Assembly: GCA_002269645.1 (NCBI GenBank)
Contig: NIVC01000464.1
Coordinates: forward strand, 274,441-338,440
Source of the DNA: Macrostomum lignano
Lineage: Eukaryota
Direction: 5' to 3'
DNA length: 64,000 nucleotides
Made by a program: the position numbers and the translations under genes. This document shows, in pieces, positions 1 through 64,000 of the stretch. Positions within the stretch are counted from its first letter, which is position 1; every line of letters begins with the position of its first letter. The notes under the pieces are model-generated. The model made no database searches. It was not told the origin of the DNA and saw only the letters and a program-made list of their open reading frames with translations.

Positions 1-2815
1 CGTAAGGTCGCTGCAGCGGAGGGCGGTGGCGTCGTCGTCGTCGTCGGACAAAAACGAACTGGCAGGCGTCGAGGGCGGCCGGCCAAGCTGTGGGGCGGCT
101 GCCGTGACTGGATGTCGGCGTCGGCCGGAATGCCTGGACGGCACCGCGGAGCCGGGCGAGGAACTGGTCGTGGTCGCCGGCCGGCGGGCTGGGCTGCAGG
201 CACTCGCCAGGCACGCAGAGGGGCGCTCCGTAGACCAGCTCGGCCGACGATGCCGGCAGGTCCTCCTTGGGGGCCGTCCGGATGCCAAGCAGCACCCAGG
301 GCAGCTCGCTGACTTAGGCTGGTCCGGCCAGTCCCGCCATGAGGGAGGATTTCTGCTGCCGGTGGAAACGCTCGACCAGCCCGTTCGCCTGCGGATGGAA
401 AGCCGTTGTCCGGTGGAGCTGCATTCCGAGGAACCGTGAGACGTTGGACCACAGCTGCGACGTGAACTGCGAGCCGCGGTCCGAGGTGATGTCGCTTGGC
501 ACTCCAAACCTGGCGATCCAGTGGGCGATGAAGGCGGAGGCGCACGCGGCCGCGGAGGTGTCGGTCATCGGGATCGCCTCCGGCCACCGGGTGAAACGGT
601 CCACGATGGTCAGCAGGTGCGTGAAGCCTTGCGAAGGCGGCAGCGGCCCCACCAGGTCGACGTGCACGTGGGCGAAGCGCTGTTCCGTGACGCGGATATT
701 GCAACGAGCGGCGACGTGCCGGTGCACCTTGGCTGTCTGGCAGGCGACAGAGGACCGGGCCCACCGGCTAACGTCCTAGTTCATGCCGGCCCACACGAAC
801 TTGGCAGCCACGAGGCGCCGCGTGCTGCTGACGGACGGCTGGGCGAGGCCGTGGATGGCGTCGAAGACGGGGCGTCTGAAATTCGGCGGCACCAACGGGC
901 GCGGCCGGACTGTGGAGATGTCGCAGAGCAGGGCGAATCTCCGCTCCGCTATAAAAGGGGCTACAGCGGCTCAAGTTGTAGGCTGGCGTCTGCCTGACTG
1001 GCCGTATCGGCCGCCTGCGCCTGGGCCATGGATCCACGCGAAATCCACGCCGGGGAGCAGCCGGGGCTGCACAGAAGAGACCGTGCAGCGGGACAGCGCG
1101 TCTGCGACTGAGTTGTCCTTGCCTGCCACGTGCTGGATGTCCGTGGTGAACTCGGACACGTAGGCCAGGTGGCGCTGCTGTCGGGCGGACCACGGGTCGG
1201 ACATCTTGGACATGGCGGCGACCAGCGGCTTGTGGTCCGTGAAAGCTGTGAACGCGCGGCCCTCCAGGAAATAGCGAAAGTCCCGGACCGCCAGGTATAG
1301 GGCGAGCAGCTCACGGTCGAATGCGCTGTACTTCTGCTCGGGCGGGCGCAGCTGCCGGCTGAAGAAGGCGAGCGGCTGCCAGGCGCTGCCAACCCGCTGC
1401 TCGAGCGCTGCCCCGACCGCGGTATCGGAGGCGTCGACGGTGAGGGCGATGGGCGCGTCTGGCCGCGGATGTACCAGCATGGCGGCGGAGGCCAGCGCCC
1501 GCTTAGCTCCGCGAAAGCGGCGGTCAGCTCGGGCGTCCACCGGACGAACTTCTCCTTGCCGGCCGTGGCCGCATGGATGGGGCGTAGCAGCTGGGCGGCG
1601 CGCGGCACGAAGCGGTGGTAGAAATTCACCATGCCGGCGAACTCCTGCAGGCCCTTGACGGTGGCTGGCGGTGCGAATCTGGCGATGGCGTCGACTTTGG
1701 CGGGCAGCGGCACGGCTCCCTGGGCGCTGATCCGGTGGCCGAGGAAGTCGATCTCGCTGCGGCCGAACTCGCACTTCGCCGGGTTGACGATAAGGCCGTT
1801 GTCCGCCAGGCGCTGGAAAAGCGTCCGCAGGTGCTCCCGGTGCTCTTGCGGGCTGTGGCTAGCGACCAGGAAGTCGTCGATGTAGGCGAAGACAAAGTCC
1901 AGGTCTTGGCAGACGGAGTCCACCAACCGCTGGAAGGCCTGGGCGGCGTTCTTGAGACCGAATGGCATTCGCAGGAACTCGAAGAGGCCGAACGGGGTGG
2001 TGACGGCGGTCTTGGGCACGTCGGCTGCGGCCACGGGTACCTGGTGGTAGCCACGAACCAGGTCGATTTTGGAGAAAACCGAGCAGCCGGCTAGGCGCAC
2101 GGAGAAGTCCTGGATGTGCGGCACCGGGTAGCGGTCGGGCACCGTGGCGTCGTTTAGCCGCCTGAAATCGCCGCAGGGCCGCCAGCCACCGGAGGCTTTT
2201 GGGACCATATGCAACGGCGAGGACCAAGGGCTGTTGGACCGACGAACGATGCCGAGCTGCTCCAGGAGCCGGAACTCCTCCTTGGCCACCGCCAGCTTGT
2301 CCGGTGGCAGGCGGCGAGGGCGGGCATGGACCGGCGGGCCCTGCGTCGGGATGGTGCTCCACCCCGTGTTGTGGCTCAGCCCGCTGGAAACTGGGCTCAG
2401 TGAGGGCGGGGAACTCGGCCAACAGCTGGCTGTACGAGTCCGCAGCGGCGGCTGCGGCGAGTTGCTGTCCGGGCCCCGCGCCGTCCAGCAGGTGCACACT
2501 GGCGAGCGAGCGGGCGTCCAGGAGGCGCCGGTGCGGCAGGTCCACCAGCAGGCCGTGGTGCCGCAGAAAGTCGGCGCCGATCAGCGGGCGGGAGACTTCG
2601 GCCAGAAGGAACGGCCAGGAGCAGCGCCGGATGCCTAGGTCCAACGTGAGCTGGCGGGTGCCGAAGGTTCGGATGAGGCTGCGAAAAGCGGCGGGCCTGG
2701 TGAGTGCAGGCGGGCGTCGGAACCAGCGACGGGGAAATTGCTGACCTCGGCGCCGGTGTCGACCAGGAAAAGCCGGCCCGTCTGCACATCCGGGATGAGG
2801 AGCAGGCTGCTGCTG
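1..2815 (-). pseudogene. pol: Gypsy pol (protease-RT-RNase H-integrase), split by several frameshifts
   Basis: ORFs 2635..3153 (protease), 961..2499 (RT), 971..1774 (RNase H) and 314..727 (integrase core) carry intact catalytic motifs in different frames. Confidence 0.85.
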
Positions 2816-2869
2816 TTGCCGGCTGTCGAGCTGTTAACTGACGGCCGGCCTGCCCGTTTCCCGAAACGA

Positions 2870-3517
2870 CGGTGAAAGAAACACAGGCCGTCGTCCGGGC
2901 GGTGCTGCTGGGGCCGTCTCTGTCTGGCGCCCTTGCTGGCCGCAAAGACTGCCGGCTGGGCTTGCTGGGCCGGCTCTACCGCCTGGACGGAGGCCGGCTC
3001 TGGACGGAGGCCGCCACGAGCTGCGGCCGGCTGGCCCAGAGCTTGTCTGCCTCCTGCGCTGCTGCCCGGGGGTCCGCGAAACTGACGGTTGTCATGGCCA
3101 TGCGTACTTCCGGTGGCAGCTGCTGGCGGAACAGCTCCTCGAATAGCAGGCAAGGGCGGTGGTTCCCCAGCAGGGCGAGCATCTCGTCTATCAGCTCGGA
3201 AGGCCGCCGGTCGCCGAGGCCGGACATGCTTAGCAGGCGATTGGCCCGCTGCTGAGGAGTCAAATCGAAAGTGCTGTTGAGACGCTCCTTTAGCTGAGCG
3301 TACTTGTTCGCCTCCGGAGGAGCCTCGAGCACATCGAGCAGGCGCTCTGCTTTCTGCTGGTCAAGAGCTGCGACCAGATGGGCGTACTTGGTCTCGTCCT
3401 GGGTGATGCCTCTCAGGGCCTGAACTGAGCTTCGGCCTGGATGAACCAGGCTCGAGGCTGGGCCGCCCAAAATGTGGGCAGCTTCAGGGACACAGCAGAG
3501 TCGGTTTTTTGGGCCAT
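2870..3517 (-). pseudogene. gag: Gypsy gag, frameshifted in this sequence
   Basis: ATG at 3517 gives KLPTFWAAQPRAWFIQAEAQF. A frameshift near 3420 joins it to ORF 2976..3470 (LRGITQDETKYAHLV...GLGDRRPSELIDEM). Confidence 0.8.
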
Positions 3518-3529
3518 TGCACGAAATGG

Positions 3530-3546
3530 CTGCGTAGGGCTCACCA
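3530..3546 (-). promoter_or_regulatory. Primer-binding site, tRNA-Trp-like
   Basis: TGGTGAGCCCTACGCAG directly follows the LTR end and resembles the tRNA-Trp PBS TGGTGACCCCGACG. Confidence 0.6.
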
Positions 3547-3547
3547 A

Positions 3548-3763
3548 TGAAGCGGTTGCGAGTGGAAGCTTGAAAAGCAGCAAGCGAGCAAAAGATCTGT
3601 GTATATTTGTTTAAGCATAGTCTTTATACTTGAGAGAATAGGGAGGTGTGAGTCAGAGCGAACTGGCTGGCTGGGCAAAGCTCCCCAGCAGCCAGGCGTG
3701 CAGGGGCCTGTACACAGGCGGGCCCCGCTCTCGACCGTGCACCAGTCTGGCCGCCACAGTACA
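3548..3763 (-). repeat. Putative 5' LTR (~216 bp) of the Gypsy element
   Basis: On the minus strand it starts TGT(A) and ends TTCA, 1 nt before the PBS, and contains TATAAAG. The partner LTR is outside the window, so the outer boundary is uncertain (3758 is an alternative). Confidence 0.55.
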
Positions 3764-6413
3764 TTTGTAGCTTAAAACTTTTAAGTGTTTATAAAAACTT
3801 TATTAAAGTAGGGTAGGTCTAAAAATTTTATTAAAGCCAAGGCCTGCTCCTCAAAATTCCAATTAATAATTGCTCATATTGTCTTTTTAGGTAATAATAA
3901 TAATAAGAATATTTTTGCACTTTTTGCAGCATTATTATTATTATACAATAAAGTCAATTTAGACCTACCCTACCCACTTGGCTACTATCACAAAGCAATA
4001 GGCCTTTGCTAGTTTTTTAGAAGAAAACACAACAGAACACAAAGACACAACACAAGCCTGCTACCATAGCCAACTAGGTTACAATACATTAAATTTACAG
4101 GTAATATCTTATAGGGCCAGCCTTACATGCTACCTCTCTATCCAATCTATAGTCTATATATAATAGGCCAACTCTATGATGTAGATTTTACTTATAATGT
4201 CATCATATCACACAACAGAGGCACAACACAAGACTAGGCTTAGGCCTACAATAAAATAGGGGCTAGGCTAGGCTACTGAAACTGAAATTAAAAGCACTAA
4301 ATTAATATTATTAGAATAATTATTTGGTTAGCTTTTACAGGCTTAGCCTTTTAATTAATGCTGATTATAATTATGACGAGTTCATAACTATTACAACAAG
4401 TCAAGTAGGGAGAGCTATACTTCAGGCTGTATGGCTAACTTATGATTATAGAAAACATGTCGGACGTTTTGCAGCATTTTTGCTCAAAGCAAATCTTAAT
4501 ACATCGCTTAAACAAATTATAAACATTTTCCTTAAAAATGCTGCTAAAACAAATCTTTACAAAATATGGCTATCCAAACTGTAGTTATTGGCTCATTTCC
4601 TTTATCGCTAACACAAAATTATAAAACAGTTAAAGTTCACAATCAAATTGCAATTCGTCCAATTTAATATTCTAAGTATCCTACTGTAAGTAGAGGGTAA
4701 AGCATTTTAGTAGAATTGCAATAATTACAAGTGACTTGCACAAGTGAATTGCAATTTAACAAATTTTAGGGAAATAAAATTGCAATTACGGCAATTATTT
4801 CAATTTTATTGCAATATTCCCAATTTCATCGCAATCCGGGTGTCTTGGGTGCGCCTTAATTTATTTCATATATATTTGTATTATCTATTGCGCAATAAAA
4901 GTAATTAGATATATTATTGAAACTGAATGGACTCGAATTCTGGAACGACTACGCTAACTCTACTGCTACCACGGCGCCTAGGAACCCAAACACCAAACAC
5001 AGCGCATTCGCGTATTAGAATTAACATACAGTAAATTTGCGATAGGAATTAACATACAGTAAAACAATAGTAATCGAGTACGTACAGTAAGTATCGCGGA
5101 AAAGGAAACACACTACGGAATAAGTACTGACTAAAATAATTAACAGATAATTTTCACTAGGGCCTAACGCATGATACATTATAAAAAGTACATACATTCA
5201 AATGATATATAAAAATGACAATTAAAATTTATTATCGATATTTTGTTCCATAATTTGCAGCACTTACAATCACGTTACACTGCAGGGCAGGGGACACTAC
5301 ACTGTACTGTAAATATAGCTATACTCAAAGTAAAATATTGTTTTGACTGAGTTTTTCAAATTTTCATTGATATTACGACCTACTATATGCTTGTTGGTAA
5401 TTAGTAAACTGAAAACATCTTGTCACGTTATTTGATGTTGTCCGTGACCCTTAAAAGGGCCGTTTTAGTCCCAAATGAATCGAGTCAAGTCTTGATAGCG
5501 GATTTGCGTAGCGGAGCACTTGGCATACAAGGCCGGAAACTGGCCGTAGTTGGTTATTATTGTTGAGATCAATATTCGATGCGGTTAATATCAATATAGA
5601 ACTTATTGCGCTTTTGGGGCACTGGCGGCTGCAACAATGGTTTTGAATTGAAGGTGAGTTAGAGATTGTAGTTGAGTGGTAGGCGAGTGATGCAAGACGA
5701 TGCAACGTGGTGAGTAACGGCGATGAGCACAACAGTGGCAGATGCGTAGTGGTGAGATTGGCGTTAGCCGTGGCAGACAGTGGCAGGCAGTGTAAACAGG
5801 CTGGTCCAGACAGAGAGAAGGAAAACAAGGCCGAGGACAGGCCGGGAGGAAGAGAGAAGCACAGATAAGGACGGGAGTGAGGAGTGCCGCCGCCAGGCGG
5901 GGGGTTTAATAAAGGAGCGCAGAGGGGGATAGCGCGAAGCACGAGTGGTTTTCATTGGCTGGCGAGAGAACTTAAAATTATCGATCGTGCCAATTTTATA
6001 CGGTCGCGAGAGAGGATAGCAAAATATACAGTGAATTAAAAATTGCCACAAAATCGTTGGGCTCTACTATAAGTAAACGTTAAAATAAACTATTGGAGAA
6101 ATTAATATGAGAAATTACAAGGGAAAATATAGTCCAGCGGCCCTTTTCGGGACCACCTTAAACTGACAACGTCACAATCTTACACATCTAGCACGTAGCA
6201 GATAAAGTTTTTTGAAAATTAGAAAATCTGAGTTTTACTATTTTGGCTAGGCTAACCAAGACTATAGGCCATACCAACCACAAGGCTAGGCGTAGTCTTT
6301 AAGCCTAGATGTCAAACAGCACAATTCTATTATTAGGTTTTTATGATTATGATTGGCCTACTGTTATATTACTTAAAAGCATTGTTATGATCTTTAGCTC
6401 TATCCCTATCTAA

Positions 6414-7267
6414 TAGTGTTCCGCCGCCGCGAGTTTTGACCTCCGTAACCGTAACCGTAGCCGTAAGAAAGAAGCAACTTCCGTAGCCGAATTTTGCCGT
6501 CATTACGGGCTAAAAAAGTCCGTAACCGTAATTTGCCGTAACCGTAGCCGTAATGTATAACAAAAATTGATATTTTTGCATGAAAAGTGGGGCTGACAGA
6601 AAAGGACAGATAAAAAGGATAAAAGGATAGCAATAAAACGTACTTGTTGTTTGTTCATGCATTAATATTAATTTATTTTTTTCGTAATTATAATATCTTT
6701 ATCTAAGTATTCTATAGCATTGTTGTATGCAATTGTGTGCTTGGTGCCTTTTTCAGTTTTCTGTGTTGTGATTCTGTTTTGTTTCGCTACAATATGCTAA
6801 GGAGCTAAATGCTACATATGGCTAAGAAATAAGAATGCCAGATTCTTAGTCTCTTGCAGGCTTTGACTGGCTCTCTCTGTCTCGCTGCTATCATGCTATC
6901 GCTATGCTATGCTATGCCGTATGCCTAATGAGAAAATTTGTGAAAAAATTCATTTTTCGTTTTCAAAAAGTTTCGTAGATATTTAGAAACTTAACAAATG
7001 TAAAAAATAATAATAACTAGTAAAACAAAATGAAAACTGGTTGAAGTTGATATGAAAAAATTTTCTTTTATAACACTAAACAGTTAAAAATAAATAATTT
7101 TGTTACGGCTACCAATTACGGCAAGTCTAGAAAAATCTCCGTAATCCGTAACCGTAACCGTAAGCTCAAAATATGTCCGTAACCGTAATCCGTAATGAAA
7201 ATACGGCTTCAAAAGTGTCGTAGCCGTAATTTGCCGTAGCCGTAGCCGTAATTACGGCGGAACACTA
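6414..7267. mobile_element. Non-autonomous hAT-type DNA transposon (MITE), 854 bp
   Basis: Perfect 13-bp TIR TAGTGTTCCGCCG...CGGCGGAACACTA. 8-bp TSD CTATCTAA at 6406-6413 and 7268-7275. Clusters of subterminal CCGTAA/CCGTAG repeats at both ends. Confidence 0.9.
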
Positions 7268-9696
7268 CTATCTAAGTTAATGATGATAACACATTTACTA
7301 TTCTATTGCAGAGTTTATTCATAATGAAAATAAACAAAACATTTATATATAGGTTGAGTTGACATTTGATTGGGTCTTTCAAGTAATAATATTTTTTTAT
7401 TATCTTTCTTTATTATCTTTACTTTGTTAACAAAAGATAAGATTTCATTATCCTTACTTTAAATATTTTAAAGAGATCCGTTTTGGACTTCTTCAAGTTT
7501 ATGTTGATAAAATACTTCCAATTTTCTGATTTTTCTGAAATTTTCACCAGACACTTGGTGAATGCCCAAAATGATAAAAAAGCAAAAAATCACAAAAAAC
7601 TACATTGTGGTGATGCAATCTCAGTTTAATAATTGACTATGGTGTCAATGAGAATTCAATAAATAAAATTGTTTCAATGAATTTTGTATTTAAAAATAAG
7701 CATTTTTCGAAACAAAAAAATAAGTTAACTTGTTTTGTGAATATAAAAATTAAGAAATCTAAAGTAATATTTATCATTTTCCAATTATAATATATAGTGA
7801 ATATAAATTACTTTATCAAATTTGATATTGAGTTTTGTTATGATGTTAAATAATTGCCTTATCATAGTTTCTTTGTTTTAAAATTTGCCATGTCTATGAT
7901 GCGCAACAATATTGTCTCCCGCATTCTCATTTGTTGCTACCTTTGCCATTGTAGTCAACATTAATACTTCTTGCCAAATGATGTCTTGCCAGCTGTTTCT
8001 CAATGATGTCTATCAAGGTCTAGGTCTTAGCATTGTACAATAAGTTATGAAAAGATTATTAGATATGGATATGGTTATAGATAGGCTATGGGAAACTTTA
8101 AGAGATTCAGCTACGAGTCTCTTCCTCGTATAGATATAGGAAGAATTTGGTTATGATAGAACTCTATTAAAAATAATGATAAACATATCAAATATTAAAT
8201 GCATTTAGTTTTGTTTCCATGGGTTTAGATAAAGAAAAGATATTATCATTCAAGTCAAAAAATAAAGATTTGTACTAAAATTTATATTACTCGTATATAT
8301 AATATTATGCCTATTCTTTTTGTCTGTAAAAAGCCAATAGCTAAATGAACTTTATAGAAAAAATTCTATATACTTAAGTAATATATAATCTAGAAAAAGG
8401 TCTTAAAATAAAAATCATCATAATTTATATAGTGAAAAAATTTGTTATTTATCTTTTAAAAATGTTTTTAGTGCTATATAATTCATAAATCTATGGAATG
8501 ACCTATTCTGAACTTCTGAACACCTTGATATATAATGCTAGCTATCTACAGAGAGCATTGCAAGCATTTGACTATTTCAAGCTCTTGCTTAAACCTAAAG
8601 ATTTAAATATAAAACATTCCAAAAAGAAATTTAAAAGTTAAGCCATAGAAGTAGTTGTTTCTTTCTTAAATCAAGTTGTTATTCAATTGTGTTAACTACA
8701 AATTTTCTTGATATTTGATATTGAGGTTTGTATAGTATGTATTAAAATGCTTAAAAATAGGCCTGCATAACATAATTTGTAAATATGTCTAGTAACTACA
8801 AGGGTTATGGTAAGGAAGAATGATATTCATAATAAATTGAAACTTATAAAAGTAGATTAGCATGCTGCATTTAAAAATCTTAGAATTGTAGCATCTGCTT
8901 TTTACTTTTACTTTGACTTAAAAATACTAAAATAACTTAGATTATCATTTGCATCAATACAAATATAACAATGAAATATATATTAGAACTCAATATTTCC
9001 ATGTAGTTGTAAAGTGCAGAAATTATTAAAAGTTGAGTTTAAACATGTGTAACAATTAGAATAGTAATAGTCACATTGTAAACTATTCCAATAATTAATG
9101 AATAACTCATGGAATATATGGTGCATTTTGTAATAATCAATAATTTAGGAAAATTGAAAAAAATTAGTAGAATATATTGTTTTCAGAAGGCACTTTGTCA
9201 TTAAAGCTAATGTCATAAGCAATAAATACTATTTGATAATTGGCTAACACACTTAATGTACTACATAGCCAAATATATAGCATATATAAGGTTATAACTT
9301 AATATTATAATACAATGTTCAAGTTATGACTTCATACCTATAATGCTTAACAAAGTTTTTTTCACAAGGCAATGTGTCAAGGTCATATAAAAATGGTGTT
9401 AATATCAAAACTAGGACAAAATTTTTGCTGACTTTTAATGCTAAAAATCATTCAATCGTCACTCATATACATATGAAATATTTTAGACACCTTGCAAAGG
9501 TTTGCCAACTGTGTTCAAACCTAGCCTGAATCTAAGGTTTTTTTATGAAGAATTGTCTTCTCTTATATAACAGCTGCAGGTATTTCAGCTTTCCTTTCTC
9601 TGCCTAACTTCTCTAACTAATACTGTATCTAATACTGAATAAATTGCAGATCAGTAAAATAAAAAAATAAGCATCAATTCGCGATTATATTTCAAA

Positions 9697-10319
9697 ATGA
9701 GTCAACAGTCAACAATGTCTATAACACTAGCGCCCAATGCCACTGAGCTCCGCCTAGTGCTAATACCTGTTGATCGCAGCCGAAATAGTGAGCGAGCGCT
9801 TGCCTGGTATGCTGGCAATCTGGCCCAGCGCCGGGACCAGGTGCTGTTTGTGAACGTGTCCGAGCCGCCCGAGGTTAGCAGCGCTACTCAGACTGGGCTG
9901 GCTGGCGCTCAGGATGTCTACCAGCGGGCTATTGGCAGCGCTATTGAAAAGGGCCGCGAGCTGGCTGAACAGGTAAACTGCTGTTTGTACTTGCTGAGTC
10001 TTGTGCAGCTTAGCTTGAAGATCTTATTGGCATTTTAGACTAGATAGATAGATAGATAGGTAGGTAGGTAGGTAGGCAGGCAGGCAGGTAGGTAGGTAAA
10101 GGTAGGTAGGTTGTTAGGTAGGTAAGTAGGTAGATTGACAGACATACACAAACCGACAGACAGGCAGACAGACACAGACAGACGGAAACAGACAGACAGA
10201 CACTAAGACAGACAGACAGACACACACACACAGACAGACAGACAGACACACACAGACAGACAGACAGACAGACACACACACAGACAGACAGACAGACAGA
10301 CACACGCATAGACAGACAG

Positions 10320-10350
<31 letters not shown>

Positions 10351-10689
10351 ATGCACCCGATAAAAGCTAAACTGCTCATGCAGGTGCGCCGCCGCTGGAT
10401 GGAATTCGGCATGCACCGGGCATTCAAGGAGCCGAGATTTCTGGAGCGCCTATCGAAAGACCCCGGCCCGGCCATCTGCCAGGTGGCCAAAGACGAGGGC
10501 GTCAATCTCATAGTGATTGGCAGCAGAGGCATGAGCCGGCTGAAGCGAACATTCCTCGGCTCCGTATCCGAGTATGTGCTGCACCACGCCAAGGTGCCAA
10601 TTGCTATTGTGCCGCCGCCCAAGCAGCAGAGCCTTGAAGCTATTCGCCAGGCTAGTCAGGATACTGCCTCTGGTGACGGCCAAGAGTGA
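9697..10689 (+). CDS. Universal stress protein (UspA-family), ~193 aa; exons 9697-9972 and 10384-10689
   Basis: [17 protein letters not shown] (USP N-terminal strand and helix) and [44 protein letters not shown] (ATP-binding USP motif). Phase-0 GT-AG intron 9973-10383. Confidence 0.9.
10040..10350. repeat. Compound microsatellite (TAGA/TAGG/CAGA)n in the USP intron
   Basis: Directly visible tetranucleotide runs. Confidence 0.95.
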
Positions 10690-11807
10690 GCAGCCTAATG
10701 ATTATTTTGAGCATGGTTGGCTGCCTTTGGGTGCGAGACATGGCCTTTGGAGTAAACAGAGAAGCAATTAATAAGAAAGAACACTACAGTGACACTAAAC
10801 ACTCACAGAATGTACAGCGGATTCTGGCTTTCTAATCGTCTGGCATAACCATATATTGGTGCCAGAAAGAAAGGGTTGTACAGATATTATGGTATCACTA
10901 ATTAGATCACGAGGTATTTGCTTATGTTTAGATAATTTAACTAATTAAATAATTTAGATATAGTTACTCACAATGTTTACCCACACTGTCCAGGGGGATT
11001 AGTGATATTTTGTAGGCAAGCCCAACCGGCTAAATTCTGTCCACTAGGCCAAAACAATCAGTGGCAACTCAGTGGCATAATTTGACGCGAGTATCAAAAG
11101 CGCAAACTTGTTTGAGCTATAAACAGAGACAAAAAGATAAAGAAACAGTTGGAGACAGTTTAAGGACATGGACTAAAGTTCCATTCTCTATGATTTAAAT
11201 TTTTTATGCTTTTAGCTCTGTTTTGAATTCATGACACATTTTATAAAATCGTGACATTGAGTGAAACAATAAACTATTTCAATATAATTTATTTTCTATG
11301 CTATAATTTTAGGATTAACCAGGATTTTTCGCGCAATTTTTTGTTTCTGTGCTACGTTTGAGAGCTGTAGTTCTTGATTTGAGTCAACGTTGCTCAGACG
11401 AATATTCATTCAACTTGTTTTTTACAATTCGACGAAGATATTACTCGTATATTTTACTGATTCTCGGTAAATATTGAATAATAAGCAACTATATTGTTTA
11501 TACTTTTTTATTAGGACATAGTTAAGATAGTCTTTTTGAATGCTGATATTATCTTTTTTCAGAATTTTCTTTTCTAGTCTACAAAAATTATAGCTTTCTG
11601 TTGTGCTCACAGATGCCAGAATGACTGGATTTGTGGCTTGATTAAAGTTGTGAAAAAGCACAGCGTCTACTCTTTTCAGTAGCTTGTCTATGCATTGTCA
11701 CTAAATTATGTGGCAAAGAAAACTTTCTTTCCTCAAGGTTTATGGCCTCAGGAAGCATATGGGATTAAGAATGAACAGCAAGCATTTAACTACACAAGTG
11801 GACGCAA

Positions 11808-12050
11808 GACGGACGAAACTCAGCCTAGAGGATAGTCCCAATCTAGCTCAGCCAATGAGAGAGCAGTAAGGAGAAAGGGTCAAAGTCAGACGGACGAAAC
11901 TCAGTCTAGATGGCAGGCCCAATCCGGCTCAGCCAATGAGAGAGCAGTAAGGAGAGAGGGTCAAAGTCAGACGGACGAAACTCAGTCTAGATGGCAGGCC
12001 CAATCTAGCTCAGCCAATGAGAGAGCAGTAAGGAGAGAGGCCAAAGTCAG
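11808..12050. repeat. Tandem repeat, 81 bp x 3
   Basis: GACGGACGAAACTCAG recurs at 11808, 11889 and 11970. Confidence 0.9.
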
Positions 12051-12760
12051 ATGCAAGCCGTAAGAGGAAAGCCCAACTGTTTATCGGCCTGACTGGAGCG
12101 CCTGCCCTTTAATTAACTATTATAAAGGCAAAAAGCACTAATTTAGATAGCTCGTAGAGTAGATAAGCGCATCGTTTGCGAGTGACATAATCCAGTTATT
12201 CTAGAATCTGTGGTTATGCGTCACATCTATTAATTGTGCTTTTTCCTAAAGAGTTTTATTTAGTTGTTGACTGTGATTTCTCTAGTTGTTCTAGTCTAAC
12301 TTGTGCTTTTATATACACACATGTTGTTTTGCACCTGTCCTATCAGCACAGCACGCGGTTTTTTTAATCAGTTCTAGCTTCACTGAAATTTCATAATCCG
12401 GCTTTCGTTTTGTTTGTTTGTTCTTTTGCAATGCAGTGAACTGTTTCTTTTAACGTTGTCGTGCACATATACGAGAAATAATTTATATGGCAACGAATTT
12501 TAGTCTTTTTTCTGATCCTCAAAGCTATAGTTTGTGTTTTGTGTACCTTACTTTTCTATTCAGTCAGCCAATTTCCGTAATTACGTTTGTAATTAGATTC
12601 CTTTTCCGCTCACTAAGCCTCTTTTAGTTTGTTGGAATATTTCCAATTATTACTTCTGGGATTAGCTATTGTCAGCTTCAAAGCTCTCGTCTTATAGACC
12701 CAGTGCCCTCCTTAGTCGGTCGTTTTTCGTTGAAATAGTTAAAGTAAATGGATGAGTCAC

Positions 12761-13480
12761 CTTCTGTACCCCTGAGATCTATTTGAGGTTCCCCTTTTGT
12801 ACCCCTAAGATCTATCTGAGGTTCCCCTTTTGTACCCCTAAGATCTATCTGAGGTTCCCCTTTTGTACCCCTAAGATCTATCTGAGGTTCCCCTTTTGTA
12901 CCCCTAAGATCTATCTGAGGTTCCCCTTTTGTACTCCTGAGATCTGTCTGAGGTTCCCCTTTTGTACCCCTAAGATCTATCTGAGGTTTCCCCTTTTGTA
13001 CCCCTGAGATCTGTCTGAGGTTCCCTTCTGTACCCCTGAGATCTGTCTGAGTTTCCCTTCTGTACCCCTGAGATCTATCTGAGGTTCCCCTTCTGTAACC
13101 CTGAGATCTATCTGAGGTTCCCCTTCTGTAACCCTGAGATCTATCTGAGGTTCCCCTTCTGTAACCCTGAGATCTATCTGAGGTTCCCCTTCTGTAACCC
13201 TGAGATCTATCTGAGGTTCCCCTTCTGTAACCCTGAGATCTATCTGAGGTTTCCCTTCTGTAACCCTGAGATCTATCTGAGGTTCCCCTTCTGTACCCCT
13301 GAGATCTGTCTAAGGTTCCCCTTCTGTACCCCTGAGATCTATCTGAGGTTCCCCTTCTGTACCCCTGAGATCTATCTGAGGTTCCCCTTCTGTACCCCTG
13401 AGATCTATCTGAGGTTCCCCTTCTGTACCCTTGAGATCCACCTGAAGTTTCCTTCTGTAACCCTGGGATCTGTCTGAAGT
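12761..13480. repeat. Minisatellite, 33-bp unit, ~21 copies, just upstream of XRN2
   Basis: Unit TT(T/C)TGTACCCCT(A/G)AGATCTATCTGAGGTTCCCC. It explains the (RFPFCTPKIYL)n pseudo-ORF. Confidence 0.95.
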
Positions 13481-13625
13481 TTTACTGAGATTCCAAGGTT
13501 CCCTGCAGTTTGAACAATTTATTTACCTAATATTCATGCTGCCCGAATCGCACGGACAGACAAGAGATCAGTCGCACAGTCAGTAATTAGTTCAGCATTA
13601 ACTCAGCAGCTTCAGTCAGCTAATC

Positions 13626-16600
13626 ATGGGAGTACCAGCCTTCTTTCGCTGGCTAAGCCGCAAATTCCCATCAATTGTGGTGCACTGCGTCGAAGAAAAA
13701 CAGCGCGAAGTGGACGGCGAGACCGTGCCAGTTGACACCAGCCGGCCTAACCCGAACAACTATGAGTTCGACAATTTGTATTTGGACATGAACGGCATCA
13801 TCCATCCGTGCACTCATCCTGAGGATAAGCCGGCGCCGCGTAACGAAGCCGAAATGTTTGCCGCCATCTTCGAATACATGGATAGAATATTTGCTATTGT
13901 TAGGCCTAGGCGCGTTATCTATATGGCTATTGACGGAGTGGCGCCGCGGGCTAAGATGAATCAGCAACGTTCGCGCCGATTCCGCGCGGCCAAGGAGGCC
14001 AGGGAGAAAGCGATTGAGCTAGATCGGCTGCGATCGGAGCTCACAGCCCAGGGTATGACCCTGCCGCCGCCTAAAGCGCCTGAGGAGCATTTTGATAGCA
14101 ATTGTATCACGCCTGGCACTCCGTTTATGGCGCGTCTGGCTGTGGCGCTGCGGTATTACATTCACGACAGGCTGCACAACGATCCGGGATGGCGCAATCT
14201 GCAGGTCTTCCTTTCTGACGCAAATGTGCCAGGTACAGATGGCTATATGTCCTAATCTGCTACTTTGCTAGTAGAGCAGTAGGATAAAAACCATTAGATA
14301 GTCCTGTGTGAGCGGGTGTATAGTATTGTAGGCAGGCATCACAGATACTTTAATATTAATGTATTTTTTTATTGAAGCGCACTTTAAGCGACATTGTCAC
14401 ACAACCGGCGAGAGGCATTGCTGCCCATTCCGCCGACTCCCCTGAGCAGGCACACAAGCGCGCGGATACGCACTCGCACAGGCACACACTCAGGACTGGA
14501 GTGTACAGCAGCCCTAACTTTATTTATTGTTAGGCATGTACACTTCAGTGTACCTTGGAGGTTGGCTTGTATCAGAGCCAAGCCGAGATTCCAATTTATC
14601 CCCAAATTAATATGACTGCAGCACAATGGATCGAGTCTGGGCCGCTGGCACATCAGTGCGCCTCGCTAGACCACTGGGCTACGGCCGCCCCCTGTCCCCT
14701 CTAATAAAAAATTTAGCTATATTTTTGTCTTACACAATGCTCTCCTCACAGGCGAAGGCGAGCACAAAATCATGGACTTTATTCGGCGCCAGCGCGCCCA
14801 GCCGGCGCACGATCCGAACACGCGCCACTGCCTTTGTGGCGCCGATGCCGACCTGATCATGCTGGGCCTGGCCACTCACGAGCCGCACTTCACCATCATT
14901 CGCGAGGAGTTTGTGCCCAACAAGCCGAGACCGTGCGACCTGTGCGGCCAGCTGGGCCACGAGGCCAAGGACTGCCAGGGCCTGGCCAGGGACCAAGCAG
15001 CTGCCGAGGCGCCCCCAGTTATGGCCTCTGAGGCCGATTTCATCTTCATTCGTCTGCACGTATTGCGCGAGTATCTGCAGCGCGAATTAAAAATGGATGG
15101 CCTACCGTTTGCTTACGATTTTGAACGGGCGCTTGACGATTGGGTATTTATGTGCTTCTTTGTTGGCAACGACTTCCTGCCGCATCTGCCTAGTTTAGAG
15201 ATTCGCGAGGGTGCCATTGATCGGCTGGTTGGAATCTACAAGAGAGCTGTCTATCAGGTGAGGCTCACTGTACTGTGCTGGTCTCCACAGTATGAAAATT
15301 TATTCATTCATCTGTACCAAGGATCGGCGAACTCCTGCCCTCGGGATCCTTTGCCCGCCAATACTGTACGCCCTGACCAAGAGTCTTGGCAAATTTACTG
15401 CTGCGCCAGACTTCGCCCGAACCCTACTTCCATAATTTTAGCTACGTAAAACTACTAGCATAATAGTAGTATCTGATAAAATTGCAACTAATATTTTAGT
15501 ATAAAACTTAATCATGTATATGATAAAAATTTGCTTTAACACAGACAGGCGGCTGGGTCACGGACTCCGGCCACGTGCACCTGGACCGGGTGCAGCTCAT
15601 TATGCGCGAGCTCGGCCAGATGGAGGACGAAATATTCAAACGCCGGCGCAGCTCCGAGATGAATTTTCGTCGACGTCGCAAAGCCGACAAGCAGGCCAAA
15701 CTGCGGCACACAATGATGGAGAGGGGCATGGCTGCTCCGCTTGGCAGTGGCCGGTCTAGCGGCGCTGCAGACCAACAGCTGTCGTCTGGACAGGCCATAC
15801 GGGCCCTGATGCGGGAGAGCCAGATGGAGTCTCTTCAGGCTGAGCGGGACCGGCAGCAGCAGCAGCCGGACTCTGATGAGGAGGCCGATGCTAGAGATGA
15901 GGTATGATTGAATTTGGGGTTTATATGCTTTGGATAGTGTCATTTGACTGTCAGTGTCATTTGACTGTCAGTGTCATTTGACCGTCAGTGTCATTTGACT
16001 GTCAGTGTCATTTGATTGTCAGTGTCATTTGACTGTCAGTGTCATTTGATTGACAGTGTCTATAAAAAGGCCTCCTTGTTGTGTTCAAAAGAACAACCAT
16101 GTACACTATAAGATGGCCAATAAATTTCATCACGTGACTGGCTTTTACACCCTTATTATCCATCATCACTCCTTATGTTTGCACTGGCGTTAAATACGAG
16201 TAAGGGAATGTTCTGTTTGCAGTGATAGTATGTTATCATATACTTAGATTAGGCTTACCAACTAAGACCATAGGCTTTTATTAATGCCCAAACATCACCA
16301 ACGCAGGTCCGCCTGTGGGAGGACGGCTGGCGGCACCGCTATTATAGCAGCAAATTCGGGGTGGCACCGCAGGATAGTCGCGATTTCCCGCTGCTAGTTG
16401 CCAGCCATTACGTCAGGGGCCTGTGCTGGGTGCTGCGCTACTATTACCAGGGCTGCGCCTCCTGGACGTGGTACTTCCCCTATCACTATTCCCCATTCGC
16501 TTCCGACTTCACCAACGTGGCTAGCGTCGATGTGGACTTTGACAAGACTGCAACTGAGCCTTTCAAGCCGCTGGAGCAGCTCATGGCTGTGTTCCCCGCT

Positions 16601-17638
16601 GCTAGCGGCTCCCACGTGCCGCCATCTTGGCGCGGACTAATGAGCGATCCCGACTCGCCTATTATCGACTTTTATCCCATCGACTTCCGCGTCGATCTCA
16701 ACGGTAAAAAATTTGCCTGGATGGGCGTCGCTCTGTTGCCATTTGTTGACGAGGCGCGCCTGTTGAAAACGCTGGAGTCAGTCTATCCCAGCCTCCTGCC
16801 AGACGAGGTCGAGCGCAACGTGCGCGGACCCGATCGACTGTTTGTTCGATCGACGCACCCAGCCGCCGCTCTCATCCAGCGCTTGTATGCTGCCGGCAAG
16901 AAGGCTCAGGTGGAAGACATTGAGACCAATGCCGATGCCAGCCTCACCAGCGGCGTTGGCGGCATCTACAAGCCGGATAAGCTGGCCTATCAGCCTGGCG
17001 ATGATGTGCCTTCGCCAATTGCTCTGCCACAGTTCAAAACTCTGGCGCAATGCCAGGTGGCCTCCTGTCGCTATTCGGATCCCGTGTTCCCGCGCGGCCA
17101 CGTGTTCCCAGCCCGTCCGCTGCCGGGCGCCCGGCCACCGCCGGCCACTCTTCGGCCGGAGGACCTGGAGCCCGGCCGGCAGTGGATGCCGAATCTTGGC
17201 CCGGGCCCCAACGGCGGTCACCGGCCGCGACAGTCGTTCGACTCTGCCGGGCCGATGCGCCGGATGGCATCGGCTGAGCTGGGCTCCGCTGAGCGATTCA
17301 ACACCAGCCGGTATGGCGCTGTGCCTCCGCCTCAGCTGATGCAGCAGCAGCACAGAATGCAGCCTTCGGGTCGGTCTGTGCCGAATTTGCATCACCAGCA
17401 CAATCAGTGGCCTGGCCAGTCGCCTTACCCGTCTCAGCAGCAGCAGCAGCACTATCAGCGGCAATTCCAGCAGCCACCACGGCATCAATTCTATCAGCAG
17501 CAGCAGCAGCAGCAGTACCAGAGCCCGTATCCGCCGCAATACCAAACTGACTGGAGAAGTGGCAGAGGCGGCGGCAGAGGTGGTGGCTACAGCGGCGGCG
17601 GGGGCGGTCGGGAGTCGCGCCGCTACCAGCCTTACTAA
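13626..17638 (+). CDS. XRN2: 5'-3' exoribonuclease 2 (Rat1/XRN2), ~933 aa; exons 13626-14232, 14752-15257, 15545-15901, 16307-17638
   Basis: [53 protein letters not shown]|[53 protein letters not shown]. All introns are GT-AG with consistent phases. Q/G/R/Y-rich tail. Confidence 0.97.
15936..16060. repeat. 17-bp tandem repeat in XRN2 intron 3
   Basis: AGTGTCATTTGACTGTC, about 7 copies. Confidence 0.9.
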
Positions 17639-17721
17639 CTGATTTCTGACTTTGCTTTTTTTGCTTTCAGGGTCCTGTATGTGCATATATTAGAGTGCAT
17701 TTGCAGTGCCGCAACATACGT

Positions 17722-17877
17722 GCGCAACCTTGGGAATCACTCGGCCGTTTCTATTGGCAACACACGCATGTAAGTCGCTATTGGCTGAGAGCAGTCACGT
17801 GACTACTATTCCGTCCAGTAGCGACTTACATGTGTGCGTTGCCAATAGAAACGGCCGGGTGAATCCCTAGGTTGCGC
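17722..17877. repeat. Long inverted repeat / fold-back element (~63-bp arms, ~30-nt loop)
   Basis: 17722-17784 is the reverse complement of 17815-17877, with about 6 mismatches. Confidence 0.85.
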
Positions 17878-18657
17878 CCAAGCATGTGCCGCAACCAATG
17901 ATGCATCAATATAATACAACTATGGGCTTTGGATATTGCGGCTGACTGAGCGGTCGGAGAGTACATGGCTTTTCATTTGATTTTATTTGGGCCGTGGGGA
18001 TGAAAGTTCAAGGTATCTGCAACCTGGAAAAACCTGATTGTAATTGTGTCATTTTGCTTTTCACTATATTTGTGTTTCTGTTGTCAATTTTAATTATAAT
18101 TTATAGCTTTGATAGGCAAGTTCCTCTTGTGTAGCCGCCGCTCAAATCCAACTTGGTCTATTGTTCATCTTCTATTGTTTTCTCTGCTTTGTTAATCTGT
18201 TACGCTACTGACAGTTGTCCGTCTAATTTGATCGTTAATTTATTAGCTGCTAAAGCAGATTCAATTCGTATGCTGTTTTGTGTGGCTTTTTTATTTCCTG
18301 TTTTAAATTTGTTTTTCTTATCCAACATGTCTTTTATTTTGCGAAGTGTAAAATAATATTGATGCGCCATGTGTGTCATTTCCGTTCGAGAATAAACCGA
18401 TGCGAGATGCCATGTCGCTCAGTTGAATTCGATCAGCTTGTGCTAGGCATCATGGATGTGTAACCACTTTTTGAGTCGTTTAATTCTATTTATTTCTAAG
18501 TTATTTTTAACTCAATCCAACTAGCGCAAATAAGGATCGCTGTAAGGATTATTTAGGGAAATTGAGTATTTCACTTTAAAATAATGAACCAATTGTGCGA
18601 CCGGGTCTCAATTGAGTTACTCGTAGCTATCAGCCTCGAAGACTGCAGCCTTGTGTA

Positions 18658-19188
18658 ACCTGCACCACCTCTCCAACCCTTCAGTCAATCACTGAAGCCT
18701 CCACTGAGACCTGAACCACCTCTGCAGCCCCTCAGTCAGTCACTGAAGCCTCCATTGAGACCTGCACCACCTCTGCAGCCCCTCAGTCAGTCACTGAAGC
18801 CTCCACTGAGACCTGAACCACCTCTGCAGCCCCTCAGTCAGTCACTGAAGCCTCCATTGAGACCTGCACCACCTCTGCAGCCCCTCAGTCAGTCACTGAA
18901 ACCTCCACTGAGACCTGCACCACCTCTGCAGCCCCTCAGTCAGTCACTGAAACCTTCACTGAGACCTGCACTGCCTCTGCAGCCCCTCAGTCAGTCACTG
19001 AAACCTCCACTGAGACCTGCACCACCTCTGCAGCCCCTCAGTCAGTCACTGAAACCTTCACTGAGACCTACACTGCCTCTGCAGCCCCTCAGTCAGTCAC
19101 TGAAACCTTCACTGAGACCTACACTGCCTTTGCAGCCCCTCAGTCAGTCACTGAAACCTTCACTGAGACCTACACTGCCTTTGCAGCC
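18658..19188. repeat. Minisatellite, 51-bp unit, ~10 copies
   Basis: Unit GAGACCTGCACCACCTCTGCAGCCCCTCAGTCAGTCACTGAAGCCTCCACT. Confidence 0.95.
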
Positions 19189-19560
19189 TTGTGTCACTGT
19201 CAATAAGCATTGCAAATGACAATTAAAAAAATATTTATAATATTCGGTGAAAGGCACATCTAATATCTGGTGCAAGTTATACACGAAAGAAATGTATCGT
19301 TTATATTGTCAGTATTTGAGCGACTATAGGCAAAAATTGCTATTTAGTTAAAAATATTTAATTAAAAACCTCTGATAATTATTCGTAAACTATTTGGCTA
19401 ACTAATAGGCATATCGGGTTTAAGGTTTTAGAAAAAATCTGAATTCACGCAACCAATATTTTCTTATTTGACATATAAAGAGTTTTGATAATATCGAATA
19501 CGCATACGAAGTCTAATGTATCGTGTTCCAATTGGTCAATAAAACATTGGTATCCAGCGG

Positions 19561-20584
19561 TCAGTCTTGCAAACCGCACACCATATTCGCTGGCAGGGCC
19601 GCATCGATCTGCTTCGGATAGGGCAGGTTCAAGTTGTTCATGATGTCAACGAACTCGCTTTTCGTCTTAGTCAGCCGGCTGTTGAACTTCTTCTCCTCGG
19701 CTACTGTGGTGACAGTCTGGCCAGTGTAGTCGTGAGCAGGATAGAGCTGGTAGTTGTCAGGCAGGCTGAATATCTGCGAGTGCACGGACTCGTATAGGCG
19801 CTCTGGCGAGCCCTGCTGGAAGTCGGTTCTACCGCAGCCGCGAATGAGCAGCGCGTCGCCTGTGAACGCCATTCGGTGGCTGTGCAGCACGTAGGTGAGG
19901 CAGCCGTCCGTGTGGCCGGGCGTCGAGCGGGTCTCCAGTTGCAGCTTGCCAAAGTCGATCTGAAACCATTAAATTCTTCTCTATGATTCAATGATTCTCT
20001 ATGAGAGAGCCCAGTTACAGATAAAGGTCAATGAAGATTTTCCTTCAGTAATTCCTCGTGGAGAGCCTCATACAGTTATTAATGAAGGTCAATGAAGATT
20101 TCATTTAGTTATTCCTCGTGGAGAGCCTCAGTTACGGTTGAAGGTCAACTGATTTCCTTCAGTGTCTTGCTGAAAATTTGCTAAAAATCTTATCTATCAT
20201 CTAAGGATCAGTCTCGTATCCAGGTACTCGTGATTTCGGCAAATTGAAATTTTGATGGATGTGAAAGAATGAGAAATTCACCTTATCCCCATGCTTCACT
20301 CGGACATTAGCTTTCGCTTGGCTGGCCTCCGCGATGACGCTTTGACACCCGGGAATCAGCGACTTCAGCTTGCCCGAGCCGGTCACGTGATCAGCGTGCA
20401 CGTGCGTGTTGATGGCGAATTTCAGGACCAGGCCCAGCTGCTTAACGATGCCAGCGTCCCGATCGACAGTTTCAATGACGGGATCGATCAGCACGGCCTG
20501 TTTGGTGACCTCGCAGGCCAGCAGGTACGAGTAAGTGCTGCTCTTGGACTCGAACAGTTGGCGGAAAATCAGCCCGGCGGACAT
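19561..20584 (-). CDS. ETHE1: Persulfide dioxygenase (ETHE1-like metallo-beta-lactamase), ~233 aa; exons 20584-20282 and 19959-19561
   Basis: [82 protein letters not shown]. Phase-0 GT-AG intron. Confidence 0.95.
20004..20252. repeat. Intronic block (~56-bp subrepeats plus a unique tail), duplicated in direct orientation at ~21385-21676
   Basis: AAGGTCAATGAAGATTT subrepeats and the tail TTTGCT(A/G)AAAATCTTATCTATC...GTGATTTCGG(C/T)AAATTGAAATTT occur in both places. Confidence 0.8.
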
Positions 20585-21384
20585 TTTTTTCCGATGAGTG
20601 CTGCTTGTTGAAGTTTTGATTTTACAGAGAAAGTTGGATTCTAGGTTTGGCTAAAAGCTGTTGCTAGTTATAGTCGACAATCAGTTAGAGCTTATGTAGA
20701 GAACTCAAAGGGTCAACCGCATCTGTGCAGTTCTGCAGAACTTTACAGTGCGTGGCTCACACCCCTTCTTGGCCAGGATTGGTGGGGCGCCAGCAGGAGA
20801 GAGAAAAGAAGTGAAGATATAATTGCTACTTTACTGCCAATGTACACTCAAATAGTGCTCAATACAACCGTTATTGCTTCTCTCTCCATTTGTTCGTAAA
20901 AGCGGTTTTAAAATAGGACGCTATGGAATGGGTTCAGTGGAATGTCTTTTGCCCTTTAGTTGTTACCTTACCTTAAGTGGTTAGACTAAGGCGTTAAGCA
21001 TTATTCTTCCATCCAGCTTTAAAGATATTTAAACTTTGTCAGATTACTTGAAAGTTAAGCAAACCATTTTAGAAAATGTTGATGTCTATGGCCGAATAAT
21101 CATTTTCTTTCCTTTCCCGTCTATGTCTATGGGCAACACTAGATCTACTGTTGTCAAATAGGAATTCCCAACATGGTTTGCTTAAATATCAAATCAACTT
21201 GGAGCTATATTTAAGTATATTTAGCTTATACCCAAAGATATTTCATACTCTAGACTAGATGGACTACTTAATGCTGAGCAATAGGCTGAATCCGACCGTT
21301 GATTTCGATGAACTCATTAAACTAGCATAATTGATTAGCAATGGTACTCATAGATTAGCTAGCATGTAACTGAGTTGAACGAAG

Positions 21385-21676
21385 TTACGGATGAAGGTCA
21401 ATGAAGATTTCTTTCTGTAATTCCATGCGGAGAGCCCCAGTTACGGGTGAAGATCAATGACGATTTCCTTCAGTTTCCTCGTGGAGAGCCCAGTTACATG
21501 TACGTGTGAAGTTCAATGACGATTTCCTTCAATTTTCTTGTGGAGAGCCCCAGTTATGTGTGAAGATCAATGAAGATTTCTATCAGTTTCTTGCTGAACA
21601 TTTGCTGAAAATCTTATCTATCTTCCAGGGATCAATCTCGTATCTAGGTACACGTGATTTCGGTAAATTGAAATTT
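21385..21676. repeat. Second copy of the ETHE1 intronic block, upstream of ETHE1
   Basis: Aligns by eye to 20004-20252. Confidence 0.8.
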
Positions 21677-23601
21677 ACTGAGTTGAACGAAGTTACATTC
21701 CAAGTTAAAATTCTAAGCACATTACATGTGCACTTATGCCCGGCACTGATGTCATTGTGTCATGCTGTACGCTCATTATTCCACGCTTAGGGATCATTAT
21801 TTTAGGCTTCTAAAAATACATTCATGAGACAATGTGTTTGTGTATATGGTTTTGTCATAGACAATGATAAATTTTAGTCACTCGTGGCTTCGCCACTCGT
21901 GAAAATTTTATCATTGTCTACCTCCAAAACCATATACACAATCTATCATTATTCCACACTTTTTCATCATGTTGCAATTGGCTGTTTTGAGAGTTATTTT
22001 ACCATAGGCAACTGTGATGTGTGTTTTAGTTAGACCATAGACAACACTCTGATGAGTGCTGATTTTGCGTGCGTCTTGCCAGAAAGCAGGGGAGCAAGCA
22101 TGCAAAAGCTATTTGTCTTGTCAAGCAACTATGGCTAGTGTTTCTCGTTAAACAGCCGCGCCGCGCCTATTAATTAGAAACATCTTTCTGTCTTTGTTCA
22201 TTGCCTCCAATTTGCCTTAATTATTCACTTTGCCAACACAGCTTGCTATAAAGTACATAGTGTACTCTGACCCAAAAATTACAATAATAGCTAAACATTT
22301 TGCTCCTGAATCATTAGTCAAAAGATTCATTGATCTGAACTACTGCGACGGAAAATCATTCTGGTTGTCAATCGTGTGGTTGAATACTCTTGAATTCAAC
22401 CACGCTTCACACAGCATTTTAATCCGACTAATCCTCCTTTTCAGAGTGTTTCTGTCTGCGCTGCTCTGCTCCCTTATACAGAGTATGCTTCGTAAGCTTA
22501 GCTGTTAAAATAAGTTAAATATTATAGTGAATGGACTAGCCATCAGCGCCCCCCGTTGCGAAGCCAACAAATGGAATACAAATTTCTGAATAAACTACAT
22601 GTAGCTTCTGACCTCAGCTTTGATGTCGCACCAATTTCCCCATAAGCCTTGAAATCTCAGCAATTCCAACAGTAAGCCTTGACATCTGTTCTCGAGCAAA
22701 GTCATGGTTGACTTAATGAGTGCTCGCAGCCTTCGTGAAGGAGCCACTCTGAATTCTGAAAGAAATCGAGAGAAAGGCGCCGAAAGAACAAAACTGTACT
22801 ATAACTGTTTTCTTCAGAAATTGAAACAATGATAAAGAAAATTCAAAGCTTAGATAAGAATTGTCGGCTTTTTTCTGCTTGACCGAGAAATCAGATCTTG
22901 CAAGTGCGTTACAGTCGTCGCTTATCATATCCGAGCACTGAATCGCGGCTTGGACCAAAATACATTGGTAGATCTTATCTGTTCAAAAGAAGCAAAACTT
23001 CTGCTGCCGTATGCGCTGTGAATGCACTGTCAGTGGGGTTGGCTGAATGCGCTGCTGTTTGCAGACGCTCGAGCTTTGAAATTTCAACTATTATTCAGTT
23101 ATTCGTTTGAATAAAGCAGGGAATCCTATTGGCTTTCCCTGGAGGCTTCCCCGGAATAAAGACTCATCTGATCCTATCTATTGTTTTAAATTTTATGTTC
23201 GAAGATCTAACCTGTCTGTCTGTCTGTGTGTCTGTCTGCGTGTCGAAAGTTCAGTGAGTTTTCACTACTACTACTTTTGAATTCTTTGATTGCTACTTCT
23301 AGTATTATGTTGTGTTCAGCTATTCAGGAAAATTTTTCACAAGCTATATTTTTTGCTCATCAAATTGTAACTTTTCAATTTTTCACAGGGAGGCTGTGAG
23401 CGCTGTCGCAAATTAAGTATGCGGCAGTCGACCCGCAGCCAGTGACAGGGCGAGCAGTCGTGCCCATCACGCTGACCCCAGAGCACTCACAGGAATATGT
23501 ACGTATCGGCACACGCTCACAATGGTGTACAACGGCCTTTTTGACCTTTTTGACATTTGACTTTCTAATCGTCAGAAATGCACACTCTGTGCGCCTTGGG
23601 G

Positions 23602-23610
23602 CAGACAGAC

Positions 23611-23676
<66 letters not shown>

Positions 23677-23677
23677 G
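23602..23677. repeat. (CAGA)n microsatellite
   Basis: Directly visible. Confidence 0.9.
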
Positions 23678-24247
23678 TCAGACGCGTTACCCTCTTGAGC
23701 TGCTCTGCCCTAAAAATTTACGTGTAGTCGAAAAAAGCAAATTAAATTTCATTTAGCTACATGCATACTCGTATTGTGTACGCAGAAACCGCAGGAATTC
23801 GAAGACAGCCATAGCTAGACAACAGTCTTGGTGTCGAGTTACCAATTTTTGGCAGGACCCACCCGCCATATTTGTATATTTGATGCACGCGTCTTAGAGA
23901 AGCCTGTAGATATGCATCAGAACGCTTGCCATACTTGGCCGCAAGTTACATTACTAGAATACTAACGGAGAGAACTGATAAAAACGCGCACTGACCGCTG
24001 AGGGGCATGAATACACAGTACTGGATGCATAACAGTGAGCGCGTGCATCTGCAAAATCTAAATATGAAGCATTGCAAAATAAAACCACGCACCATTCTGA
24101 CTTTGCTATTTATTTATAAAAGCTATGCGAGCTCCAATTTAAGATTTTCAGGGTATAAAAATTTACTGCCGGTCAATAAGGCTAACGTGTTTGTTATAGC
24201 TTCCTTTGCATATAATCTTGAAACTTGTGTGCCGCAATCCTGCCGTT

Positions 24248-27200
24248 ATGGCCCAGAGCTCCGGAGCAAGTCAAAGCGGTGAGGAATCCTTCGAGCCAGA
24301 ACTCAACAAAGCGTTTCGAGATCGGCTCAAACCATGCCTGGACGCCATAGACTGTCTGCGGGCTCAGGGTCTGCAAAAGGACGTCCGACTGCCGGCTATT
24401 GCCGTTGTCGGCGACCAGTCGGTGGGCAAGTCGTCCGTGCTCGAATCCATCTCTGGCATCGACTTGCCCCGCGGTCTGGGCATCGTCACCCGCTGCCCGC
24501 TGATGCTGAGCATGCGGAACCGTGAGGAGGCCGGCTGGTCTGCCAGAATCAAGTGAGGATCAGGAGTTGCCTGCTCAATGTCTGCAACGACTTTTGATTG
24601 AAATTGAATTTTTATTGCATTGATTATGACTTGAATTTATGATTACAGATATAAAACAAAAACAGGCGAGGGCAGGGAGAAGAAACTTACTGGGGCAAGC
24701 GAAGTTGGCCAAGCGATACGCGATGCTCAGAACGAGATGACCAACTCGAGCGGAGAGGTCTCCGAGCAGCTAATCGAGCTGTGGGTTGAGAGTCCCGAGT
24801 CTCCGGACTTGACACTGATTGACCTGCCGGGAATTGCCAGGTAATATCGGATTTGAAATGCTTACATTTTTGTCTAGCAGCAGCAGGTGTGTGCTTTGCA
24901 TGCTATTCGGCGACGTTGCTTGCAAAGCAGGACACAGTTGTAGCTATTAGTAGGGAGACTACCTGCGAAAAGAACTGGCGTCTAAAGTCCCAAACCCTGC
25001 TGAATGACGCCCATCCATAGTGTGAGAAGTTCAGTAATGATCAGAGTAAGGGGGTGGGTACTATGGTATGGTAGAGTAGCTTAGTTGGTTAACGCGTCTA
25101 ACGTTCGAGCCGGCCATTCCGTGCGCGGCCACGTGATCATTCGGAGTGCAGTGCTAATTTTCGGCGGTGCTCAAAGACACCCTAGGGGCTGTGGGTTGAT
25201 TGTCACCTTGATTTGCGGCGATGCTCACAGACACCCTAGGGGCTGTGGGTTGACTCTCACCTTGATTTGCGGCGGTGCTCACAGACACCCTAGGATCTTG
25301 TCAACTATAGACAAGCGTTAGCTGATGACACTTGTTTTCTTGCCATACAATTGATTTAATTGGCGAAGTCTGGCGAACTATCATCCAGGTACTCCATCGA
25401 CGGTGGCGGAGCCATAGCCGGTCTAACCAAGTCCCTCATCCTGAGCTACATTGAAAAGGAAGAAATTTTAATACTGGTTGTCATCCCGTGCCACGTAGAC
25501 ATCGAGACAGTTGAGGCTCTCTCCCTAGCCAAAGAGGTCGACCCGGAATCGAAGCGGACAATCGGAGTTCTCACCTGTCCTGACCTGGTCAACCCAGGCT
25601 CCGAATCAGAAGTCCTGGCGCTCATGCAAAACCGGAAGATTCCGTTGAAGAAGGGCTACGTCTCCGTGAGGTGCCGAACACCGCAGCAGTTGAAGGACAA
25701 CATGAGCCTGCAGCAGGCGGCCAGGGAGGAGGAAGTGTTCTTCCGGACCCATCCGCACTTCAGGGCGCTGGACAAATTCGAGTACGGAACCAAGACTCTG
25801 GCGGTGAAGCTGAGCAGCGAGCTCTACGAGGCTATCAAGCACAACATCCCTGAGCTGATGAGAGAGGTCCAGGTAATTCGCCATGACACCCGGGCAAATA
25901 AAAACATTGGAGGCGGGGGCAAGTAGGTCAGTTGTAAACGTGCCCGGCTCTGACTCGGTTCGATTCTGTGCGCAGCCACATCTATTTGATCAAGAGAGTG
26001 TACGAGCCTGACGATTAGAAAGTCCGTGTGAGCGTGTGTATGACGATTTCGCCAAAGGCGTTGCGCCAAGGCGCCTGCAGCCCTCCTCAATAAATAATTC
26101 AAGAATCAAAGTGATGCTAGGACCTGTAGCTAAAATTTCAAAGCCGTACGTGCCTCGGTTGTTTCGTTAAAATGCGCACCTGTGTCCTGAAAATCGCGGC
26201 CAACAGCTTTTTTATTATTATTGTGGTCACCCATGCTCATTTCCACACACGTACGCTACTGCCTTTTTAGATGAAACGCGAGGATATCTGCAAAAAGTTG
26301 GAAACCATGGGCTGCGGACCGCCCGACTCGATTGAAGAAATGAAGAATCTGCTGGTCAGAATGATCAATAAGTTCACGACGGACTTCGCCAATGTTTCCA
26401 CTGGAACCATCGTCACGAGCCAGACAGGCTGTTTGGTCGCTGCCGCAAGCACTGGGAGACACTGGCTGACGAGATTGAGCAGTGCGCCTTCTCAGAGCGC
26501 AGTGACGGTAAGACCGATACGCTCTTATCGATATGAGTTTTGTTAGGATATGAGACGCTATTACAATAAAATAGGTGAATAGTTCTAAAGACTACTAACT
26601 TATCGTCGGACGAGTATCAGGACGTATCGGTTGCACTCATGGCTAATGATTTGAGGACCAGAAATTTAAATACACTTTACTCCGAAACACCGTAACTTTT
26701 AGAGGTTCTTGAGATGTACTCAAAAAGTACTCATGACTCATGATTACTTCTTGAGATTTACTCATGAATTTAGAATTCATGATGACATAGCTCGATTAAA
26801 TTATGCTGGCACATCTACATCTGCAGCACAGAATCCCTATCAGTTGCAATGCCATTCCCGTTTACACAGTGACATTACAGCACAGAATCCCTATCAGTTG
26901 CAATGCTATTCCCGTTTACACAGTGACATTACAGCACAGAATCCCTATCAGTTGCAATGCTATATTCCCGTTTACACAGTGACATTACAGCACAGAATCC
27001 CTATCAGTTGCAATGCCATTCCCGTTTACACAGTGACATTACAGCACAGAATCCCTATCAGTTGCAATGCTATTCCCGTTTACACAGTGACATTACAGCA
27101 CAGAGTCCCTATCAGTTGCAATGCCATTCCCGTTTACACAGTGACATTACAGCACAGAATCCCTATCAGTTGCAATGCTATATTCCCGTTTACACAGTGA

Positions 27201-30183
27201 CATTACAGCACAGAATCCCTATCAGTTGCAATGCTATTCCCGTTTACACAGTGACATTACAGCACAGAATCCCTATCAGTTGCAATGCCATTCCCGTTTA
27301 CACAGTGACATTACAGCACAGAATCCCTATCAGTTGCAATGCCATTCCCGTTTACACAGTGACATTACAGCACAGAATCCCTATCAGTTGCAATGCTATA
27401 TTCCCGTTTACACAGTGACATTACAGCACAGAATCCCTATCAGTTGCAATGCTATTCCCGTTTACACAGTGACATTACAGCACAGAATCCCTATCAGTTG
27501 CAATGCCATTCCCGTTTACACAGTGACATTACAGCACAGAATCCCTATCAGTTGCAATGCCATTCCCGTTTACACAGTGACATTACAGCACAGAATCCCT
27601 ATCAGTTGCAATGCTATTACCGTTTACACAGTGACATTACAGCACAGAATCCTTATCGATTACAATGCTATTCCCGTTTACACAGTGACATTACAGCACA
27701 GAATCCCTATCAATTACAATGCTATTCCCGTTAACGCAGTGACTGCGATGTGGGAGGCGGCCAAGAAGGACATCGAGGAGCAGAGGGGCTGCGAGCTGCC
27801 AGGATTCGACAACGTGTACCCTGTGGTAGAGCGGCTCGTGCGCAACCACTTTCTCAAGCTGGTCCGGGAGCCCTGCAGCAACTTCTTGGTCTCCGTTAAT
27901 CAGGAGGTCGACGAGACGGTGCGAACCCTCGCTGATCTTGTCTTTGGCGACTATCCAACGTTCAACCAGTTCATCAAGGAAGTGTGCGAGGGCATCAGAA
28001 CCGGGCAGGTAGATCTTGCCAGGGAGCAAATCAGGAACATCTTCACGGAGGAGGAGTTCGTCTTCACGCAGGACAGAATTTTCCTGCTGGAAAAGGACAA
28101 GCAAGTGCAGATTTACTAATGCATTTTTGAACGCCATTTTTTGCAACTTTATCAAACACACTGTAAGTCAAGTTGGATATTGACTTAAATTAATTTATGC
28201 ATGCACATCCTGAATGTTATAAGTTAAAGAATACCAGTTCATATGTAGCTAGTTAAATTGAATGCAGTAAAAATGGCGTACATAGGTGCTGATGACATGC
28301 CTTTTATTATCTGTGCCGGTGCTGGATACACTCGAACACGCAGGTGAATATCGTAGATGCCAGATCAGATTTAGCATCAAATTTTAATGCCATAACGCGT
28401 CTTGTTCTTATATATTTGTGTATTCGTCACTAATTTTTTAGCGTACCGCTAGGAATACAAGAGAGTGGCTGCAGGCTGTCTTTCCAGGGGTCTATGAAAT
28501 TTGCTTGCGAGAAGTTTGCTTGCCGAACTTTGCTTGCCGAACTTTGCTTGCAGTAAATTTGCTTGCCGAGGTTTGCCACCTAAAGTTTTCTTGCGGAACC
28601 CTAAAGAAACTATTTTTGAGCTCTTGTATTTCTAATTTTCATTTTCTAAGATTGTTGGAAGTCGCTTATAGTGTTATTATTTTGTACGAGGATATGATGG
28701 ATTTGAAAAGCCTTAACGCAGAAACTTTCGAAACTCCACGGAACTTTCGGTTCTATTTTAACTTTTGTTCCTCGGTGACAAGTACACGACACTAGTACTC
28801 GTGCAAATCCGCCAGTCCAAGTGCGTTTACATTTTTATGTACACTAATTAGTATATGCAATATTATACATTAGCATCACTACAATTATCATACCTGCTCA
28901 ATCGTGCTGAAATCAGGAACTACAAAGATTTATACTGTTACTGATCCCTTTCTTCTACCTATACTAAATCTCTAATCATTCTATATAATAAATTCTTAGA
29001 ATGAAACTCTATAAGCCTAGTTTGAAAGCTTAGTGTCAAGTCAGTTTACGTCGACGCTGATAAGAATCTACTTGCAAAGCATCTGTGGCAAGTAATAATT
29101 GACTGACCAACTTCACAAGCAATCAAAACAAGCAAGCAGACAAGAAAATAATTCGGCAAGTTAAAACCATGCAATTGTGATTGCGAATTTCTAGGAAGCG
29201 AACATCAAAATTCCGCAAGCAAACTTCGGCAAGCAAATTTCCGAAAGCAAATTTCCGCAAGCAAATTTCTGCAAGCAAAAGTCCCGCAAGCAAACTTCGG
29301 CAAGCAAAAGTCCCGCAAGCAAAAGTCCCGCAAGCAAACTTCGGCAAGCAAACTTCCGCAAGCAAAGTTCCTGAAAGCAAACTTCGGCAAGCAAAGTTTG
29401 GCAAGTAAACTTCGGCTAGCAGACTTCGGCAAGCAAACTTCCCGCAAGCAAACGTCGTACTCCCCTTGCCAGATCAGGAATAAACCAACATCATCTTGAA
29501 CTGCATGCTATCACCGAATAAATTGAAAGTACGCGAGTGCTAAAAAATGTCCGATTATTGAGGCTAAGGATTGAGCGATCCAGCTGGTAGCAACAATAAT
29601 TTTCACAATTACTCCACGAGCAGCTTACAATGCATGGAATATATATTTGTTTGAGTTTGTGAGCCCCCCCCCGTGAGTCGAGAGTTTGCCCCCAATCGGG
29701 CTCTGCAGACTGCAGTATTTTAACAATGCCCGGTTAGAGAATCCTTGGTCTCACTTCGCTGAACAAACCCGTCACCGCCATCGCCACCCCCGCAGGCCGT
29801 ACAACGAGAAGCTCCGCCTGCAGCACCGCAAGCCGGAGTCGGGAGGCAAGAGCGGGGAGGCTTCGATCAGCTCGGAGAAGCCGGCCGCGACAATGCAGGA
29901 CATCGTCGAGCGCAACACGCAGCGAGTGCTGGAAGGAGCCGAGGCGTACATTCGAGTGGCTGTGAGGCGCCTGCAGGACACCATTACCCTGGCAGTCATG
30001 CACTACATGCTGCACAAGATGTCTGACAAGCTGCGTGAGTCGCTCATCGTCCTCGTCACGGAGCCGCAGCCGCTGTTCGACAAGCTGCGCGAGGAGAATC
30101 CCCTGATTAGCGCAAAGAGGCGACACCTGGCAGACAGGATGGAGAAGTTGGCAGCTGCTGAGCAGGAGCTGGCGAGGTTCTGA
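24248..30183 (+). CDS. Mx: Mx-like dynamin-superfamily GTPase; exons 24248-24552, 24649-24840, 25389-25872, 26271-26507, 27740-~28076, 29796-30183; one frameshift and one missing donor as assembled
   Basis: [19 protein letters not shown] (G1), IVTRCPL (G2), [12 protein letters not shown] (G3), [12 protein letters not shown] (G4), RGCELPGF (Mx stalk), and a C-terminal GED ending ...[22 protein letters not shown] like vertebrate Mx. No PH or proline-rich domain. Confidence 0.85.
26825..27730. repeat. Minisatellite, 54-bp unit (some 56 bp), ~16-17 copies, filling Mx intron 4
   Basis: Unit GCACAGAATCCCTATCAGTTGCAATGC(C/T)ATTCCCGTTTACACAGTGACATTACA. Confidence 0.95.
28487..29465. mobile_element. 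Putative non-autonomous DNA transposon in Mx intron 5
   Basis: Imperfect TIRs GGGG...TTTGCTTGCG(A/G)GAAGTTTGCTTGCCGAA, and inverted subterminal arrays of TTTGCTTGC / GCAAGCAAA. No clear TSD. Confidence 0.6.
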
Positions 30184-31333
30184 TCGAGCTGATTCATATC
30201 GGTTGGTTGACAGAAGAGTGACCGTATTGCAATAAGCGTACATAATATTTATAATCAAATAGGTAAAATTTATCTAATTATTAATCAAAGTTTTAGTGTC
30301 TATTTTTCTAGTTTATGTTTGACAAATTTAATTTATCTTCTCGTGGGTGGCAATAATATTCGGAAAACCATTACGCACAACTTCTATTCTCTACTCTTGG
30401 CCGTACACATAATATATTCCAGGTGTTGGCCGACTTTATTAACCGAATGCCACATACAATAGACTATTTTCAATTTACCCTCGAGCTCCCGTGCAACAAC
30501 CCGACGTCAAGCGGCTTTTCCGCTTTTGATAGCCACCCACTATACGGCTCTGAATGTGTTTCTTGACCTAATGAATTAAATATTTATTTATTCGCGTTGT
30601 TTAATATATTTATATTCTTGATGTTAAGTCGTGTAGCTAATTCTTGCATGTAGCAATTTTGAATCAATTTGATGAGTTATTTGTTTGTTTAGAGATCAGA
30701 GATTAATTTATACAGGGGTCGGTAACCTTCTTTCACCTCAAGTGATTAAAATTTGAATGGGACGGGCAGAAAGGTCCCTTAGTGACTGAAGGCCAGTCAC
30801 AGCTGAAGCTGAAACTTCAGCCAATTGAAGTTCACTAGATGAGATATTGTGACTCTATGCTAAACAACTGGAGACACTTCCTATCTTCCTATAACTTGTC
30901 ATTACGCCTAAAACTTGAAAGCCTTTGATGCCCGTAGTCACAAAGCAAAAAAGTACCTGTAATTACAGTTGTCCCTTCACTAGTTTTAGTTGTCCCTGAG
31001 TCCCTCTGCTTAAAGCTTCTCAGCAAGTTAGATTACTTTTACAAAGGTAGACGCACACATTACTACTAGTGGTTCACTAAGTATATAGACTGATTAAGTT
31101 TGATAGCTGGGCACTTGCCTTTTAAACCTTATTAATAAATAATTCGCTGATCTAATTCTTCAATTTCAACCTATTGATAGCAGGTACGCTGTAACAGCAG
31201 AATAATTAATTCTAAATGACCGTCTGCTCCTGATTTTTAAAAAGTCAATTAGCTATATATACTGTCAAGTTTCTCTCAACGAAAACATTGTTATAGCGAT
31301 CATAGCATTGGAAGTCATTTATAAGCCTGCAGC

Positions 31334-31654
31334 ATGACAGATCAGCAGCATTTCAAATGGTTCGGCAATCCGCCATTTCGATGCTCCTTTAAATTCCTTA
31401 GCCAGCGCCTCCCAGAGTTGACGACAGCCGGCCAACTTACCAGCTCGTTTGACACCGCTGACGACGCCTCCGTCTGCAGCGACGCCGCGGCGCAGCAGGA
31501 CTTGATGGACTCTGAAAGTGCTGTGCCGTCTGGTTCGCAGGACTTCCAGCTGAGCATGCAGAAGATTGGCTGGTTCTATCAGCGGGACAAAGGCTGCTAC
31601 TCTCGGTGTCCGAAGAATCAGCTGAAGGAGGACATTCTTCAGAAACCTAACTAA
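31334..31654 (+). CDS. Small ORF of unknown function (106 aa)
   Basis: GC-rich island in AT-rich DNA. The ATG is preceded by a ...CTGCAG acceptor-like site. No family recognised. Confidence 0.35.
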   Translation: MTDQQHFKWFGNPPFRCSFKFLSQRLPELTTAGQLTSSFDTADDASVCSDAAAQQDLMDSESAVPSGSQDFQLSMQKIGWFYQRDKGCYSRCPKNQLKEDILQKPN

Positions 31655-31964
31655 CCAAAACATCGAGTTTAAATGTTTAAAAAGTTTAAAGGCTCTAAAA
31701 AATTGCCCTCATTTTGTCGAATGTCAATTCTTGTTAGACCTCCACCGCGCTACTGAGGCCACTTATACATGCAACGTGTAAGCTTAAATAAACTTTCTAC
31801 AGGCTAATAATTTTTAGTTATGCTTACAATGTAGGCAAATTTTACGTGAAAGACAAGGCAGAGACGAGAATTTTGATGTAATGTACATAACTTTTAGAAC
31901 AAAAAATACGCTGTCAGAGTCCTTCGATGGCAGCATCACATGCAGCTAGAGCAAACCTCTGGTG

Positions 31965-32607
31965 GGCAAGGTCGCAAACCAAGGCCGCGCCATCGACCGA
32001 ATCCACGGCACCAACTTCAGCCAGCAGGCAGTTGACGTAACGCCAACAAGTGCGCGCCTGTCCCCGCCGGTAAGGTGCCTGCAGCGTCATCAGCAGCAGG
32101 TCCTACAATGGTTGTGGGCAGTGCGACTCGGCACGGATCATATGTTGCCTGTCTGGATGGACCAGGCCGGCGCGGCGATGCAGGCACCTTACCGGCGCCG
32201 ATCTTGTTGTACAGCAGGACGGTCTCGACTGGAACAGCGCCGCCCTCTGGTTGTCGGGTAGGAGCCTCGGACTGGTGCAGGACTGCCCTCGCAGAACAAA
32301 AGGCAAATCCAGGCAAGCCCGCAGCGACGCCTCAGATCCTTGTGGACGCCGGTAACCAGCAGACCGCCAAGATAGATAACAACACGGAAGCTCGATCGGT
32401 TGTCTGTCCATCTGCGCCTCGGCACAAAATTGCAGCCTTTATGTCGTCCACAAGGCGCAGAGCGCGACGTTCTTCTGTGTGTTGACCACACCAGGCCGAC
32501 ACTCCCCACAACAGCAATCAGCTTGTCAAGTTGTCGCTGGTCATGCCTTCGACAGTTGAGGACAGCAGGGCGAGATCGTCGGCGTAGCCAAGTACGCTGA
32601 GTCACTC
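31965..32607 (-). mobile_element. 5'-truncated non-LTR retrotransposon (LINE) RT 3' fragment, CpG-rich
   Basis: LSVLGYADDLALLSSTVEG, QRQLDKL, YLGGL, AVETVLLY, with frameshifts. Confidence 0.8.
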
Positions 32608-34604
32608 TCTCCAGAACGTTGCATCCAGGCCATTGTAGATCCTATACCTGCATGTACAGTGAGACGTACTCTCAGAAAAAAGTAGCAGTTGCACTGAATT
32701 TAATGACTTGCCCCTTAGTAAATGTTTTAGACGGAATATGGCGCCAAAGTGAAGCCCATAATTTTAGTTCTGTGCCCCGCCCCCTCACCATGAAATATTT
32801 TTATTTTAAAATTTTGTTTTTGTACGTATAGTTTTGATTAATCTTGATTGATAATTTACACGTATGTGTAGGAAATTGTTTTGAAACTAGCTCTTCGTAA
32901 TCGCGGTCTAATAATGGTGAGTGGTTTTCAACATTGTGACATTTCGGTCTTAAGTTAATTAGCCACGCGTGTTTAGGGAGCTCCCATCTCTCCTCCTCGA
33001 TAACCGCGATTGTGGCTTTCTACTATTACTAATAGAAACCAGAAGAGGAACATTCCTTCTGCATTCATGACAGTCGCCCTTGAATTACAGAATAGAAGTT
33101 GTACGACAAAGTGGAGCGGTCGGCATGGAAACCGAACAGCTGCAGAAGTGCACGCGTCAGCGCTCATTCAAAGGCTGCTCTACTACAACTCAAGCTACTT
33201 TCTTCATAGACGTGGAACATCTCAGTCAGAGTTTTCTTTACTTCGCATTGGGTTTGCTTAAATCGAAAAGAGATTCCAGGAAATCTGGTGGCCAATTCAA
33301 ATTCACCAGGATCGTCAATTTCAAATCTCCAACCGAACGTAGGCCTACGTACTATTCCAATACCACATCCACAATCAGTTTCGGGGCAATGGGCATACTT
33401 ACACTTATCCACATGATATTGCATAACTGTTTATACTTTCTGACATACACTCGATCTCAATGTATTTACCATATTTAGCATATGGTAGGCCTACTTTTTG
33501 TTTTTAGCATGTGTCTGTCAGTGTCAGTGCCATGCCCATGCAGCATTGCAGTCCAGTAGTAAGTAGCACAGAAAATTTCCAACTGGACCTCCCCCCATTG
33601 TCCATATCTGACTCTCTTGATGCGGCTCTCATACCTTGGTTGGAGATTGAGTGCCTCTTGATGAATCTTTTGTTTTGCCTTGGACTTTTAATTCATATCT
33701 ATGAGTATGAGTGTAGGCCTATGAGGCTATGACTAGATGTATTTTTATAATTTAGCCTAGCCTAGGCCTATCCCAATATAGGCCTAATAATGCTGAATGC
33801 TGCACTACAGGGCCTAGCCGCCTAGATGTAAATATGCATAAGCTAGGCCTACATATGATAGAAGTAAAAAATAAATTCACTTTGGGTTTGGAATTGCATT
33901 GCAACATTAAAAAGTAATAAAAATAATAATCTAGTTGTTTTTTTTCTTTTGTATTTTATTATTATCATTATTAAACAGATGCTAGTGCAGGGGTCAGCAA
34001 AGCATCTGGCGAAATCCAAAAACGTGGGATAAAACAGTAAAACAAATCTGCGGACATTCGATGGAAAGTAATGTATCTAAAAAAGGTTTTTGAAAGATAG
34101 ATAGGTCCTTAGAAAATAGTTCTGGATAAAAACTATTGTTTTCATGCTTTATATTGTTGAATAAATAAGAAAAAACCACAAAAAAGCATTTTGAAAGTCC
34201 GAGTTGACCGATTTGCAATTTTTTGTTTCACTTTTTTTCATTATTAAACAATTAATTTTAAGACTTGTAGGCCTTAGAGAAGGCTAATTTTTTTACTACT
34301 TACAAAACAGAAAGTAATCTGTGTTTTACTTTTTATTCAATTCAAAAAGATGAAGTATTTCTAAGGATTTCAAAGTTTTTCTAAAACCATATAAACTCGC
34401 AAAAATTCATACTAATATAAAGTGCAAAGTTTGCCAGCAAACATCTTTTTCTAAAAGTAAATATATCGCTAATTCCTTGTTGCAAAATAATCTTTAAGTT
34501 GTTTTCTTTCATTTAAATATCAACTTGCATAGTATTAGTATTTGTAATATGCCTATATTTAGACTTAAAAATTTTGGGTAAAAAATGGTACCACAAAATG
34601 TGAA

Positions 34605-35660
34605 CCCGGCATCCAAATCAGATGCTTACTGTATGCTCATTAAGCGACGAAGAACAATGAAATTACACTAAAACATGTATCATCGCGGCGTGTATGCAGG
34701 AAAAAAAGAATTTTCCAAATCGCTTCAGTAGAAGCTGAGTAAAATGCAATTTTCCAATCCTTATGGGAATTCCAATGTGTTACCCGGCTTCCAAATCAGA
34801 TGCTTACTGTATGCTTATTAAGCGACGAAGAACAATGAAATTACACTAAAACATGTATCATCGCGGCGTGTATGCAGGAAAAAAAGAATTTTCCAAATCG
34901 CTTCAGTAGAAGCTGAGTAAAATGCAATTTTCCAATCCTTATGGGAATTCCAATGTGTTACCCGGCTTCCAAATCAGATGCTTACTGTATGCTTATTAAG
35001 CGACGAAGAACAATGAAATTACACTAAAACATGTATCATCGCGGCGTGTATGCAGGAAAAAAAGAATTTTCCAAATCGCTTCAGTAGAAGCTGAGTAAAA
35101 TGCAATTTTCCAATCCTTATGGGAATTCCAATGTGTTACCCGGCTTCCAAATCAGATGCTTACTGTATGCTTATTAAGCGACGAAGAACAATGAAATTAC
35201 ACTAAAACATGTATCATCGCGGCGTGTATGCAGGAAAAAAAGAATTTTCCAAATCGCTTCAGTAGAAGCTGAGTAAAATGCAATTTTCCAATCCTTATGG
35301 GAATTCCAATGTGTTACCCGGCTTCCAAATCAGATGCTTACTGTATGCTTATTAAGCGACGAAGAACAATGAAATTACACTAAAACATGTATCATCGCGG
35401 CGTGTATGCAGGAAAAAAAGAATTTTCCAAATCGCTTCAGTAGAAGCTGAGTAAAATGCAATTTTCCAATCCTTATGGGAATTCCAATGTGTTACCCGGC
35501 TTCCAAATCAGATGCTTACTGTATGCTTATTAAGCGACGAAGAACAATGAAATTACACTAAAACATGTATCATCGCGGCGTGTATGCAGGAAAAAAAGAA
35601 TTTTCCAAATCGCTTTAGTAGAAGCTGAGTAAAATGCAATTTTCCGATCCTTACGGGAAT
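34605..35660. repeat. Tandem array, 178-bp unit, ~5.9 near-identical copies
   Basis: CCAAATCAGATGCTTAC recurs at 34613, 34791, 34969, 35147, 35325 and 35503. Confidence 0.97.
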
Positions 35661-37121
35661 TTGTATGTTTAAATAATAAACTTACGTTGAATACAATTTA
35701 TTGCAAACGAACTCTACAAAATGCACGTTGTCAAGAGTAACGAAAGTGATAAACAAATAAAACCTTAAAATAATGTTAAATATGTTGTAGAATTATAGAG
35801 TGTAACATTATAAGATAGTTAAAGTTAATAAAATACATTATTATAGCTTTTCAATCATTTTCATTAGACTCATTTTAGGTCGTAATTAAACTTACCGTTT
35901 TAACAAATCATTTTATTAAAAATAAAGCTATACGAAAATAATTTGTGCTTTAATAGACTTTTTAACGTTTTAAAAACTTGAATAAATTTATTTTATAGCT
36001 TTATTGCTTTCAAATTGCCAAAAAACGAATTTTCATAAAACTTGCCCCCGATTTTTGGATTTCCCCATCTACTAGTAAAAAAGTAGAGTCTAGATTGTCC
36101 AGCCAAGCTGCAGACTGAGAGGTAAGGTGTCAAAGGCCCAGAGGCAGAGCCTATGGCCTATAAGTAAATGAGAAAAATATCAATCAAAGTGGTGCAGCGC
36201 ACCTGGCCCCAGTGGAGTCTCCCACAAGGTGGGCTGAGCAGCAGGTCAGCAAGCAGGGACCCGGTGTGGCAGCCCTGTGCATAGGCTTGCCAGCAATGGC
36301 CAATTAATATCTAGCATTGCCTCTGCAAAGTATAACCTAGAGCTAAGGGCAATATGTAGGTCCAGGCTACTAGCTTAGCATTGTTCACATGCTTAAAGAA
36401 CTGGATACCCAAGGCATTGCATAGGAGGTAACAATAATAGGCCTCTAAGCTCGCCTCACAGCTAGGGTCTGGATTATGTAATAGTGTACACTGGAACAAA
36501 AATCCTATCTAAGCTAAATATATGCCAACATATGCCAAAACAAAAAATTTCCCTAAAATGTATGCCAAAAGTTCTTCCTAAAAAGGTTATTTGGTTTTCA
36601 CAAGTAGAGTTTTCTAAGAAAGGCTCTTGTACGAATAGTCTTAAAATTTAAATATTACAAATATTTTCATTTTAAACAAACTTAAATTAAACCTACAAAA
36701 AATCATGCAAAATTTACATTCTTAGCAATCATTTACACTAGTTTTATTTATTGTTAATTCTAAAAAAGCAAAAAGTTTTTCACTGACTTTCTAGGGCGCA
36801 TGACCAAGACCGCCACATACCAAGACCGCCACAGCTCTTACTGACTATTGGAATTGAGGGGAAGTTACCAATCTTCTAGCATTGCTATTGGTTATGATGG
36901 GTTGTGGAGTTAGATGAGGAGGAGGTGTCCCAAGATTGGTCACTAATAAGATGAATAAGTGGCCCAAAATGATTTTAAGCCAACTAGGGCAATTTTAACA
37001 ATTCAAATTAAATGAAAAAACAAGGAGCCTGGCTCACTCACCTACCTGGCCAGGCTGGCCTGCTCACTAGTTCCTCTCTCGTGGCTTTGTCTTGTTGGCT
37101 CTCCCCATCTCACCCCTCATC

Positions 37122-40100
37122 GGCACGTTTATGACAGATTTCTCCAAAAATGACGACAAAATGTGTCATGAAGTCATTTTTTGGTACTGATGTCATTTTT
37201 TATGTGTCATGAAAAATGACAAACGTCCTTTTTACAAATTAATCTGAAAAAATGAAGCGCTTTTTCACCGGCTAAGTATTACTGAAGTTTCAAAACTAGT
37301 AGTATGATATTAAAGGAGTTATTAGGGCATGAAAATATGACGGGAACAAACAAAAAATACGGGTGATTGCACATACGTAAAAAATGACAATTATATGACA
37401 CACCTTCCGGCTTGAAAACAGTTTACTATAGTATACCAAATTTTTCAGTATTTTTGTTTAAAAAACATTGTAGATGCATAGGTGCATAGTAGTTATACAG
37501 ATAACTCAATAAAAAGTATTTTGTAGATAAAAAATAGTATATATTTCTTTGAACGAAAAATTGCATGTATTTATTTTAAATATAGTTAGCTTTGTCGTTG
37601 TAGAACACACGATAGATAGATAAAAAGTGCACCTGCTGTAAACCTATTGTATTGAAGATGCGCATCTACATTCTTTTAATTTGTACTTCATTTATTCTTA
37701 TTATATACTAAAAAAGATAGCCCTAATACGAAATATTTTAATGTAATCTTGTTCTAACTCGTCCATAAATATGAATAATGCCATGAAGCAGCACTCAATA
37801 TCAATAGACAAGTGGCATATAATAAGAAAAACCTGAATCTTCCTATCACTTTATCGCACATTGTGGTTCATGTTCTAAAAATTATTTGTGCATGAGCTAT
37901 GTATATGTAGTCATATAATAGTGAATTGAATTGAAGTTGTTAAGTAGTCAAATTTTTTATGCATTGATTTATTTTGTTTAGTTCAATTTAATACTTATAC
38001 TTATATATTTAAATATTGATTTTATTAAATCTTAACTTAGTTCAATGGTAATAAGTGTGTTACCTATAACCTTTAAATAGATAGAATTGTCTAATGATAA
38101 CTAAATAATAAAATGAATAATTTTATAATAAATGGTTTTTGTTATAAAATTACTATACCATTATATTCTCATAACATATACTATTATTCAATTACTTATT
38201 TCTATGAACTTCTTGTGGCAGGCTTATTTATGTATTAGATATTTCTATTTTAGTGAATAAGAAGTTAATAAATATGTATAAGCCTATTTATAAAGCAAGT
38301 TGATATTCAAAGTGCTTGTAGTAAATATCTAATAACTATTTATTAATAGCAATAGCTATGACATTTGGAATATAAAAAAAAATAAATTAAGAAGCTTAAG
38401 AAAAATCCAACTTAATTGTGTAGCTAGCAAAGAAAAAGTTAATTATTAACTTAGATTAGGTATATTTAAAGAATTATTTATTAACTTATTATTTATTATT
38501 TAATTATTAACTTATTTCAATAATAATCTGATTAGAAAATTTGACTTTTAATAGGACCTAGGAGGCCAAGATAGTCTAAGTATAAAAAGCCTAAAGATTT
38601 AATCTAGAATTTAGAATTTCATTTTGGGAAGTAGTCCAAGTCTGGGGTACAAACAAGAGATACCAATTTTTTAAGCTAGGGTATAGATTTAAAGGTAACA
38701 AATCAAGCTTAAGGGCATAAAAATTTGTATAAGGGGCAAAATAAGTCTAAAAGGTATAATAAACTTAGGTTTATAGAGGGTATAAAATGTTTTATTAAGC
38801 CATTTTAAGGGAGATGGCCACCCCCCACCCTTTAATTGAACCCTGGAATATAACAGCTATATTTAAATATAGGCTAACAAATAAAAGTTATACTTATCTA
38901 TAAAAAAATAACAATATAAAAAAACAATACTCTATACAATTTTTTTAAGCAAAGCCAAGTCCTAGATACAATATAACTATATTTATAGGTATATAAATAA
39001 AAAGGGCCTTTTATATAAGTAAATAGTAAATATCTTAGTACAAATGGCATTGCACAATAATGTAGAATAACTATATCAAACAATATTGAAAATTACTGCT
39101 ATATTTTGGGTTTTGTCACTATTAAATTTGAGCTTTGCATTGAAAAACACTTGCAATTTCCAGGTGCAATGGCTAAAGGCTAAAAAACTTCTGCAGAGCC
39201 ACTAGCAGGTCTGACTTATCTGAGTTCCTGCAGAAAATGGAGCTGCCTTCAGAGCCTCTAGAAAATGGAGTCTCTAGTTATAGTCTCTTACAACTACTCA
39301 CTGATACTTCTATAACAATGCATGAAATGGAAGAATTATTTCTGCAAGGTGAATTAATTAATCCAGCTCAGTCATCTGGCCATCTGGCAGATAAATTCAA
39401 CAGCCAGGACCTGCATGTTGAAGGAACAGAAGGAGTGCATGTTGAAGGAAGGTTTTACTTGCAGTAGCATTTATGTACTATTCTGGCAGTCCTTTTTTGT
39501 AAAAGTTACAGTTGAACGAGCAGTAAAATATGACAAATGCACATTGTGCCAAAAATGACAGAAGATCTACTCCTCTATCTACACTATATGTTTTTGTTCC
39601 TCCTTTTTATCGGCTATTTCAAATGTAGGTTCTGATGTCCGTTGGTTTTACTTGCAGTAGCATTTAACTACTTTTCTGGCAGTCCTTTTTGTGTAAACAT
39701 GACTGCTGCACAAGCTGTAAAATATGACGATTGCACATTGTGCCAAAAATGACAGAAGACAGTCTTCTATTTACACTATATTATAGTTCCTCCTTTTTAT
39801 CGGCTATTTCAAATGTAGGTTCTGATGTCCGTTGGTTTTACTTGCAGTAGCATTTAACTACTTTTCTGGCAGTGCTCGCTGTGTAAAAATGACTGCTGCA
39901 CAAGCTGTAAAATATGACGATTGCACATTGTGCCAAAAATGACAGAAGACAGTCTTCTATTTACACTATATTATAGTTCCTCATTTTTATCGGCTATTTC
40001 AAATGTAGGTTCTGATGTCCGTTGGTTTTACTTGCAGTAGCATTTAACTACTTTTCTGGCAGTGCTTGCTGTGTAAAAATGACTGCTGCACAAGCTGTAA

Positions 40101-41162
40101 AATATGACGATTGCACATTGTGCCAAAAATGACAGAAGACAGTCTTCTATTTACACTATATTATAGTTCCTCCTTTTTATCGGCTATTTCAAATGTAGGT
40201 TCTGATGTCCGTTGGTTTTACTTGCAGTAGCATTTAACTACTTTTCTGGCAGTGCTTGCTGTGTAAAAATGACTGCTGCACAAGCTGTAAAATATGACGA
40301 TTGCACATTGTGCCAAAAATGACAGAAGACAGTCTTCTATTTACACTATATTATAGTTCCTCCTTTTTATCGGCTATTTCAAATGTAGGTTCTGATGTCC
40401 GTTGGTTTTACTTGCAGTAGCATTTAACTACTTTTCTGGCAGTGCTCGCTGTGTAAAAATGACTGCTGCACAAGCTGTAAAATATGACGATTGCACATTG
40501 TGCCAAAAATGACAGAAGACAGTGTATTACGTATTATAGCCTTAATTATGTACTTTTAATAAGTTTTATAATTTTATATTATAAAACGATTTAGTATATA
40601 ATTGTCATATTAGATGTGCTATGCTTGCAATCTCGTATATGAATAAACCATCTATGTTTGCAACATACAACTATTTGCATGTTCAACAAAATTCAAACTT
40701 AAAATGCTGCAACTCACTTTCTACTTTCTCTTCCACACAATCTACTTAACTGATTTTTACAATTTCTTTAGTAGTAGCTATACTACTTCTATTATAGACT
40801 AATTTAATGTGAATATAAGATCCCTGTTGTTTTATTACAGGGTAAAGTTTATTGTATAAATTGCTAAGTATTTACAGTCGTTAATTTTAGTCTAACAGTA
40901 TTTATCAGCACTGCACAAATGTCGTGCAGTTGTGCGCCAATACAGGCTTAAAGGATCGTACACTACGGAATACTGTACAGTATATTGTCAGAGAGGCTGG
41001 AAGTTTTACAAAAATCGAGCAATTTGGAAGTGTCATGAATTTGTCATTTTTGCAAAGTCTGTGTCATGGCCAAAACTTTGCGCGTTTCCATTGGGATACA
41101 CAGCGGTCATTTTTTGTTAAATGTGCCATGTCATTTTTTACAATTCTCGTCATAAACGTGCC
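37122..41162. mobile_element. ~4-kb non-autonomous DNA transposon (inner element)
   Basis: Perfect 14-bp TIR GGCACGTTTATGAC...GTCATAAACGTGCC. 6-bp TSD CTCATC at 37116-37121 and 41163-41168. Many subterminal AAATGAC/GTCATTT motifs. No intact transposase seen. Confidence 0.85.
39451..40522. repeat. Tandem array, 190-bp unit, ~5.6 copies, inside the inner transposon
   Basis: GGTTTTACTTGCAGTAGCATTT recurs at 39451, 39644, 39834, 40024, 40214 and 40404. Confidence 0.97.
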
Positions 41163-41499
41163 CTCATCAGCACCATCCAATAACATGGCAAGCCAAATTC
41201 CTCCCTCCTAGCTCTCCCAAGTGTGGCGGTCTTGGTGTGTGGCGGTCTTGGTCCTACACCCTTTCTAGACTATACAAATTTTCCTTCATTTATGTAAAAA
41301 GGTTAATTTACATTATAATTTTCATACATGGCATGAATTTGGTAGGCCTATGCCAAAAATTTTTCAAGCTCAAAATGGTACACCAAAATAGCCAAGCTCT
41401 TCAATGGTATGCCAAAAAATTCTGGCTTACATGTAACCTTCTTGAGTGTGGCTCACAGGTGATAGTCATAGGAACCATTTCTAGCCTATAAATCAGTAA

Positions 41500-42900
41500 C
41501 ATCGCATCTCAACTGCCAAGTGGAAAAGGGCAACCTTCAGGCTGTTAATGCAAGCCAGTTAGTTGAAGATGGAGTGAAAAAGGTAGGAGGCCTTCTATGC
41601 TAGCTGCTTGCCTTGCAGTTGTTGATAATGGCATCTAGTTCAATGACTAGGATACCAAGATATTTTAACAGTTGCATGGGGCAATGGTATTGCCATCTGG
41701 TAGAAGTAGCAGTAGAAAGTTGGCAATGTCAACATGCAGCATCTGTGTCTTGCCATAGTTGATGTGGAGCCCTATAGGCCTATACTTCCCCTTGTTAGCC
41801 AGCCAACTCACCACCCTCTGCATAGCTTCAGGGCTATAGCTAGTTAGTGCCAAGTTGTCAATGTAGGCAAGGCATGTTAGCTTGCTTGATACAGGGAAAG
41901 CAAGAGCTATGGTAAAACATCATCACTTCATAGCCATCTTTGTTGCTCAGAACCAGCTGTATGACATAGTTGATTAGGATTATAAATAGAAACAGTGATA
42001 AGATATAGGACCCCCAGATATAATGGCAAATTCAGATCTAAGGCTGTGGTCGGTCTGGACAAAAGCCTTGGACAAGCTATAAAGGTCCATGATCACTTGA
42101 ACCAGCAGCTAAGGAATTTCATGCTACTGGAGAAGCCAGGCAATGGCCTCCCGGCTAACAGAGTCAAAAGCTTTGTAGAAATCTATAAAAACAATTTAAC
42201 CTTTTCACAAGTCTCATAGATGTCAATGATGCACTAGATTGCAGTGACTTGTTCTACTATTGACTGTCTAGGTCAAAAGCCACTCTGAATATTGAGAAGC
42301 CTCTGGTTAATGATGGGTTAAATATGATTTTGAAGGATAGTGTTAAGGACTTTGGCCAGAGTGCACTCTAGGGCCAAGCAAATTGTTGAGGCTACTAGAG
42401 TTGCTCTTCTTGGGGATGGCACAATCTTAGAAGTTCTCTATCACTTTGGGGCATTACTAGTTGAGTCCCTGTCTAGGCAGCAAGAGTGGTTGAGGATTCT
42501 AATGATGATAAGCAATAGCTTAGACACCTTCAGAACATGCAGTAAGATGTCATCAATTTGCACTATTGCATCAGCCCACATGGTTCTTAGGGCCTTAGAG
42601 ACTTCATCTATAGAGATTAAAGGGCAATTGAAGTCAGATAGGCAGGCAAGTAGAAAGTCAGCAAGTGGGCAAAGAGTAGCACTGGGAGCTGGGGCATTGA
42701 GCACAAGATAGAAATGGCCCAAAATCAGTTATAGGCAATGCTTGATAGAATCAACATTGATATTAGCATTCAGCATGGCTTGCCATCTTGAGGCAGTTGA
42801 TGGTGCGCTAGGCCACAGCATGATGCCAGTTGTCAATGGCAGCCTTGATCTCCATTACAGCTTCTTAAGTAGACAGCTTAGCAGCTTGGATGCTTAGCAG
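41500..42900 (-). mobile_element. Old, CpG-decayed LINE ORF2 (RT) fragment
   Basis: Degenerate ISIDEVSKALRTM..., VFIDFYKAFDS, LAYIDNLALT (from YADD), GLHINYGKT, FKYLG; many stops. Confidence 0.8.
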
Positions 42901-44533
42901 CTTAGCAGTAGCTTTGGTATTTAGGGCCTAATATATATATTAAGTTTACTAGGCCTAGCCTATCAAAATAAATTGTTAATTATTTCTAGCTGCTATATGC
43001 CTCATGGCAAGCAATATTTTTGATGCCTTAATTCTATAATTTATCAATTTGTATTATTATAGAATCTATGGTTATATTTCTTATGTTAGGCCTAATTCTT
43101 AGGCATATTATCAGTACATGGTCTAGACTAGACTAGATAGGCCTATTGCTAGATGATCTATCAAAATATTATTTATTAAAAAACACTTTCACTAAAGAGT
43201 AACACTGTTAAATAGAAAATTATTTCATTGAACTTAGTTTATTATAGTACAGAATAGTAGCCATCTATGGTACGTGCCATTGCCACATATGATGCCAGGC
43301 ATGCTTGCCATATTATGGATCCTATTATAAGTATGCTGGAAAGTATTTGGCTATCTAGTAAAATGTATGCAAATAAAAAATGTTATTAACAAACATAGAA
43401 ACAATGCAACAAGCAGTCAATATGGCAAATAAATTGCTACAAAAAATAAAACCTATATACCTATATCATTTAAAAGAATAAAAATAATTAATAAAACAGA
43501 ATAGCTATGTTTATTATTGATTTAGGTGTTTTTTAACTAGTAACTATAAAAATTGTTGGTATATTATTTAAAAGCCTAATTTATGCAATGATGTCACATA
43601 CTTCAATGCTTTTATACACTGTGCTGCAGACTTGAACAAGTATAGTTAAGACCATTTTAATGTACAGGCTTACAAGATCTTTAGTAGCATCATGATTGGT
43701 CTCTGCATCTTCTACCAATCAAGTGAGCTCATTATCAAAAATATCCTTACTACTCTTCATCATACTTGGCTTCATGCATTTTTTATGTACTTTGCTTATT
43801 TAATATCATTTTTGTAATTTTGGTTTTTTATTTGCTTTGTTTGTTATTTAGACCTATGTTACCTATGATATATTATATTATTGCTAAGAATCTTCAATTA
43901 GGGGCAGTCTAACTCTTGTGCCACAGTGAACCCTGGTTTGATTCCAGGTGCGAACACAATTCATTCATTTGGGGCTTGTGCACAAAAATATTGTAGGCTT
44001 GATTGAGTTGTTGTGCAATTCACAGCCATTAGGGCCAACTCAAAGACAGAGTGTACATGTGTAATGATTAGAAAGTCAAAGGGCTGATGTACACTCTGTG
44101 TGAGCGTGTGTATGAGTATGTGCCTGAGTATAGTAGCCACACAGTATGAGCAGAATTGCCTCAGTGCTGGTTCATACATGCGCAACAGTCGGCCGAGTCG
44201 GCCGATCTGGCCGACCGATTTGGCGGCCAACCAAGGAAGTCGCAAAAATGCCCACCCAAAAAACACCCAAGAAGTAGTACTAAGTAGCTGACGAGGCATT
44301 TTGGGTTAATAAGACAGTCATAGTTACTCCTGCCGTTTACCCAAAGTTGCGTTAATTTTGCTTTAGGATTTTTTTACATGTAAGTCGCATTTTTGGCTAA
44401 AAACTACGTCGCATTTTTGTTAAACTAAGTCGCACGGCCGACCGAATTTTGGAGGTTGCGCATGTATGTGCTGGTTGCAGGATGTCACATTACAAAATGA
44501 GTGATAAAGTGAGTAAATATAAAATACTTCTGA

Positions 44534-47500
44534 ATGAGCCGCTATCCGCGCTGGACAGGCCGCAATGCTGACTGCTATGCTTGGATTGGCCAGCCAGCCA
44601 GACTGACTGTTGCCAGACCCGAGCCAATAGTAGAAAGCAGACAGGCTGCTAATGAAAATCAACAGCCAGCAGATGCTGCCAATCTACAGGACTGCTACGT
44701 GATTGACAGGAGTGGCGCGTTCGAGTTAAGCACTGGGGCTGATGACTTTGTTCCCGCTAGGCTGCTGTTACACGCTGAGTTTCTCGCTGCACCAGCCAGT
44801 GATGAGGACCTTGCCGATGATGCTGATGAGCCTGAGGCAGCGAAACTCTTTGATCAGCTGCTCCATGGACTGCCCTGGCGGACATCTGCAGAAGAATTAA
44901 GGTGAATATTTGAGTCTAAGGCAGGGGTAGCAATCCGGCCCTCTGATGAGCTTAGATTCTTTATCTGGCACTTTTAGATAAAAATGTTTGCTAAAACCCT
45001 ACTCTAAGACAATTGACTGCCAACCTAGCCTTAAACAGTGTTGGGCATTAACACGTTAAATATTTAACTCTTTGTTGACGAAGTTAATTTTTTTAATCAA
45101 CTTTGCCCAACACTGTCCTTAACCCTAACCTAACCTACAATCCTGAACTGAACCTAAACCTAGCCTAAACCCCAAGCCTACCCGTAGCCTAAACCCTAAA
45201 CCTAACATTCAATCCTCAACTGAACCTAAACCTAGCCTAAACCCCAAGCCTACCCGTAGCCTAAACCCTAAACCTAACCTTCAATCCTCAACTGAACCTA
45301 AACCTAGCCTAAACCCCAAGCCTACCCGTAGCCTAAACCCTAAAACTAACCTTCAATCCTCAACTGAACCTAAACCTAGCCTAAACCCCAAGCCTACCCG
45401 TAGCCTAAACCCTAAACCTAACCTTCAATCCTCAACTGAACCTAGCCTAAACCCCAAGCCTACCCGTAGCCTAAACCCTAAACCTAACCTTCAATCCTCA
45501 ACTGAACCTAAACCTAGCCTAAACCCCAAGCCTACCCGTAGCCTAAACCCTAAACCTAACCTTTAATCCTCAACTGAACCTAGCCTAAACCCCAAGCCTA
45601 CCCGTAGCCTAAACCCTAAACCTAACCTTCAATCCTCAACTGAACCTAAACCTAGCTTAAACCCCAAGCCTACCCGTAGCCTAAACCCTAAACCTAACCT
45701 TTAATCCTCAACTGAACCTAGCCTAAACCCCAAGCCTACCCGTAGCCTAAACCCTAAACCTAACCTTCAATCCTCAACTGAACCTAAACCTAGCTTAAAC
45801 CCCAAGCCTACCCGTAGCCTAAACCCTAAACCTAATCTTCACCTCCAACCCTAAACCTAACCTAAAACTCTTAATTCTCTTTAAGCTTTTCAATTCCTGC
45901 AGTAGTATTTTTAAAATCTAATTTCAACAGCATGGGAAAGCGTCGACCGCAGGCGTGCCAGTTTGGCGAGCCGTTCGCTTCCCACCAACCTGCGGACTCG
46001 GCAAGCGTTAGCCGCGATTGGCCGCTGTCCGCCCTGCGTCAGCTGCGTCATCGGCTTGGCAATCGGCTTGGCATTGAGTTCAACTCGGTCGTCTGCCGGC
46101 TCTACCGGGACTGCCGCGACAGCTCTGATGATGTTGATGGCGGGGACTGTCCGAGTTTGGGCCGGCATCCCAGCATTGCCTGGCTAGTGCTGGGTCGGTG
46201 CGGCCTGCGGTTTCGTTTCACGCAGCGGCCTGGTCGCAGGTGAGCACTGTAATCACTCCCTAAGCAATATTACCTGAGCTCCTCTGATCACTCCCTAAGC
46301 CACATTCCCTGAGCCTCTGATCACTCCCTTAGCCTCTGATAACTCACTGAGCCTCTGATAACTCCCTGAGCCATATTCCCTGAATCTCTAATCACTCCCT
46401 GAGCCTCTGATCACTCCCTTAGCCTCTGATCACTCCCTGAGCCATACTCCCTTAGCCCCTGATCACTCCTTTAGCCTCTGATTCCCTGAGCCATATTCCC
46501 TGAATCTCTGATCACTCCCTGAGCCTCTGATCACTCCCTGAGCCATATTCCCTGAATCTCTAATCACTCCCTGAACCTCTGATCACTCCCTTAGCCTCTG
46601 ATCACTCCCTTAGCCTCTGATCACTCCCTGAACCATATTACCTGAATCTCTAATCACTCCCTGAGCCTCTGGTCACTCCCTGAGCCTCTGGTCACTCCCT
46701 GAGCCTCTGGTCACTCCCTGAGCCTCTGGTCACTCCCTGAGCTTCTGGTCACTCCCTGAGCCTCTGGTCACTCCCTGAGCCTCTGGTCACTCCCTGAGCC
46801 TCTGGTCACTCCCTGAGCCTCTGGTCACTCCCTGAGCCTCTGGTCACTCCCTGAGCCTCTGGTCACTCCCTGAGCCTCTGGTCACTCCCTGAGCCTCTGG
46901 TCACTCCCTGAGCCTCTGGTCACTCCCTGAGCCTCTGGTCACTCCCTGAGCCTCTGGTCACTCCCTGAGCCTCTGGTCACTCCCTGAGCCTCTGGTCACT
47001 CCCTGAGCCTCTGGTCACTCCCTGAGCCTCTGGTCACTCCCTGAGCCTCTGGTCACTCCCTGAGCCTCTGGTCACTACCTGAGCCTCTGGTCACTCCCTG
47101 AGCCTCTGGTCACTCCCTGAGCCTCTGGTCACTCCCTGAGCCATATTCCTCCTGAGTGATATCACTGCATGATCACTGAATTAACTTTATTTTAGCCAAT
47201 CCTCAATCTGCGCAAACTCTACCCGCACGCAACCGTGCAGGCTGCGCCACCCTCTATCGCCCGTTATCGACGTTCACCTGCCCCCTGGCGGACTTCTACT
47301 CGCTCGCGGCTCCCTGCTTCGCGACTGGCGCATCCAGCTGCCGCCGGACCCAACAAGGTCGCAGGCGTGCGCGGCTCTGCTGGCATTCCGTCTGGTTGTG
47401 TCGCGGCCCAGAGAGCGTCTCACTGTTGTGCCGGATCGCAGCCACCGATCGGCGCTGTCGGAGCGACACGGCTGCCTACCAGCCGAGATGTGGTTCACCC

Positions 47501-48868
47501 GGGCCGGGCTGGCCAAGCGCACTGTTGGCTCGGCAACTAAAGCTTTGTACGCTTGGGCCGACTGGCTTAGGCCTGGCGAAGGTTGCGAAGGCGTCACCTG
47601 CAAGACCGTGCACTTTTCGGCTGATGGCGGCGTCTGGCCTGATTGGATGGCTCGGCTGGCAGCCGCGGTGAGCAGCGTCACTGACAATGCCAGACAGGGC
47701 CTGCCCAGTTACTCCTATGTGGATGCGCTTCTCATGCAGCGGATTAATGACCACCTGCCGTGGCAGCCGAGTGAGATTGGCCCGTTTATGGCTGTAGTTG
47801 CCATGGGCAATGAGGAGGTGAGTCTGCCACTCACTCAAGTCAGTCAGCCAGTCAGTCAGTCAGTCAGTCAGTCAGTCAGTCAGTCAGTCAGTCAGTCAGT
47901 CAGTCAGTCAGTCAGTCAAGTCAGTCAGTCAGTCAGTCAGTCAGTCACTCAAGTCAGTCAGTCAGTCAGTCAGTCAGCCACTCACTCAAGTCAGTCAGTC
48001 AGTCAGTCAGCCACTCACTCAAGTCAGTCAGTCAGTCAGTCAGTCAGTCAGTCAGCCACTCACTCAAGTCAGTCAGTCAGCCACTCACTCAAGTCAGTCA
48101 GTCAGTCACTCAAGTCAGTCAGTCAGTCAGTCAGCCACTCACTCAAGTCAGTCAGTCAGTCAGTCAGTCAGTCAGTCAGTCAGTCAGTCAGTCAGTCAGT
48201 CACTCAAGTCAGTCAGTCAGTCAGTCAGTCAGTCAGTCACTCACTCAAGTCAGTCAGTCAGTCAGTCAGCCACTCACTCAAGTCAGTCAGTCAGTCAGTC
48301 AGTCAGCCACTCACTCAAGTCAGTCAGTCAGTCAGTCAGTCAGCCACTCAAGTCAGTCTCTGCCCCCATCCAGGTGCGCAGGCCCCTGGAGATGCGGCGC
48401 CGGGCCGAGTCCGATGCCGACAGCACGGCGGAGGTGCGCGGGCAGCTGCGCTCGGCCAGCGTTGTACTCGGCGCCGGCGACGTGTTGAACCTTCGGCACG
48501 GCTTCTTCCGCGACTGGCAGTTCCGCTTGCCGAGGCACCGTCAAGGCAGCGGCGGTCGCGGAGTGCTGTTCCTGCTGTTCCGGCTGTCGGCTCCAACGTC
48601 GGCGACAGCTCAGGCTGGTGACGCTGAAGCGGCTGGATTGCGGCAGACGCAGTCGAGCGTCAGGAGCAGCAGCGGTGTCACTCTGCGCACAGAGCCGGAG
48701 GCGTGTCCTCACCTGTGCAAGTGCTGCGCTCGCTGCTCTGAGGCTGTCAGCCTGCTGGATCTCGGCGGCAGCGGCAGGTACGCCGGCAGTGGATTGTCGT
48801 GTCCGCTGTGCTCAAAGGAGGCGGCCCGCTGTGTCAGACTGAGCTCAGCTGCTGCCGCTCTGGCCTGA
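44534..48868 (+). CDS. ALKBH3-derived protein with two tandem AlkB-fold domains lacking catalytic residues, plus a Cys-rich tail; ~582 aa; exons 44534-44901, 45931-46239, 47241-47817, 48374-48868
   Basis: VIDRSGAFELS (cf. ALKBH3 VIDREGVYEIS), LFDQLLHGLPW, FNSVVCRLYRD, PSLGRHPSIAWLVLG, LPPGGLLLARG...DWRIQLP...LAFR. The pattern then repeats (PDWMARL, GPFMAVVAMG, GDVLNL...DWQFRLP...LLFR). Three GT-AG introns join in frame. Confidence 0.8.
45036..45115. mobile_element. 80-bp mini hAT-like MITE
   Basis: 12-bp TIR CAGTGTTGGGCA...TGCCCAACACTG. Flanks GCCTTAAA / TCCTTAAC match at 6 of 8 positions. Confidence 0.6.
45120..45870. repeat. 72-bp (and 66-bp) minisatellite rich in CCTAAA/CCCTAA
   Basis: Unit TGAACCTAAACCTAGCCTAAACCCCAAGCCTACCCGTAGCCTAAACCCTAAACCTAACCTTCAATCCTCAAC, about 10 copies. 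Confidence 0.93.
46255..47145. repeat. 19-bp minisatellite (CCTCTGGTCACTCCCTGAG) with degenerate 5' copies
   Basis: Directly visible; fills intron 2 of the AlkB-like gene. Confidence 0.95.
47825..48357. repeat. (CAGT)n microsatellite filling intron 3 of the AlkB-like gene
   Basis: Directly visible. Confidence 0.97.
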
Positions 48869-49612
48869 TCAGCTTGGATGTGAAATCTCTAATATTAAAT
48901 TTAGTGCCTTAGCTACTGAGACTGTGATACGTGTTGTAAATCTGATATTATTGTTTGTATCCATTTTTTTCCTTTTTGGTGTTCTGATTATTTATTTATC
49001 AGAGATATTTTACTTAATGGATTAATACCACGCTATTTCAAATAACAACTTTTTATCGAATTTTACAGCTGTTTTTTTTATCCTTAATTGCTTCCCAAAA
49101 TATTTTAGCGGCTTTTTGTTGAGTAGCCAATTTATTTATAGTTTAGTTGTGTTGTAAACTGTACTTTGTTGTCCGTTTTCAAAACTTTTCCGTTGTATTA
49201 TTTTTTAATATACAATAAAGTGTCTACATAATTTTAGATTGCATATATAGTAACGTCTTAGTCTTGATTCTTTATTTGTCGGAAAGCGAATATAACGCGT
49301 AGTGCGGTTGTAGGCTTAAACTTTTCGTAGCCTAATATATATTAAATACTAGGGGTGTTGCAGAAGTTTCCAGACTCTCAACTGTACGTCATTCTGCTCA
49401 CAGTGACACCAGAAAGCTGGATTTGTAAAAAAAATGGACAAAAATTGGACCCGGAATAGGAGAGAACAAGCAAGGGGATAATTAGGGACTCCAAATGAGT
49501 TTAAGTTTACATAATAAGTCCCTAATTATCATCTATGAATCATCATCTATCAGCAATGTTTCTATTACAAAGTAAAATGACTAGGTAGCTTTTATTCAGA
49601 TGTGTAAAATAA

Positions 49613-50200
49613 ATGGTTAATATTTTGCCTTCCATGCGACTCGCAACAATGAGCGACAAGCAAAAGCAGAATCAAAATGGCAGCGAACTAACCAAGGTGC
49701 TGATGGGTGGCTCCTTAGGCGTGCCAATCATGCTTGGCTATTACTCATTGATGCTGCCGAGGTTCACCGTCTGGCTGGCTATCGATGCCCAGCAGGCAGC
49801 TGATCCAGTGTATAGGCTGGGCCTCGCTCTGCGCTGGCTAGCTCCCGTGTGCCTCACCGTGGTTGCCTGCATACAGGCTGTGGCCACCTGTCGGATGTTT
49901 AATCCGTCCATTGACGGCAGGACGCCTCATCGAATGACAGATCTATGGCGCAGCATCCTGCAGAACACGCTTGAGCAGGCAATGGTGCTGACGCTTAACT
50001 TGCTGGCTATGTCGCAGAATCTGCCATCGGAGAAGCTGGCGGTTGTTCCTATGGCTGTTGTGCTGTTCATTGTTGCTAGGGTGATCTTTGCTATTGGCTA
50101 CATCATTTGGCCGACAAGACGAGCTCTGGGCTTTAGCCTCACCCATCTGCCCAATGTGGCCATGACTGCCTACAATGTTGGCTGTTTGCTTCGCTTCTGA
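49613..50200 (+). CDS. TMEM79-like / MAPEG-superfamily multi-pass membrane protein (intronless, ≤195 aa)
   Basis: Several hydrophobic helices. LQNTLEQ...NLLAMSQNLP.EKLAVVP...LFIVARVIFAIGY...RALGFSLTHLP matches the TMEM79/MAPEG pattern. The start codon choice is uncertain. Confidence 0.75.
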   Translation: MVNILPSMRLATMSDKQKQNQNGSELTKVLMGGSLGVPIMLGYYSLMLPRFTVWLAIDAQQAADPVYRLGLALRWLAPVCLTVVACIQAVATCRMFNPSIDGRTPHRMTDLWRSILQNTLEQAMVLTLNLLAMSQNLPSEKLAVVPMAVVLFIVARVIFAIGYIIWPTRRALGFSLTHLPNVAMTAYNVGCLLRF

Positions 50201-50769
50201 AAGAAGTCCTAATTGCAACAATTGCAGTGTCCTTGATTTTCTACCTTGAACTTGCTATAGAAACAGATTCAGATCAGTGCTATCATCAGCTATCATTAAT
50301 AGAAAGGTTATTAGCTCGTATAATCTTTTTGATTAGATTTTGATTCAGATTCAATTAAAAAAAGAACAATTCTTTTAACGTTATATTCATCAGCATTGTT
50401 TAACATTCCAGTTTGTATTATTTTTTTACATCTTGACGCTCTTGATTTTGATAATAATTTTGGTAAAATGAAATGTGAAATAAACGTATGTATACTCTTA
50501 GATAGAGTGAAGGGCGAAGATTGGATGGATTGAAGCTTCCGCCCGGTTTTAATTGTTTTTTTCAAGCATTTTTTATATCAAAATGGTTAGCCAGGTGAAA
50601 GACGCTGGTCGAAAGACACACTGCTCACTGGGGCAAAGGGTGGCGACTTTTCAATGTTGCTGAGTATATACCCTACAATATAGAGTTGTTAGTAGGGTTG
50701 TTATGTAGATCCCCAATTTGAAAAAATGAAGTAAATGAAGTTATTGAGCTTATCATAGTTAAGAGGGTT

Positions 50770-51092
50770 TTTAGGCTAGGTGTTGGAGCGTCGGACTCAC
50801 GACTTGAAGGTCGGGGGTTCGATTCCCGATCCCACTAGAACAATTTGTGTCCTTGAGCAAGACGCTTAAATCTGCATCGCTTCAGTTCACCCAGCTGTAA
50901 AATGAGTGACAGCTTTAGTTGGGGTAGTTGAGGGTGTGTGGCGACCCCCCCCCAGTCCTTGGATCCTTAGATTGAACAGCCGTACACAGCCTTCAGATGC
51001 GCCGTGCAATAGCTGCGGCTGAGCTGTCGGTCGCACATCTGCCCAATTGGGCAGGTGTAATCAATTATTATTACTATTATTATCATTATAGT
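50770..51092 (+). mobile_element. tRNA-derived SINE with a CORE-like central domain
   Basis: A-box-like start and B box GGTTCGATTCC. GTGTCCTTGAGCAAGACGCTTAA...TTCAGTT...CTGTAAAATG resembles the MIR/CORE domain. (ATT)n-like tail at ~51062-51090. Confidence 0.7.
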
Positions 51093-51182
51093 TAAGAATA
51101 TGAATATCGATATCTGCATATCGATTGTATTGTATATTGCTCGACAATTTCTGCATGCTGTTCAGTTTATAACTAGACAGAC

Positions 51183-51701
51183 ATGTTCTGCAGAAGTATC
51201 ATCAGCCGGACACTTTCGCACTGCCGCTATCGCCCGGCGCCCCTAGCAACCGTTGCTAGGCCAGGATCGTTGCAGCAGAGGCGATGCTACATGGTGCCAA
51301 TTGTAATTGAGCAGGACGGTAGAAATGAGCGAGCCTACGATGTGTACAGCAGATTGCTGAAGGACCGGATTGTGTGTCTGATGGGCCCTGTCAGTCAGGA
51401 GCTGTCCAATGCGGTGATTGCCCAGCTGCTGTTCCTGCAGTCTGACAGTCCAAAGTCCACCATACACGTGTACATCAACAGTCCCGGCGGCTCGGTCACT
51501 GCCGGCTTGGCTATCTACGATACTATGCAGTACGTTGCCAGCCCTGTGGCCACTTATTGCCTTGGCGAGGCCTGCAGCATGGGCTCGCTTCTGCTTCAAG
51601 CTGGCAGTCCAGGGAAACGGTTCGCTTTGCCTAACTCTCGTGTAATGATCCACCAGCCATTGGGATCGGCTGGCGGCCAGGCCACTGATATGCAAATTCA
51701 T
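51183..51701 (+). CDS. CLPP: Mitochondrial ClpP protease, exon 1 (173 codons); remainder presumably beyond the window
   Basis: Arg/Ser-rich presequence, [53 protein letters not shown] (catalytic Ser), MIHQP (catalytic His), then donor CAT|GTGAGC at 51702. Confidence 0.95.
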
Positions 51702-51812
51702 GTGAGCATTCGGGGCTGTAAAGCTACATCATATTTTCTACTCGAAGATATTTACGAGTAGTTGCAATAATCGCCTCTGACTTTCTATGAGCAGACCCAT
51801 TAAATTAGCATC

Positions 51813-54030
51813 TGATGTAACCGCCCTTGTCGCCTGTCCGCTCCGTAGAGAGACGAACGCATGACTAGAGGGGGCAATGACCGTAGGCTGCCTATGACCG
51901 GGCAATGACCTGACGGACCTCCAGCACCAGACTGTCCCGCCCACATGATTAGTAGCTTTGGTAGCGCTTCGTGACCAGAGGGCCAAGGACCCACATGGAC
52001 CCCACCTGTAGCCAAGGTGCAATAGTTGGTCACTCGGTCATAGTATGACCGAGTGGCTGCCACCACTCTATGTGACCTGGCGCACCTGGATCTTTCTACC
52101 AGACCTCTCGAGGCTAGAGCCCCGCCTGGATTGGTTACCAGGGGATTTAGGCTAACAGGGGAGACGCATGCAGCCGAGTACAGGGACTCTGCTTGGGGCA
52201 TGATCGGGAACTCTGGGCTCAATCCTGGAGGATTTCTCAGCAGGGGATCCTTTGTGGCTGTGAGCGAGGCTGACTTGCGACTTTGATTACTAAGAGTAGT
52301 ATGAGGCGAACATGTACTGTCTACAGTTTAGATTGCTCAGGGCGAAGGGACGCGTTAGCATGGGGGTGCAACCTTCCTACTGCCATTCTGTGCCAAGACT
52401 CGCTAATCCCTCTACTGCACGCACACGCGGCCCCGCAGCACGCCCTCACAGGCGGGCTTTGCACGGGGAGAGGCCATTAGCTTACCCAAACTTCCTTATG
52501 CTTTGCCACCCCGGGAGAAAGGCTTAGCAAGCCATGAGTGAAATGATGGTGAAAGATTGAATAATGATGAAGTTAGTTAATAGTTAATAATTAGGCCCTT
52601 AGGCAAATAAGCAGGCAATTAGGCGGCTTCACTATTGAGTAAAATACAGCAAAAGATACGGTATCACAATTGGCTCAGCTCTCTAATCAGACAATGGAAA
52701 ATAGGCAAACCCCGGATAAGCAAAGGCAATTAGAGCACAAATTAGTAGTAGGAACTTACCGGCAGCTGCACAGAGAGAGAGAGAGGCGGAGTGACCGAGG
52801 GCGGCTGTAGGCTGCAGTCAGGCAGACGGTGAAGCGGCGATGCGCTGGAGCGACGAGGCGCTGATGTAGATCAGGCGATGCTGATGATGCGGGGCGGTAT
52901 CAGACCGCTGGCCGATAGGCGAGCTCACTTGGGGAGCTAAGGATAACTTGGCGGTAACAGACCGCGGGCCGGCAGGGATTCGTCTTATAGACGAATGGGT
53001 CAGAACTCAATCTGACAGCAAGTCCAAAGAAGGACGAGGAGAGGAACAGAGATAAACTCAGTTGAGTATTCTCATGCCGAAATCGCTTCCTTTTATAGAC
53101 CTCACAGCCGCCTCCTCAAGGTCGTTACCATGGCTCCCTCTCTCTGATTGGCTGCCGGCAGAATGACGTCAGAATGAGTCATGATGAGAAGCACGAGACC
53201 GGCATAGCAACATGAGAAATCGGGAAATTGCGCAATCCGGAGGTGGGGTGGGGGGATAATTGGCGCAGCGGGTGGTCGCGAAAGTGTTGCGCAAGCAAAC
53301 ATTGAGAACAATAGGGCTGGGGTCGAGAACAAAGGAATTGGAAATCGGGGATAATTGGGGAAAACTGAGAACAATGGAAAAGTAAACATTGGAGAAAAGG
53401 TGATAATTAGGTGCGAAAACGAGAACAAAAGAAAGAGAAAACCGGAGAAAATGTGATAATTGGTGGGGGTCGAGAGAACAAAAGAAGCAAAAACGAGAAC
53501 AATAGAAGCGGAGGTGGGGTGGGTGTCACATGAGAAATTTGGGAAGGAGAACAATAGCGTGAGAAAAGGTTGCGCAAGAGAGGGGGATGAGTCATCGATG
53601 AGTCACCGAGGGGGAGAAGGGGTCACACGACTTGCGTCACCGTTTGGGAGTTTGAGAGGGGATGGGGAGACGGTGAGCACACAAAGTACTGTAAGTAGAC
53701 ACAGGGAAAGAGGGGACAGCGCAGGAAAAGAGTGCAGAGGGAGACAAAAAAAGGGAGGAGGTAGAGAAAGTACAGGAAGAATAGGGCGGGAACAGAAGAG
53801 ATAGGGTAGAGGGGGAGGTACAGAAAGGGGTAGGGGCTCCGGAAAGGCAGGTGTGGCGGCAGGAGAGACGGGACCAAGGCAGCAGGAGGGGTGCAGCAGA
53901 GCGGGAGTCTCCAGGCCCGGGCGGAGACCTGGCCGAGTCTCGACAGCTCTGTGCAGAGGGTGCACGGGATAGGAGGCACTTTCGAAAAAGTTCCCATGCC
54001 CTATCCCGCGACCAGAGCGTGGTTACATCA
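51813..54030 (-). repeat. 3' LTR (2218 bp)
   Basis: 10-bp inverted termini at 51813-51822 and 54021-54030, preceded on the minus strand by a purine-rich tract. Confidence 0.85.
53091..53181 (-). promoter_or_regulatory. LTR core promoter: TATA, CCAAT, CRE and AP-1 motifs
   Basis: Minus-strand TATAAAA (53097-53091), CCAATC (53151-53146), TGACGTCA (53164-53171), TGAGTCA (53175-53181). Confidence 0.65.
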
Positions 54031-54043
54031 CACCCCCACTGCC
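54031..54043 (-). promoter_or_regulatory. Polypurine-tract-like sequence
   Basis: GGCAGTGGGGGTG directly before the 3' LTR start TGATG. Confidence 0.6.
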
Positions 54044-55087
54044 TTTTGTGACGGAACTGGTTCCGTCATCATCACTGCCCAACATGGAACCACACAGACG
54101 GGAGCGGGACTCAACCGAACGTGAAATCACAGAATTAACAAACCGCGAGCGGGAATGGAAAAAGGCGATAAAATAGAGGGGATAGCAATAAATTCACAAA
54201 ACGAGATACATAGGTTGGAGTGCAATACAGAATTTCAAAAATTTCAACTGTTGCTGTGGCTAAAGTGGGAGGGGGGAAACACAGACAGCGCAATAGTAGG
54301 GAGAAAAATAGCGAATTGTCAACAATAAATTATCATAATTGGATAGAAGCGCAGCTGGGAAAGAGAGGAAACGGGGAAGGGTGAGGGAAGTGGGGAAAAA
54401 GAAGGGGGGAAGGGTTGCTAGCACACAGCCAAGGGCAGAGCCTCGGGAGAATGACATTACACAGGGGAAAAATACTAATGCAGCGCAGTAAATTAATAAG
54501 CTAATTTCGCCGGGAGTTCAACCGCACGGAGGCCTAGCGTCCTTGAAGGCTCGGACCCCGCTTCAGCCAGTCAGAGGGCTTCGGGGCGATCGGTTGTAGG
54601 CTGGGAGGCGCCGCGCCGTGCGCTGGCCACTGTATAAAAGGCGCCACTGATAACGGGAGCCGGCTGCCTGCAACCTACACGGAGTCGCAGTTTCCAACCA
54701 AGGCACTCAGCGCGATTTTCCAAACTATACAACTACTCGGTAAGTCCCATCACCAACCTGATTTCCTTTCGCCTATACGTTAAACGAAATCTACCCACTC
54801 GCCATGCCTTTCGTTTTAAACTGAGCCAATTGCAGTAATAATATATGGCCTTTCTTACGGTAAAAGTAGTGAGCAGCCAACACAGAGCCATTTTTAGGAA
54901 TTTTTAGAATAATGACACAACAATGACTCGTATATTGGTTATTAAAGTTTAAAAATGAATATTATGGAAGAACCGAATATTAATAGGATAATTTCACACA
55001 CACACACACGACAAACACACAACGCAAGGGGGCGGAAAGGCGGGTCGGACCGGCCGGCGGACGTCGCTCAGCAGGCAGTCAGCATCC

Positions 55088-56437
55088 TTACTCGAAATGG
55101 GCCTCTTGATTTAGCTGGTACGGGCCATATGCCGCCACCTGAGCCATGGCACTTGCCCATGCTTCCACATAACGTTGGGCTGCCGCGGCCGTGAGCACCA
55201 CTCGGTGCCATCGGCTAGGCAAGATGTCGTTGCGCAGCACGCCCCTCAACTGCGGCAGAGTCGGGATGCCCAGGGCTTGGCATTGGACGACGAAGGCCGC
55301 ATTCCGTACTTGTTGCAGCCGTGTCAGAGTTGGTGCAGACAGGGGCGGCTGCGCGATTGCAAAATGCTGCAAAGTGCCACGGGGCACCTCGGCCAGGCCC
55401 GCGTAGCCGGGCTCAACGTCGCCCAGGGCCGCCAACACCCACCCACAGCGGCGATTGAACCGTTGCGAGAGAGTGGCGGCCCAGGCCACTGTGGCAAACG
55501 GCGCATAGAGGAGGGGCGCAGAGGCCGGCGCGGAGGCCGCAAGAATGCCGTCGTGGATGACGAGAGCCTCTTCCCATTCGGCGCCCTCGCTCAGGAAGCC
55601 CCAGAGCAGCCCTGGCAGGTCCGCAGGAAGCATGCCCCAGCGGCTGGCCAAGCTGGCCAGGCCAATCAATAGCCGGGCTCTCTGGGTTGGTGTCAGTTGT
55701 CTAGTCATCTGAGAGGAGGCTGCGCAGCTGATGATCACCTTCTTGTAGACCGGCCGATCGCAGGTGCTGAAGATTGCTGTGATGGGGGCACAGGACGGCG
55801 GCCGGGCTGTCAGGTGTGATGGTTCCTCATCCACAACCTTGCGGAGGAACTTGGCGGCCTGCCGGACTAGGTCGCCGAGGGCGTATTTGTAGGCGCTCTG
55901 GGCCGCTGCCTCGATGTACATTAACAGCGTATTGTCAACCAATCCCAGCAGGGCCGCTTTTGACAGGATGAGCAGACAGGGCCGGTCCAGGTTGTCGCGA
56001 AGTTGGCGCTCTAGAGTCGCATGCCTGTCCTCGGCCTGGAGTGGGCCATGATAGGACTCAGGCCCGACCCAGTGCACCAGATCCATAGCTGTCGCCGAAG
56101 GTTCGCCAGCCACCTGACCCCAATCGACTTCTTCTCTTTGCAGGGCGATGTCCACACTTCGGCGGCTGTTGGGCAGAACATCACGCAGGCGGCGGGCCGC
56201 CTCGCCGAATTCGGCCGCCAGGTCCGAAATGTCCGCGGTGTCGCCCCCAGCATTGGCCGGGTCGATTGTCTCGTCACCTTCTTCGACCCTGGCGGAGGCC
56301 GCCGCTGGCGGCTCGGGGCCGTCCTCCGCCTCTTGGATGGCGTCACGGGGCCGCTTTCGGCTAACTGGGCTGGCAGGACGCTCAGACGGTAAGCTGGAGC
56401 ATAGCTGAATTCGATTGATGGTAGGCTTCGTGTCCAT
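55088..56437 (-). CDS. Retrotransposon-borne ORF of unknown function (449 aa), possible NLS (RKRPR)
   Basis: Uninterrupted GC-rich ORF, co-oriented with gag, between the protease and the 3' LTR. Acceptor TATCCAG| lies 6 nt before the ATG. No signal peptide or clear transmembrane segment. Confidence 0.75.
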   Translation of the reverse strand: MDTKPTINRIQLCSSLPSERPASPVSRKRPRDAIQEAEDGPEPPAAASARVEEGDETIDPANAGGDTADISDLAAEFGEAARRLRDVLPNSRRSVDIALQREEVDWGQVAGEPSATAMDLVHWVGPESYHGPLQAEDRHATLERQLRDNLDRPCLLILSKAALLGLVDNTLLMYIEAAAQSAYKYALGDLVRQAAKFLRKVVDEEPSHLTARPPSCAPITAIFSTCDRPVYKKVIISCAASSQMTRQLTPTQRARLLIGLASLASRWGMLPADLPGLLWGFLSEGAEWEEALVIHDGILAASAPASAPLLYAPFATVAWAATLSQRFNRRCGWVLAALGDVEPGYAGLAEVPRGTLQHFAIAQPPLSAPTLTRLQQVRNAAFVVQCQALGIPTLPQLRGVLRNDILPSRWHRVVLTAAAAQRYVEAWASAMAQVAAYGPYQLNQEAHFE

Positions 56438-56980
56438 GTCAAGCTGGATAGTTCATAGAATGCTTCAGCGATTGAAGGACAGAATGATTTCTCTGATTGA
56501 TGATTTCCAGCTCTGGCAGGCGTGGGTCTTCTTATAGTGCCGGGGCTGGCTTCCCATTGGTTGAGCACATTGGGAGGCACACCTGCTGCGGCCGGGTCGC
56601 CGTTGGCTTGGGACCGCTCGCTCTAGTCTCCGTGCGCTCTGATTGGCTGGTTCCGCCGCTTCCTGTTTCCTCACCTGTGAGAAGGGGCAGACCCGAGACC
56701 ACCTCCGGTCGCGCCCGCGGCAGATCCGTACTCCAGCCGACAGAGATCGCACTCCCACCTCACATGCACACATTCAGATCAGGCACACAAATTAATTTGG
56801 TTAATATGAATAGAAGAGGGATTTGGGAGATTAGACTCCGGAGGATAAATGATGATGCGGCCCAACTCCCTTCGATTTCTTCCTTCAACGCCACGCGCAC
56901 GCAGTTCTCATCCATGCCTCCGAGACCCTCATAAACTTAACAGCCGAAAGAATTCGAAAGAGGAATTAATCATTAATTTG

Positions 56981-57350
56981 ACTGCCACCAGTTTGATGTA
57001 CTATTATAAAAGAGAAAGGGGAACCTACCACCATCTTGGCGCATTACCAAAGAAAAGAAAAGGAGGATCAGCCACCATTTTGAGAGAGGTTGCTAGGGAA
57101 AACTGCCACCAATTGTACATTAACAGGGAAGAGAAAGAGGGAACCCGTCACCAATTAGAGTGGATTGCCCGGGGAAACTGCCACTATTTGCCCTTCTACC
57201 AGAGGAGAGGAAGACGAAAAACTGCCATCCTTAGAGGTGTATCATTAAAAGAAGGCGGGGAAGAAGGCTACCACTACTTGATCACCTAGAGCTCAAGGGA
57301 AGGAGAGGGAATGAAGAAAGGAAGAAACCCCCAGGAAGGCCACTACCACA
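56981..57350 (-). repeat. Array of 8-9 degenerate LTR-end/PBS-like units (33-46 bp; the last is longer)
   Basis: Plus-strand (A/C)CTGCCACCA-like 10-mers at 56981, 57024, 57068, 57102, 57144, 57177, 57221, ~57267 and ~57342. Each is preceded by a purine tract and followed by 1-3 nt and TG/TA. Confidence 0.75.
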
Positions 57351-58432
57351 CGCCATAAAGTTAAAATCCCCATCTATCTACATCCTAATACCCGGCTAGT
57401 TCCCTACTTCTATTTCATCCCTTAAATTCTCATTTTCAGGATTCCGGCCGCTAGTAGCCGAGCCCATCCTTGAAGAGGAGTCCGACTACGAAGCGCCCGA
57501 AGACAGCCATTCAGAGCCGGACGCCCCTCTGATTCTGGGCCGGCTGCGCCATCTGGTGACATAGGCGCCGCGGCTCCCGGCCATGCGACCGCCGGGCCGC
57601 CAGCGAACCAGCGTCCGGGGCCGGTTGGCATCCGGTACCACCGCCGTTGTCAGCCCGAGCGCACGCTCCGCCGCCGGTCGCCGCGGTGACGCCCGTGGCT
57701 GCCGCTCCACAGCCCTTGCCAACCCCTGTGGTGGAGACCGACGGCTCCTGGCATTTGGTCGTGCTGTCGACGGCCCTAATAGCCGGTCTCACAATGCACT
57801 GGCTACTGCTCTTGGAGCTATTTCTGCGGCTTCCCAACTGCTGATGCTGGTGGTTCTTAATGCTTACTTACTAATTCTGAACTATCTGTCCCCATAACTT
57901 GACTTTAATTACTTACCTGACTTTACATTGACTAAACCACTGGCCTACTCTAAACTAATTGCTGCCCCATTTGCCTGATAAACTTAATTACATTGAATGC
58001 CCCCCCCCCTATTGCCTCATCGAAACCAATTAAAAGTTTCCCAAAATCGGACTTTCACAAAGTGTGAACAAACACACGAAATCAGACCTAAAGGTGCTAA
58101 TTTCCTACGGTCCCAGACTTCCATTGTTCCCAGAAAATCTTAACAGCGGGGCAGGACCTCCTGTGGAGCAGACCCATAGAAATTTTACTAGTTTCCAAGT
58201 TAATATTTACTGATAGGGAATTAACGCATACTGTACGGGCCTAATTTTCGAGCTAAAATCTTAGATATTTAAACAACACCAACGAGCACGAGGTCACAAC
58301 ATAAATTCGAGTAATAGAGGGCATACGTAAATACGCGAAAAGCGGTCTCCAACGGGGCAACACGAGCAAAATTTCGACACGCGAATCGGGGGGGGGAATT
58401 AAGCAATCACTGGCTAGCTACCGATCTGTTAC

Positions 58433-60376
58433 TCAGCGGGGGTCGAATGGGAGACTCACACCTAGCAAGTAAACCTTTTCTGTTCGATAGTCTATGATAG
58501 CATGCGTACTGGCTAGAAAAGCACTACCCAGGAGGGAAACTGCTGCTGAATTGCCAACGACCAGAAAGAGGATTCTCACCTCTTCTAGCCCAATAACTGC
58601 TGTGAGGGTGGCCTGGCCTAGCATCTCTAATTCATTGCCCGTGTAGGACACGGCCTTCACACATGGGGGCTCCAGGGCCTCCACACTCTGTCCGGTAATT
58701 TTAGTAAAGTCTTTGACTGTTAGCAAAGACAGCGCACTGCCCCATCTACCAGGAGGCGGGTGGGAACATTCTCAATTGGCAACTCTACAACAATATCTCT
58801 CCCGCGTTGTCCTCTAGCTGGTCTTGGCTGATAGAAATCGGGTACCTTCTCAAATCTAAACTTCTTGCTGGGCGGACGTGGCAGGTTAAGCTGGGCCCTA
58901 GAGAGGGAACGGGGCTGAGTTCGGGCCGGGCCATTCAGCCCTCCCACGGGTTTCCCGAACCCGGGGCTCTTCAGGCGTGGAAGGAGGAGGCATCAGAGCT
59001 TGCGCGCGCAGCTGGGCGAGCCTCTCCTGCCTCTCCCTGGTAGCCTCGTCTAACATATCTCTGCCCCACTCCTCTAAATCTTGCCTATGGCGATCAGGTG
59101 GCGCACGAAGCTGCAATTGCTGCTGCTGCACACCCGGCGCCGGCGGCGTGGGCGCCTCCTGAATTGCAAGCGGCGGGGGCTGGGGTTGGCGCCAGTTCCT
59201 ACTGCTATTAGAGCCGCCCTGCCCCTGCCTCCAGTTCCTGTTGGGAGTGGCGGGGCGAGGGGGCCTCATCTGCTGGGGCAGCTGGGCAACAGACTCTGCT
59301 GTCGCCTTCATAGTTTCATTGAGCTGCACCAGCTGGTTGCGCAGATCCTTTTGCGTTTGCTCTAGCGCGCCCAACCTCTCTTGCATCTCTGATAGGCCGT
59401 CACCGTCCTCCTCCGTCTCGTCAGCTTCCTGGTTCACCATCCTGACCCACTTGCGAGGGGGCCTGGGTGGCTGCTGAGGTTGCAGACGGACTTCGGTGCG
59501 GGACTCAGACCTGGGCGGGCCACTACTGTCCCATTTCCCGGCTAAGTCTGCGGCTTCTAACAGGGCTTGCTGCTGTTCTAACACCTGCTCAATTGTCTGC
59601 CAGCGACGGCTCAACAGATCTTGTCTGACCTGGCGGGGGAGCTTAGCGTGTTCCAAGTAGGTGTACACGATTTCTTGTTCTCTCTGCTCACCCTGAATCT
59701 GAGGAAACATGGCCGTTATCTGAGATCTTATCATAGCAGCAAAAGCACTATGTGATTGGCCGGGTTTCTGGCTCAGATTCTTCAGCTTATTTCTCTTAGC
59801 CAGATCAGTGTTGGCCTCGCCCAACTGCTCTCCTAATCTAGATACGAACTGCTCAAAGGGCAATTGCCCGTCCAATCCTAAGGCTAAGTTCTGAAATTCA
59901 CCTGGGAGGTGCGAGATGAGCACCTGCTTCCTAGCCTGATCTCCTACAGTTCTCTCCGCGTCCAGCTTGTAGATCATTCTCTCTACCCATTGCACAAAAC
60001 AGTGTTCGCCGGGAGAGAACTTTCTACGTAGATTTTCGGCCTCTGGGCGTCTTGGCCCATGTTTAGCTGGTTAAACGCATTGGCTATAGCGGCAACTAAG
60101 TCTCCTAGCTGCGGGACTGCCTGAGGAGGATTCTGGGCTGCGTCCGGGGAGCAGCGGCGGCTGCTGCGCCACCCTGATTGGGAGCGGGAGCTGCTACTCC
60201 TTCATCTGGTTCCTCAACTACTACTGCTTCTGGAGGCTGAGGGACCTGGTTACCAGCGGCTGCGGCCATTGCGGCTGCGGGGGCGGCAACTGCTGGGGTG
60301 TCAGCGGCCGAGGGTGGTTGACCAGGGGCGTCTGCGCACACAGCTTCTACGACCCTATCTCCACGCGCCGTGACAT
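58433..60376 (-). CDS. gag: gag-protease polyprotein of the LTR element (several single-base frameshifts as assembled)
   Basis: ORFs 60105..60572, 58898..59995 (helical capsid-like region, LKNLSQKPGQSH..F), 58720..58947 and 58433..58726 (LLVD-GGSALSLL...LLGSAFL, retropepsin-like). Stop TGA at 58433 with no RT after it. Confidence 0.7.
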
Positions 60377-62726
60377 GTGAATGCCGGATAGCTGGGGGAG
60401 TACCCACTACCGGGAAGGAAAAGAAAAGAAAACCGGGGCAACTACAGGTAAAGACCGAAAAGTTGATCCGAAACACACAAACACACTCACACAACACAAA
60501 CACAGACAAAACCACACACTTGCGGCGTCGAAGAAAACAAATTGAAAAACGGGTGGCTCCACATAATTCCATTTAGGCAGTCCTAACGGCTTCACTCGGC
60601 AAAGCACACTGACTCAAACTGCGGCTACCACTACCAGTTGTCTATGGCACATCCTGACAGGGAAAAATTGGCTATTCAGAGAGACTTGACCTTCATTTTG
60701 CGGCCATGCTAGGGAACCCAAATGCCGACCGTAAACGGACTTACGGCACCTGTACAAATTCTCCCCTAGGGTTGCGCGCCGGACCCCATTTCCTTAAGAA
60801 AGCTACTACGAAGAAGCGTTGGCGCCTGGACCCAAAAACCCAAGTGGCGGGAGCAATCCCCATGGAGGTCCTCCCACTTTACTGCCCTTGCACAGCCGGA
60901 AAACCGTCGGAGTCCAGTGGGGCTTCCACCTCAGGACTACCAATCTTGTACACGCAGCTTCACAAAAGGCGGGAATCCAGCTCCCCTACGTCTAGCAGAA
61001 TCCACAAAAACCAAGACCTCCCCCTTCTGTTCAGAGCGAAGGCGCGCAGCGGGAGTCCAGACTAAACTGTCCCCGAAGTTTTCAGGTTAGGCGGATTACA
61101 AGCCTGAAACTCTCGCCCGCTTTCCTAGGATAAACAGACCTAAGTGAGTATCTTCCTGAAATGCTTGCCCCTCCGATACTCCACCTTTGCTGCAGCTCGA
61201 AATAGCATACTTGGGACCTTTATCTGATGGCGGAGAAAGTCCTACAGTTGTCAGCCTCTCCACTTTACTGTACTTGAACGCCCGGTTCTACCAGGAGACA
61301 GCGGTACCTCCATCTAGGTTATTCCAAGTTGCCAGAGACGTCAACCCGTCTTATTGACCTTGCGGGGCACTGGGGTGGCACTCTATGTACCGGGGCTTTA
61401 CATTAGGGGACTGCATGCAACCCTGCGTCTAAGCGCTTAGTGGGCTGCAGTGGCCAGAGGGGAAAAGAGTTGCGCAATAGCGCCTTCCTGGGCCAGGCTG
61501 ACAAGTCGGGCAGGAGCGCCGTTCTACCGGGTCGGGCTGATTGGCACACCCACCTCCCCTATCAGACTGACAGCAGGGGGGAGGAATTACTAAAGGAGGA
61601 GAATGCAGCAGGAAACATTACGAGATCACTGGGGGCCACCAGACTTCCAGTACACCATTCCAATACTCACTGAACTCCACTATCAATAGGATACTATGGG
61701 ATCTACTATTTCCAGCCACTGCACCAGCCCAAATGCAACCAAAGCAGTTACTACCGGGTCTGCAATACAGTGGGGAGAGTCAGCAGACACGTTGGGATCG
61801 AATCCCAGCCATGAAGGCACCAGGGGTTACCGCAGAATTCAGGTCCGGGCTGATCGCAGGTATTCCATAGGAGGTGACACTTTTTTTAGCCCGAGATTTT
61901 TGAGTCACACTGATACCCTACAGAGATACAATCACACCGCTATTCCCATTCCTGCGAGACTTTGGTATCCCCCAATGTTTCCAAGGCCATGACTACTGCT
62001 TCCCTTACTATGCATATATAGCGAGTTCCCCATAGCCCTTGATAGCTGTTCATTCTAATGGACAAACAAAACACGCTCCGGTCTCTACGCATTTCTAGGA
62101 TTAACTGAGCGATCAGGGAGAGCGACTGTTACACTCCCCCGAGTAAAAGAAAGAGGTAGGACAAAGGAAAGAAATGCTTCGCTTCCAGCTTCCCTGTGCT
62201 TGCGTGATGAGGCTTCCGTACCTGGCTGGCTGTCCACCTCAACACTCACACAGTTCTGCTGTAGGCTAGGCGAGAGAAAGAAAGGGAGGGGAAATAAAGC
62301 ATATTACCATGAAATAGAAAGTGAGTCCGGAAAATTCACTTTCGCAGTTCTTCACACACTCCGTTACCAGGTAGCTATTCTGATTGTAATCAAATCCGCT
62401 CGTCTACCACTTCACACTTTCTAGCGCTGAAACTGATCGGCTAAATTAATTTTAAATTGAATCAGGGGCTTTTGGCGAATGAATGAATTTGGAAATTTCG
62501 AATGAATTGAACGAATTCGCAGCCCGAAAAATTTGAAAAGTTACATTAATATTTTTGGATTTTGTTGCCTCACGCCATGGGAGAAGAGAATGACGATTGG
62601 CGATTTTTACGATTGGTAGATTTAGACATGGCACTCTTTGCGCTTCGGCCACCATTCTGAGGGATGCCACAGGTGCGCTTGTCACATCTAAACCACCAGT
62701 CCGAAACTCAGCGCTGTTTGCACCAG

Positions 62727-62744
62727 ATCCCACCGCTGCCACCA
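62727..62744 (-). promoter_or_regulatory. Primer-binding site, tRNA-Leu
   Basis: TGGTGGCAGCGGTGGGAT is complementary to the known tRNA-Leu(AAG/TAG) 3' end ATCCCACCGCTGCCACCA. Confidence 0.9.
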
Positions 62745-62747
62745 TTT

Positions 62748-64000
62748 TGATGTAACCGCCCTTGTCGCCTGTCCGCTCCGTAGAGAGACGAACGCATGAC
62801 TAGAGGGGGCAATGACCGTAGGCTGCCTATGACCGGCAATGACCTGACGGACCTCCAGCACCAGACTGTCCCGCCCACATGATTAGTAGCTTTGGTAGCG
62901 CTTCGTGACCAGAGGGCCAAGGACCCACATGGACCCCACCTGTAGCCAAGGTGCAATAGTTGGTCACTCGGTCATAGTATGACCGAGTGGCTGCCACCAC
63001 TCTATGTGACCTGGCGCACCTGGATCTTTCTACCAGACCTCTCGAGGCTAGAGCCCCGCCTGGATTGGTTACCAGGGGATTTAGGCTAACAGGGGAGACG
63101 CATGCAGCCGAGTACAGGGACTCTGCTTGGGGCATGATCGGGAACTCTGGGCTCAATCCTGGAGGATTTCTCAGCAGGGGATCCTTTGTGGCTGTGAGCG
63201 AGGCTGACTTGCGACTTTGATTACTAAGAGTAGTATGAGGCGAACATGTACTGTCTACAGTTTAGATTGCTCAGGGCGAAGGGACGCGTTAGCATGGGGT
63301 TGCAACCTTCCTACTGCCATTCTGTGCCAAGACTCGCTAATCCCTCTACTGCACGCACACGCGGCCCGCAGCACGCACTCACAGGCGGGCTTTGCACGGG
63401 GAGAGGCCATTAGCTTACCCAAACTTCCTTATGCTTTGCCACCCGGGAGAAAGGCTTAGCAAGCCATGAGTGAAATGATGGTGAAAGATTGAATAATGAT
63501 GAAGTTAGTTAATAGTTAATAATTAGGCCCTTAGGCAAATAAGCAGGCAATTAGGCGGCTTCACTATTGAGTAAAATACAGCAAAAGATACGGTATCACA
63601 ATTGGCTCAGCTCTCTAATCAGACAATGGAAAATAGGCAAACCCCGATAAGCAAAGGCAATTAGAGCACAAATTAGTAGAGGAACTTACCGGCAGCTGCC
63701 AGAGAGAGAGAGAGGCGCGAGTGACCGAGGGCGGCTGTAGGCTGCAGTCAGGCAGACGGTGAAGCGGCGATGCGCTGGAGCGACGAGGCGCTGATGTAGA
63801 TCAGGCGATGCTGATGATGCGGGCGGTATCAGACCGCTGGCCGATAGGCGAGCTCACTTGGGGAGCTAAGGATAACTTGGCGGTAACAGACCGCGGGCCG
63901 GCAGGGATTCGTCTTATAGACGAATGGGTCAGAACTCAATCTGACAGCAAGTCCAAAGAAGGACGAGGAGAGGAACAGAGATAAACTCAGTTGAGTATTC
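62748..64000 (-). repeat. 5' LTR (partial; continues past the window)
   Basis: Copy of 51813-53071. Ends ...TTACATCA, then AAA, then the PBS. Confidence 0.92.

Follow-up and report, generated by a model that had tools for sequence, protein, structure and literature searches.

A probable ALKBH3-derived pseudoenzyme with a degenerate second AlkB-like domain in Macrostomum lignano

The Macrostomum lignano gene BOX15_Mlig023741g1, which comprises four exons, encodes 582 amino acids and is labelled "hypothetical protein" in GenBank, is best read as an old paralogue of the ALKBH3 gene Mlig033276 that has been selectively maintained as a pseudoenzyme and that most likely acts by binding (we place the probability of this joint reading at about 0.6). 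ALKBH3 (human ABH3) is an Fe(II)/2-oxoglutarate (2OG)-dependent demethylase of m1A and m3C in single-stranded DNA and RNA. The evidence consists of an ALKBH3-type fold that lacks the residues binding iron and cofactor, a catalytically intact paralogue in the same genome, and an open reading frame preserved in two homeologous copies.

RESULTS

Gene structure and annotation

The window, that is, the whole stretch of 64,000 nucleotides that was analyzed, is identical in sequence to NIVC01000464.1 (positions 274,441 to 338,440), and BOX15_Mlig023741g1 occupies exactly window positions 44534..48868 on the forward (+) strand, on which all features described below lie. As stated in the original prediction, four exons (44534..44901, 45931..46239, 47241..47817 and 48374..48868) join in frame through canonical GT..AG sites, and the 582-residue spliced product is equal to GenBank PAA82540.1; all sequence strings quoted in that prediction are present in the spliced translation. 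Exon 1, with the ATG at 44534, encodes residues 1–122 plus 2 nt and contains the start of domain 1 and a degenerate ALKBH3 N-terminal motif (RWTG..AW vs RARVQGAW). Exon 2 encodes the domain 1 core with a degenerate HxD site, exon 3 the end of domain 1, a linker and the N-terminal two-thirds of domain 2, including HLPWQPSEIG, and exon 4 the C-terminal third of domain 2 (DWQFRLP, VLFLLFR) and an 87-residue tail, ending with the TGA stop (48866..48868). The introns are filled with tandem arrays: intron 1 (44902..45930, 1029 bp) holds a minisatellite of ~725 bp with a 72-bp unit (45117..45841), intron 2 (46240..47240) consists nearly entirely of 19-bp and 33-bp minisatellite (46252..47142), and an (AGTC)n-based array makes up 521 of the 556 bp of intron 3 (47818..48373).

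An alternative exon 3 acceptor, whose AG ends at 47195, would start exon 3 at 47196 and yield a 597-residue product; this model was dropped because the form starting at 47241 matches GenBank and aligns to the paralogue without gaps. The protein is Arg-rich, with a pI of 8.7 as a whole and 9.6 for domain 2. UniProt gives an alternative model of the product the name "HECT domain-containing protein", which Pfam failed to reproduce, and the identifiers Mlig023741 and Mlig033276 were not mentioned in the full texts or supplements of the Macrostomum papers searched. The gene annotation of M. lignano was derived from genome-guided RNA-seq assembly, from which novel transcripts below 0.5 RPKM were discarded (PMC5730564); BOX15_Mlig023741g1 is a real gene, annotated from RNA-seq.

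Domain 1 retains the ALKBH3 fold without the canonical ligands

Domain 1 (44696..47412, across introns 1 and 2; residues ~55–283) is an ALKBH3-type double-stranded beta-helix (DSBH) without Fe(II) or 2OG ligands. A phmmer search of PDB sequences matched it to human ALKBH3 (E = 1.2e-11, residues 98–291), and all 73 representatives obtained at E ≤ 1e-3 aligned to residues ~56–325 in the 597-residue numbering, which correspond to the domain 1 region. AlphaFold modelling and structural comparison to ALKBH3, which had been suggested as a check, were run for this domain: the AF2 model showed pLDDT values of 80–95, and its top Foldseek matches were human ALKBH3 (E = 4e-16; target-normalised TM 0.82–0.86). 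No Pfam family was found for the protein even at E ≤ 10, and the gathering score of 2OG-FeII_Oxy_2 (PF13532) was not reached.

We compared the active-site positions in a 35-sequence alignment (substitutions are given in human numbering). The HxD...H Fe(II) facial triad is absent from domain 1: H191, D193 and H257 are replaced by D, G and I, respectively, and the aligned positions read D-G-G (D192-G193-G194, 46136..46144, inside DSSDDVDGGDCPSLG of exon 2) and Ile (I257, 47332..47334, exon 3). Among the 2OG ligands of human ALKBH3 established in the AlkB and ALKBH3 structural literature (N179, Y181, R269, N271 and R275), N179 is changed to R, R269 to A and N271 to L, and Y181 and R275 are retained; A270-A271-L272 (47371..47379, exon 3) stands in place of R-I/V-N. 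The positions that form the base pocket of human ALKBH3 or serve base flipping (R131, Y141/Y143, W190, E195 and the R122 hairpin) are also substituted. Overall, 32 of the 63 columns conserved at ≥85% in ALKBH2/3 are retained, for the most part Gly, Pro and hydrophobic residues of the core, and the conserved columns lost include R131Q, N179R, W190V, H191D, D193G, E195C, H257I, R269A, N271L and T273A.

These results, from phmmer, Foldseek and the 35-sequence alignment alike, support the view that domain 1 is derived from ALKBH3 and is devoid of canonical Fe(II) and 2OG ligands. Since these residues were lost while the fold was kept, the protein is probably a non-catalytic pseudoenzyme, and we infer that it would be incapable of Fe(II)/2OG-dependent oxidative demethylation. 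The original prediction had favoured a pseudoenzyme, and this is still the best reading given the lost ligands, the retained fold and the intact paralogue described below. It is very improbable that the protein is still an enzyme using alternative metal ligands, such as an acidic DDVDGGDC cluster, or another cofactor for some non-canonical chemistry. The Asp in place of His191 is able to ligate metal, D189, D194, Tyr181 and the final Arg (R275) are retained, and a Cys replaces E195 beside the site; however, two of the three facial-triad positions are occupied by Gly and Ile, which are incapable of metal ligation, N179, R269 and N271 are lost from the five canonical 2OG contacts together with the base-pocket residues, and we know of no 2OG oxygenase that works on a single carboxylate ligand. 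A halogenase-like reading, in which Gly replaces the carboxylate, was rejected because both His residues are lost too.

Domain 2 is a candidate second AlkB fold

Domain 2 (47413..48604, across intron 3; residues ~284–495) appears to be a degenerate AlkB-like repeat. It had no Pfam match, and a domain-2 profile, built on only two independent sequences, had zero matches at E ≤ 10 among PDB sequences; when the same two-sequence profile was searched against a set of 5.8 billion proteins, zero matches were obtained and the input proteins were likewise unrecovered. Targeted comparisons gave a different picture. The hhalign score of domain 2 was 36.7, in register, vs 14.1 ± 2.6 for 200 column shuffles (maximum 26.4; z ~8.7; 0/200 shuffles at the observed score), with a probability of 31–62%. 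An hmmsearch with Z = 1 gave E = 1.4e-6. BLASTP between the two domains gave E = 0.007; the 42 residues aligned, at equivalent strands, are 38% identical. The targeted matches are collinear and in register over ~80–110 residues. When the whole protein was modelled with AF2, seven elements of secondary structure in domain 2 paired one-to-one with those of domain 1 (pLDDT 60–80). AF2 prediction of the isolated domain from a two-sequence alignment gave a pLDDT of 39.5, and Foldseek returned nothing below E = 0.5 for the isolated model. Apart from coronavirus RBDs, the weak Foldseek matches of domain 2 were mostly 2OG oxygenases.

Domain 2 might instead be an unrelated, lineage-specific alpha/beta extension whose DW..L.. 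and hydrophobic-FR matches are convergent or composition-driven, in which case the protein would be a single dead AlkB domain with an appendage. Consistent with such an extension are the lack of Pfam and PDB matches, the hhalign probability and two-sequence basis of the profile, and the poor isolated model with its non-significant Foldseek result. Against it stand the in-register hhalign alignment that none of the shuffles equalled, the hmmsearch and BLASTP values, the seven corresponding structural elements and the predominance of 2OG oxygenases among the weak matches outside coronavirus RBDs, and we regard the extension as rather unlikely. A second AlkB fold in domain 2 is moderately supported. 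The two AlkB-fold repeats originally proposed are thus strongly evident in domain 1 and much more weakly in domain 2, where the signal comes from targeted tests. As for the claim that both repeats lack the iron triad and the first 2OG-binding Arg, it holds in full for domain 1; domain 2 has Q-P-S and Phe at the aligned triad positions, but its register is ambiguous where the RxNLTFR motif has its first Arg.

The C-terminal tail

The 87-residue tail contains a cluster of eight Cys in 47 residues (48704..48844; C-x3-C-x-CC-x2-C ... C-x2-C ... C). The Cys-rich C-terminus of the original prediction is present as quoted; however, the tail had no Pfam match at E ≤ 10, it corresponds to no known zinc-finger or RING-type family, and it is unique to BOX15_Mlig023741g1, being missing from the paralogue Mlig033276. 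It is encoded by a TGC/GCT-rich, low-complexity, GC-rich sequence and has a pLDDT below 50 in the AF2 model, and the last Cys of the cluster is Ser in the homeologous copy.

An intact two-domain ALKBH3 in the same genome

A check for a separate active ALKBH3 had been recommended, and the M. lignano genome indeed encodes a two-domain ALKBH3, catalytically intact as judged from its motifs (Mlig033276; P0002/P0074; PAA54966/PAA85907; UniProt A0A1I8FX44), in addition to a further intact AlkB paralogue, P0112. P0002 is collinear with the window protein over query residues 56–500 of the 597-residue form (E = 1e-34, 36% identity), and the identity of Mlig033276 to the window protein is 37% in domain 1 and 32% in domain 2. 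P0002 is ~40% identical to vertebrate ALKBH3, has intact HxD..H..RxNxTxR motifs and keeps 54 of the 63 ALKBH2/3-conserved columns (vs 32 in the window protein). It matches Pfam 2OG-FeII_Oxy_2 with E = 1.6e-33, and both P0002 and P0112 match this family (PF13532) at 117–119 bits. Mlig033276 also has four exons and minisatellite-filled introns, but none of the three intron positions is common to the two genes (0/3), although a simple duplication of the DNA would be expected to preserve them; shared intron positions were therefore rejected as a sign of such an event. An orthologue search with the window protein found none outside M. lignano.

Domain 2 of Mlig033276 is equally degenerate (HLPWREA.., DWRYQLG, VFLFL). 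Because the intact paralogue carries the same degenerate domain, domain 2 was already dead before the duplication, and the tandem architecture, being common to both paralogues, predates it as well. The original suggestion that catalytic residues were lost twice in this gene is misleading: only domain 1 lost its residues within BOX15_Mlig023741g1. We propose that the window copy arose by an old duplication of the worm's ALKBH3, which already had a C-terminal, degenerate AlkB-like domain without a metal site. Since then, the core that determines the fold would have been preserved in both domains, practically all residues of domain 1 that bind Fe(II) or 2-oxoglutarate or line the base pocket would have been exchanged, and the Cys-containing tail would have been acquired.

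Evidence for selective maintenance of the locus

In the homeologous copy (L001), the ORF is intact and the splice sites are identical to those of the window copy, including the exon 1 donor (AAG/gtgaat) and the exon 3 acceptor (gtgcag/GCTGCG); the gene is thus intact in two copies, as had been claimed for the window copy. Exon 2 is 100% identical between the copies, and introns 1 and 2 are ~99.7% identical. The coding sequences show nine differences, three nonsynonymous and six synonymous (one-sided binomial test, P = 0.011), corresponding to a dN/dS of ~0.17, a value that draws on no more than these nine differences, the copies being very recent. In simulations of neutral substitution, a mean of 5 stop codons was present at 80% amino acid identity, with 0.5% of runs free of stops, and a mean of 10 at 60% identity, with 0/200 runs free of stops; for comparison, the actual identity to the paralogue is 36%. 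The intact ORF and splice sites in two copies, together with the stops expected from the neutral simulation, indicate that the locus is selectively maintained and not decaying. From the same data and the nine differences, all within this one species, we infer that BOX15_Mlig023741g1 is under purifying selection; the dN/dS value, which had been proposed as a check, was obtained between the homeologs.

We also considered that the gene might be a redundant copy, in a genome that is neopolyploid and rich in duplications, that drifts neutrally with an ORF still open by chance, i.e. an incipient pseudogene. No catalytic residue is left, substitutions affect half of the positions conserved in the family, the protein is no longer detected by Pfam, orthologues were not found in other species, the tail is of low complexity with one Cys differing between the two copies, and the genome is highly redundant (PMC5730564). 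However, a 582-codon ORF in four canonical exons is whole in both copies, even though 5–14 stops are predicted by the neutral simulation at far lower divergence than that observed. In addition, the retained positions are selectively core Gly, Pro and hydrophobic residues of a confidently predicted fold, synonymous differences exceed nonsynonymous ones as described above, and the gene belongs to an RNA-seq-derived annotation. An incipient pseudogene is therefore improbable, and we prefer a selectively maintained pseudoenzyme.

DISCUSSION

Possible functions

For this pseudoenzyme, binding, scaffolding or regulation would be a likelier role than the specific reading of methylated bases. The latter had been put forward at the outset, but the base-pocket and flipping residues of ALKBH3 are also replaced, and such a reader is not favoured. 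Within the pathway to which the active ALKBH3 belongs, the protein might be a scaffold, a partner or a competitor; alternatively, it might be a generic binder of single-stranded nucleic acid. More speculatively, and with a probability well below even, the two genes could form an enzyme/pseudoenzyme pair of the AlkB family, in which the dead paralogue would use the shared domain 2, and perhaps a zinc-binding Cys tail, to regulate alkylation repair or RNA demethylation. It might then heterodimerise with or compete against the active ALKBH3, or bind alkylated single-stranded nucleic acid and leave it unrepaired.

AlkB-family dioxygenases have been studied almost solely as enzymes. To our knowledge and from our searches, neither a selectively maintained AlkB member with a wiped active site nor an active ALKBH3 joined to a second, AlkB-like domain that is dead has been described. 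Together, the two would bring to nucleic-acid demethylases both the pseudoenzyme concept and the tandem of catalytic and dead DSBH domains in the style of OGFOD1/Tpa1. If the pair existed as outlined, the AlkB family would gain its first pseudoenzyme regulator and its first tandem-DSBH protein. The pair is experimentally tractable, since M. lignano is amenable to RNAi and transgenesis. The value of the finding is limited in that the gene is so far found in one species and the second AlkB fold is moderately supported.

Comparison with known systems

Human ALKBH3 (PDB 2IUW, 8JNK and 9NCZ) is the best match to domain 1 in both sequence and structure, and shares with it the N-terminal extension, the FNS..Y.D, PSLGRHP.IA, G.LL..G, DW and FR motifs, and the DSBH core. 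In contrast to human ALKBH3, the window protein has an altered pocket (R131Q, Y143H, W190V and E195C) and is about twice as long, with an extra second domain of ~210 residues as well as the 87-residue tail. The resemblance to Mlig033276, in the same species, extends over both collinear domains, including the degenerate domain 2, and to the four exons and minisatellite-filled introns. However, Mlig033276 keeps HxD..H and RxNxTFR and passes Pfam, whereas the window gene has the Cys tail and all three introns elsewhere.

JARID2 and S. pombe Epe1 are JmjC pseudo-oxygenases, from an Fe(II)/2OG oxygenase family, in which catalytic residues are lost or unneeded and which act as scaffolds or regulators. 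They are ancient and widely conserved, have experimentally shown roles and belong to the JmjC fold subfamily, unlike the window protein, which is of the AlkB type. OGFOD1, Tpa1p and Ofd1 are prolyl hydroxylases of the tandem-DSBH type. Their C-terminal DSBH is non-catalytic and is thought to have originated by duplication and to mediate oligomerisation or the binding of partners (PMC4396695). No description of the architecture of the window protein was originally known; this precedent for a catalytic plus a dead DSBH qualifies that view (PMC4396695), although none was found within the AlkB family. The likeness, a 2OG-oxygenase domain preceding another DSBH (a candidate one in the window protein) that has no metal site, is architectural only: OGFOD1/Tpa1/Ofd1 belong to another 2OG-oxygenase subfamily without detectable sequence relationship, and their N-terminal domain is active, whereas the window gene is dead in both domains. 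The layout of a catalytic N-terminal and a metal-free C-terminal domain is instead found in P0002, and OGFOD1/Tpa1/Ofd1 would, by analogy, offer the best functional parallel for domain 2.

Gene model and genomic neighbourhood

The DNA of the window is eukaryotic, rich in GC in its exons and in AT in its spacers, and has numerous minisatellites. It matches contig NIVC01000464.1 base for base; the gene annotated there occupies exactly 44534..48868. Four exons on the + strand (44534..44901, 45931..46239, 47241..47817 and 48374..48868) join in frame at canonical GT..AG introns, yielding a spliced product of 582 aa, or of 597 aa if an upstream AG (47196) is used for exon 3. The acceptor at 47241 was preferred because the 582-aa form aligns there without a gap to the paralogue P0002, a two-domain ALKBH3 of the same species. 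The sole match among 5.8 billion proteins was "hypothetical protein BOX15_Mlig023741g2" from the flatworm Macrostomum lignano, and a cluster look-up identified the product of the window gene itself as the g1 copy (PAA82540.1, 582 aa, same gene span). The gene is already deposited in GenBank as a hypothetical protein. The four-exon, in-frame model of about 582 aa in the original prediction is confirmed, and all motifs quoted there were found in the spliced translation.

Two older WormBase/UniProt models of this gene (P0076 and P0077) lack the first 25 aa encoded by exon 2. One, of 557 aa, bears the name "HECT domain-containing protein"; the other, which is 917 aa long and fused with upstream sequence, is called "SAM domain-containing protein". 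Pfam gives no HECT match in the window protein, so the two names seem to be annotation artefacts. At 49214-49219, ~350 nt 3' of the stop codon, is a candidate polyadenylation signal (AATAAA). The neighbourhood consists of ordinary nuclear genes, among them those for an XRN 5'-3' exoribonuclease (13626-17638, +), dynamin (25360-34000, +), a MAPEG-family protein (49613-50200, +; 745 bp 3' of the window gene stop) and ClpP (51183-51761, +). These host genes are all co-oriented, and a GC-rich (68%) reverse-transcriptase retroelement ORF occupies 961-2499 on the - strand.

Domain 1 keeps the ALKBH3 fold and lacks the active site

Against PDB sequences, phmmer matched only human ALKBH3 (E=1.2e-11, residues 98-291 of the window protein). 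When 1.84 billion representatives were scanned exhaustively with HMMER, 73 matched at E<=1e-3; apart from the self-match and P0002, these were confined to residues ~41-325, the region of domain 1. The AlphaFold2 model, built from a 35-sequence alignment, had pLDDT values of 80-95 over residues ~55-283, and the first ten Foldseek ranks were all human ALKBH3 structures (E=4e-16, target-normalised TM 0.80-0.86), followed by ALKBH2. The Pfam 2OG-FeII_Oxy_2 model did not detect the window protein, even at E<=10.

Among 63 alignment columns conserved at >=85% in ALKBH2/3 sequences, the window protein retained 32, compared with 54 in P0002; the positions retained in domain 1 are core Gly, Pro, hydrophobic and FNS/Y/D residues. 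In human ALKBH3 numbering, all three positions of the iron triad are substituted (H191->D, D193->G, H257->I). Of the five 2-oxoglutarate (2OG) contacts, Y181 and R275 are retained and the other three replaced (N179->R, R269->A, N271->L). Residues of the pocket and those for base flipping have also changed (R131->Q, Y141->A, Y143->H, W190->V, E195->C). The claim that domain 1 is ALKBH3-like and lacks both the iron triad and the first 2OG-binding Arg was thus upheld by the phmmer and Foldseek matches and by these substitutions. A fold that persists after its site is lost marks a pseudoenzyme and does not fit random decay; the residues kept and lost are consistent with the pseudoenzyme proposed originally.

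An intact paralogue and a putative second AlkB repeat

The exhaustive scan found P0002 (UniProt A0A1I8FX44, GenBank BOX15_Mlig033276g5; 511-526 aa), which aligns collinearly with the window protein across query residues 56-500 (E=1e-34, 36% identity). Its domain 1 carries WHADDEPSLG, DWLHSVP and RINLTFR, scores 117 bits with Pfam and shares ~40% identity with vertebrate ALKBH3; judged by these features, it is a bona fide ALKBH3. A third AlkB paralogue, P0112 (488 aa), is intact and has no second domain. The original prediction had raised the matter of a separate active ALKBH3 in this genome, and the intact HxD and RxN motifs of P0002, together with P0112, point to its presence.

The C-terminal half of P0002 shares 32% identity with the window protein's domain 2 and is similarly degenerate (HLPWREA.., DWRYQLG, VFLFL). 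Since P0002 has the same degenerate second domain, the two-domain architecture and the dead domain 2 are older than the duplication, so the window gene lost its catalytic residues in domain 1 only. Both domains are degenerate, as predicted, but the proposal that the residues were lost twice does not hold for the window gene, whose domain 2 was dead beforehand.

Several comparisons argue with moderate strength that domain 2 is an AlkB repeat. In a profile-profile alignment, the two domain-2 sequences were collinear and in register with the AlkB/ALKBH3 alignment (HLPW with (D)W-H, F.AV.A.G with P.IASLS.G, RPLE with R.F.L, L..GD..L.HGF..DW...L with L..GSLL.M.G.TQ.DW.H.VP, FL with NLTF). The score was 36.7, compared with 14.1 +/- 2.6 in 200 column shuffles (maximum 26.4), for a profile built on just two independent sequences. 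An hmmsearch with Z=1 gave E=1.4e-6 for window domain 2, and BLASTP aligned domains 1 and 2 over equivalent strands (E=0.007; 38% identity, 42 aa). Residues 408-489 of the full-length AF2 model (pLDDT 60-80) echo the order of residues 205-276: four strands, a short helix and two strands. However, a Pfam search of domain 2 found no family, its profile matched nothing in the whole PDB, and the domain modelled alone had a pLDDT of 39, with no significant Foldseek match for that model. In domain 2 of the window protein, the first Arg of RxNLTFR can be placed in two registers, in neither of which the paralogue has an Arg.

The tail (residues 496-582) is missing from the paralogue. The predicted Cys-rich cluster is present, with eight Cys in 47 residues (C-x3-C-x-CC-x2-C ... 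C-x2-C ... C), but the tail matched no Pfam family, its AF2 pLDDT is <50, and the g2 copy has Ser in place of the last Cys. Its DNA is rich in TGC/GCT. A zinc knuckle is possible but unsupported.

Probably a maintained gene rather than a decaying copy

The g2 copy lies at a homeologous locus (L001, on NIVC01000971), flanked as in the window by dynamin upstream and by MAPEG and ClpP downstream. Its ORF is intact and its splice sites are identical to those of the window gene, in agreement with the original description of an intact gene. The copies differ at 9 of 1794 coding positions (3 nonsynonymous, 6 synonymous), and introns 1 and 2 are ~99.7% identical. The dN/dS comparison gave ~0.17 (one-sided binomial p 0.011; N=1336, S=455 sites), a value that rests on a small sample because the copies are very recent. 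The absence of stop codons despite long-term divergence is the stronger argument for maintenance. When the window CDS was randomly substituted under neutral drift, a mean of 5 stops had accumulated at 80% protein identity (0.5% of runs stop-free) and 10 at 60% identity (0 of 200 runs stop-free); the window protein, at 36% identity to its paralogue, has zero internal stops.

The GenBank annotation rests on a genome-guided RNA-seq assembly that discarded novel transcripts of <0.5 RPKM (PMC5730564), an origin suggesting that the window gene is expressed. Its name is absent from searchable papers and supplements. The databases searched (5.8 billion proteins; 1.84 billion representatives) yielded no orthologue from outside M. 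lignano, which may be a sampling effect.

The copies (window 44534-48868 and L001 10001-14501) have diverged very unevenly. Identity is 99.6-100% in exons 2 and 3 and in introns 1 and 2 but falls to ~81% in the 1 kb upstream, where there are large indels, and 7 of the 9 coding differences sit in exon 4. Such unevenness suggests gene conversion or recombination between subgenomes.

Minisatellite introns and an upstream insertion

Each window gene intron (44902-45930, 46240-47240, 47818-48373) is ~70-95% a single tandem array, of a 72-mer, a 19/33-mer and (AGTC)n, respectively. The introns of P0002 (6523-7584, 8064-8809 and 9121-9843 of its locus, L003) are ~60-95% minisatellite, with a different unit in each (24-mer, 21-mer and 40-mer), and the two genes share no intron position. 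The XRN and dynamin genes have further arrays in or close to them (12760-13481, 18658-19188, 26824-27743), placed between coding ORFs or adjoining them. Introns may grow or turn over in an unusual way in this genome; we found no literature on such minisatellite-filled introns.

A 296-bp MITE-like insertion (44173-44468), 65 bp 5' of the ATG, has perfect 14-bp terminal inverted repeats (CATACATGCGCAAC) and a hAT-like 8-bp target-site duplication (TGCTGGTT). L001 lacks it and reads TGCTGGT-A-GCTGGTT at 9930-9945, a sequence resembling an excision footprint. The terminal repeat occurs a third time, with one mismatch, at 17715-17728.

Possible role and related architectures

We show that the window gene, a paralogue of a two-domain ALKBH3, has kept the fold without the ligand residues and is intact in two copies. 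Its product would be incapable of Fe(II)/2OG oxidation and would probably act through binding instead, either as a scaffold, partner or competitor via the shared second domain or by generic binding to single strands. Arg is abundant in the protein, whose pI is 8.7 overall and 9.6 for domain 2. A specific reader of methylated RNA or DNA, as originally suggested, appears less likely than these roles, because the base pocket of domain 1 is also remodelled.

Neither a doubly dead ALKBH3 paralogue nor an active ALKBH3 whose C-terminal AlkB-like domain is dead appears to have been described in the literature searched. The result is real, tidy and testable, yet narrow, and extends two known kinds, the pseudoenzyme and the tandem-DSBH (double-stranded beta-helix) oxygenase. 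The nearest described architecture is that of OGFOD1/Tpa1p/Ofd1, in which a catalytic N-terminal DSBH is followed by a C-terminal DSBH without a metal site, which probably arose by duplication and serves partner binding or dimerisation (PMC4396695); the likeness is one of design, not of family membership.

Follow-up and report, generated by a model that had tools for sequence, protein, structure and literature searches.

What is a row of sequences resembling the junction between an LTR end and its PBS doing in the interior of an LTR element of the free-living flatworm Macrostomum lignano, kilobases from the junction itself? The window, by which we mean the whole 64,000-nt stretch analysed here, holds such a row on its minus strand. 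The original prediction had described a true PBS adjoining the LTR end and an internal array of junction-like units, an anatomy that proved correct. It had also proposed functions for the array, and had added that tandem duplication and decay might explain it. The array is real; the functional readings are unsupported, and those that make it a sponge for tRNA fragments or a memory of other elements are disfavoured.

The array's host is an LTR element of ~13 kb on the minus strand, with an internal part of ~8.7 kb. Its features, listed in its own reading direction, are as follows.

62748–64000, minus strand: 5′ LTR, partial, recognised as a direct repeat; ends ...GGTTACATCA at 62748, with its start beyond the window end
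62727–62744, minus strand: true PBS TGGTGGCAGCGGTGGGAT, 3 nt (AAA) past the LTR end
62646–62698, minus strand: two leader PBS half-sites, TGGTGGTTT at 62698 and AGAA-TGGTGGCCG at 62654
60105–60572, minus strand: ORF of 155 aa, Ala/Pro-rich, no family match
58898–59995, minus strand: ORF of 365 aa, all-helical, in the gag position and Gag-like by position only
56982–57350, minus strand: array of nine head-to-tail units, situated between the 365-aa and 449-aa ORFs; sense strand non-coding
55088–56437, minus strand: ORF of 449 aa, near-orphan, no Pfam family
54033–54047, minus strand: polypurine tract (PPT) AAAAGGCAGTGGGGG, directly upstream of the 3′ LTR, its position inferred from the inverted termini
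51813–54032, minus strand: 3′ LTR, ~2.2 kb, recognised from the direct repeat and the termini

The long direct terminal repeats (51813–53071 and 62748–64000) are 99.2% identical, the right copy being cut by the window end. The termini have the TG...CA form and make a short inverted repeat, with TGATGTAACC at 54030–54021 and GGTTACATCA at 51822–51813; ahead of the downstream LTR copy stands AAAAGGCAGTGGGGG(TG), and the copy opens with TGATGTAACC, which is the LTR end in inverted complement. The upstream boundary of the 3′ LTR is placed by these inverted termini, the matching part of the 5′ LTR lying outside the window. A TATAAAA box is found in the 3′ LTR at 53097–53091. The real U5/PBS junction reads GGTTACATCA-AAA-TGGTGGCAGCGGTGGGAT at 62757–62727 on the minus strand, and its PBS is the exact reverse complement (18/18) of ATCCCACCGCTGCCACCA, the published 18-nt 3′ fragment of human tRNA-Leu-AAG, which served as the pairing reference in place of the flatworm's own tRNA-Leu. 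The energy calculated for the duplex of PBS and tRNA-Leu 18-mer is −39.4 kcal/mol. Judged by sequence features, the direct repeats, inverted TG...CA termini, PBS and PPT together identify an LTR retrotransposon. Directly after the true PBS, the leader carries its TGGTGG half-sites 46 and 44 nt apart, which is the spacing of the array's long units; compared unit to unit, these leader segments score no higher than the null.

Several other properties of the termini and leader were observed. On the sense strand, U3 (53100–54000, minus) is strongly pyrimidine-rich and includes a 53-nt tandem repeat at 53350–53465 with recurring CCAATTATC boxes. An exact TGGTGGCAG occurs in each LTR copy (62991–62999 and 52057–52065, minus), ~250 nt before the LTR end, in the context ...ATAGAG-TGGTGGCAG-CCACTCGG. 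The PPT region GGCAGTGGGGGTG (54033–54047, minus) resembles the PBS segment GGCAGCGGTGGGAT (62727–62744, minus) and is the element's third-best duplex partner of the tRNA-Leu 3′ 18-mer (−22.5 kcal/mol). Three PBS/leader segments have an AGCGC box in common, a hint that the PBS region may have been triplicated long ago, with a similarity that lies within the null.

The element had been described as a pol-less one on the minus strand, and this stands: on ORFs of at least 100 aa, Pfam detected no reverse transcriptase (RT), RNase H, integrase or protease. The element also lacks env. No element ORF of at least 100 aa matched any Pfam family, and tblastn gave no match between the element and the gypsy-type RT of this window. 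That RT lies at 961–2644 (minus, 68% GC, RVT_1 E = 5e-34) in overlapping frames cut by the window start, and is probably the frameshifted pol of another LTR element. A candidate protease remnant after the gag-like ORF (LLVDGA...LLGSAFL...IDY) was rejected, Pfam being blank even at E = 1. The AlphaFold model of the 365-aa ORF is helical and of low confidence (pLDDT 53.5). Homology searches found no word-sharing homologue for the 365-aa or the 449-aa ORF, and an exhaustive profile search among 1.84 billion representatives returned three weak relatives only for the latter. Two of these are on Logan contigs (L002 and L003; SRR31628392 / SRR31628394), with 38–42% identity to the C-terminal half; by these sequence matches the 449-aa ORF family is present outside the M. 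lignano genome. Both contigs are 1–2 kb long and do not extend to an array. Further copies of the element's own family were found neither by homology with both large ORFs nor by exact look-up of four ORFs, one of which was tried with two alternative start codons.

A scan for the junction pattern returned one contig from metagenomes and none from viral contigs. The metagenome contig (Ga0157628_1041473, 535–562; hereafter L001) carries an LTR and gag, with the same TACATCA terminus and the 18-nt tRNA-Leu PBS; its junction reads ...CCTACATCA-AAT followed by the identical 18-mer, and the element is otherwise unrelated. This finding suggests a wider group of elements with a common integrase end and primer, perhaps including a helper lineage.

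The element itself sits, on the evidence of the flanking coding sequence, antisense within an intron of the M. lignano ClpP gene. A ClpP protease exon occupies 51183–51761 on the plus strand (Pfam CLP_protease, E = 2e-56), matches the M. lignano ClpP in UniRef (238 aa, mitochondrial-type) at 100% identity and ends ...MQIH followed by GTGAGC; one or more further ClpP exons must be outside the window. Elsewhere in the window are XRN exoribonuclease exons and a dynamin fragment. The M. lignano genome is full of minisatellites, and the window holds at least nine minisatellite or satellite arrays besides the one discussed here. Among the window's repeats are a 54-bp minisatellite at 26824–27743, just upstream of a dynamin-like exon whose ORF reads through it; two AT-rich satellites in a region of ~30% GC, one at 34597–35661 (178 bp, 6 copies, 99% identity) and one at 39451–40523 (190 bp, 5.6 copies, 96% identity); a 72-bp interstitial repeat at 45117–45841 with 138- and 210-bp higher orders, made largely of the telomere-like motifs CCCTAAA/CCTAAA; and an (AGTC)n-based repeat at 47838–48358 that is translated as SVSQ repeats within a 407-aa ORF. 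A 33-bp minisatellite at 12760–13481 was considered as kin of the junction-like array and rejected, the one 12-mer that they have in common being a chance match.

The array has stops in all three sense frames. Each of its units opens with a 9-mer like TGGTGGCAG, mostly after C/T-A plus 1–3 bases, and the units are named below by position, from the 5′-most to the 3′-most on the element's sense strand.

57345, minus strand: unit with 9-mer TAGTGGCCT
57276, minus strand: unit with 9-mer TAGTGGTAG
57230, minus strand: unit with 9-mer GGATGGCAG
57186, minus strand: unit with 9-mer TAGTGGCAG
57153, minus strand: unit with 9-mer TGGTGACGG
57111, minus strand: unit with 9-mer TGGTGGCAG
57077, minus strand: unit with 9-mer TGGTGGCTG
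57033, minus strand: unit with 9-mer TGGTGGTAG
56990, minus strand: unit with 9-mer TGGTGGCAG

All eight units listed in the original prediction are present on the minus strand, letter for letter, and the one at 57345 is a ninth, weaker unit. The spacing noticed ahead of the motif was also borne out, with CA plus 2–3 nt in 6/8 of the listed units and TA plus 1–2 nt in the other two. Unit lengths range from 33 to 69 nt; long units (42–46 nt) and short ones (33–34 nt) partly alternate, giving a higher order of ~77 nt. Divergence among the units is too great for Tandem Repeats Finder, which missed the array even at a score of 30, and Rfam returned nothing relevant.

Each unit had also been said to be followed by a pyrimidine tract, which holds for eight of the nine (14–19 of the next 20 nt) and fails for unit 56990 (11/20). 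The further reading of these tracts as PPT-like is unsupported: they are pyrimidine-rich in the element's sense direction, the opposite of what a PPT requires. A tract of this kind raises another idea, that the units are serial 3′ splice acceptors or spliced-leader (SL) trans-splice acceptors which would give the 449-aa ORF a separate mRNA, the first AG after the pyrimidine tract being the CAG of TGGTGGCAG. M. lignano uses SL trans-splicing, the array sits between the two ORFs, and each unit offers a pyrimidine tract and then ...CAG, in several cases with no earlier AG. The tract, however, ends ~20 nt ahead of the AG, which is a non-canonical layout, and 545 nt that include upstream ATGs separate the last CAG from the ORF start; we regard acceptors as very unlikely.

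The array's best match anywhere, in the whole window and on both strands, is the element's own U5/PBS junction. Unit 56990 agrees with the true junction TACATCAAAATGGTGGCAG (62754–62736) at 18/19 positions and unit 57077 agrees with TCAAAATGGTGGC at 13/13, so that the two units together rebuild the exact 19-mer. A rough arithmetic estimate puts the chance that 8.7 kb contains a 19-mer match with no more than one mismatch at ~2e-6, and by that estimate the likeness of the units to the junction cannot be chance. In a sliding alignment over 128 kb (both strands), ~27 loci score at least 10 against the 20-nt junction, and 5 of them lie inside 57205–56990. The number of matches drops steadily from the 3′-most to the 5′-most unit, from 18/19 to 7/19. 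On its sense strand the element has 7 copies of the heptamer TGGTGGC where 1.0 is expected (0/300 shuffles reach 7), and on its antisense strand it has 0, the motif copies being related by duplication and not independent events; outside the array there are 4 copies against 1.0 expected, the true PBS counted in.

Further alignments also showed how narrow this likeness is. The first 9 nt of the PBS have 6–9 matches in the units, and the 3′ half of the PBS, CGGTGGGAT, is in none of them (0–4/9 matches). A functional PBS is ~18 nt long (at least 10–12 nt) and comes right after U5; no unit has this form, and the units are 5.4 kb from the LTR. The array's flanks have no similarity to the LTR or the leader, and the pyrimidine-rich unit bodies are not significantly like the U5 of the element or of L001 (p > 0.05 for all units). 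On these alignments, homology between array and junction is confined to ~19 nt. Two larger sources were considered. One, the U5/PBS end of a second, degraded LTR in a composite element, was rejected because of the dissimilar flanks; the other, derivation of the whole 43-nt unit from the U5 terminal segment of the element or of L001, is not supported, the p values being those just given and the alignment only suggestive.

Comparison of the units with one another indicates common descent. Whole-unit identity is 0.76 for 57186 and 57111, 0.74 for 57153 and 57033, and 0.70 for both 57276 and 57077 against 57033, values at the 95th–99th percentile or above of a null in which the motif is kept and everything else shuffled. 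The inter-motif sequences thus fall into related classes, as the original prediction had remarked, and the best pairs of these head-to-tail units have the whole-unit similarity above chance that defines a tandem repeat. Long units have ...TAATG(N)ACA...AA ahead of the motif in common. The 5′ parts, which had been taken for LTR ends, are alignable variants of one sequence, TAATGTACATCAAA, among them ...TAATGTACAAT, ...TAATGCGCCAAGA, ...TAATAGTACATCAAAC and ...TAATGATACACCTCTAA. Within the motif, TAG replaces TGG in three units and others have GGATGG or TGGTGA, changes that, going by predicted pairing, amount to decay that fails to maintain complementarity to the tRNA 3′ end. The 99.2% identity of the two LTRs dates the decay of the array to before this insertion and makes it a family trait.

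The 5′ parts also bear on the proposal of a CRISPR-like memory, in which the array would be a source of antisense RNA against the U5/PBS junctions of other LTR families. In its favour, these parts differ from unit to unit. They are, however, alignable variants of one sequence that vary together with the spacer classes, and in L001, the sole other family in which this PBS was found, the LTR also ends in TACATCA. The memory reading is contradicted by the descent of the 5′ parts from a single sequence, and we give it almost no credence.

We suggest, with a probability of roughly 0.55, that the element's own U5-end/PBS junction seeded a minisatellite, of which the array is the decayed remainder. 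Tandem duplication and decay, originally offered as a caveat, is the explanation best supported by the unit classes, the single sequence behind the 5′ parts and the gradient of junction matches. The alignments show that the ancestral unit, as reconstructed from them, held a ~19-nt copy, TACATCA-AAA-TGGTGGCAG, made up of 7 nt from the end of U5, the 3-nt spacer and 9 nt from the start of the PBS. This junction patch would have been carried by a short double RT template switch at the tRNA-occupied PBS into the non-coding stretch that separates the two large ORFs. There the patch and the adjoining pyrimidine-rich sequence would have been amplified as a unit of ~43 nt, and co-amplification of a 34-nt deletion derivative could have produced the ~77-nt higher-order repeat. 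Amplification could have come about by RT strand switching between direct repeats, by replication slippage or by unequal exchange, and the amplified units would then have drifted. The array would in that case be a probable by-product of reverse transcription and repeat dynamics, carried by a non-autonomous element, and any residual binding of tRNA 3′ ends would be weak at most.

Some observations would also be expected of a functional platform and would count against decay, namely the information in the motif, the sense-only TGGTGGC with the leader half-sites, and the openness of the RNA. In a motif-anchored alignment the 9-mer holds 1.43 bits/column against 0.37 and 0.58 in the flanks, a gap that the anchoring itself inflates. 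A motif better kept than its spacers is also what a cluster of sites for a putative sequence-specific protein would present, one that also recognises the U5/PBS junction and acts either on DNA, as an enhancer, silencer or insulator, or on RNA through a pyrimidine-tract binder. Nine degenerate short motifs at 33–46-bp spacing over ~370 bp, eight of them with a pyrimidine tract behind, are consistent with such a cluster, and some units may resemble a YY1-type core, AAnATGG. Against it, the ATGG core is in three units only, and the spacers are related by descent and not freely variable. From this comparison we consider a protein-site cluster unlikely.

The remaining functional readings depend on pairing with tRNA-Leu. 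The four 3′-most units can form 8–10 contiguous pairs with the tRNA-Leu end, including the 3′-terminal A76. Five of the nine units are mismatched in the first six positions, and three of these five place an A opposite C75, which would be predicted to prevent priming. The best duplex of a unit with the tRNA-Leu 18-mer reaches −18.8 kcal/mol, a value equalled or beaten by ~18 other sites in the element. The array RNA folds worse than 100/100 shuffles (z = +3.97) and is the least structured stretch of the element, with z from −2.8 to +2.1 in 21 other 400-nt element windows and +2.35 for the array's antisense strand. Open RNA with repeated complements of a tRNA 3′ end fits a docking platform and, equally, any pyrimidine-rich direct repeat.

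On such a platform, half-sites on open genomic RNA would bind the 3′-terminal 9–10 nt of tRNA-Leu, with the effect of a higher local primer supply, RNA bridging, or an edge over others in obtaining a helper's RT and nucleocapsid. The Ty3 PBS, at 8 nt and bipartite, is a precedent for short complementarity. For HIV-1 priming, 6 nt of PBS complementarity are reported to suffice given compensating contacts (PMC7472051). The geometry of the four contiguous units is compatible with priming, the RNA there is the element's least folded part, and the motif is confined to the sense strand with extra half-sites beside the true PBS. The modest duplex energy, matched at so many other sites, and the mismatches near the tRNA terminus speak against it. 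Multi-tRNA loading, one of the functions originally proposed, keeps its four well-paired units and loses the three with A opposite C75 and two more that are damaged; on predicted pairing we judge docking or priming unlikely. The fuller proposal, that the array is a selected cis-acting device in which an unstructured platform of PBS half-sites, each with a U5-end mimic, would serve for docking multiple tRNA-Leu 3′ ends or for internal priming, thereby aiding capture of a helper's RT machinery, appears to us quite unlikely.

The same pairing can be read as a decoy, with the array soaking up 3′ tRNA fragments (tRFs) that otherwise block the PBS. The units are indeed complementary to the last 9–10 nt of the tRNA-Leu 3′ fragment. 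A 3′-tRF target, however, requires seed pairing, which here means the PBS 3′ half that pairs with tRF nucleotides 1–9, and this half is absent from every unit. Both tRF classes are reported to be mismatch-sensitive, those of 22 nt requiring the seed and those of 18 nt being highly so (PMC7472051). With 0–4/9 matches in the seed-pairing half and an unexceptional binding energy, −18.8 kcal/mol against −39.4 for the PBS, the sponge that had been proposed is disfavoured and in our view highly improbable.

A transgenesis method exists for M. lignano (PMC5730564), so the question of what the array does is testable at the bench. If the array is a by-product only, it is a small, clean footprint, showing that RT can transfer into the interior of an element a patch whose centre is exactly the U5/PBS junction and that patches of this kind can seed minisatellites. 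If instead the motif proves conserved across copies, LTR elements would have in this array their first example of multi-copy docking for a primer tRNA, and a new route by which non-autonomous elements compete for helpers.

Among known systems, the Drosophila gypsy insulator has 12 Su(Hw) sites in its 5′ UTR. The likeness is one of layout only, with ~350 bp and about ten degenerate motif copies at 30–45-bp spacing inside an LTR retrotransposon; the gypsy sites are in the leader, whereas the units described here lie between ORFs and have spacers related by descent. As in LARD-like elements and in mouse ETn relative to MusD, the LTRs, PBS and PPT are kept while RT and IN are absent, and the PBS and LTR terminus are common to at least one other family (L001), as would be expected of an element mobilised in trans. 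The M. lignano element differs in retaining two long orphan ORFs, and its helper is putative. The bipartite PBS of Ty3, the Ty1 boxes and the HIV-1 PAS likewise present 6–10-nt complementarities to the primer tRNA outside the 18-nt PBS. Those extra sites pair with the T or D arms, once each, whereas here the complement of the same 3′-terminal 9 nt recurs as many as nine times at a distance of 5.4 kb from the PBS, many of the copies being damaged. In the literature we found no description of an internal repeat that copies its element's own PBS junction, nor of PBS-like arrays, and the paper on M. lignano LTR elements does not treat PBS or internal repeats. Tandem repeats within the non-coding regions of LTR retrotransposons are themselves a known phenomenon, for example in plant Ogre/Tat elements (PMC7004042), which resemble the present case in that short, degenerate units stand head to tail in an internal region that is untranslated, with classes related by duplication and as a feature of the family. 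What sets the M. lignano array apart is that its unit holds a copy of the element's own U5 end, spacer and PBS 5′ half, and that its host is a non-autonomous element of a flatworm.
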